This document shows positions 1 to 64,000 of a stretch of 64,000 nucleotides of DNA, piece by piece. Both the position numbers and the translations under genes were made by a program. The first letter of the stretch is position 1; each line of letters opens with the position of its first letter. The notes under the pieces were generated by a model. The model was not told the DNA's origin. It made no database searches and saw nothing but the letters and a program-made list of their open reading frames with translations. Source of the DNA: Cystobasidiomycetes sp. EMM_F5 (taxonomy: Eukaryota); NCBI GenBank assembly GCA_051047955.1, contig JBPGPT010000053.1, forward strand, positions 1 through 64,000, read 5' to 3'.

Positions 1-84
1 TGAGTGAGTGAGTGAGTGAGTGAGTGAGTGAGTGAGTGAGTGAGTGAGTGAGTGAGTGAGTGAGTGAGTGAGTGAGTGAGTGAG
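1..84. repeat. (TGAG)n tetranucleotide microsatellite, at least 21 copies, truncated by the window edge; lies in an intron of the minus-strand CRAL-TRIO gene
   Basis: Perfect TGAG repeat from base 1 to 84. The upstream minus-strand exon ends at a GTGGGT-type donor just before the (CTCA)n run. Confidence 0.95.
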
Positions 85-826
85 GATCGACCCACATAAC
101 TGGCCTCCCATGCCTATCCGTCCCGTAGAGGTAGCCCTTGCCAGAAGTCATCTGAAACAGAAACCCCTGCCTGCTCTGCATGCCTTCCTCCCCTTCCGAA
201 CATATATCCTCGACACCCGACTCTATCCTCCATTTTATGCACGCCGCCATCATTGCCACACCAGCAGAAGGGTTCCACTTGCGCGCTCGTAGAAACTTGA
301 GTGCGAGTGCGTCTGGATGGTCCATTGCAATAAACCTCCAGAATGTGGCTAGGAACCTGTCACTCCCGTACTGCTCGAGGGCGAGTCGAGCATTCTTCAT
401 CTCTTCGTCTGCCCGATGCTTCTCCTTTGCGGCGTCGTCCTAGGAAACGAAGCAGAGTGTCAGGGTCAATAAAACGTTTGGATGGGGACATCATGGCATG
501 CCTTTGGTGGCGGGGGTGCGTCATGGGAGTGGTTGTTTGAATGAGACGGGGACGCGCTTGCGTCAGAGTAGCCTTGTTTCGGAGCATTATCCACAAGCTG
601 GGCGAGCAACATCGTCAGTCAGGTCAGCCTGTAGCATACCATCGTCAGTCACCGTCAAGAGATGCTAAGTTTGCGAAAACGAGTGAGTTTTCCGCCATTC
701 CAACTCGCACAAGTCTTTCGTACGCACACTCCAGAACTGTCTGAGCTTGTGCGACTGTTCGCGGGTCAGCCGTCCGACCACTCCGTCCGCTGAAGGGATA
801 TCATCAGTAAATCGGCCAGTTTGCAT
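1..826 (-). CDS. CRAL-TRIO/Sec14-family lipid transfer protein, CSR1/SFH2-like (multi-exon, 3' part outside the window; start may extend to 949)
   Basis: Manual minus-strand translation gives MQTGRFTDDIPSADGVVGRLTREQSHKLRQFWS, then ...FWRFIAMDHPDALALKFLRARKWNPSAGVAMMAACIKWR...FLFQMTSGKGYLYGTDRHGRPV. These are the CRAL-TRIO_N FLRARKW motif and the GxDxxGRPV motif. The main exon (about 95-439) is missed by the ORF track. Confidence 0.85.
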
Positions 827-1388
827 CCAAAAAGGCTGGTTCGACCTGGGAGAGGGTTTGCTGCGACCATGCTGTCCAATGTGAGGGTTTATATCACCAT
901 CTTGCCCATTTATTGCATGTTTCCTTCCATCCAGTTGTTGCGTTTCCAAGCATTCCTCAGACGAAACCCGCGTTGGCTTCAGACCAAACGGCGAGGACGG
1001 CGACGACGAGCAGGACGGCGAGCATCAACGAGCAAGGCAAGGGCAGGACGGCGAGGACGAGGACGGCGTTGCGGTAGCACTCAACAGCCAGCAACCAGGC
1101 TCAGCGGCAGTGCTGGAAACGATATCGAACCATATTCACGACGGCGACGCGACGTTTTGGACGACGACGAGGCCAGCTTGGAGTTGGAGTCGCCTATCGA
1201 TATCCAAGACCATCACACGCCCTCATTCCCCCCATCCATCCAGCTCAAACGAGCCAAATATCGCTCAAACCCGCCATTTCAAATCAAATCAAAAAACAAC
1301 GGCGAGCAGCATAAAACTAACCTCTCATTCAAGCGCCCTCCCTCTCTACTGACCACCGCATGCTCAGCGGCCTCTCTTTCAACCAACA

Positions 1389-4300
1389 ATGAGCGGCCAT
1401 GGTCCGAGCGGGAATGGGAACGGAAACGGAAACGGAAACGCCCAAGGGCAAGGGCAAGGGCAACCTCACCCAATGCACGCCCCGCCCAGCGTGTCGGCGT
1501 CGTCCATGACGGCAGCGGCGGCGGCAGACGCCTACTACAACTCCGCCTCCAAGCTCCGCGAACCCTACCCGGCCTGGGTCAACAACATTCCCCTGTCAAA
1601 GGAGGAGATTGAGGATGTCTACATTGACCTCGCAAACAAGTTTGGCTTCCAGAGGGACTCGATGCGAAACATGTACGATCATCTCATGGTACAGCTCGAT
1701 TCCAGGGCGTCGAGTGAGTGATTTGGTGTATCCGTCGGGGCGTGGCGGTGTGGAATGCAAATAAGATCATTGCTGACGTTGTACGCTGTCGACTGCAGGA
1801 ATGAGTCCGAATCAGGGTGGGTAGTAGTCTACTGTTCCCCGATCCGACTGACCTGTCACTCACAGCCCTGCTCACACTCCACGCCGACTATATCGGAGGC
1901 GAGAATGCAAACTACCGCAAATGGTACTTTGCATCCACCCTAAACCTCGACGACGCTATCGGCCAGACGCAGAATGCCGCCCTGCCAGGTCTGGCTCGCA
2001 AGGCAAAGACTGGTGCAGCAAAGTCGGTCGAATCGGCTGCAAACCGATGGAGGCATGCAATGGCAAACATGTCGCAGTATGACCGCGTACGCCAACTAGC
2101 CCTCTACCTCCTCTGCTGGGGCGAAGCTGCCCAAGTCCGCTTCGTGCCAGAGTGTCTGTGCTTCATCTTCAAATGCGCAGACGACTATTACCGGAGTCCA
2201 GAATGTCAGAATCGAGTGGAGCCTGTCCCTGAAGGCCTGTACCTTCGTGCAGTCATTCGTCCTCTGTATCGCTTCATTCGCGACCAGTCGTACGAAGTTG
2301 TCGAGGGCGTCTTTGTCAAGAAGGAAAAGGACCACGACCAAACGATTGGCTACGACGATGTCAACCAGCTCTTTTGGTACCCCGAAGGTATCGCACGCAT
2401 CGTTCTCACAGACAAGACAAGACTCATCGACGTTCCGCCCAACCAACGCTTCATGAAGTTTGACAAGATTGAGTGGGCGCGTGTGTTTGAAAAGACCTAC
2501 TTTGAACGAAGGTCATTCCTCCACCTTCTCGTCAATTTCAACCGTATCTGGGTGTCGCACATTGGCATGTACTGGTTCTACACTGCCTTTATCGCAACAA
2601 ACATCTACACTCTGTCTGGTCAAAAGGATTACGCTCCCGCTATGCGCTGGTCGGCTGTCGGTCTCGGGGGAGCAGTCACTTCGCTCATCATGATTGCTGC
2701 CACGCTCGCAGAGTACAGCTACGTTCCGCGCACTTGGAACAATACAAAGCACCTTACAGGCAGGCTCATCTTTCTCCTCGTCATCTTTGCCTGTACCCTC
2801 GGTCCCTTTGTCTATGTCTCGCACGGCACATCTATACGCTTCACAATGACGGCCCGCATCGTGGCCTACGTGCAGTTTGCTATCGCCATCGTTGCGACCT
2901 TTACCTTTGCCATCGTGCCTTCTGGACGGATGTTTGGAGATCGCGTAGCCGGTAAAGCTCGCAAATACCTTGCCAACCAGACCTTTACCGCATCCTACCC
3001 TCGTCTAACGCGACACGAGCGCATGGTCAGCATTCTCCTTTGGGTGCTCGTCTTTGGCTGCAAATTTACCGAATCATACTTTTTCCTGACCCTGTCTTTC
3101 GAGAATCCGATCCGTGTCATGGTTGGTATGCGAGTACAGAACTGCAGCGACAAGATCATGGGTGCCAATCTCTGTCGATACCAGCCAACATTTGCGCTAG
3201 TAGCCATGTTCATCATGGACATCGTCCTCTTCTTCCTCGATACCTTCTTGTGGTACGTTATCTGGAACACGGTCTTCTCCATCGCACGTTCATTTGCGTT
3301 GGGTTTGTCCATCTGGACACCGTGGAAGGACATCTTTACCCGACTGCCGAAACGCATCTACGCCAAGCTGCTGGCTACGGCGGATATGGAAATTAAATAC
3401 AAGCCCAAAGTCCTCGTGTCACAAGTCTGGAACGCAGTCATCATATCAATGTACCGTGAGCATCTCCTCTCCATCGACCATGTACAGCGTCTCTTGTACC
3501 ATCAAGTTGCTTCCGAGGTAGACGGTCGCCGTACGCTACGAGCACCTGTCTTCTTTGTCGCGCAAGGCGATAGCAAGCTCAAGCAGGAATTCTTCCCCAG
3601 CGGATCCGAGGCTGAACGTCGAGTCTCCTTCTTTGCTCAGTCACTTACAACGTCCATTCCGGAACCGCTGCCTGTGGACGCCATGCCCACATTTACCGTT
3701 CTCACACCGCACTACTCGGAGAAGATTCTCTTGTCTCTTCGTGAAATCATCCGTGAAGAGGATCAGCACACTCGCGTTACTCTACTTGAATACCTGAAGC
3801 AATTGCATCCGATTGAATGGGACAACTTTGTACGCGACACCAAGATTCTGGCAGAGGAATCTTCTGTCTTTTCGGCATATCCATTCGCAAATGGCCAAGG
3901 CGCGGATAGCGAGAAGGGCGATTCCAAGAGTAAGGCTGCTGATGACATTCCCTTCTACACTATCGGTTTCAAGTCTGCCGCTCCGGAATATACGTTACGT
4001 ACCCGTATCTGGGCTTCACTTCGTGCACAGACCCTGTATCGAACCGTTTCAGGGTTTATGAACTACAGCAAAGCCATCAAGCTGCTCTACCGCGTCGAAA
4101 ACCCAGAGGTTGTCCAACAATTCGGAGGTAACACTGAGCGACTCGAACGCGAGCTCGAACGAATGGCTCGTCGCAAATTCCGATTCGTCATTTCCATGCA
4201 GCGTTACAGCAAGTTCAGCAAGGAAGAAGTCGAAAACACAGAATTCTTACTTCGCGCATACCCGGATCTGCAGATTGCTTATTTAGATGAGGAGAGACCC

Positions 4301-6907
4301 CGAAAGGAGGGCGGCGAACCGCGCATATATTCTGCTCTTATCGATGGGCATTCTGAGATCATGCCAGACGGACGTCGTCGACCCAAGTTCCGCATCGAGT
4401 TACCCGGTAATCCGATCCTTGGTGACGGCAAATCAGACAATCAGAATCACGCAATCATCTTCTATCGCGGTGAATACGTTCAGCTTATCGATGCCAATCA
4501 AGACAACTACCTCGAAGAATGCATCAAGATTCGCAACGTGCTCGGCGAGTTCGAGGAATTGCATATCGGAGCCAAGGACCCGTATGCAACGAATTCTGCG
4601 CAGCAGGCCAAGTCGCCAGTCGCTATTGTCGGTGCAAGAGAGTACATTTTCTCGGAGAATATCGGTATCCTCGGTGATGTCGCTGCTGGCAAGGAGCAGA
4701 CATTTGGCACTCTTCTTGCGAGGTCTCTCGCTCACATTGGTGGAAAATTGCATTACGGTCATCCTGATTTCCTCGCCGCCATCTACATGACGACTCGCGG
4801 TGGTGTCTCAAAAGCGCAAAAGGGCCTGCATCTCAACGAAGATATCTATGCCGGTATGAATGCGTTTGGTCGAGGTGGCAGAATCAAGCATACCGAATAC
4901 TATCAGTGCGGTAAAGGTCGTGATCTGGGCTTTGGCACTATTCTTAATTTCCAGACCAAGATTGGGACGGGAATGGGTGAACAGATGCTCTCCCGTGAAT
5001 AGTGAGTAACTATGTCATTCGCACAATAGCTTGGAGTGTGACTGATGTATTTCGTTATTACAGCTACTACCTTGGCACACAGCTGCCTTTGGATCGATTC
5101 CTCACCTTCTACTACGCGCATCCTGGTTTCCACATCAACAACATTCTTATTATTTCGGCTGTACAGCTCTTCATGCTGGTATTAGTCATGCTCGGAACGA
5201 TGAATCAAGGTCTTTTCATCTGCCGATATACCGCAGATGGTCAATTCTTCGGCAATCAGAATGGATGTTACAACCTTGTGCCCGTCTATGACTGGATCAA
5301 GCGTTGCGTCATTTCCATCTTTATCGTGTTCTTCATCGCCTTCTTGCCACTCTTCCTGCAGGAGTTGTGCGAGAGAGGCGTTCTAAAAGCCTTATACCGT
5401 CTCGGGAAGCAGTTCCTGTCGCTGTCGCCCATCTTCGAAATCTTCAACACGCAAATCCTCACTCACTCCATCCTCAGCGACCTGTCCTTTGGTGGTGCCC
5501 GTTATATCGCTACTGGCCGTGGTTTCGCAACATCGCGTATCTCCTTCTCTATCCTTTATGCGCGTTTCGCCGGTCCGTCGATCTATATGGGGATGAGATT
5601 GCTGGTCATGCTCCTCTACATTACCTTGACTGTTTGGATCTGGCATCTCATCTACTTCTGGATTACAATCTGTATGTCAAACACGCCCATCGTATCCGAC
5701 AGAAGTCAACATGCAGCTGACTTAGTACTTGAATACAGCTGCGCTTGTCATCGCTCCTTTCGTGTTCGACCCACACTTCTTCCAGATTGGTGACTTCATC
5801 ATCGACTACCGAGAATGGCTAAGATGGCTGTCCCGAGGCAACTCCAAGTCGCATGCCAATTCATGGATTGGCTACTGCAGACTCAGCCGGACTAGAATCA
5901 CAGGCTTTAAGAAGAAGAGTAAGCGTTACCTTACTATCCATCATCGCGCAGGCAGCTTACCATTGTTCGCTCAGGACTTGGTGTTCCCTCCGAAAAGCTC
6001 GCTGTCGATGTTCCGCGTGCGAGCTTGAAGACTGTCATTGTTTCCGAGCTGTCTGGCCCTTTGGTCGGTGCGGTCGTTATGATCATTTCGTACAGCTTCG
6101 TCAAATCTCTCGAAAGACCGGCTGTTAACGCCTTATTGCGTATCGCCATCATTTCGCTGGGGCCTCTCGTTTGGAATATGGTAGTCCTCCTGTCCTTATT
6201 CTTCACATCGCTCTTCTTTGGCCCCATGTTGGCAAACTGCTGTGGCAAGGTGCGTAGCTCTGACTACGGTCTACCCCTTTCTAACTGACCAGATTCTGAA
6301 AAAACAGTTCGGTGCGACAATGGCGGCGATTGCTCACACCTTGAGCGTTGTCGGCATGATTGGCTTCATGGAATTCTTGTGGTATCTGGAACGGTGGAAC
6401 GTATCTCATGCTGTGCTCGGCATCCTTACCGCCATGGCTATTCAGCGATTCTTCCTCAAGCTCCTCACGGCTATCTTCCTCAGTCGTGAGCTGAAGAGTG
6501 GCGAGTCTAACCATGCTTGGTGGACTGGGCGTTGGTACGGACGAGGACTGGGAGGTCAAGCATTCACGCAGCCTTTGCGCGAGTTTGTCGTCAAGATTGT
6601 CGAAGCTTCTGCATTCGCAGCCGACTTTTTGACTGGCCAATTCATGCTCTTCCTTCTCTTCATTCCGTGCCTTATCCCATACTTCGACCGCATACACTCT
6701 GTTGGCTTGTTCTGGCTTCGACCATCTCAACAGATTCGGCCACCAATTCTGTCGTACAAGCAACGAGCTATGCGCCGAAAGATCATCTTCAAGTACAGTT
6801 TGGTCTTCCTGCTGTCATTTGCATTCTTTGCAGCTCTCATTGTGGTGCCGGTCGTCTTCAGGACGCGCATCTCAGAATTGAATTGCAGGATATGCAACAA
6901 TATCTAA
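1389..6907 (+). CDS. FKS1: 1,3-beta-glucan synthase catalytic subunit (GT48), multi-exon
   Basis: ORFs 1389-1721, 1817-5002, 5002-5793, 5729-6028, 6025-6288 and 6218-6907 join through GT-AG introns, including an approximately 18-nt microexon (R-MSPNQ). Motifs: [29 protein letters not shown], [55 protein letters not shown]. Confidence 0.98.
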
Positions 6908-7250
6908 AAGAAGAGTGCTTGCGAGACCGCAAGACCCAAGAAACATGATGTATACGATGCAGTCTCACGACACGTACACTTCGCTCGCTCAAGCCAGGCT
7001 GCGAGACGGACACTGCCTGTTTTTCTGCCTCATTTGTCATTCGTTATTGCTATTTTTCTCATTTCTACACGTCTTCAGTCGTGGTAGTACTGTAATGTTA
7101 GAATTATGCAATACATTCTAAATTGCGAATGATGTCTATCGTACAACAATGCGTGGGTATCTCTGTGTTTCGTATATCCTGCTTCTTCCTGCTGCAACTT
7201 CGGCACAATAACAGAACATAACACCACACGTAGAAGTGGTGACGCCCGCT

Positions 7251-8643
7251 TTATATGCGGATACCCTTCTCGCGAGCACTGTCGACTGCATTTCGTAATT
7301 GCTCCAGAATCATGAAAATTATCAGACTATTAGGACCAAGCCGTATCCACGCTGGCGTCCAGCCACGGAGCATCCAGCCGACGCCTTCCGTCTTGAATGC
7401 TTGACTAATGATGTTCGGCAGACTTGAGTGGGTCTGTGCGTTCATTATCTGGCACACCTCTGACTGTTAGCGCGAGTTCTGCAAGGACTTCAATGCAGCG
7501 ACTCACGCGGGACTTTATCACGTCAAAAGGCTGAGTACTGTTGGGAGGCTTAATTTTTAGACGAATCGCCTCAGTCAACCTACGTGACCGCACTGTACTC
7601 ACATTGTCGTCGCAACTGTACCAGCCATCAAGCCGGCAGTAAAGTGGAGGGCGAGTCCTTCGCGGAAACGACCCGTTGTCATGAGCATATCTTTAAAAGT
7701 ATCATATGTCGCCAGTTGACTGGCATTCATGAGTATGGCACGAGCTGTGTTTGGTCCGAGGCCTCGGAAGAGAGCCATGACACCTTCGCTGCGTACTATT
7801 TGACTGACGCCGTGCAGTCTGTAACGGTGAGTGTGTGTGTAGGAGCGGACAGGTTGGTCAGGTGTGACAATCTCGCGGCCACACTTTTGAGCGTCACCTA
7901 CGCATGACGATAGTTGAGTCTATCTTGCGGGCTTCTATTCACGTCGCCTATCATTCGTACTGCAACGGTGAACGAGCTCAGTCGTGCATGTTGTGATGGA
8001 GTGGTCGCAGGAATGATTACCCAGGACGATATCTGCAGGGTTACCGACGAGTCCTCCCGCTGCCCCTGCGACTGAAGCTGCGAGGGCCAGCTTCCACGGC
8101 GGAGTTGGCTTACTGCTTCCGTCTGCAAGTTTTTCCTTGAGCGTGTCATAGACGGCGAAGCGGGTGACGGAGTATGTGCTTTGGACGGGGTTAGCGGTAC
8201 GGAATCGTTGACGAGATTGAAAGCGGGACCCACAGCTGCCGCAGCAAGCTGGCTGACAGACCTGGATAGGCTCCCTTGCGGAGGCCTGGCCGTCAACAAC
8301 ATCGCGCAAACAACACACATCAGCCTGGAGAAGACTACCGGGAGAATATCCTACAGCCTCACCGTCCTTCTTGACCGACTCTGCGAGCACCTGGAGCATG
8401 GAATGGCACTGGCTCGTCTGCATTCGGACTTTGGCGACGTCGAGCGGATGGGTGCAAACGGCGGCGAAGGACGCGGCGGCACCCCCGAGCCATCTGACAG
8501 CGTCGACCAAGCCATCAGCAGTGCTCTAGCAGACATCCGAGATCCCTCCCAGCTCACATCGGATACGGCTGCTTCTTTCTCGTCCTGGAAGCGAGCTTTG
8601 CTCTCGGGGGAACCTGGGACGTGGACGTAGCTGACGGGCTCAT
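7251..8643 (-). CDS. DIC1: Mitochondrial dicarboxylate carrier (SLC25A10-like), multi-exon
   Basis: Spliced N-terminus MSPSATSTSQ...KQPYPIWLGGAAASFAAVCTHPLDVAKVRMQ. Also TYSVTRFAVYD, GNPADIV, QPFDVIKSR and GWTPAWIRLGP. All three Px[DE]xx[KR]-type carrier signatures are recognisable. Confidence 0.9.
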
Positions 8644-8859
8644 CTTTCCGGCATGCTTCCTTGTCGAATATCGCAGTGCTTCCCATCCATTTCTTTGAAA
8701 TTACTTTCAATATCTCTAATCTCCTCGGTCACTTTTGCAATCGATGTCCGCACGTGAGGGGCTCGGCAATAAAGACGGCAAGCAGGAAGAAAAACTCGAA
8801 ACTGAAAGCAACAACGCAGGTTGACTCTGCTCCATCCACTGATTAACTGACGGGAAAGG

Positions 8860-10069
8860 ATGCCTGGTCCGGTTACAATCAGCTACAGAGACCTGCTGAA
8901 AGATGACTGCTCTCCGCTTCATCAAGACATATCCGCCGCTTTTGGATCCAGCAAAGACGCCCTGGGCATAATCCTCGTATCAGACCTGCCGGAGGAATGG
9001 CCAAAACTACGCGAGAACGCTATGCGTGCAGCCGCTAGATTCGCAAGCCTTCCCGAGAGCGTCAGGGAAAAGTACACGGATCCAGACTCGTCCTACTCGT
9101 TTGGCTGGTCGCACGGCAAGGGTGGGCGTCAGTCATGCAGAGAAGACGATAACGCTGACTTTGAGACATTTAGAAATTATGAACGGCAGGCCAGACACGA
9201 TGAAGGGGTCATTCTATGCCAACCCCACGACAGACCATCCTCAGGCAAGCGACGACCAGCGCAAACAACACCCAACGTACCTTAGAGACAACATTTGGCC
9301 GTCCGAGCAAGACTGTCCAGGATACAAGGAGGCGCACAAGGCTCTGTCCGAGTTCATGACCGGTGTCGGGCTCCGACTAGCCAAAGCATGCGATCAGCTG
9401 GTCGCGCAATATACCTCTACCTCCTCTATAGAGACGATGATTCGACAGAGTCAATGCTCAAAAGCGCGATTACTCCACTACTACCCGGTTCCGGGGCAAG
9501 TTGTGAGGTCGGACGAGAAGTCTTCACCAAATGGTCATGCTGGCAGCAAACGAGCAGACAGCGACGACTATTGCGGAGATCACCTAGATCACTCCCTCCT
9601 TACTGCTCTGTGTCCAGCAATGTACCTCTTCCACCCAGATGAACCTTCAGCGGACTCTCAACCAGCCATTGCTGTCCCTGCTCCGACTGCAGACGCAGGG
9701 CTATTCATTCGCAGTCGGAACGGCAAGACTGTCAAGACGGCGATACCTGCCGACTGCATGGCGTTCCAGACTGGCGAAGCACTGCAGCTGCTGAGTCGAG
9801 GCAAGCTTCAAGCTACCCCGCACTACGTGTCTGCTGGTACTGGTTCTTCGGTGCTGCCGCAGGTCCACGAAGCCATCGAGGCGTACAAGCGGCATCATCC
9901 CGAATACAAGGACGTCACTTCGGGTACAATATCTCGCGAGACCATGGCGGTATTCCTGCAGCCAAGCGTTGATGATGTGATTGGAGGAGATGCCCGTGGT
10001 CAGAAAGCGGAGACGTTTGGCCAGTTTACGCGGCGGATCATTGCGGAGCACTATTCCGAGTCGGGGTAG
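8860..10069 (+). CDS. 2-oxoglutarate/Fe(II)-dependent dioxygenase (IPNS/DIOX_N-like), one intron at about 9122-9173
   Basis: DALGIILVSDLP, YSFGWSHGKE, RLLHYYP, HxD (DHLDHSLLT), FQTGEALQ, distal His (ATPHYV) and SRETMAVFLQP. Confidence 0.85.
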
Positions 10070-10341
10070 CGTGTCCGAGTTGTATTCGCCGTCGCTCGAG
10101 TCATTCATCGTGTAGCATTCCATGACATATCGTATGACTTGTCGCCGGGTACTCGGCATTCGAACGGCTGACACATAAAATGACACGACCATGGCTTTTC
10201 CTTTTGCTTTGCTCTTTTCGACCAACCAACTGGAGCACTGTCCAACATTTCGCATGAAACATTGACTGCCGCCTGCGATACTGCTCCAACGAGTTGGGCT
10301 GGCTGACGCTGCTGGATGGTGTAAAAGTCTGGCAAAGAAAT

Positions 10342-11485
10342 ATGACGGCGGCAGCGATATGGCTGCAGGCTGGGCGATGGAGCGGAAAGAGCGGCATCGC
10401 AGCGTCGCAACGTAGACTTACAGCAAAGCAAGCATCCTTTCACTCCACGGCGGCCAATTCAAGCGCTCGTCCAGCAGAAGACTCACCCCGAGCCCGCAAG
10501 AAGGTCACCCTCAAGACGCTGCAGCACAGATACATTACACAAACTCCAATTACCATGCTCACTGCGTACGATTACTCGAGTGCCAGGTTCATCGAACAGG
10601 CCGAGATTGATGTGTGTCTGGTCGGAGACTCGCTGGCAATGGTCGCATGCGGGTATCAAACGACAAACGAAATTGGGATGGACGAGATGCTATATCACTG
10701 TCGTGCGGTCTCTAGAGGCGCAAAGACTCCGTTACGGATAGGAGACATGCCATTCGGAAGTCACCAACCTTCTCTCGAAGTCGGCATCACAAACGCTATC
10801 CGTATGCTGCGGGAGGGTGGCATGGAAGCTATAAAGATTGAAGGTGGCATGGACGCAGTCCCAATCATCAGCAAACTCGTCGACCTCGGTATTCCGGTCA
10901 TGGGTCATGTTGGCTTGATGCCGCAAAGACAGGTGCGGACTTGACGAGACCTCCTGCTGACGGAAAGACCGCTGTTGTGCTTAGAGAATTGTGTTGACCC
11001 AGTCGGCCTTGTCGGGCTATCGCGTACAAGGCAAGACGGCCGAAGCGGCGATGCGATTAGTAAAGGAAGCACTAGCCGTACAAGAAGCTGGAGCTTTTGC
11101 GATGATTGTCGAAGCTGTACCTGCTCAAGTAGCGGAGAAGCTGACCACCACTCTGAGCATTCCCACAATAAGTACGCCTGTATTCGTAGCAAAGACGTTG
11201 CGTCCAAGCTGACGTGACGCTTCAGGCATCGGCGCGGGAGCAGGATGTTCTGGCCAGGTGCTAGTCACGCACGATATGCTTGGAATGACGGATCGAGTCC
11301 CGCGGTTCTGCAAGACCTTTGGCGAGATCGGCAAAGCGACCGTAGAAGCAATTTCGAGATACCGCGAAGAAGTGCGCAACAAGACCTTCCCAGACTCAGT
11401 ACAGAATACATACGAGATGCCCCCTGAAGAGTGGCAGCGGTTTTTGGAGCTCCATAGCGACTTTGAAAAGAGTATAGCCAGATAG
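10342..11485 (+). CDS. ECM31: 3-methyl-2-oxobutanoate hydroxymethyltransferase (ketopantoate hydroxymethyltransferase, PanB) with a mitochondrial-type leader
   Basis: ITMLTAYD, CLVGDSLAMV, GDMPFGS, IKIEGG, GHVGLMPQ, GYRVQGK, IGAGAGCSGQVLVTHDMLG. Two introns. Confidence 0.95.
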
Positions 11486-11651
11486 ACAAATATGCGACAG
11501 AGACCAGGCCATAACGTCGTTGAACGCAATAGCAAGTAGTAGCCGTATAGTGCAAGTCGCAGTCGTGACTGTTCAGTCTTCATACAACAACAGGGTAACG
11601 GAGCATGGCTTGCTACTGCCTGATCGAAACACACAACGTCTCAAACACGCA

Positions 11652-14623
11652 TCATCGCTGACGGTGTACCATAGCGGCAAGCGCATCTCCACTGGCGACA
11701 TTAAAGTCGGCGTTCGTATTGCCTTTTGGCCCTCTGAGTCCCTTGCCTTCGATACCGCGGCCAGACCTTGGTATGAGATTCTTTGGCCTCTCTTCCTCCT
11801 CTTCGTCAGACCATACACCTGCCATCTCTCTGGCTTTCCGCTTAGTCCCATGTTTTGACTCGGTAACAGATTTGCCTTTGCTAGCAATCACCTTCTTGGA
11901 AGCTTGGACGCCAGCGCCAATGCCGGTGGGCGCTTCCCGAAGTCCGAAGGCTTTGGCGAGATGACCGAGGTGCAAATTCTTGACGTGGAAGAATTGCTTC
12001 TCGTCACTAGGATGTGTGGCGTATGCTCGAACGTGGCTAGAGAATGCATTCCGAGCTTGCGCGAGGTGCTGTACAAATGTCATTAGATCCGACATGTATT
12101 TATCGAAGCAGCAACACGGCTTACTGAATTTGAATCCACGACCCATCGTTCGAAGCTCATCTGAACGTCCGTCGCGCGAGTTTCGTACTCGTGATTGTCG
12201 CCTCCGCCGAATCCAGCTTTGAGGACCGCATCAATGTCACGTTCCTTCAAGCTAGCTTGCTGTTTTTGATTGGGATCCGTGGATTGCATGGCTTGTGCTG
12301 CCCATCGAACCCATCCTGCTTCGGGTGGTAGTAAGAAAGCCCAGGACTGGCCCATCGCACCAGCTCTCGCTGTTCTACCTATTCTGTGGATGTACTCTGT
12401 CACTCCGCCCTGCATAAAAATAAACATCAGCACTTTCTGATGCGTGTAGCAGATTGACATATAGCCTTACTTCGGTAGGAAGATCATACTGTATGACGCA
12501 GCTAACGTCCTGGACATCCAGACCTCTAGCTGCAACACTTGTACATAGGAGCACGGAAGATTTGGCAGAAGGGTCTGAAAAGCCTTTCAGACTTCCTAGA
12601 CGGCTCTGCAAATCCAGACTGCCGTGTAGATGGTAAATATTGGCTCCGGGAAGGAGCATAGAGTGAGCAGCTAGCTTATCATGCCCTTCTTTGACTGCTT
12701 TCGAGCTTCCTTCTGCATTTCCCAGTGCAACTGCGCCTAATGCGTTCCAGTAAAAGTCGACCACATGCGTACAAGACATGAAGACCAGGATCTTCTGCTT
12801 CTTGTTTGCAGCAGACTTTGCGAGCAGAATCTGCCGCAGGAGAGCAACGAGAGCAACAAACCGCAGCTTGGGCGGAGTGATGCAGTAATTCTGAGATAGC
12901 TGTGACGGGGCAGTATACGAATCTTGCATGGCCGCTACAGATGCGCCCGTCGTCGCACTTTGACCGCTAGGTTTTTGCTGTTCGTCGCCCCTGATGAGCA
13001 TTGGATTCCGTAATGCTGTTCCGGCCAATTCCTTGACTTTTCCTTCGACAGTGGCAGAACACAGCACAGTCCGCCTCGCAGCCACGTGTTGGTTGTGCGC
13101 TTGTTGTCCAGACAGACGATGAGTGACTGCTCCCCTATTCTCAGCTCGCACGAGCTCTGCTTTTCGCTTTTCAAAGCGCTCGTCGAGCAACTTGACAATG
13201 GACGAAATCTGCGGCTCGAAACCCATATCCATCAAACGATCCGCTTCATCGAGAATGAGCCAGCGTAGTGATAGCAATGCATCTTCTGGTACGTCTTGTT
13301 TGCGCATTGGGGCCGCGGTGGACGTGTGACGTCGGTGCGAACGAGAAGTCGCCATATTTTCGAAATCTTCGTCTGATGAGACATTGTCGTTTTCATTCTC
13401 TTTGCCAGATGTCGAGGCGGTAGGTAGATCCTCATAGGCAAACTCATCGTCGGAATTGTCCTTTTTGGTGGTTGACCGCTTCAGCGAGGGATCGCCTGCT
13501 GTCCATTGCCGTTCTCCAGCTATTCGAAATGCTTTTGTCGCTTCGAGATGGTCGAGTAGACGCCCAGGCTGTGATGTAGATGCGCAGTCAGCATTCCGCA
13601 AAGGGTGTGGGCATGTGCGAAACTTACTGTCGCGATGAGTAAGGGAACGCCCTTTCTCAACCTCGCCTTTTCGTGCTGCCGATGTGCACCTCCTGTAAGA
13701 AGACCTGGAGTGATCCAACGATGAGATGTACCGTCCTGATTTGACGCAAAGCTGAGCAGTTTGCAAGCGACGTCGTGAATCTGACTGGCGAGTTCTCGAG
13801 TCGGGACGAGGATGATTGCCATTGTCCCTACACTTCTATCGAGAGGCTGTTTTCTTCCACTCGCTTTGAGTGAATCTGCACACTGCAGTAGATCCTGCAG
13901 GACAGGCAGCAGGTAGGACAGGGTCTTTCCCGAGCCGGTCTGAGCTTGTATGAGAGCGTCCTTTCGCCCAGACGGCGCAGAGTCGCACAGGAAGGGCACT
14001 GCTAGTTTTTGTATTGTAGTCGGATGTGACAGAGCCATCTTGTTTCGTAGATGGGCAATGATTTCTGGCCGAAGTGCCAAGTCGTCGAAATTATCGGCGA
14101 GGGACGGGGCGTTGGAGGGAGAGAGAACGGCGGCAGATTCAGTGTCGGTAGTGATATTTATGTTGGACTGCCTCTGCTTTCCTCGCTGGGGCAGACTTGA
14201 AAAGAGCGAGCTGATAATTTGCTTCTTCTGAGCTGTGACGGCGGGGGATGGCTTGGACGGGCCTGTTTCGGGGTTTGCCGTGGATGTAGACGTGGACGTG
14301 GACGGAGACTGCCTCGTCGTCGTCGTTGTCGCTGTCCTGCGCTTCTCCTTTCCATTTGCATATCCTGCCAATTCTTCATCTGCAACCATTCTTGCGATAT
14401 CAGCCTCCTGCAGCCTCTCCTTTCCCTTGACGGAGGTCACTGTTACCCCATTCTCCCCCTCCCTCTTTGCCTGCTGCTGCCTCGCTTCTCTCCTGGCCGC
14501 CTGGGTCGACTTCATTCTCGCCGTCCATCGCTGCGGGCCTTTGGCAGCGGTATGGCTCGAGTGCAGTGTCTTATTGGACGCTGTGGACGGCGATGGTGCT
14601 GCAAAGTTGAGTGTGAGGTCCAT
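11652..14623 (-). CDS. DBP7: DEAD-box RNA helicase DBP7/DDX31 (60S biogenesis), multi-exon
   Basis: [55 protein letters not shown], and the C-terminal HVRAYATHP...[16 protein letters not shown] typical of Dbp7. Confidence 0.93.
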
Positions 14624-14932
14624 GAGTGGGTTGGGGGGAGAGAGAGCGAGAAGGGTGCAAGTTGGCTGGAGACTGATTGATGTGAACGATGAGGGTGACT
14701 TTGTCTCTTTTCGAGTGATGGATGGGTTGCTGATGGGTTATTACGACGGACTGACGGACTGACTCATTGCTGATTGGATTGGATCACTGATTAGATTGCA
14801 TCACTAACAGATCAGATAAACCCACTGATTGAAGTAATAGTTCATCCAGACTTGCCGGCATACGGCATATTATTCACATTTACACGCCGACCACCTCGAT
14901 TCCACTCCAACTAACCCTAACGACCACTCGCA

Positions 14933-16314
14933 ATGCCCACCGCTGACCAGCCCATCACCTTTTCCCTGTCTGGAAAGACGGCTCTCAACAGGATATACCG
15001 CAGTGCGCTGTCAGAGTACGCAGCGAGCTACGACGAATCAGACAGGTCAAAGTGCGGAATCCCCTCTGCCGACTATGCGCAGACCTTCCAGGGTGCGTGC
15101 GTCACGCTGCCGTGGATGCCCCGCTTCCCAGCTGACCCATTGTCAAACAGACATAGCCGACGGCGGAGCGGGAATCATCTGCACAGGCAACATACCCATC
15201 CACCGCGACTACCTCGAGAACGCATACAATGCCGTACTCGACCCCTCAAACACCTGGAACGCCGTCCAGGCTTTCACTCCAGCCATACGAGCAGCTAAAT
15301 CCAGAGGCGCTCTCCTTCTCGCTCAACTGCAGTTTCCAGGGCGGCAGTGTCCGATAAACATCAATCCAAACCCAAAAGCGCCATCAGACATACAGCTCCA
15401 ACCCTGCTTCAACAAAATTTACGGCAAACCTACCGCACTGACAATAGAAGAAATCAAGGACTTGCAGAGGCGGTATGTTTGGGCTGCTCAACAATTAGCC
15501 AAGGCTGGTGCGGATGGAGTAATAGTGAGTCGGTTACACTCCGATTTGACAATCCCGGAAATCCTGACATAGGCGTACATTCTTCAGCTCCACGGCTGCC
15601 ACGGCTACCTTCTGACTCAATTTCTGTCTCCACGAACAAACAAGCGTATTGATCAGGTGCGTCTCGTGTGCTTTGTTACACTCTGTGCTCTGTTGACGCC
15701 AACGTCGTACAGTACGGCGGCTCGCTGGAGAATCGGGCGAGGTTCGTGCTCGAGCTGATAGCAGCGCTCAAAACCGCCATGCCTATCGATAAATACCTAC
15801 TCGCCGTCAAATTCAATTGCCAAGACTGTAAGTCTATCGACGTCTTTCATCGACATTTCCAGCTAATTAGTACCAAAGTCGTCGCTGGAGGAACTACTTT
15901 TGCAGAAGCGTGCATCGTCATGAAGTGGTTGGAGGATGCAGGCGTCGACTTTTTTGACATTTCTGGAGGAGTATACGAGTATCCGATCTGGCGAGGCCAG
16001 TCTGAGGAAGTGGATATCAAGAGGCCAAGTCAGGCATATTGGGGAAGCTATTTCCTCGAGTGGGCAGAACAGATGAAGCGGATTCTAGTGAGCATAACAC
16101 ACTTCTCCGTCGCGTTGCTTGCTGATGCCGTGTTGTTGGACGGCAGTCTCGGGCTGCAATTGGCACAACAGGCGGGTGGAGGAAGTCCGATCGTATCAGG
16201 CAAGCTATTGCGGAAGATCGCGTCGACATGTGCGGTATCGCTAGGCCTCTCCGAGACGAGCCAGAAATGGTGGAAGCGATCTTGCAGGCTGATCGTCGCC
16301 AAAGTCGGCTTTGA
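14933..16314 (+). CDS. NADH:flavin oxidoreductase, old yellow enzyme family, multi-exon, with C-terminal SRL
   Basis: [71 protein letters not shown]. The last exon reads [27 protein letters not shown]. Confidence 0.9.
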
Positions 16315-16548
16315 CCGCAAGCTGTATGTCAGCAAGGACGTTGGATCAGTAGTGAAAAATGTGCTCGGAGTCGGATACTGAAGTTGCAACAGTAGCGTCC
16401 ATGTCAACTTTGCGGACGGCTGACAATGTGAATTTTATGGAGTGAAATCAAATCAACAGTATGCCGGAGAAAAGCGAATATCATCAACGAAGCAAAGTAG
16501 AGTCATTATTTATACAATGGTTGCAAACCCAAATGCTGTCTTCTTTAC

Positions 16549-19497
16549 TTACCACTCATTATCGCGTACAAGCTTCTCGAAGGCTGACGTGGAGAGGTGT
16601 TCAATGCTCACGCCTGCACCACCGACGAGGATAAGGAAGAAGCGTTGGAAGTGCAGGAGCATCGCTCTGTCCAGCTCGAGCAGGATATTGCGGATATCTC
16701 CTGTGGAAGGCTTGAGGAGAATAAAGTTGTAGGGACACTCTGGACCAGGCAGCTGAACGCTCGTAAGGGCATCGAATGATAAGGTCAAAACAGACTTATT
16801 TTCTTGCTTCCATTCAATGACGAGCTGAGAGTCGGCCGGTAGGGCCCGCATCACGAGCTGAGAGCCTTTTCTATTGGGAGAAGAAATGTCCAAAGCGCCT
16901 AATATCACGCGTTCGATGAAGACGACGTCAATCTCTTCGCTATAGCTGTCTCGCTTTCCAACAGGACTGGCAGGTCGCCTTATACCTTTCTGGCGTTGCA
17001 AGATGCTTTGACGGCGTCCCATCTGGGCTGCTGGCAGCTCGGCAGGGACAAATTCTGTCAGTGAGGACAAGGAAGACCGCTTCACCACGTGCCTTTGGCC
17101 CGTTTGATCCTGACGCCGACACGAATTGCTCGCTTGCTCTTCCTCATTGACAGGTGATATCCCTCGTGGGCCCGTCGACATCTGTCTCCGAGCTGCCATG
17201 GCCGCTCGTGCGAATGCTCCACCTACAGCGGCCTGCGTATTGCCAGCTGCTCCAGCTCGCGAGCCACTCGGAGCGGGCGGATGTAATGGTTTTCCAGGGC
17301 GAGCAATCGGTACCTCAACCGGCGGCGAAACCGTAGGCTCGACGTCTCTCTTCCTACTGTTGAAGCTGGGTTTGCGAACGTGCAAAGGCCCTTTTCCACC
17401 ACCGATTACATGAGGGACCTTGGTCGGTCTGGGTCCAGAGGCCGCCTTCTGTACTTTCATGCGATGCGTGTTCTGCGCCGCACCCTGTGCACTGGTCTGT
17501 GCTCGTGTCTGAGCTACTCCATGCAAATCACTGACACCAGGACTATCCGTTTCGTCTTCAGGTGAAGATGTTGCACTGGTGGCTCGAGGAGCATCGCTTG
17601 CAACATTCGTTTGTAGTTTGGGCAAACTGCGTACGTCCTGTTTGTTTGCTCCGCGAGGGTCTGATGTACCAATTTTCGTATTGCCTTTGTGAGCCTGACC
17701 ATCTCCACTAGAACTCGGCTGTTTCTTGGCGTATGTATTTGGTCGGAGATTGTCGCCGGTTGGCCGACTCCCAGTATCGGCGCGACTGTCCCAGCGTTCA
17801 GAAGGTCGTGTGAATCTTCTGCTAGTCCTCGAAGGGCTTTCCGGTATGTCGGAGGGAGGTCTTCGACCAGCAGCTTTCGTTCTCGGCTCCGCTGGCGAAG
17901 GAGGACGAACCTCGATCTGCCTAGACGGCAGTCGCTGTGAAGTCGAAGCTTGACGCGGCTCGTACATGTCTTCCTCGTCCTCGCCTTCCTCTACATCTTG
18001 TGGATAGCTTGATTGCCGAATGCTGCGGTCCCTCGAAGGTGGTCGGGATCTGACAGGGCTTGTTTGTCGCTCCCTACTCCTGTCTCGGTTTGGTGCACGA
18101 ACAGGTTCACGGTCTATATACCGGTCTCGATCCTCTTGGCGTGGTGCCCTTCGCCTTGGTTCATCCATTCTATTATGATCTTGGTCACTCCCGCTTGCTG
18201 ATCCCGGGACTAGAGTAAGTGGCTTGAGGCCCGAATGATTCCTCTGACTGCGATAAGGTGTTATTGGTGATGGTGACCTGTCGTCTGATGCGTCATTCCT
18301 GCCTTGCTTCTGCCAAGGTGGTCTTCCGATGTTGAAGTCTAGCGGTGGAGACTGATACACGTTCCGACCGTCATCGAAGCGTAGTCCGCCTGGTCCCCAT
18401 GCGTCCACTACCGAGCTCCCAGTGGAAGGGGTTCTCTCGTGGTCGTTAGATCGATAAGCCGACCGAGCATGGCCATTTCTATCTCTAGCGTCTATTCCGC
18501 TGTGTGACCGTTCGTCACGACCACTCTTATCATGACTGTGCCGGGTGTCGTTTCCATAGGATCTCTCGTCTTCATGACTGTCTCTACTGTGACGGTCCTC
18601 ATACTCCTGGCGGGAGCGACGCCGTTCGCGGATTGACATTTTCGCGTCCGACAAACGCTCAGGGCGGGTTACGACCTCATCTCGCTTGATGGCGATAGGA
18701 GGTGCTTTGACTACCTTCGCGTCTGCTTGGTTGGTGTCATCTTCTTTCTGTGGCCGCGTGGCGGCTGTAGCGGCTGTGGGGACTTTGATGGCCAGATTAC
18801 CGGCCTTTTTCCACCAGTTCCAGGGAGAAGTGCCCGCTGGAGCAGGCTTAGCCTCCGCCTGTACCTTTGTTGAAGCAGCGGGCTGATTATGTGCCGAAGC
18901 TGCGGTGTCAGGGGTGCCAGCTGATTGCTGCCTCCAGTCTGAATTGGTTTCAGGCTTGCTGAGGGTATGAGTCTGTGTATGCGACGTTTGGCTGTTTTTA
19001 CGGCTATGTGCAGCTGGTGGACGCTGGGCGGGATGGAATGGCGATATCTTCAGTGGACCAAAGTAGTCTGCTCGAGCCTCGGCGAGTGGTTGCAGGTGGT
19101 TCGGCAATGGCGCTGGTGCCACTCCCCATCGCGGCTGTTCATCGCTGACGGCTGTTGTAGCTGTGGAGGGTACGGGAGGCTCTTAGCTGGAGCAAGAAGA
19201 CATTCACGTGCAAAGTAGCTCACGCAGCCTCTGCTCCGACTCTTTGATATTGACGTGGACGGGCACGGTATCCCTCAGTGCGCGGAAGCCATTCTTGCTA
19301 ATCTCTACCTCTTTGCCGGATATGCCTACGTAGGCGGTGAGATAGACCTCTTGTGGGGTTGCGTCTATGGCAAACTCGTCCATGGCGGTGTATATTGCGG
19401 CATCTCTGTCGACAGGTCGCTCGATGAGGATCCCTTTGCCCTTGTAGACGAGTATGAGAGTTGGTGCCGTAGCGTACGGCGCCACGTCTGCAGACAT
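16549..19497 (-). CDS. Large hypothetical protein: small folded N-terminal domain, long Ser/Pro/Arg-rich disordered middle, folded C-terminal domain; may have a further small 3' exon
   Basis: The 97-aa ORF 19204-19497 appears to be joined by a GTGAGC..CAG intron to the 857-aa ORF 16549-19122. A GTAAGT donor overlaps the ORF stop. Confidence 0.65.
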
Positions 19498-20228
19498 GAT
19501 ATAATGTATGCAAAGCTGAAGAAACCATGAGCTAGGCAGTGCACTCGAGCGGCACTACAGCCATGTATGATATCAAAGCGTGCCAGCCGGGATGCTTTGG
19601 CATCGCGAGTGTTTGTCGAGCCGACCACCGCGACCGAGCGTGACATCTCTGCGCACGCATGTCTGCGATGGATGCGAGGCGATGTTTGCGGTCGTAGCTG
19701 TGCTCAAAGGATACCCCGTCTGCCATCCGAGCGGGGCCATCAGCACCGTGACTGGCAACTTGAACAGCAGCTTGGACTCTCTTTCTTCGGAGGCCCTGGC
19801 CATCATCAGTGGTCAGTGTGTCCATCGTACACCGTCAGTATCAATATGGGCGGGTCCTGTAGTCAGTTTTAGTCGTCAGCGGGGCAGTCTCTGGATCAAC
19901 CCAACCAACTCCAAGGAATAACTAATCTCGACTGACAATACTGACCATTACTGACATTCAATGAGTTGTTAATACTCAAAAGCCATCCAACTCATCATCA
20001 CTGCATCCCCCGACTGACTGCCCATCCCTTATCCGACACGGACCTCCGAGACGGCCTTTGTCAAAAAAAGCAAGGCAAATCTGCGGCACCTCATCTCGAC
20101 GCTTGCCTCTGCTCCATCAAGCTGTATACCGTCTGCTTTCAGTCTGCGTGTCGGTGAGTCGTGCATAACATCTTCCGTCGGCAGTCCTGACTTGGCCCGC
20201 ACAGATCAGCGACGTTTCACAATCATCC

Positions 20229-20627
20229 ATGTCCGTCGAAGAGATGCGATTGCCCATCCACCAAGCCACAGCAACCGTAATGAGAGCCCTCTCCTGCGAC
20301 AGTCTGATGGCATCCGCTGCTGCCGCTCGTCAAGCAGCCGACGCGCAGTTCCAGCAATTCGAAGACGAGCGAAGATATGCATACGAGACACTCCAGATTG
20401 TGCATAGATACGAGCAGAGTCGGGAATCAGCCCAGACATCCCCCATCTCGTCCTTGACGCGGAAATCATCCGAAGTATCGGGCTTCTTTGTCAACTGGCA
20501 GGACCGCTGGTGCAAGATGCAAAAACTACAAGCCCTGTCTATGCTCTCCGAGATCAACAGGAGAGAACGAGAGTCCATCGAGCAAGCCATGCACGACACT
20601 CAACGACCTACCTTATCCGCGGCGTGA
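20229..20627 (+). CDS. Hypothetical helical protein (132 aa)
   Basis: ATG-initiated ORF with coiled-coil-like composition, preceded by a plausible 5'UTR intron (GTGAGT at about 20154, CTGAC branch point, CAG at about 20204). Confidence 0.45.
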   Translation: MSVEEMRLPIHQATATVMRALSCDSLMASAAAARQAADAQFQQFEDERRYAYETLQIVHRYEQSRESAQTSPISSLTRKSSEVSGFFVNWQDRWCKMQKLQALSMLSEINRRERESIEQAMHDTQRPTLSAA

Positions 20628-21016
20628 TCTTCTTTGAGGTCGACAGTGTACAATAGGATATATCAGCATTGTACTTGAGAGTCAGGTATGTGCATGCAAT
20701 GAATACCGACTACGTATGTGACGCTGATGATTTATCAATTACTCCACCCACAGATATGTATCGATGCTCAGGCAGTCCCAAGGCTTCGTCGGGAAGTTGT
20801 CGTTCATGTACAAAACAGCAGTGCCACTCCGCTATACTACTGTTATATTGTCGAGATAACGTATGCTGTAACTTCATACTCCTTTGCGACCTGCCTGCAA
20901 AAACTGCCTGCGAAGCATATTCAAGCCAAGACTATAACACTTTTACCGATAGCCACCACTTCCAAGATTGCTCTCTACTGCTGAATACTGCACTCTTTGC
21001 AATCCACTTCTGCCCA

Positions 21017-22872
21017 TTACGCTCTTCCGATTGATCCATCTTCGTGAACGACAAGACCTTGTATGCCGGTGACCAGTCCTTCGTGAATCGCGTCAGATGA
21101 ATGTGCACCGCTTTCCTGTGTCTGTAAATTCGCAGCTTGTTCGACTGCATCGTCATCTCGTGCCTTCTGTACTGCAATCGCCGGTGCAATGTTCGCGCTG
21201 GCAAAGCTAGCTTCCGAAACTATGCTTTCCAATTTTGGACGTGCGGACGCTTTGGTTGGCGACTCGACATTCTCACTGCCCCTCAATGATGGTGTACGAG
21301 AAGTATTGTGAGAAGATTGCCCGCTGGCGGCAGACGTAGAGTCTTCGTGCTCGACCCAATCAGGGGCGTGCTCTGCTTCTGCTGGCAGGACATAGCCGGC
21401 ACTCCGTATCGAAGCTGCAGGAGACGAGGTATTAGTTGTCGGTGACAGTGTCGCAGCAAGGCCAGCCGCGGTGCCTTTCAACGGCGTCCCATTCGAAGAC
21501 GGGTGAGTAGCCGAGAAAGTTTCTTCATCATGCTTGAGGACATGTTCCGATACGCCAACTTTTCCATCTCCCAGCTTCTGCCACCTCGCAAACATCTCTT
21601 CGCGCCTGTCCAGACACCGCTTGTGCATATCTGAATAGTAGGCGTCATGTTTGTACTCGAATTTACTGTCTCCCCCAAATTCCTTGTCGAGCTGGGAGGG
21701 CGGAACAAGCGTCCTTACGTCTGGGTTGAAGCGGATCTTGTCCTTTGTGACGGGATCAACGAACGGAGATATCAGTCGGTAGAAGCCGTAGAATATAGTC
21801 TGGTAGGAGGTGTACGCAGAAGCATACCTCCAGTCAGTCCTCTACAAAGTGCGTGATGTAGTACGTGTAGTACTCACCGGCACGTTTATACACACCGCTC
21901 GCCCGAGACGTTCGCAGTAGTATGTCTGCAGGATGTCGAGCACCCGTTTTGCCTGACCCATCGAAGTAGGCTGACCACCGCCTTTGCCGGATCCAAAGTC
22001 GATAAGAAGGCAAAGCTTCTCAACTCCGGTCGGCATGAGGTCGATGGCTCTTTCCAACGTCCAAACGACAAACTGAATCTGCCTGTGTGTCTCCTATTGC
22101 ACGATACCAGGATAAGTTGGTCAGTGTCGTACTGAAAGTCTGTGCGGATGAGGTGCTAGTACCTTCGTCTGGATAGCGGCGACGTAGACAATCAGCGTTC
22201 GCAATACAGAATCAGCACTCGGCGCGAATGGAATCGAGGGAACCCTCACATTCTGCCTGTAGGGAAACATGTACAGACACGGACGTTGATTTACATCCCA
22301 GCCCATGACGATTTCCTTGCCCGTCCTCGCTTCCTCTTCGACGATGCTCGAATCTGCCGACAGTGCATCTACGCCAAACTCTCTCCTCCATACGACCGTC
22401 TCTTCTGCGCGCATGAGAGCTGCTCCGACGTCCCACTTGACAGCTCGGAGGAATCGTTGCAGTTCTGAGAGTTGGGCAAGTGATGAGCTGGGTGGGGGTA
22501 CTGCAAATGTCTTTGCTCACGCTCGCTCGTCAACCATGCCCTTTCTCTGTCGGACAGTATTCTCCCGCTACTCCCCAGCTCGGTCCTTCCCAACCATTCG
22601 TTAATGACGTCCTTTGACGCCTTTCCTCTGGCCTTCTGCGCGGCCTTTGCGTCTTTTACAGTCAGCGGGAGTGATAACGCGGGGGTGTTGAAGTGGGAAA
22701 TGAGCGACTGCAGCTTGGACTGCTGCTCTGCCGTCAGTTTTGGGTGTTGGATGATGTTTGCAGCTGGGTCGGGCTGTAGGGGAGCTAGAAAGATGGGGGA
22801 AGATGGATTGGAATCAGTGGACGGAGGAGCGTTTCTTGAGGATGTCGCATCTGGTGTGTTGATTGTTGCCAT
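21017..22872 (-). CDS. CRAL-TRIO/Sec14-family protein, PDR16/SFH3-like, multi-exon
   Basis: LSDRERAWLT, RFLRAVKW, EETVVWRREFG, EEARTGKEIVMGWDVNQRPCLY, LERAIDLMPTGVEKL, LQTYYCERLGRA and PFVDPVTKDKIRFN (manual reading). Confidence 0.88.
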
Positions 22873-23052
22873 GTTTAATCGTTTGATTGAAGCGGATCCA
22901 AGCTGCACAATGGATTGCATTCCAATCTCCAACCAACTAGACATGCGACAACGATGCCATGACCTGATATCAAACCTGACATGTTTACCATGACCTGAAG
23001 CATCCAAAGCCCAACACAAACGCCGCTTTCCCGCCCCATTGTCGCGCGACGG

Positions 23053-26000
23053 ATGGGCAGCGAACTCGACGAAACGGCAGCAATTGCTGGCATTAACACC
23101 CATTACAACGACAATTCTAACAACAATTACAATACTGACCCTCCCATCACTCCCCCTCCCCCCTCCCGCCTGTCGTCCAGGACAGGGATATCCCTCAGAA
23201 TCGACACGGCCTCGTCGGCTGGCCAGGGGATTATCGGGGGTAGCATCGCCCAGGCAGAGCGAGAGAGGCAGCGGAGGCGAGAGGCGAGCGAGAGGAAGCG
23301 GAGACTGGTCGAGGTCGAGCAGGAGCGGGTGCGGGTGGGGCATCCGAGTGAGAGAGGCGCCGACGGGGTGGTCAACGACGACGACGACGCGATGGCACTC
23401 AACAGAGGGCTCGGATTGACTGGGATGGGGTATGCGAGTGCTCGGGTCGGCGAAACGAGTGCCGCAGCGCAATTGGACGGCGTAGACGCGTCGGGATACG
23501 CCAGCACAAACAGCCATTCAACCCCACAGCAGTACACGACCGACATGCAGTACGACGAAGGGAACGAGAGCATGGACGAGGACAGTCACGGTATTGCACT
23601 GGCCGATGATGGGTCTGTGGATAATGGAACCCAACAACACCAACAGCACTACGAGTATCAACAACAGCACGCCCAACAGCAACAGTACCACAACGAGCAC
23701 GGACAGACGCAGTCTCAGGGTCTAGACCACGCCGACGACCAGCAAGAGATGGAGGACGAAGAGGACGACGACGAAATGTCTTCCTCTCCGTCAATCCCAG
23801 ACGAGAATATATGTGGGTCTCAGACATAGTTCCTAGTATACTTGCATCTAACGCGTCATCGTGCTGTAATCTCAGCATTCGATCTCGTTTACGCCCTGCA
23901 CACCTTTCTTGCGACCGTCGAAGGGCAAGCTAGCGTAGTCAAAGGGGATGAGCTGACCCTGCTAGACGACTCCAACTCGTACTGGTGGCTCGTTCGAGTA
24001 CTCAAGACGCAAGCAGTCGGGTATATTCCAGCAGAAAATATCGAAACGCCCTTTGAGCGCCTCGCGAGGCTAAACAAACATCGCAATGTAGATGTATGTC
24101 AAAGTTTGCTGCTAAGTGCAAACGCTGCACGAATCTGATTGTCACTACGTCCTCAGATTACGTTTGCGACTCAAGAAGATATGCTTACAGGAACAGGATC
24201 GTCCCTTGCCCAAACTCGCTTTACCAACCCGCATCACCCGACAAACAAGGCGGTTCAGGCGGGTCCGAAGCGGACAGTACTTCCTATAAACCCTACCTTG
24301 GCAGGAGGTGGACGCTTTGTCGAGTTTGCACCCCCAACGTACCACGAACATGAGGGATTCTACTTCTCTGGATCTGAAGATGACGAAGAGTATGATGAGG
24401 AGGGTGAAGAGGGCGATAGTATGGACGAGGACGAAGACGAGGAGGAAGACGAAGAAGCTGTCGAGGCGCAAGTGGCGGCGGGACTTGCTGGACCGCAACA
24501 ATCCCAACACGCTGGTAACATGCTTCAGACTCCAGTGGAGTCAGATGCGCACATCGAACCCGACGAGACGGCTGCACTCACGCAACAGTCGCTCGATGGT
24601 CCCTCGCCTCACGATCGCGATCAGGCTCCCGCACAAGCAACAGCACCCTTGTCATCGTTGTCGAGCCCTTCGCAACAGCAAGCCGCGATTTTCCAGGGTA
24701 GTACTGCTCGAGTCGCACAAGCGCAAGCGCAAGCTGCTCTTGGCGTTGGAAGGCCGGCGCATCTTCAATCGCCTCTGATTCTCCAAGAAGGCTTCGCAGC
24801 TGCGCCGACGACTGCTGGCTATAGTCCGCCAGAGCAGTATCAACCGCAATTAAACAGGAAGCTCAGTCTGGACGATCAGCTTCGAGCAGAACAAGAAGCG
24901 TCTATGGTAGATCGCGAACGCAATATCAATCAGCAGCATCAACAAACTGCGAACAAACAGCGTCAAGTCTCGCCGCAGAAGCAGCAGCAGCCTCAAGGAC
25001 CCATTCGACGACCTTCGCAAACGGATGCGCAAGGTCAAAGTCTCAATATCCTGCAACCTCGATCCTCGTCTGCTGCTTCACAGAATTCGCTATCGCAAGT
25101 CATGAGTTCTCCATCATCTAGCCAATCTTCGAAGTTGAGACCTTTCCCAAGTGAGGATACCGAGATTGTGGCCGACGGACCTGCCGGAAATGCAGCTCGA
25201 GAACCGAGAAAGATATCACTCACTCCCCGAATCGCGCGTGATGGATCAGTCGAATCTGGATTGAGCGATAGAGCATTGTCACCTACGCCCAGTAACGGTT
25301 CCGGTTCTCAACAGGCACATGGTGGTTTCCCGCAGTATGGTAACGCGATGGCGGGCGAACGCCAGTACCAGCAGGGCCAGATGGCTCGCAATGCCTCAAA
25401 CGCTAGTTCTGTTCCATCCGGTGCTGACCAGAGTGTCAATTCCGGATTGACAAACAGTACAAGCACGTCTGAGTATGCCTACCAGCAACGTGCACAGCAG
25501 TACCAGACGGGAGCGCAGGGCCAGTTACTACCACGCCGCGGCTCATCAGGATCTGCTTCGTCTGGCATTACTGGGAAAGGCCCAACTGGCGAGAAGCGGG
25601 CTACTTCGCCTCATGGATCCGACTCCGACACGAGCAAGACTTCTCCGAAGGATGCCAGCTCCAAAGATGGGCGAAAGAAAAAGTCGTCTGGCATTCTGGG
25701 TGGCTTGTTTAGCAGAAATAAGAAGGAGAAGGAGAAGAGCAAGGACGGCAAGGATACGTCTTCGAAGAAGTCTGATAAGCGTGGCGGTAATGCTGCCTCT
25801 GACGACGACAGACACGACAAAACTCCTTCACCTCATGGATCCGATAGTTCGTCAACATCGGGTCGAGGGCCTGTATCGGCAATATCTGGTCCGCCCGGCG
25901 GCATTGTATCGCAGCAGCTGCAAGCCCGTCGAGCGAGAGAAGAGATGTTTGGCACAGACGCAGCATTGCGCCAGCAAGAAGTGGAAGCTCAGAATGCAAT

Positions 26001-29000
26001 GTATCAGCAGTATGGCATCCACCCGCGATCACCTGGAGATGTCGTCAATACCCAAACCTTCAACATGGCTCGAGCCGGCAGCGGAGGCGCAAGCAGTCTT
26101 TCTCCTCCGCAAATGCACGCGACTCCACCTCAGCACTTTGCGAGACAGATGCAGAATGTATCGTCACCACACAATCTTGGCAGTCTCGGCCTATCACCCA
26201 ACGCATCCTCGATGGGAAGCAGTCTGAGCAGTACTGGTTTTGGCATCAATGCGCCACTTGGTCCTAACGGCCGACCTATGCGACCAGGTAGTCTTATTGG
26301 CTCTCCGCACGTCACGACTGCCGGCGGGCAAGGCGGGGAAGTCCCTCTTCTAAACGTCCTGCGCGTCTTTGCTGGAGAGAATATCGAATCGGACGCTACA
26401 TTCAAGACAGTATTGCTCAATGATGCGACTAGCACTGCGGATCTGGTCAAGCAGGCAATGCAGCGCTTCCACCTCGATCCGCCAGCAGCGAGTGTCTCAG
26501 CTGCAGACGTTGTGATGGCCAATGCGGCCATCATGGCGGAATACTATCTCACTGCAAAGGAAGTCAGCGGTGATGAGACCACGCTTCAGCCTGGCCAACG
26601 ACCGATGCAAGTTCTGGAAAGACTGGCTCATGCAAGCGGCACCGCTGAATCAAAGTACGGCTTCCCATCAGTCAAGAGATCTTCCGTCGGATCGATCAAT
26701 TCCATCGCATCGAATCTGTCGACGCACCCTGCTATCGAGAAGTTACGAATGTCAGACTTTTCCGACGACTCTGTTGTGAAGCTCTTCATTCATAAACGTA
26801 CGCCACCTTCAACGTCCTCCGCGAACATGAAGCAGTCTGCATCTATGTCGAGCATCGCTGCATCCCTCGACTCTGTCAGCACACGAGATGAGGATTTGTC
26901 CGTCAACCTCAGCCGCCTGTCTGCCACTGGATCTATTATCGATAAAGGGCCTGCTCCCGGTATGCCAGTGTCGCCTATGCTACGCTTCGCTGTCAGGGTG
27001 ATCATACATGCAGAAGATGTGCCAGAAAGCATGGCCTTCGACCCACTATCGCCTACAATCGTTTCTCGCGCTACGCTTTCAGATCGACAGGCAAGACCTG
27101 CAGGCCGTTCTCCTCTACTCTCGCAAGCATCGTCAGCCGTCAATCCCAGATACAGAGAGAAGCTCATGTTCTTCCCGCGAAATGCCAACGTCTCAGAGGT
27201 TCTCGAGACCGCGCTGGACAGGTTTGGTATCGTAGAGGGTGTCGTTGATGGCGGCGATGAAGTCGACGATATCGGTAGTAAACGCAGAAGCACTGGTCGG
27301 GTCAGGTATGGCCTGAGTATGCTGCTTCCGAGCAGCGAGGATGATGGTATGTTCAGATTCCCTGGCGCTGACGTAACCGTATGCTAATGCATTCATGTAC
27401 AGAAAAACTGTTGACGCCATCCGGCAAAATATTAGATGCTTATGCTACAGCACCCACCTTCCGACATTACGAACGCAACAGCAAAGAGTTCAGACGTCGC
27501 TCGATGGATGCGCCGTACAACACGCCCACGACAGCCGACATACAGCCTTCCGACCCAACCTTCATCATTCGGAAGGCATCGCAGCGTCTCTCGACCGATA
27601 CTCTCAGGGCCGTTTCGGACACTAGATCCAGTGCTCAACCTCCGGCGGGACCGCCCGTGCTCTCGACAAGCTTGTCGAGTCGTTCCGTGTATGCAACGCC
27701 CATGTCGGAGCTGCCTCCCGGCATGACCTCTCCTTCTCCCCAGTATACGCCGACGCACACACGCATGCCTATTTCTGCGCGAGCAAATAGCCAGCAAGGT
27801 ATTGATGTGACATTGGCCGACCAGGCAACAGTGCGGAGTGTCCGGGACGGTGCATCAAACACGACGCGCTATTCGTATATTGGGCCTGATGGAAGCGAAC
27901 GCGACATTAGCGAGATCGTTCGAGAGGAATGGCAGAATGACAAGGGTCACACGGCCAATCTTGCCCCAGCTCGAGACGTATCGTCCTCGCTGTCACATGT
28001 TACCGCAGACAGCTTTGCGTCAGCCCTAGAATCGCCCAGCACTCCGGTCATACCGATATCGAGGACCATTGCTGATCACCGCTTGACGGATGATCACCCA
28101 GATGCCGAAGAGCGCGTCGCCATCAACAACATAGCCTCAGTTCCACTCAACATCGACCGCTCGCGGGACTTTCTACAAGACGTTTTGGACCGCAATGGAG
28201 CGATCAGTCCAGCTTCGTCAAATTCGCCGCGCATCGTGCATAATGAGCTGGTTCATGAGAGGCTCGATAGGGTCTTGGCTAAAGCCCGATCTAGTCCTGG
28301 TGGAGTGACCGGAGGTATTGCGTCTGCCCTGCGCAACCACGCGCAGCCGCAGCGCCAATTCTCAGGTTCTGAAACCAGTCTACAAGGCTCCCCGCCTCGG
28401 ACGCGTTCGAATATAAGCTCTGTCACCGACAGCAATACCGGCAGCGGACGCAGTACTCCCACTGGACAGCCTGCACGTCCAGCTGCGATAACACGTACCC
28501 GCTCCGGAAGCACCAACAGTGCAGGTCGAGCCTCGCCCTTGCTCCAATCCATGAGATCCACCCCTCAGCCCGAAGCTCCGCCGTCTTCAGCTTCTTCCAC
28601 CCCCAGACGTGGGCCACAACGCGGTCATGTCAAGCAGGCGTCACTGGCTTCCGTTGCTTCGGACACTTCATCGTCGCCCGCCATGAGTAGTCCTGCCACG
28701 ATCTCTGGAAATACGGATACCACGCCTGTATCTTCAGCAAGAGCGGGGTCAAGTCTCGGCTCTTCGCAAGGTCGCCTACCTATCCCATATCGCGAAGATC
28801 ATGGACTCGACTTCCTCATGGCAATTGCCGATATAGCAGGCAGCGAACCACTTCCTGCTAGACAGCCACGACTGACAGCAATGGACTATATCAGCGACTA
28901 CGAATATCCCAAAATGAGTGAAGAGATTGCTTCAATCTTTGAAAAGCCAAAGCAGCGCATCGATGCGCTAGAGGCTGTGAGTAATAGTCTTGGTGATCGA

Positions 29001-29082
29001 ATTCAAGCATACTAATCTCTATGTTCTTTTCCGCGTGGAACAGCGCTTGGACCGCCTGCTGGATCAGGTTATGAAGGCGTAG
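23053..29082 (+). CDS. Tea4/Bud14-like SH3-domain polarity factor and PP1 regulator with Ras-association-like domains, multi-exon
   Basis: SSSPSIPDENI, then FDLVYALHTFLATVEGQASVVKGDELTLLDDSNSYWWLVRVLKTQAVGYIPAENIETPFERLARLNKHRN (Tea4/Bud14 SH3). RVxF-like RFVEF. RA-like LRVFAGENIESDATFKTVLLN. Final exon RLDRLLDQVMKA*. Confidence 0.88.
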
Positions 29083-29286
29083 CTTGAAATCTCGTGCACA
29101 ACGCTCAAGGCAGCAGTATTTAATGAATTCTTGCACGCCAACGTTACGATAGTATTCAGTCAGCTTTCTCTGTTACTGTATCATACAGCGATCTTGTTGT
29201 CCAGTAATGTTGGAAATGGAACCGGACAGACTAGACAGTGACCTAGCGCTTTCGTGCTACAATGCCTTCCAAACCCAACCAGCCTT

Positions 29287-31790
29287 TCACACCCTGACAA
29301 TATCGACTCGACAACGTTCGTAAAGCTTGTGCTCCGCAGTACTCGCTGCGTCCGCACCATCTACCTGCATTTCATCTGCAGAAGCCTGCAAATCTGATTT
29401 TGAGGTAGGATAGATTGTCAATTTCGCAAAAGTGCCAGCCACATTTTTCCTTGCTAGCGAACTTGGATTGATGAGGACAGTCGAGTCGACTATTTTTGCG
29501 AAATGTTTGAGCATCGAAGGAAGAATGAAGATATCGGCACCGGCGACATCGCCCGTCTTGAGCAGTTCTGAGTGTGTCACGTCGAGGTTGAGTGGATCTA
29601 GGGGAGGAGCATTTGGAGCAGGGAATAGCGGGTAGAAGCTAGTATACATCTGTCAGCCAGTTATGGTGAAAATGATGACCTGCTCACCTTCTTTGTCGCA
29701 TGACATGCCGACATATTCTCGCCATTACATCTTTGGAGCTACTTGATTGCGAGTCTTGCTGGCTGTCGCCGTTCCCGGCTGGATCTTTGCATTTCTTGAA
29801 GTATTCGCTCTGCTTGAGTGCGAATAGCGTGTCGACACTCGTAGCTGCAAAGAGGACTTCGTTGATCGAGAATGCAGCCGGATTTGGTAGCACTCGTACA
29901 CGCCGGTGTATGGAGAGCCCGTCTGACTTGGAGAGCGGTGCTTGAGGGAATGCGACATGATGGGAGATGATGTCCCGCGGAGATGGAATAAGAGCGGCGG
30001 TACTGCCAGGAGAGTATTCCAAGAAGGATGCAAGTTTTGAGGCAACGCGTTCATTGAATATCTGCGTTGGGGTGAGGTCCACTTCGCCAGTCTTGATGAG
30101 CGGATGTGAGGCGTCTACAAACGGGCCAAGCTGCAGGTATGTGCGTCAGCGTTGTCGTTGTTGCGATAACGGAGGAGGCAGCTCACGAGTATGACTACAT
30201 CAGGCCGGATGTTGCCTAATTCTTCCATCAAAGCAGCAAGAGGTGCATAGTCGAGATCGTCATCGAGCGTATATGGTCCGCACGCTGTGACCACAGACAT
30301 GGGCTCTCCTTTCAGCGTCTTCGGCCCATGTTGAAGTCTTATCAGCTCCGAGACTGCAGTCTCGGGCGGGTCCGTCGGTGGCATCTGAAAGTGAAAGATG
30401 TTCGTTTCGGGCATTGCATCAATTATCTCGAAGCCACTCACCATTAGAACTTCTGAAACAGCGAAATACCCCGCTCCTGCATTCCTGCCGCGTATGCCTA
30501 CGATAGCTCCCGCAAAAAGGCCAATGCCACCTTCGTCAATCGCGTATGAAGGATCATCAGCTGTTCGCACCGTCATGTCCGGGTCGAAGCGGAGTTGAAC
30601 GCGACCTCCTGATCCGTACCGCCTTGAAGATTCGAAATGTATGCTCGTATCCGTCATTCTCACCCCATCGCCTTCTGTGCATATCCGGCCGACACAGTAT
30701 ATGTCGTCCTGAGAAAGAAAATCTGGATTACCGAGGTCCTCAATTTCGTAGTATCCCTTTATCAGGTCGGCAGCTGTGTCGATCGCTGCATCCAGCACTG
30801 TCATGCATATCTACATTATTTTCCCCGCTTGGCCAATACGAATTACAAACTTACCATTCGACCGCTCTGTAACCTTTTCAAACATGTATCGATAGTTGTA
30901 AGGCTCAACGGCCGCAGTCACATTCATACTTACGCGACTTGACGAGCCCGTGTTTGCCCCTCCGATAATCTTTGCTAGGTGTTCATTGACCGTCTCCACG
31001 ACCTCCAACGGGTTCTTGCGGTCTTCGAAGCGGACAAAGGAGGATGTTGTTGAAGGAGAGTCTGGAGCAGTGGAGGTTGATGGACCGGGTGTGCCGTTTG
31101 TCACGGTATGCCGCGACAGATGCGGGGGTAAAGCTGTCGCTTTGCTTTGAGGCGTATCATAGGATGACGGTCTAAATGCCGTGCCGTTTGATTGTCCATT
31201 GCGCGCGAGGGGTGTTGCTGTAGAAGGCGTTGAGGCGCCGAGCTTTCTCTTTGCAAGAGGTGTTGAAGGCAGGCCGTCGAGGCTGATTATCATAAAGAAT
31301 CGCGTCAATCTGGACGATTAATACGCTATACGTTATCTTTCCCTCACATGCCATTTAGCGCAGCCCTTCCGCCGAGCTTCTTTACGCGACTTGGCGCAGG
31401 TTGTTGATGGTTTCCTCCGGGCGTGCCATTGACTGAACTTGGCTGGAACTCTCGCTTGACTTGGGCACCGTTTCCCGACGTCACGCTCGCAGCAACCTCC
31501 TTTCGCAGCTCTCGCAAGTTATCGAGCGTTGGCTGCAGCGTCTCCTCTGGCTTTGCGCTGCTCGACGATCCAGCTGCCGACCTGGTTGAAGCGAGAACGT
31601 AGGCTTCCCACTTGAAGAAGAGGTCAGAGACGGTGAGGTTGTAGACGCGCAGGATGGAGAGGGCTGCGTTTACAAATCAGCAATAGTTGGCCATATTTCA
31701 AATATCCTCCATACCTTCGACAATGGCATCCTCAGAAAGGCCAGGAAAGCGGGCGGCCAGCTCAGCGCGAGGCTGCATTGTCGTCGACAT
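29287..31790 (-). CDS. POL12: DNA polymerase alpha/primase subunit B, multi-exon
   Basis: LFFKWEAY, YNYRYMFEK, VGRIC, FESSRRYGSGGRVQL, ACGPYTLDDDLDY, GPFVD, PNPAAFSINEV, SFYPLFP, PDIFILPS-like, INP and RVDIVRV*. Confidence 0.92.
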
Positions 31791-31861
31791 GGCTGGATTA
31801 AGGCAGAAGCTGGGCAGTGCTGCTCGTTGAATGAAAAAGAGCCATTCGGTAAAAGCAATAA

Positions 31862-31886
31862 ACGCGTCGATTTGTTTACGCGTAAA
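31862..31886. promoter_or_regulatory. Two MCB (MluI cell-cycle) boxes ACGCGT upstream of POL12
   Basis: ACGCGT at 31862-31867 and 31878-31883, the second within the palindrome TTTACGCGTAAA, 70-95 bp upstream of the POL12 ATG. MBF control of DNA replication genes is established in fungi. Confidence 0.7.
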
Positions 31887-32499
31887 TGGGCAACAATACA
31901 GAAATTATAACAGAGCAAGAGGCAAGCAAGTGACAATCTTGACAAGCACTCAATAGGCACGGTAATGAGATTGCATTCATTGGCCCAAAAGAGGCAGGTC
32001 ATTCGCTAAATCGCAGCGAAGAAAGATGTACAAGTACAGCTGCAGGCAGCAACAAAGACGCGCAGCATGTAGGAGCTAAGGTCATGAACAGACACATCAT
32101 CATCTCTTGCGATAGATGCTGGATGTATCGGCGCAGCAAGTGCCAAATTGAAGAAAGAGTCGGCCATGTGAAGATCGTCGAGAAAGGCGAAAAGCGAGCA
32201 TGCAGCAGATGTTCGAACAGAGGTAGTGGTGGTACAGTCGTAGATTTCGCGTCATGATCACCTATGACGTTGGCAGTATTGCAGTCCTTGCGCATTGAGA
32301 TGTGTCGAGTGTGTTTTTGACGTTGTGCTCAGTAGGTCGCAGAGGAGACAGGCCGAATGAAAGCATGTCATTAAGGGCAGTGAAGATTTGAGATCTGAGA
32401 TGAGACAGACATATCTGGCATTCGATTCATTGGCCTTGGAACGGCTGTAAAGAGAACCGGTGTGCACGTACGAGAGCGTAGCAGCGGGAGGAAGGAAAG

Positions 32500-35386
32500 A
32501 CGATCCGCTAAACGGTTGCGGGAGTATTTGCGGCCATCAGGAGATGAGCTCTGTCGAGCGTGTCAAGGTTCCTGTAGATTATGTGTGTCACCATCGTCAA
32601 GATAGCAACTGACTCAATTTTCGACAGAAGACAAGCGTGCTCTAATAAGGCCTTCAACATCGTTTCTGCTATCGGAAGCAAGGATGGTTGGCGCAAGCTT
32701 ATTATTCGAGACATCCAGATCCTCATCGATGTCGTCCTGATGGACGTTTTCCTTGTCGAGATCATTATCGTTGTCGGGCAAGGGTGCCGCATCATCGATG
32801 TCGCCACCATCATCGACCACGTCATCTTGAAGCAGGCCTCGAGTCATCTGCCTGGATGCAGTAAACAGCTGTATAGCCTCTCTGATGAGCCCTGCGTCAC
32901 CTTGAATCGCGTCATGTTTCTCCGCCAGGTAGGTGAGAAACGGGAGAGTGTCGTGTGCGGACAAGTCAGGGATGTCCTTGAACGTTTTGACCCCAACTAC
33001 AGTGAGGAGTTCCTTGATTCTCGCTGGTAGGGCAACATCCTTCATCTCCAAGCGGCCGATAGCCTCTGGACGTGTGCTACCCACTATCTCAACATGGAGC
33101 GTGGCTTTTTGTATGACGATCTGCTGCGTCCGAATGCGCTTCGAGCTCGTGTCTTGAACATCTGCATCAGACTCGTTCGATTCATCAGAGTCTGCGGCTT
33201 CTTCTCTCGGTGCTCGCGCCGCTGCCTTAGGCGCACCACCCGTACGTCGAGCATAATTAGCCACTCGTCGAGCTTTGACGAGCGGCAACTCCGCGTCTTT
33301 GTGGGGCCGGCTAGCCTTGCGCTGTGCGGGAATATTCGATGTGGAGGGTTCACCAGAGCTGCTTGCCTGGGCTCGACGGTTGGAAGCAGTAAAGTCTCGC
33401 AAATCATGATGCGCGTCTTCGCCTTCATCGCTCTCATCGTCGCCGTTTGAGCGGTTGGGACTGCTGGGGGAGCCATTGGCTGGATCATCGAATCCTGAAT
33501 CCCTTGGTTTCTTCCTTTGTCTGTGGATTGAACTCCGAAGGGCTGTGTGATAGATCTGGTATCAGCGTAGTCCTACCAATCCGAGTCCCAAAGTCGTTGC
33601 CGTACAACCCACCTTTCGTCTTTGGCATAAAATCGAGATGGTCCTCCAGGTGAGTCTTCATGCATTAGGATGGTATCAGCACCCCGAAGACTTGATACAG
33701 TCGGTCACGAATCATCGCAACGTACCCGGACAAATTCCTCGAGGTCAAGCTCCATTGTGGGAAGCGATTTACTTGACTGTCACGATTGTAGATGGGAGCG
33801 ATGCAACAAGAAAACCAAGACGCGGAGACCGAGATATGAGTCGAACTGTGTTATCTGGTATCGAGGCATGCACACGTACGGGTTTGAGCATGTAGTTCAT
33901 GCAAGCAGAATTATGCACTGCCCCTGCCTCCTCGACGCGCCTATCATGCAGACGTCCATCCCAAAGTTAGTCTCACTTCATCATCAAAGGAAAGAGACTC
34001 ATTGCCACTTACCAATGTACGCCAATTTGTCTGCCTCTCTTGTCTGTGATGCCCTCGGCGCTCGCAGCGAAGCGAGCCGAGCAATTGATGGTCACTCTAC
34101 CTCCAGCTTCATTGATGGATGGCAGCTTTTCGTCCTTGTCCTTGCTAAATGGTGGAGCATTGATGCATTTCAGCCTTGGATGGGTGGCCGTGTCATCAAT
34201 GTGTATCCTGTGAAGGCCATGCTGCATCTGGTCCTTTGCGTATTGTACAAAGTACCCCAGATCTTCCAAAGCGAAGGTTGTAGCTATGATGATATGATAC
34301 CGTAGTCCATCAAAGCGGGTGCAGGGAGGTATCGTTGACCAGAGAACAGCGGTGCAGTAACACAACAAGAATAAAATTAGCGCCTTTTCATGGTCTACAA
34401 GGTAGTATCGAAAGAAGATATTGCACTGGCTTACCTATTCCGTACATCGCGCGAGCAGGTTGACGACTGCTTCGGCGACTCCCTTCCGGTGGGGCAGAAT
34501 CCCGAGCACGCCTACCCGAGGGAGGTGGAATTGGAGTCGCTTCTTTGGACTTTATCGACCCTTTGGGACGACCACGCTTCTTCTGTGTTGGTAAAGACTC
34601 TCCTGCCACAACCTCTGACTTTCGATGCCTTGATGCTTCCTCCAAGTGCTTGATGCCAGATTTGCGCGAGTGAGGATGAGTAGGCGGTGCGACGGTAGCT
34701 TGTGTGTAATGATTCTGTGTTTCTCCCACTTGATCGTCATCTTTGTCATTGTTACCGTGATTGTTGTCGTTGTTCATCAGGGCATCCTGGCCACGCCCGT
34801 CGGTAGGTCCCCCATCATTCACATCGTCCGGCATAAAGAGCGGGCCAAAACGTTCGTGACGAGCATGCCCTGTAGTATCAGATGTCGATGCAAGTGTCAT
34901 TGATTGCCCTTCGCTTGACTTGGGACGGCGGCGAGGGTCTGTGGGCACAGACGAGGGAGGATTGAGAGGGAGTCTCATCGAAGACCGGACGCCATCCTGG
35001 ACACGGATCACAGAATTATCGCTTTCCATCATTCTTGGAAGTGATGAAGCGCATCGGTCATTGTCTTGTCGCGATGTCGCTGTAGAAATATTGTTGTTTT
35101 TGTTGCTTGTTGACGCGCTGGTCCCGGCGAGGGGTTCGCTGAGATTTCGCAAGGATTGAGTGGGCGACGGGATGAATGTCAGTGCTTGATTGATGTGTGT
35201 GGACTGTGATGAATGTGCTGGAGACTGGGGCTGCGAGTCTTCTACGACGATATCCCCATCGCTGTCGTGTCCTGGGAGGGTCGGAAAAGGATGATTAGAA
35301 CCATCAGATAGGGTTGGGACAGCGATATCGTCATTAATGTGAGTATTGTCAGTAGTGGTCGACTTGCGAGGGCGATTCCTGTTCAT
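32500..35386 (-). CDS. Orphan multi-exon protein with an AT-hook and a WRKY/GCM1-type (Mutator/FAR1-like) zinc-finger domain; 3' end uncertain
   Basis: ORFs 34388-35386 (KKRGRPKGS), 34009-34368 and 32614-33402 are linked by plausible introns. Intron 33941-34012 joins ...RLKC..x28..NCSARF...GVHW to RVEEAGAVHNSAC. Confidence 0.55.
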
Positions 35387-35773
35387 GTCGCATTGAGATG
35401 GTCTTTGGGAAAGAAGCTGGAAACTTCAGCAAAATACTCGTACACGATACAAACCTGGCGCTGTTCTGGATGAATCTTGAAGGAACCCATTGTTTACGAT
35501 GGTCTTGGTACTATACACGCATTAGATTGGTCAAAAGCAGAAAAGGCGGCGACTTCTTCCTGGTGGAGAAGGATGGGCTATTTGGTATCCGACCGCTGGA
35601 AATGAACAATGCGAAAGCACGGCGCAAGAAGCACAGAAACAGCGTACACTCGATGCAACGATGGACGGACACGCTCTCATTATTCAGTATTGTTTGCTCT
35701 TTAATATTTGATTGATAGAGGGTGCCTGGCACATCCTCAAACCTCGTAGAGATTGACAACAACGACAGGAAGA

Positions 35774-36201
35774 TTACTTGTCGGTGGGCTCAGATGCACT
35801 GGTAAAGGTGCTCGCGCCAGCTTCCTGCAGCTTGTCAAGGGATGACTGATTGTGGTCCTTTACGAGGCGAGAGGTGTTATGTCTTCGAATCAGCCAGACA
35901 CACAGTATTGCGAAGGATTGTTTACTGACCTTTGCCTCTTGTGAATTGTTGTCGTTGCTCAGGGAAGCCTTCAGTCCTCCGATGACTGCGAAATAAAACA
36001 TCGACATCAGCCATCCTTCTCCACCATCCTGCAGGACTCTACTCCAACTCACCGTTCCCAGTCTCTCCCTGGTTGAGCTCCTTGCTCTCGAGCGACGGGA
36101 GTCCCTGCTCTGGGTCGTAGTTCTATTTAGACAGAGAACAATGAGCGACGTCCAATATTAAGAATGTCAGTAATCCAATCCACCTTTGATAGATCAGACA
36201 T
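35774..36201 (-). CDS. Conidiation protein 6 (Con-6)-like small hydrophilin, 4 exons
   Basis: Spliced in phase: MSDLSK|NYDPEQGLPSLESKELNQGETGN|VIGGLKASLSNDNNSQEAK|DHNQSSLDKLQEAGASTFTSASEPTDK*. GNVIGGLKAxLxN..S.EAK is the Con-6 motif. Confidence 0.8.
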
Positions 36202-36524
36202 GGTTTGTGTTGTTTGCTTGATTGATTATTTGATATTCGTTTGGAGCAAAGACAACCTACCCTCGTTCTGCTGCACGTCTAGTCGTGTTTACTCTGTGCG
36301 ACGTCATATTCACTGAACATCGGGGATCGACAGAGGACGCGTACAGACTGCACAGTCATTGGCAGGAATATGCAAGATTAGACATTGGAGCAGCATGAAT
36401 ACCACAGTCTGACTGTGTTGGCATAGACTAGCGTGGCCGTGCGCTCGGATTGGCAGTCCGAGCTACGCTCTGCAAGATGTACACGTTCCCCAATTCTTCT
36501 CCACCTTTAATTGCCTCTTCTTCA

Positions 36525-37406
36525 CTACTCCTCCTCCTCCTCTCCTCCTCCCTTCTTGCTCCGGTCAACAACCTGCACTTGCGTTAGTCTCCAGTATACC
36601 TCTGTAAACGTAATCACAACCCACCGCATATTGCTGATCATCCGTCCCCGACATTTCCTTGACAAGCCCATCGTAGGGATATTCGCGCTTAGACTGTCAC
36701 GCACGACGAATACAATACACAATCAGTGCTTGACATTACACACACTGTCACTTATCGACTTACAGCAGGTCGAGCGGGGACTTGGGTGTAGACGAGGCAG
36801 CCGAAAAGAGCAAATAGACCACTTGCAAGTGCTAGTTCGGCGAATGCGGTGGATGGCTTCTTGGCGTGCTCGTCGACGCCCCACATGGACAGCGTGTCGT
36901 CGTTTTCGGGTAGCTGCGAGAAAAGAGCGAGCGAACGAACGAGCGAGCGGTAGCGAGTGAGTGAGTGAGTGGGTGAGTGTCAAAGTTGGACAGATAGGAC
37001 ACGCATAAATAGCAATACGTCCATCGTCAGCTCTCTTAAGCACATCTTCAATACATCCCCCACGCACAGTCTCGTTGAAGTTGATTCTGCGGGCACACCG
37101 TCAGCGTATGCAAACTTCACCCCACGCACCAACTCACCTCTCCTGCCTGTCCCACCAGCCTCTCGGACTCCGGTGCTGCCTCGATATCTGAGGCAGCTGG
37201 GGGTATCCTAGTCCAGCGAGTTGGGGGTCACTCTCCATCTCGTCTGCCGAGGGGACTACGAGTGGCTTAGCGTCTGTTGGCTGCTCCAGGGACGTGGATG
37301 AGAGGTGTCGCCGTGCTGGGTGTTTCGTGATTCCTGTGATTCCCGCTTGCCATAGCTTTGGCGCCGTTCTGGCTTGACGGAGCTGGACGGCTAGACGGGC
37401 AGCCAT
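36525..37406 (-). CDS. NADH:ubiquinone oxidoreductase ASHI subunit (NDUFB8-like), multi-exon
   Basis: Mitochondrial-type leader, DPQLAGLGYP, WWDRQER, LSMWGVD, a transmembrane segment, then RPA/REYPYDGLVKE and an acidic tail. Confidence 0.85.
36955..36979. repeat. Short (GAGT)n run preceded by (GAGC/GAAC)n in an NDUFB8 intron
   Basis: gagcgagcgaacgaacgagcgagcg...gagtgagtgagtgagtgggtgagtg. Confidence 0.6.
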
Positions 37407-37572
37407 GTTTTGAGTAGCAGTGTAGCCTGTAATATCCTAATCAACGTGTTGGAGTCTGTCCAAGCTTTCTTGATTGTGATGCGATCATTTGAATTCAAAT
37501 GGATCCACTTCAAATAAACACCCCTTGGATCCCGACAACTCGTACAAGTTACAACCTGCAATCTACTCAGAC

Positions 37573-38877
37573 ATGGAGTACATGTCGGCAGTCGCATCCA
37601 CGTCGCAGGGCGATGGGCAACCCAACAATGGCAGTACCGCCCTCAGCATCGTCGAGCAACCGAGGACCATCAAACGGCGACCAGCGAGAAAGCAGCACGA
37701 GGCAGAGAAGAAGCAGCTAGAGCAGAGCGGGACGACGCTCAATATATGGTACCACAAGTGGGCGGGCGGGGACAGATACGACAGCTACAATGCAAAGGAG
37801 AAGAGCCAGACGAGGTGCAACATTGAGCAGGATATGGGCTACACCCGCGCAGATACGTCGGGCAACAAGTACTGCTGCCTGTACTTTGCCCGGGGCTGCT
37901 GTCCAAAGGGGTGGGTGGGGGCTTGGACTGCGCTGATTGTTTGAATACTGACAAAGTTTTGGTTTGGTTTGGATATGTTATCAGCGTCGACTGCACGTAC
38001 CTCCACAGACTGCCCCTCCCCGATACCGTCCTCCCAGATGCCTCCCTCGACGTGTTTGGGAGGGAAAAGCACGCAGACTACAGAGACGACATGGGCGGTG
38101 TAGGCTCATTCACCCGGCAAAACAGGACAGTCTACATTGGCAAGATAAAGGTGACAAACACAATGGGCGAGTCGTTGATGCGGCACTTTGAAGAGTGGGG
38201 TGATATTGAACGGAGTGCGTACCCCTTGCGACGACGTACTGCTCACACCATGCTGACTCGTCTACTCTGCAACAACAGTCAAGATTCTACAGACGCGCGG
38301 CGTTGGCTTCGTCACCTTCTTTTCTGAACTATCCGCCCAATTCGCAAAGGAGGCAATGATGAACCAATCCCTCGACAATGACGAAGTACTCAATGTCCGA
38401 TGGGCGACCGAGGATCCGAATCCAAAAGCCAAAGTGTACGAGTACGAGAGGCTCGTAGAGATGGGTCACAAGGGGATCGGGTCAAAGCTAACCGACGAGT
38501 TTGTGGCAGCCGTAAGGCGGATGGACGAGCTGGAGGGATTGGCACAACCTCTGCCCGTCGAGTATGGTGAGAATGATGTAAGGACTTTGCCGGCGGGCAG
38601 TAAGAGACTCGAAATTGAGGCTGGCAGTGGACAAGAAGAAGATGGACAACCGAATGGCAAGAGGCAGCGCACAGAAGCAGCAGGCGGGAATGCTGATGCA
38701 GCGCCTGCCCCGCCTAAATCCCAATCCAAACCACCCTCGCAACCACCACAAGCCAAGGGTCTGTTGTCGGGTGCAGCTCTGGACAGTCTCAAGAAGGCAG
38801 CTGCTCTCAAGCGGGCAAAGATGCAAAAGGCTTCTCTTGCAAAAGCTGCAGTGCCGACTCCAGCTGGCACAGCGTGA
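37573..38877 (+). CDS. CWC2: Pre-mRNA splicing factor CWC2 (Torus/CCCH plus RRM), multi-exon
   Basis: RPARKQ, NIWYHKWAGGDR, RCNIEQDMGYTRAD, CLYFARGCCPKG, DVFGREKHADYRDDMGGVGSF, AQFAKEAM and LNVRWATEDPNP. Confidence 0.95.
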
Positions 38878-39056
38878 TTGCAAAAGATATTGCCAGGATG
38901 CAAGTCGCTTGCACTGTTTGCAGGACTATGCATTAAATAGGATACACATAATCCATGCATGATTTCGTTATCGCTTGTTGTGGTCGCAATGAAAGAATGC
39001 GTGGGGGTATATCATTCTCGTCGTTGCTTGCCGTGCATCTTTTCGTCACCGCAACC

Positions 39057-40537
39057 ATGGCTTCCGCATCCAGCACCCGCCTGTCTGTCGCTTCGCCGTC
39101 GTCGCTCGCCGACACTGTCGAGCTGGCCTCGTTATCGTCGTCGTCGTCGTCTTCGAATGGCGTCCGTATGCCTCGATTCGGGCTGGGCGTGTACGAGAGC
39201 GACGGGGAGGATTGCTACAAGAGCGTGCTGTGGGCTCTCGAGGTGAGCGGGGACGGTGTAGTAGTCGAGTTGGCTGGGTTGACGGTGTTGGTCGGCATCC
39301 AGGCTGGATATCGGCTGATAGAGCAAGTTGTGACGAGATTTTAAAGTGGATACTGACGAGGAAATGTCGACTGACACTTCCGTATCCTGACCCGCACTGA
39401 CTTCCTTGACGCTCCGTCGCATCGTACACAGCTCGGCAGAATGGTACAACAACGAAGCAGAGTCTGGGAGAGCCATCAGAGGTATGTAGAGGGAACCATG
39501 ACAAATTTCCCTACGAGCACGTCTGAGCTTAGTGTAAGACTACATCAAGAAGAGCGGAACACCTCGCTCAGAAATATTCTACACGACTAAATTGATGGAG
39601 AATTTGGGATACGACCACGTCAAAAGATCTATCCGGAAGAGTCTGGATGTCGCTGGTTTGAAGTACATGTGCGTCAAACGAATCATGTAAACGGGAGATG
39701 CTTTTACTGAATCCGCATCGTCACAAGTGACCTATACCTGATACATGGCCCACATCCGGGTAAATTGCAAAGGTTTCGCCGCCGTTCCACACCGCACATC
39801 TGAAGTTTTGCCTTGTGCAGACGGAAAAGCTCGTTTGGCTTCTTGGAGAGCTATCGAAGATGCCATCAAGGAGGGTATGTCCGCTCACTCGATCCAGCTT
39901 TCCCGAGCTCAACGACACCGCTTCCCACACGCGCAGGCTTGGTAAGAGCAGGAGGAGTCTCCAACTTTGGCGTCAAGCATCTCAAAGAGCTGTATGCGTG
40001 TGAAGGAGGCTTGAAGGTACCGGTAGCTGTCAACCAGATGGATTTACACCCTTTCATGCGTAGAAAAGAGCTCGTCGACTTTTGTGTCAGTAAAGGCATC
40101 GTCATGGAGGTAAGTCTTCTCAATCAAGCTCATATGTAGATACTAACGAACTTCACGTGTCAGGCCTGGGGACCAATGGTTCGAGGTATGCGGTTCAAGC
40201 ATCCTGCACTAGTCAAGATTGCAGAAAAGCACAACAAGTCAGCAGCGCAAGTCTTGCTCAGATGGGGATTGCAACAAGGATTCGTAGTCATCCCAAAGAG
40301 CGTCAAAAAAGAGCGTATCCAAGATAATATGCGCTTGTTTGATTTCAGCTTGGACGAGTCGGACATGCAGAGCTTGGAGAATCTGGACGAGCATTTGGTA
40401 ACAGAGTGAGCGGTTTGCTGTAGCTACCATATAATGGCCGTCCGCGACTAGTGCTGACTTTTACCTATTCCAGCTGGGATCCCAGCGAGGATCCAGACTT
40501 CCCAAATTGCTCACAAGATTGCTGTGCAAGGTTGTAA
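39057..40537 (+). CDS. Aldo-keto reductase (AKR5/2,5-DKG reductase-like), multi-exon, with C-terminal ARL
   Basis: MPRFGLGVY, GYRLIDSAEWYNNE, IFYTTKL, DLYLIHGP, GVSNFG, VNQMDLHPF, AQVLLRWGLQQGFVVIPKSVKKERI and VTDWDP. Confidence 0.92.
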
Positions 40538-40991
40538 AGATCGCACAGTCGCACGATTGTGGTACTGTGAATTGTGATGTAATATACGTTGGGACTTTCC
40601 GCATTGAGAACTCGACATGACATTCAGCTGAGAGATGCTTACAACGTTACTAAGAGTATACCACATCATCCCTGCGCGAGCTCCAGTATTCTCACAGTAA
40701 GGGCCTCGATAATTCACACACTGGTTACGGTTATATTTCAACCTGGACGTTTCACCGGAACGTCTCTCTCCACCGTCTCAAGCTTACAAGGGGAAATAAG
40801 TGCTTTTCCCATCATGCAATTTGTCGCTTTTCACAGCCGCGACAATAAACTCGTGTGGGAAGCATACCCCGTCTGCAGATGCAACTATTCCTACACAGTG
40901 CCTTCAACAGGGGCTCTTTGACCCACACACATCAACACCGGATAGACACCTTTTGCAAATCGTTCGACCATCACGTCTCTTTTGCATTGAC

Positions 40992-41666
40992 ATGGCACCT
41001 GAAATGGAAGTGAGCTTCAGGAACGCTGATGAGGCAGACGTGGAAGCAATGGCATATTGCATCTCTTATCCAAACCCTGTTGGAAAGCAATCTCGCCGAA
41101 AGGTGGAAAATCTGGATGGATTCAAGCTTATAATAGCAGGTCCACCAGGAAGTCGTGCCGTTATAGGTTGGATCTCATATCGTAAATGGCCACGTCGAGA
41201 AGCCAATCCTCGACATCCCGCCCATATCCACGTAAACCGCCTGTTCGTCATCGCTTCAGCTCAAGGTCAAAAGATTGGAAAAAAATTGCTCTGGCTGGCT
41301 CTCAACGAAGCCCAGAATGAGCAAATAAGATTACGTGTACAAGCGACCCTGGATGCGGTGCCCTATTTCCAGAAGCAAGGATTCGGTGTCGATCGCTTCA
41401 ACACGGAGATCACGAGGCGACAGGACGTTTTGGATCTATGGTATGGTCATGATGAAAGAGGGCCGTCACCACGCGACATGAGCCGCCCTCCTGCAGGCAA
41501 TGCGCGTACTTCGTCTGATCGGCCCAGATCGGCAGAGCAGCCACGACAGACTACCCCGCCTGGCGAGCGCGTTAGGCAATCTCACACAGGTCGTCACTCA
41601 ACGAGGAGATCGTCTGGTCAGCGAAACCGTAACAAGCCCAAGGAGCCGTCATGCGTAATCCAGTAG
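40992..41666 (+). CDS. GNAT-family N-acetyltransferase, intronless, with a basic disordered tail and C-terminal CaaX (CVIQ)
   Basis: FRNADEADVEAM, VIGWISY, IHVNRLFVIASAQGQKIGKKLL (acetyl-CoA motif A), AVPYFQKQGF (motif B). Confidence 0.75.
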   Translation: MAPEMEVSFRNADEADVEAMAYCISYPNPVGKQSRRKVENLDGFKLIIAGPPGSRAVIGWISYRKWPRREANPRHPAHIHVNRLFVIASAQGQKIGKKLLWLALNEAQNEQIRLRVQATLDAVPYFQKQGFGVDRFNTEITRRQDVLDLWYGHDERGPSPRDMSRPPAGNARTSSDRPRSAEQPRQTTPPGERVRQSHTGRHSTRRSSGQRNRNKPKEPSCVIQ

Positions 41667-42379
41667 GACAGTAAAGAATTTATGGCTAGAGTGCCGTGAT
41701 CCGTGACGTAGGTGTGATGGATTTGCGAGAACCGATATTCTGCTACGACACTAGAGTCAAGCAGCGGAATAATTCGGTCCGTACTATTCGTGATTGAGCG
41801 TCTGGAATGAATCGCCTTATAAAGATAAGATTACACTGATCCAAAAATTGACGACTGTCATACTTGTAGCACGCGTAGTGGTAAGCGAAAGAGCAAAACA
41901 GTGCGCGCCATGTGCGAAGTGCTTGGATTACCACCTCATTACTTTGGCTCGCGACATGTTGCCCTCGTCACTGTTGATTATAAACATTATGAAAGGGAGC
42001 TATACGCAAGGTTTAATGTCGGCGCGCACGTCAGCTGCTGAGCTTCGACTTGTTTGGTTCCTCTGCGCGCAAAAGGATTGATGAGGGCTATTGGACCTCA
42101 GGCGTCCAGCCGAGCGATGTCCGGACCCGTACGTTGTAACTGTAGGACAACTGACACTGAGGCTGTTCGATTTGGCGTTGACGGCAGTACAGATGCAGGG
42201 TTGTCGTCTGGATAAAGTCAGGATACAATTGCGGTTGGGCGGAGCCCGAATCTCCTGCTCTGCATCCGCTGAAGGCAGGTTTTATTACTTTGCGAGGCGT
42301 CCGTAACATCCACATCGCGACTTCCACTCAGCACCTCTTCTGGTCGGTCCAGTCTTCGGACAACGCCAGTATCAAAAGA

Positions 42380-42949
42380 ATGCGGAAGGCAGACGTCCAC
42401 GATATAGAGGGCATGGCTTCCTGCTTGCGGAACCCACCCGTCGCTAGAGAGCGGAAGCTAGCACGTCAAGCGTTAAAGACGTATACAGTCATCGTAGCAG
42501 GTCCGGAGGGATCCCGTCAAATCAACGGATGGATCGCTTATCGCAACCTCTACCCGTCTAGGGTGGGGTCGCCAGAACCCGATCATGTCCACATTCATCG
42601 TCTTTTTGTGCGCGAAGATAACCAATCAGCGGGGCTGGGCAAGGCTCTGATCAGAATTGCACTTAACGAGGGTGCTCGCTGCCAGCTACCTGTTCGAGTT
42701 CAAGCTACCACTGCAGCCGTGCCTTATTTTCGAAAACGGGGGTTTGGTGTCGTGACCTTTGATCCCAGATTTTGCAGAACGGACGTCAAGGACATGTGGT
42801 ACGGATGGGAGGAGAAGTCAGCCTCACCTCGGATATCCGTGCCAACGCCAACGCCAACGCCATCTCGCTCGTCTCGGTCCAGATCTAGATCGCGTGACGG
42901 CGCAGGGGTTCCACGCTCGGGAAGTCGATTCCGCGCGGAACAGAAGTAA
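42380..42949 (+). CDS. GNAT-family N-acetyltransferase, tandem paralogue of 40992-41666 (start uncertain; frame open from 42290)
   Basis: MRKADVHDIEGM, INGWIAY, VHIHRLFVREDNQSAGLGKALI, AVPYFRKRGF and DMWYG are all collinear with the upstream paralogue. Confidence 0.72.
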   Translation: MRKADVHDIEGMASCLRNPPVARERKLARQALKTYTVIVAGPEGSRQINGWIAYRNLYPSRVGSPEPDHVHIHRLFVREDNQSAGLGKALIRIALNEGARCQLPVRVQATTAAVPYFRKRGFGVVTFDPRFCRTDVKDMWYGWEEKSASPRISVPTPTPTPSRSSRSRSRSRDGAGVPRSGSRFRAEQK

Positions 42950-43218
42950 CAGAAGTAACAAAGTAACGATACTACACGGCTTGTTGATAGACAATTATTC
43001 AGCGAATTAAGCCTGTTAATTGGTACGGTGAAGAGGTTTCGTGCTTCAGCAGAGCTGCATGGAGTGGTATTCGCTATCCGAGGCAAGCTCGTAAGTTGTG
43101 GTATGTCGTATCATGATTGCAACCCCCTGCCTGGCTCGTCAGTCATTGTGATAGCATGTTGCTACAATGGCGTTTTGACCATGATCCATCCAATGCCCGT
43201 GGAAGCGCTGCCCGTACG

Positions 43219-45643
43219 ATGATACGCACGCCGTCTTCGGGAGGAAGAGCGGGGCGTCACAGCAAACGCAAGTCGGGCAACGGCGGCCTGTCCAATATCG
43301 GGATTGGGTTACGCCTGACGAGCGGCTCGAGACGTGTCGGCTCTGGGACTCCCGGCGGGAGCATCAGTATCAGTGGGAGCGGTATCGTCAGCGGGACTGG
43401 CTTGGACGGCCATGGCATCCGTATCGACAGGTTTCTTCTCGTTCTCCGGCTGGCGTGGAGTCTTGTCGTCGTGTACGGCGAAGTCGTAATGTTTTCGTCT
43501 GCAGTGTCGCGCTGCAAATGGCCCAACAAGTTTGGCTACGATGTGGGTGCGCTCATTATCATGTTTTGTAATGGCTCATGTTGTCGTTGCAGCTCACAAG
43601 ATCAGGAAGCAAGCCATTCCACCTCCTCCTCGTCGCTGACCCTGTCCGTAGCACATGTACCTGACACGCATCCAATACTGACATTTGCGACAGCAAGTAC
43701 TCGACTTGCGGTCTAACCCTTCGCAAAACATCGCGCGGAGATATGTGCGCATGTGGATGAGCGATAACTTTGCCAGGAAAGCCTGGCGAATGGCCTTGAA
43801 GACACATAGACCCGACGCCGTCTTCTTCCTTGGAGATCTACTAGACTCGGGCGTTGAGGGTGAGCAGTACGACTGTACGCATTCGAACGAGTGTGACTGA
43901 GTCATTGGTTGCATCATGCTGCAGTCACCGACCGAGACGAGTGCGCAAACCTCATATCCTGGTTTTGACACTTTGCTGACAGTGCTTCAAGGCATTCCCA
44001 CTATGTGCACCGCTTTCAAAAGTATGTAGCGACTTGTATCCATATCCACTAGATCTGACGGCCTAATATGCTGTAAACCACAGTATATTTCGACCGCGCC
44101 CGTTCAATCTGCCAATGTACCATGTTCCTGGCAATCATGATCTAGGCCGTAAGCTACACTCCTCAATGCTATGGATGTGACGAGTTCAAAGCCATGTCTG
44201 CAGTACACCTAACGCCTGGCGGATCTGCCTACGCTAGAGAGCGTTTCTTGGAAACGTTTGGACCATTAAATGGGCGCGTAGACCTCGGTAATCACACACT
44301 AGTATGGATCGATGCACCTGGCTATCTTGATGAGACAGAACATGCGCCATCGCGATATCAGGACCCTACGTATGACGCAACAAACGGAGGGGTCATCGAG
44401 CATTTACAACATATTGCAAAGCGTGAGCTCATGGCTGTGATCATTATGGGTCAGCTTCATCTTATGCCTCTCCACTCGCAGAAACAAGTGCGCAAAGCCT
44501 GCCACGTATACTGTTCTCGCATATACCGTTACATCGACCGGAAGGCTCTTCATGCGGCCCGCTTCGCGAATCTCGAAGACTGCTACATCAAGTCGAGGGC
44601 AGTGAGTAGAGCAAGCAATCACTCTCGAGTTGGGCTAATGTGATCTTCGCGGCAGAAAATTACCAAACCGAGATTGACCAAACTGCATCAAAGTTTCTTC
44701 TCGAATCAGTCAGGCCTTCACTCATCTTTTCGGGCGACGACCACGACTACTGCGAGTATACGCATCATTTGGCTCTTTCGTCTCCCGTCGAGACGACGTG
44801 TAAATCGTTTTCATTGTCTCAGGATCTTCGACAGCCCGGCTATCAGCTTGTCTCGCTTTTGAACCCGCTCGATATCGAAGGCAGAAGCATGGACCCGTCA
44901 AGTACGCACTATAGTCAGCTATGCCTGTTGCCTAATCAGATGCGGGTGTATACACGACTATGTGAGTGACGGTCTCGCCATGGCATCTCGATGATCTCAT
45001 ACCCTACTTTGCAGACATACCGTGTATCTTGCTTACGCTATGCATACTTGGTCTGCCGAGGATATACTACAACCTTCGGCCGCGTCAGGGGACATCCGCC
45101 CGCTCAAATGGCCTTCCGATGCATTCGAGCTCTCTGGCGAGGGTGCTCCGCCGAGGTGTCAAGGCAGCCGACAATGAAGACGCCGACGAAGCTGCCGTCA
45201 TATCAGAGAGCGAGGACGAGATGATGAATTCGTCGTATTCTACATCCTATCCGATATCACCGCCTCATGCCAACTACGCCTACTCGTCGCCGACAGACGA
45301 CGATTACGCTAGTATAGTCACACCCTTTGAGATTATACCTCGACAGGGCGTCAAGAACCGAGTGAGACGGGTGTCCCGCGTCTGGCTTTGGGATCCAGAA
45401 TCGAGCGAGAATGCCTTTATGCGGGGGATGAAGAGGCTGGGACCGGTGTATCGGTACTTTATCCGACCCATCGAGAGGGTGACGAGGCAGGTCGTACGCA
45501 GGGTCTACGGTCGTCGACTCCAGATCCTGTTTGCCAAGCTCAACTCTGGCAACGTGGTGGGCGAGACTGTCGAGGATCTGATTGCGGTACTCTGGGTCGC
45601 TCTGGTCGTGTATGGCTCCATCTGGCTGTGGTTTACGTGGTAA
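43219..45643 (+). CDS. Cdc1/MPPE1 (PGAP5)-like metallophosphoesterase, multi-exon
   Basis: N-terminal transmembrane segment with YGE, LLLVADP, PDAVFFLGDLLD, VPGNHD, FGPLN, LFSHIPL..P....CGP.RE, IFSGDDHDYC, and C-terminal transmembrane segments. Confidence 0.85.
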
Positions 45644-45739
45644 TTTGATATGTCGGACATTGTTTCCCTTGTTGTTGCCATCAGTCAAAGCGGAGCAAAC
45701 CTGCGACAGTCTTGCCTTTGCTTCGACCAACCTGCAGCC

Positions 45740-47965
45740 ATGGCCATCGAGGACGCCCGGATGTCGAGCAAGGAAGCCTTTGAGCTCAACAAGGCCGCAG
45801 TGACCAAGCAGTGAGGGGGCAGGGCAGGGCAGGACGTCGAGGGCGATATCGAAAGCTGAGGATCGTATCGATATTCAGATACAAGGCCAAACCTCGTCTG
45901 GATTATAGAACTGGTGGGTAGCAGGTCTTGAAATGATAGTAAAACCTTCAGCTGACTGGCTGGCTCGTCGTCGCAGTGTCCGCAATCAATGGCGAGTTTG
46001 GGCAGGCCATATCGAGGATTGATTAGAATCCAGCATTGACGCATTGGAACTCATCAACAGGGCCCCTCGTCGTGCTCAACGATGTCCGATATGGGCAGTT
46101 TGGTGGGCTGGCTTGGATCTTTTGGCGGGGTTTTGGACGGTAAAGCTGACGACATTGGGGTTGCATCGTTTGATAGGCGAGATTGTGACGCTCTCGCTGC
46201 CAGACGGCTCAAAACGCGGTGGTCAAGTGCTCGAAGTGTCTGGTAACAAGGCAGTCGTCCAGGTGTGCTTGTGCGAGAGTTCTAATGATATAAGCAACCA
46301 TCTAATCACCGTCACACTGCCCCTCCAGGTCTTCGAGGGCACATCCGGTATCGATGTAGCAAAGACGCACATCAACTTCTCCGGACAGAGTATGCGCATT
46401 CCAGTGTCTGAGGACATGCTCGGTCGTGTATTCAACGGTTCCGGTGTGCCTATCGATAGCGGTCCCAAGGTCTTTGCAGAGGATTTCATCGACATCAACG
46501 GTATTCCTTCCTTCTTTGCGTGTTATAGTGATACCCGCTCATTTCTCGTCATTCACAGGCTCACCCATCAACCCCTCATCCCGTATCTACCCCGAGGAAA
46601 TGATCCAGACCGGTATCTCCACCATCGACGTCATGAACAGTATTGCCCGAGGTCAAAAGATTCCCATCTTTTCTGCTGCCGGTCTGCCGCACAACGAGAT
46701 TGCCGCTCAGATCTGTCGACAAGCCGGTCTCGTCAAAGGTGGCGGACACAAGGGCGCCCAAGGTGGACCTACCAAGACTGTACACGATGACCACGAAGAC
46801 AACTTCTCAATTGTATTTGGTGCTATGGGGGTCAATATGGAGACTGCCCGCTTCTTCCGCAAAGACTTCGAAGAGAACGGTTCGCTCGACAGAGTCTCCC
46901 TCTTCCTCAACTTGGCAAACGACCCCACGATCGAACGTATCTTGACACCTCGTCTGGCTCTTACCACAGCAGAATACTTTGCGTATCAGATGGAGCAGCA
47001 CGTCCTGGTCATCCTGACAGACATGACGTCGTACGCCGATGCGCTTCGCGAGGTTTCCGCAGCGAGAGAGGAAGTGCCAGGACGTCGTGGTTACCCGGGT
47101 TACATGTACACGGATCTGTCTACCATTTACGAGCGTGCCGGTCGTGTAGAAGGACGTAACGGATCCATCACCCAAATTCCTATCCTGACGATGCCGAATC
47201 AAGGTGAGTGCGCGAAATGTCCTGTACGAATAGCTGAAGCTTGACGATCACCCATTTTCCCAGACATCACGCACCCTATTCCGGATCTGACAGGTATAAT
47301 GACAGCTTTGCATACATGTTGGATTGCTGGCTAAACAATGATTGCACCTCATAGGCTACATTACGGAGGGCCAAATTGCTTTAGAGCGAAATTTGCACAA
47401 CAGACAGGTGAGGACAAAGCATTCTTTCATATTATTGTCATAGTCCTGACGAAGCGCTTCCTTGCAGATCTACCCGCCAATCGATGTCCTCCCATCGCTC
47501 TCACGGTTAATGAAGGTGAGAGGACTGACTCTACCCCATGGCAATCACTGCTCATTTCCGGTCACGTAGAGCGCCATTGGCGAGGGTTTCACGCGGAAAG
47601 ACCACAGCGAAGTTTCTAACCAGCTCTATGCCAAGTACGTCATCCGCTCTGTAGTCCTGCCGGTCAACTGCTAATGATGACCGTTACCTAGATACGCCAT
47701 CGGCAAAGACGCTGCTGCGATGAGAGCAGTCGTCGGAGAAGAGGCTCTGTCAACAGAAGAGAAGACGGCCATCGAGTTCCTTACCCGGTTCGAGAAGGAG
47801 TTTGTAACGCAAGGACCCAATGACAACCGTACCATCTTTGACAGTCTCGACCTCGCGTGGGATCTGCTCCGCATCTTCCCGAAGGATCAGCTGTCGCGAA
47901 TTTCGCCAAAGATTCTAGATGAATTCTACTCGCGCAAGACAAAGTCTACGCGAGATACTGCGTAA
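45740..47965 (+). CDS. VMA2: V-type proton ATPase subunit B, many short exons
   Basis: [85 protein letters not shown] and AVVGEEALS. Confidence 0.97.
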
Positions 47966-48463
47966 AAGGAATGCAGCAATAGAGGCAGTCTGGTGTAGCG
48001 TGTACTTGCATGTATGCCGTCGTCTGCCTGCAATACGTCGTCGAGATAGACTCGGTTTTAGGTGTACAATCAAATCACGACTTGCGAGCCAGTGTATCCT
48101 GTTGCACAAGTGCTTGCAGTTGGCGGAGAACGCTTCCGCTGCTTCCGCTGCTTCCGCTGACTTAAATATGTACGAAGCCCCGCAAATGCGGTTGCGCCTG
48201 ATTGCCCCTGTACGGGCGGGCATAACCTAAATATCCAGGCGGCTGTGCTGACCCGGCGATATCGTATATCCTGCGGGTCCACGTCAACGCAGAGTACTCT
48301 GCTGTTTTGCGTTTGCCGAGTCTGCTTTCCTTCATATCTCAACCTTCTCCGCTTTTGTCTTTCGTGACGGACTGACTGACCCTCGTCGTTCTAGCGCGCA
48401 GCCATCTGTTAATAGCTTCACAGCGTTTGTCGTGCTATCATATCCCAACGGCAAGCTTGCGAC

Positions 48464-49582
48464 ATGGCCGGACAAGCCAGCATTCTGGGTGATCTGGTGC
48501 CAGACGACAAGTACGAGTGGTGCCTGGACCTCGGATATACTATAACTACCGCAAACGTTGCCTATCAGGCGGAGCGCAAGGCAGACGGTCCTGAAGTGAT
48601 AGCCGAATTCCAGCAACACGTCGCACGCCTCACCGAGCTGAGCCAAAACATGATTACAAGATACATATCAGAGATTATACGCTTTGAACCGAGAGCAGCA
48701 AACTTCAGCCTCCTGGACTACCTGCGCAAGATTGCCAAAGAGGCCGCAGACAAGTACTCTCCGTCAGCCGCCGCGTTTGTCATGATAGGTGCTGCGTTTT
48801 CGCACGTCCAGCATACTGGACGGCTGGCTATCGACGATGCTACAAAGTCAGCTCAGCTGCGAGTTGCAGGAATGGAGTTCTTGGGAGTCGCTAGAAGATA
48901 CTGCAACCAAGATCGACATCTTGACGTGACGGCGTGTCAGGCGCTCATACGTTCCGAGTGTCGAGCTAAAGTCGACTTGGCGTACTTTTCTGGCTCGACC
49001 ATGTTGTCGGCCCTGCAAGCTGGCACACAGCCCGAGTCCATTTTGCTGATATTGCCAGATCCACAAGATGCATCACCGCTAGGATTGTTGCACGAGATGG
49101 CTGCAATTCAAAACAGCCTTCAGCTAGGTCAGCACTCTAGACACTACAAGCTTCACGTCCACCCTGCAGCACAATTTCCTCAACTCCCACTGCAGCTGAG
49201 TCAGTCAAAGGCTACGATTGTCCATTTCGCTGGACATGGAGAGGGTGGCGTATTGATGTGGCAGAAGCAGGATGGCAAGGTCAAGGGCTACTCAGCATCC
49301 GTCCTCGGCAAGGTGCTAGCCTCGACTAAACGAGTCAAGCTCGTCATTCTGAACGCCTGCCATAGCAACGACGGAGTGCACGAGATGGCAAAGCACGTAC
49401 CAAACGTCGTCAGCATGCGGGGTGAAATAGGTGACGACGCTGCAACCATCTTCTCTCGCCATTTCTACGAGCTCTTGGCCAATGGCGAAGCCGTAAAGAC
49501 GGCGTTTGACACAGCCAAGTTGATGGCCGAGATTGAAGGACCTTGTGATACATTTGATGCTCATCTTCTGCAGCAAGATTAG
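48464..49582 (+). CDS. CHAT-domain (caspase-like, clan CD) protease with an unknown helical N-terminal domain; intronless
   Basis: ILLILPDP..LGLLHEMAAI, IVHFAGHG (catalytic His), LVILNACHS (catalytic Cys), VVSMRGEIGDDAATIFSRHFYELLANGEAVKTAF. Confidence 0.85.
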   Translation: MAGQASILGDLVPDDKYEWCLDLGYTITTANVAYQAERKADGPEVIAEFQQHVARLTELSQNMITRYISEIIRFEPRAANFSLLDYLRKIAKEAADKYSPSAAAFVMIGAAFSHVQHTGRLAIDDATKSAQLRVAGMEFLGVARRYCNQDRHLDVTACQALIRSECRAKVDLAYFSGSTMLSALQAGTQPESILLILPDPQDASPLGLLHEMAAIQNSLQLGQHSRHYKLHVHPAAQFPQLPLQLSQSKATIVHFAGHGEGGVLMWQKQDGKVKGYSASVLGKVLASTKRVKLVILNACHSNDGVHEMAKHVPNVVSMRGEIGDDAATIFSRHFYELLANGEAVKTAFDTAKLMAEIEGPCDTFDAHLLQQD

Positions 49583-49952
49583 AGCGGAGATGCTGGCCTG
49601 GCTGGTCTCCTGCATCACTCCTACACGACCGCGTATGGCTGTTGTTCGTCCCTTACCACTCAGTCTCGTGTCGTGTCGTACTATTTTCTGGATATTCTGT
49701 TATATTTAGGACCGAGTGCGTTAATCGGATGTTGCGTCAGCTCCACGGGATCGGTGCAATGTCATTAGCGGAGGACATATTCCCTTGCTAAGCATCAAAA
49801 GCAGAAATACTATCAATATCGAAAGCGACCTTTTATTCCAGACACAACAGTATGCGCGCACAAGTCTAGCAGGCTCTTGGTGTGGTCCCCTGTCGATGCG
49901 ATGGAAGTGTAGACGCTAGCGTGGCCAAAAGAGTGCTAGGATGAATCAACAA

Positions 49953-50888
49953 TCACTGTTGAAAGAGAGTACGGACATTAGCCAAGATGACAATGTGCAA
50001 TTGTATTTGGGTGCGACTAACATCCTTCATCTCTGCGTCGCCAGTCTTTGCCTCTGTCGACTTTGATGACCTATCCTTTCGCTCGAGGAGGGCCGAGCGA
50101 TCCTTGTCGAGCTTGAGCTTTGTGACTACGACGTTGGAAGGGTGTACGCCAATGGGAACTGTCGCGCCATTCGTCTTTTCCCTGTGCACCCGCTCTACGT
50201 GGATGACAAACTTTTTGCGGTACACCTGAGTCACTTTGCCTTCCCGACCCTTGTATGTCCCCCGGACAATCAGCACTTCATCGTCCTTGCGGATTGGAAT
50301 GGAGCGAGCCTGTGTGGATGAGTAATGTCAGTACTCCCTCGTTTACACATCGTATACTGGAGAGTCGGCAGAGCAGGGCGGGAAGGTATATCGACTGGAG
50401 ATGTGATTGCAAATTGGCGGAATGTGTCGACGTTGTCCAGATGTCGGAAATCAGCAGGGTGCTGAATAGCAAAACCATTGGATGGTCTTCCTGGATCGTC
50501 CTGAAAAGTCTCCTCGGTACATGCTGAATGAACAGCCGCAGTTACTGGCGGACCAGAGAAGTGCGATGCATCTATAACCTCCGAATGGTCTACCATCTCT
50601 CGTGTCGTAGTCTGCAGTGTCGAGTCGAGTCGTCGTCGTCGTCGTCTTTGCCGATGTGCCTAATCCCTGCCCTGCCTAATCCCTGCCCTTTTTTCGCCCA
50701 ACTCACGCTATGCTTTCCTCTGAGCTCCTTTGACAGAGCTGCCGACATGAGCGTCCTCCTCACGCTCGATGGGGCATCAAAGTGCGCCTTTCGCGACTTG
50801 CGAGACGACGACGAGACGTCTGGGTTGTTGGAGTCAGCGATTGTTGTGCAACCATCAATTACGCATATCCACCTTTTGAGTACTTCAT
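49953..50888 (-). CDS. RPL26: 60S ribosomal protein L26 (uL24), three introns
   Basis: [84 protein letters not shown]...[16 protein letters not shown]. Confidence 0.97.
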
Positions 50889-51167
50889 GGTTGCTGCAGG
50901 TATCTGAAGTGATGCTACGCTCTGATGGGAAGGGATTTGGGAATGGACCTTTCAGGATTCTTGATTTTTCCGGGAAGGCTGAGGCCCAAGAAAAAAGAAA
51001 AGAAAGGGGGAACTCGGGAGAGACATGTTCTTCGCAACCGTTGGAGCGAACATGTCCTACGTCGCGACAGGAGACGCGTCGATGATTCAAGTTGGCAATG
51101 CTGCTGCTGCTGCTGTTGCTTCTTCTTTGTCAGAAGATCCGCAGATACAATCTTCACATCTGCTGAT

Positions 51168-53259
51168 ATGCCGTACAACTCTGCTAACACTGCTAACATC
51201 ACCCTCGAAGACTCGCTCCGCCAACTGATCAGTGACGAGGTGCAGTGCGCCATCCCCCCGCCAGCTGAGACGCACGAGCTAGTCGTAGAGGCTATACGAT
51301 TCAGCAGCACCTTGTCCGACCCTGTGAAGGATGTACTCGAGAAAGCCTGGTGCATGCAGCCGCTAGTCGCAGCCGACGTCTACGGCCAAGACTGGGTTTC
51401 AGACGCACTTGCGACCGACAGGCAGCTCTGGGAGAATGTCGAAACAACTTTTGCAGCAAAGGTCGCAGGGAAATACAAGACAGAGCGACTCGCACCGTAA
51501 GAGACTGCTCATACAGCTAACATACGTCGCTCTTCAAGCGGTCAGTCTGACGCGACTACTTTTTGCCATACCTTTGCCACCAGTTTTGTAGAGTGGTCCC
51601 CCGGCCATCCCATTTGCATCCAGAACTGGCCGACACTATCCAAAAACGCCTCTAACCCTGATGCTGACCTCTGGGATCCTTCAAACTCGTCTCATTGCGC
51701 TCATTACCTCCGCAAAGAAGGCATGGAGGCCGCCAAAGTCTGCGTATTCGACTGGACGCCAGCACGTTTTTCTAACGAACTAACGGGCAAAGATCCACAA
51801 GCCAAGCTTCCTGACGAGTTTCTAAATGCTTGCGACGCATGGGTGTACCATCGCATTCGAGCCACCATCGCCTGCAACGCGACCGTCATCATCATCTCCT
51901 CATGGTGCCGCAATCGCTTCTTTTCGCAGCACACCCGCCAAAATCTGCAGACTTACCCTTTGACGGTCAATCTACCCATTACACCCTCACATTCGATGCC
52001 CAGCGATTTCTATTTCCTTCGCTGCATCGGTCCGAATTCTATTCAGTACGCTGGTTGCGGCAAAGTCTTCTTCAAAGCTTCTATCGCGACACTGACCAAA
52101 AAGACTCCGATAAGCAAGCTTGCAGAAAGCGTAAGGTTCTGAGATGCAACGTTTTTGCGTTATTGAATAGCTTGTACAGGATCTTAAGCTCAATCTCATA
52201 TATGTAAGCTGTCTACCTCTATTTTCTTTACTCCACCTGCCTCGTATCCTACACCTCGCTTCTGGCATCGCAGGCGCTCACGACTACCTCTGGTTCTGCT
52301 ACGGTACCGCCCATCTAGCCAAAGTTGGCCGAGACCAGAATATCACCTTCGGAAGCGTCAACGATGCTGTAAGCGCTGGAGGAACCGTTCATTTTTGGAA
52401 TCGACTCGAGTTATACCACGCAAACAACGCTACCCACATCACATCAATCAAATTGCTCCTTCCAGCCAGCCGACGCGAATGTCTGATCGCACAGGCTGAT
52501 AAACTCATGCGCTATCGTGCAGCCATCACTACAGCTCAGATCCGAAAATACGAGATTGACGGGGAATTTCGCATCGGAACAGGTTCGCAGCAGCGGGCTG
52601 ACCGCACAGCCCAGCGCCGCGACTACGAGGTGAATGGCGAGATGCGCACCGGCACCGGCACCCAGCAGGGAGTGGATCGCAGCGCCATCACGCGAGCGCA
52701 GCGACGTGACTACGAAGTGGATGGCGAGATGCGTAACGGAACCGGTATCCAACAGGGGAAAGACCGAACAGCTTAGCGTCGCGACTACGAAATTGACGGC
52801 GAGACTCGTCACGGAACTGGTTTCCAGCAGAGAAGAGATCGCACAGCTCAACTTCGCGACTACGAGGTGAATGGCGAGATGCGTAACGGAACCGGCACCC
52901 AGCAAAGAGTGGATCGCAGCGCCATTACGCTAGCGCAGCGACGTGACTACGAAGTGAATGGCGAGATGCGCAACGGCACCGGCATCCAGCAGCTACAAGA
53001 TCGTCGCCTTGATACCCTGACCCGACAGCGAGAAGCGAAAAACGAGGCATACGCAGAACTCCTCAGTCGAACGGGCAAGAAGTACCTAGGAATGGGTCGC
53101 GGTCTTGGCGTGACAGCATCTCGGGCCGTTTCGTCCCACTCAGTCCGGCAGCCACGCTCGCATCACCCGTATCACAATCAGCAGCGACGCCCAGGGGAAG
53201 TCAGCCTCAGTCTCTGTTTAAATTACACCAGCAAGCTCCAGCCGAGCCCATCGTCATAA
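51168..53259 (+). CDS. Orphan protein (or recent pseudogene): alpha/beta N-terminal region plus a C-terminal 6-copy tandem repeat, with an in-frame TAG at 52774-52776
   Basis: Exon 51168-51496, intron 51497-51583, exon 51584-52130, intron 52131-52170. The frame is then open from 52171 to the TAG at 52774 and continues in the same frame to 53259. Confidence 0.6.
52531..53010 (+). repeat. Coding minisatellite: six units of 75-84 nt forming a 237-nt higher-order unit present twice
   Basis: Consensus peptide (T)AQRRDYE[VI][ND]GE[MFT]RxGTGxQQxxDR. Units 1 and 4 start at 52531 and 52768, 237 nt apart. Confidence 0.92.
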
Positions 53260-53638
53260 GGACGCAGGATCTCGGCTCTCCGCTTCCAATGTTCAGCAAT
53301 CAGCCAGTAGACTACAGTCCGATGGCCAGCTATATGATGGGAAACATGTGGGACAGCATGCGGGAGTCGGCGAGTTGGGATGGCAGTCAGATCGAGTACG
53401 ATAGTTCAAGCCTGTACAGCTTTCAGTGAAAGCCGGCTCGTGTGCCAGTCGTTTTGCGCGTAAACGAGCAGCAATAAAAGTCAGTCGAGCTCTTCCAAAT
53501 GGATTGTTTGCCGTTCTGTCTGCTCCGACGCATTGTCTACCCTGATAATGGCAGGTTGCCAACCCGTCGTTGTATACATTTGCACACACAACAATCTCCG
53601 CTGCTCTGACCGTTCAAGGACTCGAGCACTTTCTGACC

Positions 53639-56600
53639 ATGACTGCACTCGATAATGTCCAGTCCAGCACTCTGCTGGCCAGCTCATCGTCATTGTCCGC
53701 TGAGGGTCCTGAAGCAATGTTTCGAAAACTGCGACTGACGGCCAAGAATTACAAACAACACGCTCAGGCTGCCCAGCTGGCATGGCGGATATACCAGAGG
53801 AACAGCAGTCAAGTGTACATCCCGCGCAGGGAGCACTACGTCCTCGAATGGCTCGTAGACCGGTTGCTAAAGACCAAAGACGAAGGAAGAAACGGGTGGG
53901 TCTTGTGATTGCGATGGGATGGAGGCACGGCTGACGTGGTGAGGTTGTGATGGACGCAGACCACTCCTTCAGCTCCAGTACTGGAAGCTGTTTTTGTCCC
54001 TCGTCCAAGATGCCGCCGTCCAGACGAGATATGGTCAACTACAGCAGACACTGCAGAAAACGCCAACACTGCCAATTCTGACTGCGCTCGTTCAATACGT
54101 ACCGGAGCTCTTGAAGGAGGACGTCTCTTCTGATGACAGCAGCCGCCGTAAGGGCAAAGCAAAGGCCGCAGAAGGCGAGACTGCCCATGTCGTCGAGCTG
54201 TTGGAGACCGTACATCAAGTATATGCGATGTTGCTGCCATCGTTGAGCGGGTCAACCATCACAGACCAGCTGCTGGCATCCCTAAGCAGCTGGTTATCGC
54301 ATACTACGTCTTTTATAGAATCGGTCGACACATCTGACAATGTAGCCTGTTCTAGCTGGATCAGCATAGCATCTCTTCTCACAACGACGCTACAATCGTT
54401 CATCAAGGCAGACAAGAATGCAGCTCGCAAACTGCATACCTTCATTCTCAGCCATACAAACTTTTCAAAAGCCGTCATGGCTCTTCAGACAATGGAGACG
54501 TCATCTCCCGCTTCTGCACAATTGTCTGCAGCTGTCCGTCAAATCTTCTCTGTCAGCTTGTTCTCCTATCAAAACCTGTCGCGAACTCTGCAGCCCGCTC
54601 TGTTGCCGTCGTCTACACTCGAGCAGCTCTCATCAACGCAACTGCTCCGCGAAATTTCTGCGGCAGTAGCTGCGAATGTGGCAACAGCAGGGAATAATGT
54701 TCTGCTCCTCCTCCCGTTGCTGACAGACGAACTCGACAAAGCATTGCAAAAGTATGGCCTCGATCTGCTACAGAAGAATGTTCGAACCAATGCAGCTCCT
54801 ATGTCCACCTCCGCAGCCGAGACGACAGCTCTGACATTTCGCCGCAATGCTACCTTTTCCTTCCTTTCGATGACCCTGGACGTGATTGTACCCCTGGCTG
54901 CATCGGTCGATGCTGCTCGCCTCGTCCTTCATCTCGTCAACCACATTGAGCAAAAGAAGCTGTATACTGCGGCAGCGGGCGAAAACAGTAAATCTTGGAT
55001 GAACGTACTCTGCAAGACTGTTCAATACCTTGTCGATCTCTACGTAGCGTCAAGAAGTACGGAAGCGGTGGAAGCGATGACGACTGTAGCCCGCCTGGAC
55101 TTCTCAGCAGTCGAGCCTGCGCTGCCCGATATCATGCGAGCCGTATCGACAGACCGCCATTCATCAATTGGAGAGTCGTTTATGCAAGAAGCCATTTCTT
55201 ATGCTGCTCGATTGCGAAACCTTCCGACACTCGTTGGTCAGATTGCGGATGCCTTCAGTTCACCTTTGGCAGATCAAAAATTACCGTCCTTACGAAGTTC
55301 AATCATCTCCCTTCCGACAAGGCAGCTCTTGGCGAAAGAGTGTGTCGACAGTCTGTCTGCAGACCAGGCTATGTCGCTTGTCATCACACTACTTGAGCGC
55401 ATGCAGCAGATAATCACAAATGGCTTCGGGCAACGGGAAACGGGAGGATTTGAAGCGGAACAAAGTCCGAAGAAGCGAAAAACTGGCAAAGACAGCCACA
55501 TCGCGAGCCTGGATGTTGGTGTAGAAAATGGCGACGAATCTGCCGTCGGCCTGTCGAAGCCGGCTGGAAGTGCAGTCTACTTTCAGGCACTCGCATCACT
55601 TGCAATTGTGATACTCCAAGCAGAGATTGAAGTATCGGAACATCAAACGGAGACAGTATGTACCGCTGTGAACGAGTTGTGCAATATTGGTCTGTCGATA
55701 CTCTTATCCATACACACTGCATCAGACAATCAGCAAATCCAAGCGGCCGCCTGTCTACAGCTCGCTTTAGCGTGCCGTAATTTCGGCAAGATCAATCTGC
55801 CTCCCATTACTCAGCTCAATGCAGCTCTTAATGAAGTCTTGCCTGCAACGAAACGCAAGAAGACTTCGTCGAAAACAATACTCCCTTGCCTGACAGTACA
55901 GATTGTATGTGTCTTTCTAACACTAGACCTCTCTGTAAGATGCTGAGTATTATTACTCCGGGATGACTAGATCCATACTTTGTTGGAATTGGATGCGCCA
56001 CCTATGGATGACATCTTTCGGATTGTGTCAGCAGGCCTTCGAATACAACCTGCAGCAGTCTGGGATGGTTACACGGATGATATTTCAAGGTCTCATCTGT
56101 GCATTGCGATATGGTATATATTGACCGTGCGATACCTCCCGCTCGTAGAGACAGCCAGTCCGGAGCATCTCGAAGACTTCGTCAAGCTCTTCTTTGCAAC
56201 GGTAATCACAACAAAGGATGGTGACGTGACCGAGCAAGGATTGACACTTGCCAATATAACGCGGCTAAGTCTTCGCTCAGCCGCATTCTACGAATATGTC
56301 CGGATCCGATCGTATGTAATGGCGTACATCGACAAGCACGAAGACCCACAGGATCTACTGAATGAAATGGTGCTTGTGCCGCGTGATTACGTCGACAAAT
56401 CCATCCGCCGGAAAGTTGCCCTTCGGCTTGGACAAAGCGACAAGAACAACCCTCTGACGGACGGTCTACTTCTTGCATGGACAAGGGACGATGTTGGTAG
56501 TCCATTGGTGCGTGAGATACTGAGGCCAAGTACGACTCTTCCTGATCCAAGCATTTTAGAGTCTCGATTTGGCGTACTTGCAGAAACTCGCTCTTCGACA

Positions 56601-58471
56601 AGAAAGCTCATCCGGGGCTGGCCAACTGTTTGAGCAGCTCTTACAGTGATTTATACTAATAAACGACCATCCCGGCGGTATTTCAGCTAACGCAGATACC
56701 TATGCAGGCTTTTATTCCAATCATGGAACGCTTCGCCGACGAAATATGGCGATCTGCAAGTCTTGATCTCTGGTATCTCGCCTGGAGGATCTAATACCGC
56801 CATTGATCTATTCTCCGTCGACCAAAGCAAAGGCATGCCGCACAACTCTGCAATTCTAAAAATGGTCAGTGTCCTGATTGAAGAGAGCAAGCCGGCATCG
56901 TAGGTTGTGTAGACTGGGCCCGCTGACATAGATAGGCTGACCAACCGGGTCTGTCAAGACTACCCGAAGCACTACTCGCTTTTCTAGCACAACAGGTACA
57001 GATGGTTCATACAGAGGTGCGCAATCTCGTCGCGAGATACGAGGATAAGGGGTCCAGTCCACAGGCCAGCACGCTGCATAGTCTCATTGCGGTGCAAAAG
57101 CTGCGACAATGGCTGGGGTCTGCGGTAGCCATTAAGGCTAGCCCAGATACATTGGCGCATCTAGCTGTCACACTGCTCCAGGTCGCCGTTCGTGGAGAAG
57201 CGGATCCTGAACAAAGCTATCTAATACTAGAACTCGCGAGTCTGAACGTCTCGGATCATGGATTGATATCCTTTGAAGTGTTTGTAGCGGCAGCCGTATT
57301 CGTTAGACAACATCTGAGCAGTTCGGGTAAGCCCAAGCTATCATTCTGATTCGTATACCGATACACTGATGCAATGGCCTCGCACTCGCAGACAAAGTTG
57401 ACAAAGTACTGGAACGTACCACTTATCGACAATCGATTATCAGCTACGATGCTGCTTTACAAGCTTTGATCAGCGCGATCTCGATCTCCACACCAGAGCA
57501 CGTTTTGTCGGCAGCGCTAGATTCATTGTCCATCCTTGTCGGCAGTCATCCTTCGGAATCGGCAAGATCCGCAGCACACGCCATCACTACTTCCACAAAA
57601 CGGCTGCTACTGTGTGACGTACAGCACTGCACAAAATCCATAGTTTCCTCGGTAATCCGCTTCATCCGCAGTATATGCTCTCACAAGGTTGGCATTGCAT
57701 TCACCAATACATGTTCGCCGATATCGCTAATTGAAGTATCTGCAGATTACCAGCCTGGAAGTCCACGATGTCGGCACTATTTTTACGCTTATTGTGAAGA
57801 TCTGTGGGCCTTCGAGTCCTGACGTGCATTCAACCCTGCAAACGAAAGCCACGATAGGCGACATCTACTTGGGAATGGTGGACATTCTATCAATGCTATC
57901 ACTACAGCGCCGTGACCTGCTAGTGCCAATATTCCCTCAGTTCTGTACGGCCTTATTGGCTTTGATACGGCTGTTGCGTTTACCTGCGCCAGGGACCATA
58001 CCCGCAGCTGCTAAAGAGCACACTTCAGCATCGTTTCCGGCATGGGCGTCTATCTCGATCAACGACGATGGAATCAGTAATGTGCACGGGAAAGCGTTGG
58101 CTCGCTTACTGTCGAGCTTGGACACTAAAGCAGTCATATCACGCCAAACTCGCTCTGCACCTAGTAGGGACGGCTCGCGCAAGGACGCAGGGGGACAATC
58201 GTTGCAAGTCTCTTTGTTGGGACCGCTATCAAAACATGCACCCTTTCTCATGGTCGGCTACCTTCGTGCCGCCACTGATGCAAGAACTCCTTTGTCTGTT
58301 TCGTTACGCAAGGAACTGCAACCTGGGATTATGACGATATTGGGATCAATGGGCAAATACGAGCGAGAGTCGCTTATGCGAGGCTTCCTCACCGACGATA
58401 TGGAAGCCGAACGTGTCCTGCTTCGGGCCATGTGGACAACGTACGACAAGATTCGCTACAAAGGCAACTGA
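53639..58471 (+). CDS. URB2: Nucleolar pre-60S factor URB2/NPA2-like, multi-exon
   Basis: N-terminal YIPRREHYVLEWLVDRLLK, a long helical body, and C-terminal LSKHAPFL...RKELQPGI...RVLLRAMWTTYDKIRYKG resembling the Urb2 domain. Confidence 0.75.
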
Positions 58472-58612
58472 TGGCAGTCACACATGACACAAATTCGTGC
58501 ATCAGCCAACTGGCGCGATTCCGACAACGATCAGAAAGAAAGTGGAATGAGATGTGACCCCCCGACCACGCTCGACTAGTGCGAATGGCAATCGGCACAA
58601 AGCTCTCACGTC

Positions 58613-61600
58613 TTACATATGCAATATCGCATGCATGGCTAACGTAGCCTGCATGTCTGCCAAAGTGGAGTTTCGCGGTATTTTTCGGGCTAGTAACATG
58701 ACCATGAGCATTCTTGCTGGCTCGAGATCTACCTCGGGTGTAAGTCGAATTCGTCGTTGTATTGACTTAGCCAAACCCGCTAGGCATTCGTCCAAAATTT
58801 CCGGCGCGATCGCTGGCATTTTATAACCTTGCACAAGCTTTTCGGCTTTTTCAATCGAGCACGTGAAGAGCTGCTTCACCTGCTTCTGTGTTACTCGCGA
58901 CTCCGCCACCTGCTTACCGAAAGGAGTCGTCACCAGACGTAGACGGTCCCGCGTCTGAACCAGGCAGTGATGCTTAGCAGTCTCCATAAAGCGATCTACA
59001 AGATGCGATAACAAGGCAGAGCGACTCTGAGGGTGACAGTCATACAGAGAAGGGTTGTTCACCACCTGATGAGAGAAGAATGTATTTGCGAAAGCGTCGA
59101 GGCATGATTGTTGGTTGTGTATCCGCCCAGTTGTGATGTTTCGCAATATCAGCCGCATAAAGATGTCCGATTCCAGCAGCGTAGATTCTATTGGAAGGCC
59201 CTCCGCCAAGAATTTGGAGAGCAGCGTGGCTTTGTCATTCTGAGTGAAGACCATGAAGGTCGCGCTATCTTCGGATGCTTTCCCTTGGGCCAGAGATTGC
59301 ATCTGTAAAATGTCCTGCATGCCGTAGTCTACGATCTTGCTCTCGCTCGATCCGGGGCGGACCTCGGCCATCTGTGTGCCCATGACGATGACTAAAGGGC
59401 TGGCGTGAGGTAGTGTATAACACGCTTCGCGAGGCGCTATGAGTACTTTGAGGGCTCCAGATGCGAATAGATGCAACGAGATGCCTTGGTCTGTCGGATG
59501 CATTCCATCATGGTATATCGCGAAACCATGCTGTATGCCCTCAGCAAGCTGCTGATCAGTGACGCGCTCAGCATAGAGCAGAAGGGTATCGGCATCGATA
59601 TTGATGAAGCCGTTCAGATCCAATGCCGAATGGGCAGTGAAGTCAGTCAGGGTCCTATAACACTGCGCGCGATGTGAAACGAAGCATATGGCGGAGTCGC
59701 TTTGATTTCGGATGGCATCGTACGCCGGCTTTATCATAGCTTTCATCAGACTAGGGGAATGTGGTTGACCGAAGCTGACGGTACGATTGACCAGTGGCAT
59801 TGGTCGGCTGGAAGGAGGAAAAGATAGCATATGCTCATCTTGCACATTCAGCCAAACCGCCACGTCTCGCCCGTCGACAAGGCACGAAGAGAACGCCACG
59901 ATCCTGACGTCTTCGCCTCCATTTTGCGTGATATGCGAAAGAGCCAGCTCATACTCTGCTGAAAGAGATTGCAAATCGTCCGCTACAATAAGATCGTAAT
60001 CTTGCGAGGTCTCGTAAGATGGTGTTGCAATGGTGATTGTGTGCCCGCTCCGCGGCATCGGTGCATGCTTTGCGCCTCGTGTTTCGATCAGGACGTTATA
60101 GTGAGCTTCCCAGCTACGTAATCTTGCGTTCAATCGGTGGCGAAGCGCTCGAGCGAGTGTCGCGTTGGCAGTCATTACGAGACACCTTGAGGTGGCTTGA
60201 GTCTTGATGACTCGCCTGTGTACCGGGTTTAGTCGTTGCGGAATACGAAACTTAGAATGACGTACCATATACACAGACATAGGAGTTCATGTCGCGCTGT
60301 ACTGATAGGAGCGCTGACGAGTAAGTTACTGTTGCTAAAGAAAATCGAATGCAGGGAACGGATCTCGAACGGACTGAGTAAATTGCGGTGAATGCCGTAG
60401 AACTCTGCAAGATCGGCGTGTATATGATCTGGGGTATAAGGTAGATGCGATAACGTGATCTTCGGCGGAGCGGTACGAGGTAAATGTAGTTTGGAAGTAT
60501 CAATTGTCATGGTCTGATCGCAGCCGAACCACGTTTCGGATGACAGACGAATATGTAGCTGTCGAGGTAGGGTGAAAGCGGGAATACTGAATTCGATATC
60601 GATCTCGGTCGCTTCAGAGCGAACAGCGAATCTCGAATACTGATGAATGTCGTGATCGTTACCATCGCTGACCCAGATGTAGAAGAATTGAACTCGACCA
60701 TGAATTTTCTCCGACCACTCAAAATCGGGTTGGACTACCAGACTGATTCGCAGAAGGTCGTGAGTCAAAGTCTTGATGCGGCTTTGAACTGATAAACGAG
60801 GCAGACGCCTCGCAGCGGTGTGGACCATATCACCGAATCGCTCATTCATGTGTATTAGGCTACCTAAGTCCATAGCTGTACTCTGAATAATCTCCTCGAT
60901 GGACATGGCCTCAATCCATCGATTAATGTTGTATACGACCTCAGACGGCAGCGAAAGCTGTTGCAGGGGATGAACCCATGGCCACATCCGCTCTGTGAGA
61001 TGCCATCAGCCTTCATTCAATAGCAGCCTACACTCCTTTCCTACTTTCGACCGCTTTGCATATCGATAGCAACGAAGCTGTAGCTTGCGACCATTTTCTG
61101 CTCATTACGATTTCTTGCAGAGCGCGAGCAATCCTTCCAGCATTTTGCGCGACCTGCGACCGTGAGATGCGTTAGGCCATTTTCGGGTAGATTGTATACC
61201 AACTCACATAACCCATATCCGAAATAAGCGCAAAGTCCTCAAGCTGAGCTTGGCAAATGAAGGCCTGAAGCAGAACATTGGCCTTGCCATCGGACGTGTC
61301 GGTTCCCCCTTTGACTTGACAAGGTATGACATTCTCAATCAAGCGCTTGAGCTCGTCGGTCTCCGAATCACGAATGGCGACTTGGTCAAATTCAGTGCTC
61401 TTCGCCAGCACAGCAAGAAGGTCTGCTTCTGTCATCTTGGGCCGGAGTAGTTCGTTAAACTTTTCGATGCTTGCAGACCGCACATAGTATTTCGAAGCGA
61501 TCTGACCAATCTCCGACGAACTTAAGCCTTCTGTGGCCTCGTCATGTTGCACCATACCATTTCGCGTGAGAGCTTTGACGGCATTGAGGACAAGGTCGCG

Positions 61601-64000
61601 ACGACGCTGTCCTAACATAGGATCTGACGACACGTCTAGACTAGACAATCCGTACACCAAGGGGTTCTTCCGCATTCGCACTTGCAAAAAGGTATAGCCG
61701 AGCCATCTGACACCTTCATCGACAGTCGTTACCGTTCCAAGCGCAATCTCCGCGTTCAGCGAGTCGACTAAGCCATTGACGAATTTGGATTCAATGGGCA
61801 CCTGCTGATTGACTGCTGTAATATAGTGGTCGGCTTTGTCGCTGGTAGTACAGATGTAGGATACCCCATGCGTTTCATATTGGGGTCGTCCCGCGCGACC
61901 AAACATTTGCAGAACGTCTAGAACTGAGAGGTCCATAAATTGACCCTTACTCGAATCGTACAGCTGTGTACCCCTGGTACGCAATGGAACGTCAGCAAAG
62001 CGTTCTATGATAAGCGCTGTCGACTCACTTGATAATCACGGCATATGCCGGAAGATTGACCCCCCATGCTAAAGTAGCGGTGCATACCAGGATATTAGTG
62101 ACGTTACGCTCGAACAGACGTTCACTGAGATTTCTGTCAGATCGCAGCATTCCTGCGTGATGAATACTGCAAAACGGCTTATTGTAAGCTATGTAGTCCT
62201 GGTCTGCAGAATCTCGTATTCACCCAATACCAGCGCTGACAAGGTCCTTCAGCTCGCGATTGCGACTCATAGCGATCTCACGCTTAAATGCTTCAAGAGA
62301 GGGGTTGTCGCTAACGTCAAAGTACGAAGTTTCGCTCTCCTCAATTGCGCGTTCCCTCAGCATCTGAGCAGTCTTGACGGTATCCTTTCTCGCATGCACA
62401 AATATCAAGACTTGGTGGCCTTCTTTGATGAGATCCAGCGTCTTATCAAATGTTGCTATGTCTAGATTGTCTCGGCTCTGCTGCGACCCCGGCTTTCCTT
62501 TGGATGCTATAAAATGTTGCTCCAAAGGTACGGGCCGGAAGGAGCTGTCGAAGAAGAATAGCCCAACGTATGGATTCACTCGCAAGAAATCGGCAACGTC
62601 GACAAAATTTGGCAGGGTGGCAGATAAGCCAACAATACGAATGAGAGACTGGGAAGACTCGACCTGTCGGAGTGTTCGAGCAATTATACTTTCCAAGACA
62701 GCACCCCGATCTTCTGCCAGCAGATGCACCTCGTCCACTATCAGCAACTTCAACAGCTAAACGCAAATTTAGCATGATGGGAGGCAAGCTAGACCTAGTG
62801 ATAGGGCCACATACAGATGCTAGTTCACCCTCGCCAGTTGTCTTCCTTGTAACAACATCCCACTTTTCAGGTGTGGTGACAATCATCTGGGTTTCGGAGA
62901 TTTCCTTACGAGTGAGCTGCATATCACCCGTCAATTCGCGTACAGCAAGACCACACCAGGAGAACCTTTTTGACATTTTGACGACAATCTCGCTGGCGAG
63001 CGCCTTCATCGGCGCAACATAGACAACTTTGAAATTCTTGTTTCGCATTTTGCCGCTTTTTAGGTCGATATCGGCATACATACTCAAAGCTCGTAGTACC
63101 GTCAGGACCGCAACGTCTGTTTTGCCTGCACCTGTCGGAGCGCAGACCAGCATATTTTCGGAAGTCTCGTAGGCTGTTGGATAGACAATGGATTGCAGCC
63201 TGTTTAGTGTGTCATACGGCAGACTCTGTCGGACAAGAGGAGGTAGCTGTTTTGTCGCAAGTAAGGTAGCAGTATACGATGAAGGATGTTTCGCAAGTGT
63301 GGGAATAGTCACTTCGGAGTAATGCTAGAGTATAACCCAAGTCAGCCCGTGAACGGCTGCACGACGCAATTTTGCCAACTTCATGCTCGACCCTTGTGCT
63401 GCCGAGTGGAAGTAGCGCCTTTCCACCAGACATTGCCGAACCTGCCATTGCTGATTTTGTCGCGTATACGTGAGGGTACCTGACCTCATCGCCGACAATC
63501 GCACGGTTATTCGGGTTGACTAGAGGTCTATTGGCTGCTTCTTCCAAGTTTCTCAGGTGCATTTGTTCCAATTCATCGATACTCATACCAGGCCTCATGC
63601 CTGCCGGACATGCTATATTAGCTGAAGCAGACCGTTTCGCGCTGCTGATGCCCCCATACCATTAGTGGCATCTCTATGCTGGCGATTCCCCTTCCCACGC
63701 TGCTTTCCTAACCGTCGAGGCGTTTGTAACGAAGCATACGCTCCTTCAGCATCGCTGTCCACGGGCGCGTTCACGCCAGAACCACCGTCTTTACCGTTTT
63801 CTGCAATGTGCTCAACAGCCTGGTACGCGGTCGACGTATGTTTAGCTTCAATCCTTCGCCCTGCCAGGTGCTTGAGGAAGGCAAAAACTGACCCTGTTGG
63901 TATGCTGAACTTCATACTCATGTCTTATTCGCTCGCGTTTCGAAAGCAGGTCGGGGATAGAGTCTACGGCGTCGAAACCGAGAATGTCGAGGATATCGGA
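58613..64000 (-). CDS. SLH1: Ski2-like Sec63 helicase SLH1/RQT2/ASCC3 (5' end outside the window), multi-exon
   Basis: [15 protein letters not shown] (Slh1-type N-terminus), [71 protein letters not shown] and a Sec63 unit. The second cassette is degenerate. Confidence 0.88.

Follow-up and report, generated by a model that had tools for sequence, protein, structure and literature searches.

What is a short, intronless gene for a CHAT protease of bacterial type doing between two housekeeping genes of a fungal genome, and where did it come from? Fungal regulated cell death is currently ascribed to HeLo/HELL pore-formers and to gasdermins, which large S8 or TPR/NLR-linked CHAT proteases cleave. 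The gene considered here has a different layout: it encodes a short, stand-alone CHAT of bacterial type together with a conserved helical domain of its own, a combination shared with a Death-domain-linked bacterial protein. The relevant features of the window (the whole 64,000-nucleotide stretch of DNA that was analysed) are as follows.

46023-47962, plus strand: upstream gene for a V-ATPase A/B-type subunit, recognised from its ATP-synt_ab_N, ATP-synt_ab and ATP-synt_VA_C segments
48464..49582, plus strand: coding sequence of the two-domain protein (P0001), 372 codons plus TAG, intronless; from the ORF translation and a collinear full-length alignment with 13 relatives
48464..49018, plus strand: N-terminal all-alpha domain (N-dom), residues 1-185; from AF2 helices and a leave-out HMM
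49019..49579, plus strand: compact CHAT domain (caspase-like, clan CD), residues 186-372; from Pfam PF12770 and the AF2 alpha/beta fold
49223-49240, plus strand: HFAGHG motif, H254-G259, read from the sequence; H254, F255, G257, H258 and G259 are invariant in 14/14 family sequences
49349-49366, plus strand: LNACHS motif, L296-S301, with C299 as the presumed catalytic Cys; N297, A298 and C299 are invariant in 14/14 family sequences
49956-51129, minus strand: downstream gene RPL26, recognised from its Ribosomal_L26/KOW segments

The frame runs from ATG to TAG without interruption, and since full-length relatives align with it collinearly from Met1 to the C-terminus, we regard the gene as single-exon. 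A previous reading made from the sequence alone (the sequence-only reading) had described just such a 372-residue ORF flanked by VMA2 and RPL26. Both the frame and the flanking domains were recovered; the upstream V-ATPase gene we take to be VMA2, encoding subunit B, by its sequence signature. Spacing around the gene is normal and both neighbours are housekeeping genes. Its GC (0.530) and GC3 (0.573) are similar to those of neighbouring genes, and its RSCU distance of 0.131 compares with a span of 0.072-0.154 for the 11 other ORFs of the window, within which no second copy of N-dom or CHAT was found. A Pfam scan at E <= 1e-3 of the 143 stop-to-stop segments with 70 or more residues in the 38-60 kb part of the window gave no match to the Gasdermin family; such a scan may miss fungal gasdermins, and it left several segments unannotated. 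Likewise, Pfam revealed no NLR, STAND NTPase or other death-pathway gene within ±10 kb of the gene.

The identity of the C-terminal half is clear. PF12770 matches residues 208-353 with 45 bits (cut-off 24; E 1.2e-11), covering profile positions 106-264 of 289. In the AF2 model, which has a mean pLDDT of 78.7 and is confident across both domains, a strand at 252-256 leads into HFAGHG and a strand at 293-300 ends in LNACHS, so that His and Cys follow their strands in that order. Of the two histidines, H258 is presumably the catalytic one, as in the general caspase/CHAT pattern. The top Foldseek match of the protease half in the PDB is SAVED-CHAT (8tl0; E 5e-10, 20-23% identity over ~190 columns, rmsd ~3 Å). 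Further matches include separase (5fby; E 8e-6), a C11 peptidase (6n9j) and caspases (E ~1e-3); the separase alignments are not true superpositions, since their rmsd is ~23 Å. The protein has the caspase-hemoglobinase fold and the His-then-Cys order in common with separase and with the caspases and metacaspases (clan CD). Unlike the latter two, however, it scores only 15.6 bits against the Pfam metacaspase/caspase family Peptidase_C14, below the cut-off of 21.4. The PADLOC SAVED_CHAT model matches residues 230-353 with 25 bits over profile positions 329-455 of 498, that is, over its CHAT part only. Neither TPR or other repeat families nor a fused ANK, WD40 or NOD module were matched in the protein (Pfam, E <= 10). 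Among its 101 top non-family relatives, CHAT is partnered with TIR (5), EAD1 (3), SAVED (2), EAD10, nSTAND_NTPase5, SIR2_2 and sigma-70 region 4. The domain is thus of the compact form that prevails among bacterial conflict systems: the top fold match, the conflict-system partners and a tree position among named bacterial genomes all bear out the compact, bacterial-type CHAT, with an intact HFAGHG/LNACHS dyad and no preceding TPRs, that had been read from the sequence. By its predicted fold and conserved dyad the protein is a protease, and it is probably an active one.

The N-terminal half is of another kind. The AF2 model places helices at residues 15-39, 43-65, 83-97, 100-119, 125-146, 155-167 and 177-187, and a low-confidence linker at 168-171. 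Conserved positions include an N-terminal G-x-L (G9, L11), W19, G24 and a central small/hydrophobic helix (A104, G109). An HMM built from 13 fungal sequences, excluding both the window protein and a bacterial-type protein, P0018, matched the window N-dom with 38.5 bits (E 9e-5 at Z = 1.8e9) and P0018 with 51.8 bits (E 8e-9). Searches of Pfam and NCBIfam returned nothing above noise. Against PDB sequences the N-dom profile picked up nothing but a designed coiled coil (E 1e-4, attributable to composition) and XaxA at E 2.1. Foldseek reached E 0.5 at best (14-3-3, designed repeats) and VIA-align a Z of 6.3 (designed helical proteins, NasR, sensor-kinase four-helix bundles), which is noise level for helical models. 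No HeLo, HELL, MLKL 4HB or death fold appeared among the Foldseek and VIA-align rows for residues 1-185, a helical bundle being a shape that limits such searches. The ESM Atlas gave no usable match to the N-dom of either the window protein or P0018. The profile had no true match in 1,208 prokaryote genomes (5 + 3 x 401), a search run without a positive control; the one weak match (E 3.3e-4) was traced to a coiled-coil ORF with no relation to N-dom. N-dom has been seen only together with CHAT. A complex prediction of N-dom with the CHAT half (alignment unused, controls not run) scored 0.00, which speaks neither for nor against binding. Residues 1-185 are therefore predicted to form a previously undescribed, all-helical domain of ~185 residues, in line with the separate and unfamiliar helical N-terminus that had been suspected. 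Any regulatory role for it is a guess, since no fold match was informative.

How widespread is this two-domain arrangement? An exhaustive phmmer search with the window protein gave 12,767 matches at E <= 1e-3, of which the 150 best were inspected; among these 150, at least eight besides the query align across both domains or carry N-dom. Together with further members (P0152-P0156 and P0159-P0161) and 7 of 80 metagenome loci (L009-L015), they form an intronless family of ~22 sequences, the window protein included, of which the ~21 others share both domains. The only named member is P0135, a hypothetical protein of Cladosporium inversicolor (NCBI). All the rest come from metagenome contigs that look fungal, and their sites are not syntenic; the eukaryotic or fungal neighbours at L010, L011, L012, L014 and L015 comprise a kinesin-3 with PH/FHA, Velvet, NACHT-ANK, thymidylate synthase and ZIP. 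Over 14 sequences, 23 columns are invariant, including H254, H258 and C299. Since identity between the relatives and the window protein reaches only 23-29%, this conservation is far beyond chance. The window protein itself has the homologous helical domain of ~180 residues directly N-terminal to a compact CHAT, as indicated by the HMM, the collinear alignment and the tree. Two fungal subgroups, P0072 (52 bits) and the P0135 group, have a C-terminal UBA, which was found neither in the window protein nor in the downstream ORF at 49558-49788. One locus, L015, is interrupted by an in-frame stop shortly before the His motif, and the pairs L012/L009 and L010/L013, compared in an attempt at dN/dS, are identical or differ at one site. 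Taken together, the sequences indicate a small, patchy family scattered in fungi, with the window gene as a divergent member. No account of the family was found in the literature searched on fungal CHAT/gasdermin systems, bDLD3, SAVED-CHAT and the horizontal transfer of CHAT or caspase genes in fungi, although the HET-Q2-like architectures in the supplement of PMC8851545 might include members.

The link to bacteria is provided by P0018, the sole bacterial-type protein found with N-dom, in which bDLD3 (91.6 bits) is followed by N-dom and CHAT. Its CHAT is 43-54% identical to proteins of Chlorobium, cyanobacteria, Acidobacteriota and other genomes. Eight loci related to P0018 matched only its CHAT or bDLD3 parts, and no N-dom was found in their six frames. 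The bDLD3 domain was absent from the window protein and from the seven fungal members scanned (P0015, P0027, P0032, P0036, P0089, P0072 and P0135). In a quick IQ-TREE analysis of 71 CHAT domains with SH-aLRT support, a single clade (78) unites the window protein with 14 fungal members and P0051. This clade lies within a 26-row group (support 85) that includes the clade of P0018, P0109 and Chlorobium. The whole group is nested among bacterial rows, which places the fungal clade amid CHATs from named bacterial genomes. The branch of the window protein is 2.06 substitutions per site long, the median being 0.43. Because this branch is very long and the clade support only 78, the placement is insecure and relaxed constraint is possible. 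A FastTree of 244 domains puts the window protein just outside the fungal clade, beside three bacterial-looking rows. Its highest CHAT identity to any bacterial-type CHAT is 36-38%. Most likely, the cassette entered fungi from bacteria long ago, a direction and age that we infer; for N-dom the direction is less certain, because the domain occurs in only one bacterial-type protein. Two expectations of the sequence-only reading bear on this history. It had proposed horizontal acquisition, and here the bacterial affinity of the CHAT stands, but a recent or isolated event does not agree with ~21 fungal relatives and native GC, GC3 and codon use. It had also looked to CHAT phylogeny and named nesting within a broadly conserved, vertically inherited fungal clade as contrary evidence. 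The gene does nest in a fungal clade, yet one that is small, patchy, non-syntenic and not broadly conserved.

Which function is consistent with these findings? We favor, with a probability of roughly 0.6, a latent cytosolic CHAT protease that is a divergent member of the patchy fungal family and an NLR/STAND-type death or defence effector derived from an old bacterial cassette. We read it as a latent effector protease because the cassette follows bDLD3 in P0018, an arrangement that marks STAND/NLR-recruited effectors in bacteria. The compact bacterial-type CHAT, with its dyad H258/C299, is permanently joined to N-dom. In the mechanism we envisage, N-dom would keep the protease regulated, either by inhibiting it within the same molecule or by offering a surface for docking or sensing. 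The switch would be oligomerisation or induced proximity, and the active protease would cut targets in trans, leading to defence or regulated cell death. After entering fungi, the cassette has most likely diverged and moved, acquiring UBA in certain lineages and disappearing from the majority. A bolder version, tentative and on balance doubtful, would make N-dom plus CHAT an undescribed trans-kingdom death-effector cassette. In bacteria, a Death-like adaptor would couple it to a STAND sensor; fungi would have acquired it and rewired it with UBA or with no adaptor. N-dom would be a new sensor or executioner, and the protein a stand-alone 'caspase' that drives regulated cell death without recourse to gasdermin clusters or NLR fusions.

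Other explanations must be weighed against this reading. If this genome had received a bacterial defence protease gene directly and recently by horizontal transfer, that would account for an intronless gene with a CHAT of bacterial type. It would also fit a word-indexed search in which the only near-length non-self match was P0002, a bacterial-looking CHAT plus TIR-like protein (33% identity, 46% of the query), as well as the position beside bacterial-looking rows in FastTree. Such a transfer is not supported by the sequence comparisons and appears highly improbable: bacterial-type CHATs are at best 36-38% identical, N-dom ties the gene to ~21 fungal sequences, in IQ-TREE it falls within the fungal clade (support 78), nothing in its GC, GC3 or codon use sets it apart from the neighbours, and the site lies between normally spaced housekeeping genes. 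The long branch (2.06 versus 0.43) raises the different question of whether the gene is a functionless relic, an ORF still open but drifting and unused. This singleton gene has no close relatives, family member L015 has its in-frame stop, and the sole variant in short metagenome contigs is non-synonymous. This explanation nevertheless seems quite unlikely for a 372-codon frame that is intact at full family length, keeps 23 of 23 family-invariant residues, the dyad included, and yields a confident AF2 model for both domains.

The two remaining alternatives concern what an active protein would do. It might be a domesticated housekeeping or proteostasis protease, acting for example on ubiquitinated substrates and unrelated to immunity or cell death, as the UBA in two fungal subgroups and a location amid housekeeping genes rather than in an NLR/gasdermin cluster could suggest. 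We hold this to be unlikely: patchy distribution, extreme divergence (23-29% identity) and non-syntenic sites are atypical of housekeeping genes, UBA is lacking in the window protein and the ORF downstream, and in the bacterial counterpart the cassette follows a Death-like adaptor. Alternatively, N-dom could itself be the executioner, a helical membrane-damaging or toxic domain freed through self-cleavage by CHAT. In bacteria, caspases that carry variable effectors at their N-terminus have been proposed to free them by autoproteolysis (EACC/caspase systems; PMC8195603, from Aravind's group), and N-dom offers a conserved small/hydrophobic helix (100-119) inside the bundle and a low-confidence linker at 168-171. 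Yet N-dom is only ever found with CHAT, unlike mobile effector domains, and shows no significant likeness to HeLo, MLKL, Bcl-2 or alpha-pore-forming toxins (Foldseek E 0.5, VIA Z 6.3, XaxA E 2.1). Moreover, P0018 has the conserved N-terminal motif internally, and therefore a free N-terminus is not required. An executioner N-dom is thus improbable, and the latent effector protease remains our preferred reading.

Among known systems, the closest in structure is bacterial SAVED-CHAT of type III-B CRISPR signalling, which shares the compact core and the His/Cys dyad and is the best structural match. In contrast to it, the window protein has no match to the SAVED sensor, its N-terminal half is unrelated and all-helical, and its host is a eukaryote, with no CRISPR or CBASS context. 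A second parallel is with bDLD3-caspase fusions, effectors often encoded beside AP-ATPases according to Kaur et al. 2021 (PMC8195603). P0018 holds the N-dom plus CHAT cassette behind bDLD3, and its CHAT falls into the 26-row tree group together with that of the window protein, whereas the window protein and the scanned fungal members have neither bDLD3 nor another recognised adaptor. Also unlike those effectors of STAND/AP-ATPase systems, the window gene has no STAND NTPase gene adjacent to it. Within fungi, the nearest counterparts are the gasdermin-activating HET-Q2-like CHAT proteases, for example the TPR-CHAT protein Q2L-6 of Podospora anserina, likewise a fungal CHAT with an N-terminal extension of more than 100 residues. 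In the HET-Q2-like set, only 33% of long N- or C-terminal extensions could be annotated with Pfam, as reported by Clave et al. 2022 (PMC8851545). By contrast with Q2L-6 as described there, with its protease domain at residues 701-1005, the window protein has only 372 residues, no TPR, ANK, WD40 or NOD, and no gasdermin match within 10 kb (Pfam). The type IV Thoeris caspase was also considered; the consulted part of its preprint (bioRxiv 10.1101/2024.10.24.620036) describes no N-terminal domain comparable to N-dom.

If active, the protein would offer a small and tractable model (372 residues, no repeats) for the latency and switching of caspase-like proteases, and another concrete case of parts of bacterial conflict systems surviving in eukaryotic genomes. 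The uncharacterised N-dom could receive a family definition of its own. Among sequencing runs, the gene is overlain only by contigs of 151-177 bases that come from phyllosphere metagenomes and from a single coded run; they say nothing about expression, and the only variant in them is a C>G change at 49381, corresponding to H306Q.

The ORF at 48464-49582 is, judging from its sequence, a real gene that should encode a CHAT-type, clan CD protease with an intact dyad. Its surroundings are fungal, since an FKS1 glucan synthase and interrupted ORFs are present in the window:

2060-5002: FKS1 glucan synthase
46023-47962, + strand, upstream of the gene: V-ATPase A/B-type segments (Pfam)
48464-49582, + strand: coding sequence, open frame of 372 codons, ATG to TAG
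49223-49240, + strand: HFAGHG motif, read from the window sequence
49349-49366, + strand: LNACHS motif, read from the window sequence
49956-51129, - strand, opposite and downstream of the gene: RPL26 exons (Pfam)

Pfam assigned residues 208-353 to CHAT (E 1.2e-11; 45 bits against a curated cut-off of 24), left Peptidase_C14 under its cut-off (15.6 vs 21.4 bits) and gave no repeat family, even at E <= 10. The PADLOC model SAVED_CHAT covers the protease part only (25 bits, residues 230-353). The sequence-only reading had described this ORF, its CHAT domain and flanking genes, both motif positions and the absence of TPRs, and all of these were recovered.

The layout of the protein is an all-helical N-terminal half (N-dom, residues 1-185) followed by CHAT. 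An exhaustive phmmer search of 1.84 billion cluster representatives returned 12,767 matches at E <= 1e-3 and only 5, the window protein itself included, at E <= 1e-30. Among the 150 best matches listed, the majority cover residues ~186-360 only; P0015, P0018, P0027, P0032, P0036 and P0089 each align as a single stretch spanning residues ~5 to ~360. With an HMM of the N-terminal half, this half was also detected in P0072 and P0135, the latter named in NCBI as a hypothetical protein of Cladosporium inversicolor; altogether, 9 of the 151 proteins searched with this HMM carry it. Profile searches of a word-indexed collection added P0152-P0156 and P0159-P0161. In metagenomes, 553 stretches matched, 379 of them relatives, of which 80 were taken. 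Both halves are covered in seven of these 80 loci (L009-L015), exactly those that the N-terminal HMM matches among 88 loci. Five of the seven have eukaryotic or fungal neighbours by Pfam:

L010: ankyrin-repeat protein, encoded by a protein-kinase plus ankyrin-repeat gene, 161-1647 (+); family member 2913-3983 (+), 1.2 kb downstream
L011: ZIP transporter
L012: kinesin-3 with FHA and PH domains
L014: NACHT (NPHP3_N) plus ankyrin NLR-type gene, 4208-6853 (+); family member 10001-11086 (+), 3.1 kb downstream; then a Velvet-factor gene, 12474-12941
L015: thymidylate synthase

The V-ATPase/RPL26 context of the window gene was found at none of the family loci. Single-frame alignments indicate intronless coding regions. 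The searches and loci therefore define a family of about 22 sequences, fungal, intronless and located at differing genomic sites. Identity between its members and the window protein is only 23-29%, yet 14 of 14 sequences share 23 invariant columns, including H254, H258, N297, A298 and C299. The NACHT-ankyrin gene and the family member of L014 may represent a functional pairing or a coincidence, and ankyrin-gene neighbours in two of five contexts (L014, L010) are too few for linkage. Two fungal subgroups have a C-terminal UBA domain (P0072, residues 402-435; P0135 and P0159-P0161, ~363-399), which suggests rewiring to eukaryotic partners; neither the window protein nor the ORF directly downstream has one.

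AF2 models of the full protein, run with a 14-row family alignment (mean pLDDT 78.7, pTM 0.68), and of residues 1-188 alone (pLDDT 77.3, pTM 0.79) both show seven to eight helices (15-39, 43-65, 83-97, 100-119, 125-146, 155-167, 177-187); the alpha/beta domain begins after them, at strand 191-196. Within N-dom, conservation is seen in an N-terminal G-x-L motif (G9, L11), at W19 and G24, and in a small/hydrophobic helix around A104 and G109. An HMM built from 13 fungal copies scored the window protein at 38.5 bits (E 9e-5), P0018 at 51.8 bits (E 8e-9) and P0072 at 62.2 bits (E 5e-12), with a library of 1.8e9. As these three proteins were excluded from the HMM, the homology is not circular. N-dom has no match in Pfam, NCBIfam or the ESM Atlas, and PDB sequences gave nothing except a compositional match to a designed coiled coil. 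Neither Foldseek against PDB (best E 0.5) nor VIA-align (best Z 6.3, inside the stated noise for helical models) produced a match; HeLo, MLKL and death folds did not appear, but N-dom may still have such a fold. In all cases seen, N-dom is followed by CHAT.

The protease half is of bacterial type. Among solved structures, the activated SAVED-CHAT filament 8tl0 matches it best (E 5e-10, 20-23% identity over ~190 columns, rmsd ~3 A), followed by separase, C11 peptidase and caspases. Partner domains were sought in 101 of the 141 non-family proteins that rank among the top matches. CHAT was present in all 101, accompanied by TIR_2 (5), TIR (4), EAD1 (3), Metallophos (3), SAVED (2), sigma-70 region 4 (2), EAD10, nSTAND_NTPase5, SIR2_2, pentapeptide and others. 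This is the set of partners used in bacterial conflict systems, in agreement, like the fold match, with the initial assignment of the domain to the bacterial type.

Phylogeny places the family within this diversity. FastTree, applied to 244 CHAT domains (160 from proteins, 84 from locus ORFs; HMM coverage >= 140 positions, E <= 1e-5), grouped 21 fungal members with P0051, a 195-aa CHAT-only sequence that is probably a fragment. The window protein fell just outside this clade, beside three bacterial-looking rows, and the common ancestor of all these spans 26 of the 244 tips. A quick IQ-TREE run (LG+C20+F+G4) was made on 71 rows: 15 from the family, 8 chosen, 6 from named bacterial genomes and every fifth of the rest, with near-duplicates (L009, L013, P0153, P0154, P0156, P0159, P0161) omitted and canonical fungal TPR-CHAT sequences outside the sample. 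Here, one side of a branch with SH-aLRT 78 unites the window protein with P0051 and 14 fungal rows. The fungal clade belongs to a 26-row group (support 85) that also holds the P0018/P0109/Chlorobium clade and is itself nested among bacterial rows. The position of the window protein is unsure because its end branch is so long (2.06 substitutions per site vs a median of 0.43).

P0018 is the only known bacterial-type carrier of N-dom, with the architecture bDLD3 (91.6 bits) + N-dom + CHAT. Stretches that share 43-54% identity with its CHAT domain occur in Chlorobium limicola, two cyanobacteria, a Blastocatellia MAG, Candidatus Electrothrix and an Aminicenantes MAG, and its bDLD3 matches a proteobacterial MAG at 63% identity. 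The CHAT domains of P0018 and P0109 are 78% identical, whereas the N-dom HMM gave no signal in the N-terminal 280 residues of P0109. Since the CHAT domains are alike and the N-termini unrelated, the region preceding this CHAT type has been shuffled in bacteria, and the contrast points to recent shuffling. By eye, the P0109 N-terminus has a trypsin-type peptidase look and a hydrophobic segment.

How, then, did the gene reach its present location? The sequence-only reading favoured a horizontally acquired immunity or cell-death protease. A recent import is not borne out. A shared second domain ties the gene to a fungal family, and its composition is native: GC is 0.530, GC3 0.573, and its RSCU distance, taken against the window's other long ORFs pooled together, is 0.131, the other 11 ORFs spanning 0.072-0.154. 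The most economical explanation is an old transfer of the N-dom + CHAT cassette from bacteria to fungi, followed by divergence, relocation and loss. A bacterial source is favoured because this CHAT type is far more diverse in bacteria; for N-dom, with its single bacterial-type carrier, the direction is not proven, and no genuine N-dom turned up when its profile was run against 5 + 1,203 sampled prokaryote genomes, a search without a positive control. Losses are suggested by the L015 copy (7393-8460, +; single-frame alignment), in which an in-frame TAG near 8094 stands just before PNILHFSGHG; it likely marks a pseudogene, or else is a sequencing error.

As to mechanism, the bDLD3 fusion in P0018 leads us to view the cassette as the putative effector end of a sensor-adaptor-protease pathway. 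Caspase-fused bDLD3 proteins are described by Kaur et al. (PMC8195603) as effectors, often encoded by the side of AP-ATPases. N-dom would be the constant regulatory partner of the protease, which would be switched on by induced proximity. In the sections consulted of PMC8851545, PMC10197012 and PMC12881547, fungal CHAT proteases are large, linked to TPR, ANK, WD40 or NLR modules, and activate adjacent gasdermins; the window protein, in contrast, has a short layout, and we found no description of the short N-dom + CHAT architecture in those sections.

Around the window gene, no NLR or gasdermin is detectable by Pfam; beyond V-ATPase and RPL26, the neighbourhood includes two GNAT genes, an aldo-keto reductase and Urb2. 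Between RPL26 and the Urb2-like gene (50913-53256, +) lie several ORFs, each 160-213 aa long and without a Pfam match, and an unannotated small partner gene may be among them. Metagenome contigs on the window gene span only 151-177 bases. A single non-synonymous change, H306Q, appears in them: C>G at 49381 alters the last base of codon 306 from CAC to CAG, in short, otherwise near-exact contigs from two runs, one a phyllosphere metagenome and one labelled 'organism A'. The two GNAT acetyltransferase ORFs (40800-41663 and 42182-42946, both +) are adjacent, possibly a tandem duplicate, and are adjoined by aldo-keto reductase fragments at 39804-40406.

Follow-up and report, generated by a model that had tools for sequence, protein, structure and literature searches.

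A tandem array of short repeats in a contig of the fungus Cystobasidiomycetes sp. EMM_F5 raises the question of whether it forms part of a real protein and, if so, what its units might fold into and do. An earlier note on the window (the whole 64,000-nucleotide stretch of DNA analysed here) had described the array as an unrecognised protein repeat under selection, with units that might act as a modular binding array. Our overall reading, to which we give about even chances when it is taken whole, is that the array forms the repeat domain at the centre of a genuine fungal protein-coding gene, restricted to its lineage, with the predicted fold, the array arrangement and the origin of an internal stop as proposed below.

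Results

The repeat array and its predicted host gene

The array consists of six units of 25, 28, 26, 25, 28 and 26 residues on the forward strand (52531-53004), in agreement with the tandem repeat of 25 to 28 residues first described. Of the extent originally given, 52531 to 53010, the start stands, but the end takes in two extra residues (RL, 53005-53010), and the end of unit 4 had been misread as QQREDR where the actual letters give QQRRDR. TRF reports a period of 75 nt (score 248) across the array DNA. A repeat search finds two 237-nt copies, 52531-52766 and 52768-53003, with 81% identity, and the lengths 25/28/26 recur, which bears out the proposed (ABC)x2 higher-order structure. The motif YE..GE.R.GTG.QQ..DR, claimed to be invariant, is present in 6/6 units, and the scaffold that is invariant in all six amounts to 13 residues (R, Y, E, G, E, R, G-T-G, Q-Q and D-R). 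Variation was also found where the earlier note had placed it, that is, before GTG (I/T/N/H/N/N in units 1-6), after GTG (S/T/I/F/T/I) and at the two residues following QQ. Two further sites vary across units 1-6, one directly behind the leading Q (I/R/R/R/L/R) and one in strand 2 (F/M/M/T/M/M). Each unit contains one Tyr and no Trp, and the 158 residues of the array include 55 charged residues (net charge +3), six Tyr, two Phe, one His, and neither Trp nor Cys. An HMM of the unit, run against all six frames of the window, detected no copy beyond the six units.

The earlier note did not see the array as one part of a larger multi-exon gene. In the predicted gene, which was joined in silico with splice sites picked by eye (Table 1), the array occupies about codons 455-612 of about 700, or about 158 of about 690 residues. 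By codon-usage log-likelihood, frame 3 scores best in 51141-52100, frame 1 in 52161-53060 and frame 3 again in 53061-53360, and the codon usage of all four proposed exons agrees with that of the window's confident genes. An alternative acceptor for putative intron 1 at 51583 would lengthen it to 87 nt, and the frame is kept with either acceptor; an alternative acceptor for putative intron 2 at 52170 would shorten that intron to 40 nt. With putative intron 2 removed, a TGA at 52140-52142 is lost and frame 3 continues in phase into frame 1. Many candidates for putative intron 3 give a single open frame up to 53429, and the one shown was chosen by eye; the alternative is a frameshift at some point within about 53060-53260. 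A candidate intron at 52204-52273 (GTAAGC...CAG) was rejected, as the translated stretch can be aligned position by position with the N-terminal end of a relative described below (P0002) and its removal breaks the frame. The tail encoded by exon 4 is probably disordered.

Table 1. Features of the predicted gene and its repeat array (positions within the window).
Feature	Position	Strand	Description
Whole predicted gene	51168-53429	+	Four exons, 687-705 codons depending on acceptor choice; in silico joins, splice sites picked by eye
Exon 1	51168-51496	+	ATG start; no Pfam match; N-terminus without hydrophobic signal-like stretch
Putative intron 1	51497-51538	+	GTAAGA...CTAAC...AAG, 42 nt; splice consensus only
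Exon 2	51539-52130	+	N-terminal region; open frame, positive codon-usage score, no Pfam match
Putative intron 2	52131-52179	+	GTAAGG...CAG, 49 nt; inferred
Exon 3	52180-53081	+	Pre-repeat domain, six-unit array and subsequent helix
Pre-repeat domain	52201-52530	+	LWFC..LAK..GG.FHFW.RLE.Y.RNN..LLLP..R...A.A....R; common to P0002 and P0004
Unit 1	52531-52605	+	A-type, 25 aa
Unit 2	52606-52689	+	B-type, 28 aa, SAI extension
Unit 3	52690-52767	+	C-type, 26 aa
Unit 4	52768-52842	+	A-type, 25 aa; contains in-frame stop
Unit 5	52843-52926	+	B-type, 28 aa
Unit 6	52927-53004	+	C-type, 26 aa
Post-array segment	53005-53081	+	AlphaFold2: one long helix continuing from unit 6 (235-264, P0001 numbering)
Putative intron 3	53082-53143	+	GTACCT...CTCAG, 62 nt, weak donor; inferred
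Exon 4	53144-53429	+	S/P/Q-rich tail, acidic and aromatic C-terminus, TGA at 53427-53429; no Pfam match

The gene lies between RPL26 and URB2, and the first exon of RPL26 is divergently oriented about 300 nt from the gene's ATG. By eye, exon 1 lacks a hydrophobic N-terminal stretch, in line with the absence of a signal peptide noted earlier, and from this we infer an intracellular product. Rfam gave 0 matches over 45000-60000. Among the public sequencing runs listed for the locus there was no RNA run, and contigs from two DNA runs (shares 0.07 and 0.05) match the locus only at 52230-52492 and 51602-51752, clear of both the array and the TAG described next.

A TAG in unit 4 (52774-52776, +) is in frame and takes the place of a Gln codon present in the other five units (CAG in four, CAA in one). 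This TAG is the sole internal stop in the 687-705 codons of the four-exon model, and the product as assembled would comprise the N-terminal region and three units only. The window holds long uninterrupted ORFs (1065, 1082 and 877 aa) and its FKS1 gene has a clean canonical intron; we therefore take the assembly to be sound and TAG to be a normal stop here. The stop may have arisen by a recent mutation of CAG to TAG, with an erroneous base call as the less likely alternative. RIP was rejected as its source, since the array has no RIP-like dinucleotide skew (TA/AT 0.59, against 0.64 in the window) and the differences between the two blocks comprise 24 transitions and 22 transversions. Removal by an intron was likewise rejected: the sole GT...AG pair seen by eye, from GTATCC at 52746 to the AG at 52775-52776, spans 31 nt and is out of frame. 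The earlier note had marked the position with an asterisk without remarking that the stop truncates the gene.

Selection on the repeat units

The argument for selection on the protein had rested on synonymous differences beneath the invariant motif. Twelve of the 13 invariant residues are indeed encoded by two or three codons, the exception being Tyr, which is always TAC. A comparison of block against block gave Sd 25.2/54.8 and Nd 19.8/179.2 in the sense frame, which is the frame first claimed, and thus a pN/pS of 0.24 (Fisher p 1.5e-7). The ratio in the other five frames ranged from 0.40 to 2.18, so that purifying selection is seen in the sense frame only. For dN/dS among units (the earlier note had proposed a per-site version as a check), dS could be computed in 12 of the 15 unit pairs, and the Nei-Gojobori ratio in these was 0.05-0.31. 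The A pair (units 1 and 4; pN 0.23, dS saturated) is much more diverged than the B pair (units 2 and 5; dS 0.42) and the C pair (units 3 and 6; dS 0.73). The units originated by duplication of a unit and then of a three-unit block, and selection since that time has kept a 13-residue scaffold in each of them. We consider it very probable that the array is a real coding repeat of an undescribed family.

Relatives and database searches

A search of 1.84 billion representative proteins returned five matches, P0002-P0006. On sequence grounds, P0002 (216 aa; phmmer E 7.3e-15) and P0004 (223 aa; E 1.6e-7) are credible relatives of P0001, the protein sequence from this locus, as both share the non-repetitive pre-repeat domain as well as the unit skeleton. 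They resemble P0001 in LWFC..LAK, GG.FHFW.RLE.Y.RNN and LLLP..R, followed by tandem units, but identity is just 33-36%, and the units are more aromatic in P0002 and more irregular in P0004. Both look like fragments. The looser unit shared by the three sequences is R-x-aromatic-x3-[DNS]G-x4-G[TDN]G-x2-Q, in which R, D/N/S-G, G-x-G and Q are invariant columns. We define the family by the pre-repeat domain plus at least two units of this skeleton, and P0001, P0002 and P0004 all have both. We take the array to represent a real, rare, unnamed repeat family. Two distant relatives had not been foreseen in the earlier note.

That note did not recognise the family, and no Pfam family reaches threshold for the array or for either half of it in hmmscan. 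DUF7560 (E 0.0019; 18.3 bits with the cut-off at 27, over an 11-residue stretch) and CBM_X2 (E 0.032) fell below threshold and were set aside. Word-indexed searches were run with P0001 against proteins of near length and with alignment A1 against longer proteins. No annotated protein with the array was found in a collection of 5.8 billion clusters, and exon 2 had no homologue among longer proteins; both are weak negatives, since 5-residue shared words are needed for a match. The ESM Atlas gave nothing usable for 52279-52775, and its leads for exon 2 (score 0.89-0.90, 152-155 shared features) showed low overlap and were taken as chance. Pattern matches in JGI metagenome contigs were not upheld by tblastn, and no match was confirmed in prokaryote genomes. 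PDB sequences gave none for P0001 and none for P0003, and A3 gave one row at chance level (E 0.25). A full-text literature search found no such repeat within the texts it reached, which is a thin basis for absence from print.

Predicted fold of the unit

AlphaFold2 was run on two different constructs and returned strand-turn-strand-helix in 6/6 units in both, with a helix of 9-14 residues, as would be expected from the β-hairpin (YEV-NG-EMR) and short helix that had been suggested for each unit. Confidence was moderate (array pLDDT 60-85, pTM 0.32-0.33, from an input alignment of 3 sequences), and given this pTM the packing between units is not predicted. The pre-repeat domain was modelled as helices at low confidence. 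On these models the unit would be a tight hairpin with an NG/DG turn (R-D-Y-E-V / E-M-R-x), followed by a G-T-G turn and then a helix (x-Q-Q-x-x-D-R-T-A-Q), and we lean slightly towards such a hairpin-helix unit. Unit positions 17, 20 and 21, which are variable, have i, i+3, i+4 spacing; the variable helix positions would therefore share one helix face. A hairpin-helix of 25 residues with few hydrophobics and no metal ligand may be unstable alone.

No solved fold matched either model in Foldseek (best E 0.4-0.46), and a wide VIA-align search with both models gave best Z values of 4.2 and 5.6. The rows returned mainly reflect the long terminal helix or the helical pre-repeat part, which was modelled at low confidence. 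The array by itself was barely probed, and we therefore do not claim novelty of the fold.

Discussion

We picture the units as lined up in a long array inside the cell. The sites at which they differ, namely the final residue of the hairpin and positions 1, 4 and 5 of the helix, would then share one face. This face could serve as a modular surface for binding an extended or repetitive ligand, be it nucleic acid, polymer or protein, and other activities might come from the N-terminal region of about 450 residues and from the acidic-aromatic C-terminal tail. We put forward a binding array with specificity positions, which the earlier note had likened to TALE, as a tentative suggestion that is open to considerable doubt; with six units and no orthologues, specificity positions are indistinguishable from unconstrained surface positions. 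A net charge of +3 over 158 residues is weak for a nucleic-acid binder. Programmable binding scaffolds come mainly from short tandem repeat domains, among them zinc fingers, TALE, PUF, LRR and choline-binding repeats. To these the array would add a metal-independent member whose unit is very small and predicted to be hairpin-helix in shape. If the unit folds as predicted and binds unit by unit, it would represent a new minimal scaffold. As the family is tiny and the copy here truncated, its present worth is that of a well-documented lead, not a discovery.

Among known systems, C2H2 zinc-finger arrays such as CTCF resemble the fungal array in the predicted beta-beta-alpha unit, the period of 25-28 aa and the variable residues at the helix start. 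However, the fungal array has 0 Cys and 1 His and so no zinc site, it lacks the TGEKP-type linker of C2H2 arrays, and it has no Pfam zf-C2H2 match. Foldseek listed CTCF zinc-finger chains as weak rows for both models (rank 7 in one; ranks 11, 24 and 29 in the other) and TRAF6 for the second model only (ranks 17 and 25), at levels that are not significant (E about 1, TM <= 0.23). A bold extension would make the array a new, metal-free, zinc-finger-like recognition domain of fungi, in which the variable residues at the hairpin end and at helix positions 1, 4 and 5 let each unit read a single element of some repetitive ligand, for instance DNA or RNA; the acidic-aromatic tail would be an effector or activation region. 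We regard this as a long shot, together with the related idea of a bacterial cell-wall-binding hairpin repeat taken over by fungi for an intracellular role. The comparison with HET-E drawn in the earlier note fared less well. HET-E and the other NWD repeats of fungal NLR proteins do share a conserved scaffold with few variable positions per unit. Their units, of WD40, ANK or TPR type, are kept near-identical by recurrent exchange, whereas the fungal units are old (dS 0.42 to saturation) and the blocks about 81% identical, so that they have not been recently homogenised. There is also no NLR domain, and hmmscan found no WD40, ANK or TPR matches in the array.

Several readings compete with that of a functional fungal repeat protein. 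The locus may be a pseudogene of recent origin in this strain; the repeats would then be no more than a trace of former selection, and the locus would have no product now. The stop in a codon that is Gln in five other units points that way, as do the frame change near 53060-53120, which demands a weak-donor intron or a frameshift, and the absence of an array-bearing protein from the searched collections. However, this is a single clear lesion in about 690 codons, the codon-usage signal continues past it, the composition of the array is not RIP-like, and a shortened product with the N-terminal region and three units could still act. The public contigs lie elsewhere in the locus and do not reach the TAG. 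We consider a dead gene possible but doubtful. Another alternative, raised in the earlier note in its Kex2 form, treats the array as the source of repeated peptides released by Kex2 or of a ribosomal peptide natural product, and draws on the RR ahead of D-Y-E in 4/6 units, where cleavage would occur; short tandem units and dibasic sites are likewise found in Kex2 repeat proteins and ustiloxin-type precursors. It is improbable in the extreme, given an N-terminus with no signal-like hydrophobic stretch by eye, an array that makes up a minority of the protein (158 of about 690 residues) and is preceded by a long N-terminal region, and neighbours (RPL26 and URB2) that are not tailoring enzymes and form no biosynthetic neighbourhood. 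The dibasic site is not conserved in the relatives either, as P0002 and P0004 keep a single Arg, within a predicted strand. We regard as very improbable an amyloid-type signalling repeat (of the HET-s, PP or sigma kind) or a non-coding minisatellite. Amyloid cores carry a G-x-Q-x-G motif, which G-I-Q-Q-G in unit 3 loosely resembles, but G follows QQ in 2/6 units only. The six copies are internal, with no terminal motif, 55/158 residues are charged, a helix is predicted in every unit, and the adjoining genes, again RPL26 and URB2, include no NLR-type neighbour. A minisatellite would fit DNA that is tandemly repeated, but is excluded by the sense-frame pN/pS signal and by the relatives at the protein level.

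The units might instead be diverged eukaryotic descendants of bacterial choline-binding or cell-wall-binding hairpin repeats (Choline_bind_4 type, PF21540), and would then act as those do, as a hairpin solenoid whose interfaces bind a repetitive polymer. Bacterial surface proteins account for two of the five matches from the search of 1.84 billion representatives (P0003, E 5.9e-8; P0006, E 6.5e-4), and Pfam calls their 24-aa repeats Choline_bind_4 (E 9.7e-20 and 1.4e-17). The period is nearly equal (24 vs 25-28 aa), both kinds of unit run from an aromatic strand through an NG turn and a second strand to a T-G-I-x-Q-x-x-D connector, and 8/25 residues agree unit against unit (Y, N-G, T-G-I, Q and D). 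Profile-profile comparison by hhalign gave 87% probability (E 4e-6; 150 columns, 30% identity, one register), values that periodicity inflates, and a unit-profile score with the register preset on the NG turn was 15.3, while 40 column shuffles reached at most 10.7. P0002, moreover, retains more aromatics (W-F...G-E-W-V-Y). However, hmmscan found no such Pfam family (Choline_bind_4 or CW_binding_1) on the array or its halves even at E <= 10, the gathering score is not reached, and a single-unit hhalign gave only P 0.0056 and 2.8% probability. The conserved aromatic cluster of choline-binding repeats (W, Y-Y) forms the ligand cage, and in the fungal unit W-Y-Y is replaced by R-D-Y and thus by charged residues. 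Choline-binding repeats have a loop at the connector, where AlphaFold2 places a helix. Host and context are also different, the fungal protein having a predicted N-terminus that by eye is polar, with no hydrophobic core and no signal peptide, in keeping with an intracellular setting. In addition, P0005, which is tail-fibre-like, fits the turn motif NG-x-x-R-x-GTG-x-Q as well, which suggests a turn-rich motif that recurs by convergence. Taken together, bacterial descent appears unlikely to us. If the link is real, a bacterial surface-anchor repeat would have been reused within a eukaryotic cell. The similarity of the choline-binding type, which is suggestive, had not been raised in the earlier note.

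Coding status of the repeat

The array is an old coding repeat kept under selection, and it sits inside a larger gene interrupted by a single nonsense codon. The earlier note described the repeat correctly: translation of the + strand frame read from 52201 (stop-to-stop ORF 52171-52776) gives the motif YE..GE.R.GTG.QQ..DR in all six units. The units it transcribed stood as read, including an asterisk that corresponds to an in-frame TAG in unit 4 (52774-52776, +), apart from one residue, unit 4 ending in QQRRDR. At the position of the TAG, CAG or CAA occurs in each of the five remaining units. Repeat finding yielded two higher-order copies of 237 nt that are 81% identical, and TRF reported a period of 75 nt (score 248). 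A unit HMM, which the earlier note had proposed building, retrieved only these six copies from the six-frame translation of the window.

The array is protein-coding. Between the two blocks of three units, differences fall on 25.2 of 54.8 synonymous sites and 19.8 of 179.2 non-synonymous sites, so that pN/pS is 0.24 in the sense frame (Fisher p 1.5e-7; corrected dN/dS 0.17, dS 0.71) vs. 0.40-2.18 in the other five frames. This frame specificity bears out the suggestion that selection acts on the protein and rules out a non-coding minisatellite. The comparison of single units agrees, with dN/dS of 0.05-0.31 in the 12 of 15 pairs whose dS is unsaturated. Two or three codons are used at 12 of the 13 residues invariant across the six units, and the unit duplications are old. 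RIP-like composition is absent from the array, and the changes between blocks comprise 24 transitions vs. 22 transversions. On the opposite strand, an ORF in codon-for-codon register with the repeat reads across the TAG; a between-block pN/pS of 1.25 marks it as a side effect of the codons used in the sense strand rather than as a gene.

Features of the repeat gene and its surroundings
Feature	Position	Strand	Remarks
ORF with C-terminal CHAT (caspase-like) domain	48416-49582	+	E 1.4e-11; two genes upstream of repeat gene
Ribosomal protein L26 gene	49956-50850	-	Pfam Ribosomal_L26 E 1.3e-16, KOW
Start ATG	51168	+	predicted gene model
Putative intron 1	51497-51538, alternative end 51583	+	splice sites by eye
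Putative intron 2	52131-52179, alternative end 52170	+	splice sites by eye
Antisense ORF	52444-52905	-	153 aa
Unit 1	52531-52605	+	25 aa
Unit 2	52606-52689	+	28 aa
Unit 3	52690-52767	+	26 aa
Unit 4	52768-52842	+	25 aa
Unit 5	52843-52926	+	28 aa
Unit 6	52927-53004	+	26 aa
Putative intron 3	53082-53143	+	splice sites by eye; weak donor GTACCT
Stop codon of gene model	53427-53429	+	predicted

The predicted gene and its neighbors

Codon-usage scores, trained on the confident ORFs of the window, were best in frame 3 over 51141-52100, in frame 1 over 52161-53060 and in frame 3 again over 53061-53360. The resulting gene model has 687-705 codons and is interrupted by the TAG alone, which falls at codon 491-509; the allele in EMM_F5 probably arose by a recent nonsense mutation. 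A 70-nt segment (52204-52273, +) has perfect-looking intron ends (GTAAGC...CAG), yet is coding: the beginning of the distant relative P0002 can be aligned to it residue for residue, and excising the segment breaks the frame; it could trap automatic gene callers. After the array (53012-53429, +), two frames are open in parallel for ~250 nt; near 53060-53120 the higher coding score passes from one to the other, a pattern that either the 62-nt putative intron 3 or a frameshift would explain; since the donor is weak, a frameshift may be the cause.

The window is fungal nuclear DNA. Its ORFs match FKS1 1,3-beta-glucan synthase (E 1.7e-248), split by a canonical 62-nt intron (GTGAGT...CTGAT...ACAG), as well as Urb2, a CHAT-domain protein, an ATP-synthase alpha/beta-family subunit, DEAD-box helicases, ribosomal protein L26, a Sec63/Brr2-like helicase and a GNAT acetyltransferase. 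The repeat gene stands head to head with RPL26, with URB2 downstream. RPL26 appears to contain a ~400-nt intron; ~300 nt separate its first exon from the repeat-gene ATG, so the two genes probably share a bidirectional promoter. Simple repeats, (GTC)6, a 16-nt unit x2 and (TGC)7, occur in the intergenic region and leader (50629-50689 and 51099-51120, +). The CHAT-domain ORF showed neither a NACHT nor an NB-ARC domain, and no link between it and the repeat gene was found.

Relatives and the likeness to choline-binding repeats

A match to a known Pfam repeat would have spoken against a new family; no Pfam family reached its threshold, whether the array or any of the exons was queried. A phmmer search of 1.84 billion representative proteins returned five at E <= 0.001. 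P0002 (E 7.3e-15) and P0004 (E 1.6e-7) are, by sequence, credible relatives, sharing with the fungal protein a non-repetitive pre-repeat domain followed by tandem units of the skeleton R-x-aromatic-x3-[DNS]G-x4-G[TDN]G-x2-Q. Of the remaining three, P0003 and P0006 are bacterial surface proteins bearing Choline_bind_4 repeats, and P0005 is a tail-fibre-like protein. The last (1410 aa) carries a Peptidase_S74 chaperone domain and ~47-aa repeats containing M-N-G-N-I-R-L-G-T-G-L-Q, whose turn motif NG-x-x-R-x-GTG-x-Q is identical to that of the fungal units; this likeness is probably convergent. Word-indexed protein searches, metagenome scans, a prokaryote-genome scan, PDB sequences and the ESM Atlas gave no match. 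The family is real and very sparsely sampled in the collections searched.

True homology of the fungal units to bacterial Choline_bind_4 repeats seems unlikely. Set against a 24-aa bacterial unit (A-W-Y-Y-V-Q-N-G-Q-Y-V-K-K-T-G-I-A-Q-K-A-D-K-S-S-S), a 25-aa fungal unit (R-R-D-Y-E-V-N-G-E-M-R-N-G-T-G-I-Q-Q-G-K-D-R-T-A-Q) shares 8 of 25 residues when the two are aligned in one register. Profile comparison of the arrays gave a probability of 87% (E 4e-6, 150 columns), but periodicity inflates these figures, and the bacterial matches are the best picked from 1.84 billion. A single-unit comparison scored 15.3, above the maximum of 10.7 in 40 column shuffles; however, P was only 0.0056 with the register preset on the NG turn, and the Pfam choline-binding models do not match the fungal array.

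Predicted structure and possible function

Two constructs (52279-53256 and 52180-53010) were modelled with AlphaFold2, the two relatives being included each time. Both runs predicted strand-turn-strand-helix in all six units, for example R-K-Y-E-I / D-G / E-F-R-I-G-T followed by the helix G-S-Q-Q-R-A-D-R-T-A, which makes the earlier guess of a hairpin plus short helix plausible at moderate confidence (array pLDDT ~60-85). Since pTM was only 0.33 and 0.32, the models leave unit packing undefined. The variable positions would lie on one face, 13 at the predicted end of strand 2 and 17, 20 and 21 in the helix, spaced i, i+3, i+4. Neither Foldseek nor VIA-align gave a significant match for the model of either construct (array with flanks). 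Below significance, tandem zinc-finger chains turned up repeatedly, those of CTCF with both models and those of TRAF6 with the second; these are compatible with a string of beta-beta-alpha beads and prove nothing more, and the array is no zinc finger because it has no Cys and one His.

The array may be pictured as elongated and intracellular, one face of it offering a repetitive ligand the residues particular to each unit, while the N-terminal region and an acidic-aromatic tail would supply other functions. Weak points of this proposal are the array's net charge of only +3 and the lack of orthologues. Other readings were rejected. Kex2-processed peptides, or a RiPP precursor, do not fit a protein whose predicted N-terminus shows by eye no signal-like hydrophobic stretch, as the note itself had observed, in which the array is a minority and the dibasic site is not conserved, and whose neighbors are housekeeping genes. 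An amyloid signalling motif is opposed by the internal position of the array, its 55 charged residues of 158, the predicted helices and the absence of an NLR neighbor. Nor does the HET-E analogy hold, as the units fall short of near-identity and belong to none of the WD40, ANK and TPR types.

The units constitute a genuine, undescribed family of short repeats, carried by a fungal gene and of moderate interest. Contigs from public runs cover small parts of the gene (52230-52492 and 51602-51752, the array lying outside both), 95-99% alike in a phyllosphere-metagenome run and at least 99% alike in a coded-organism run; by these matches, therefore, the fungus or a close relative is present in other public data.
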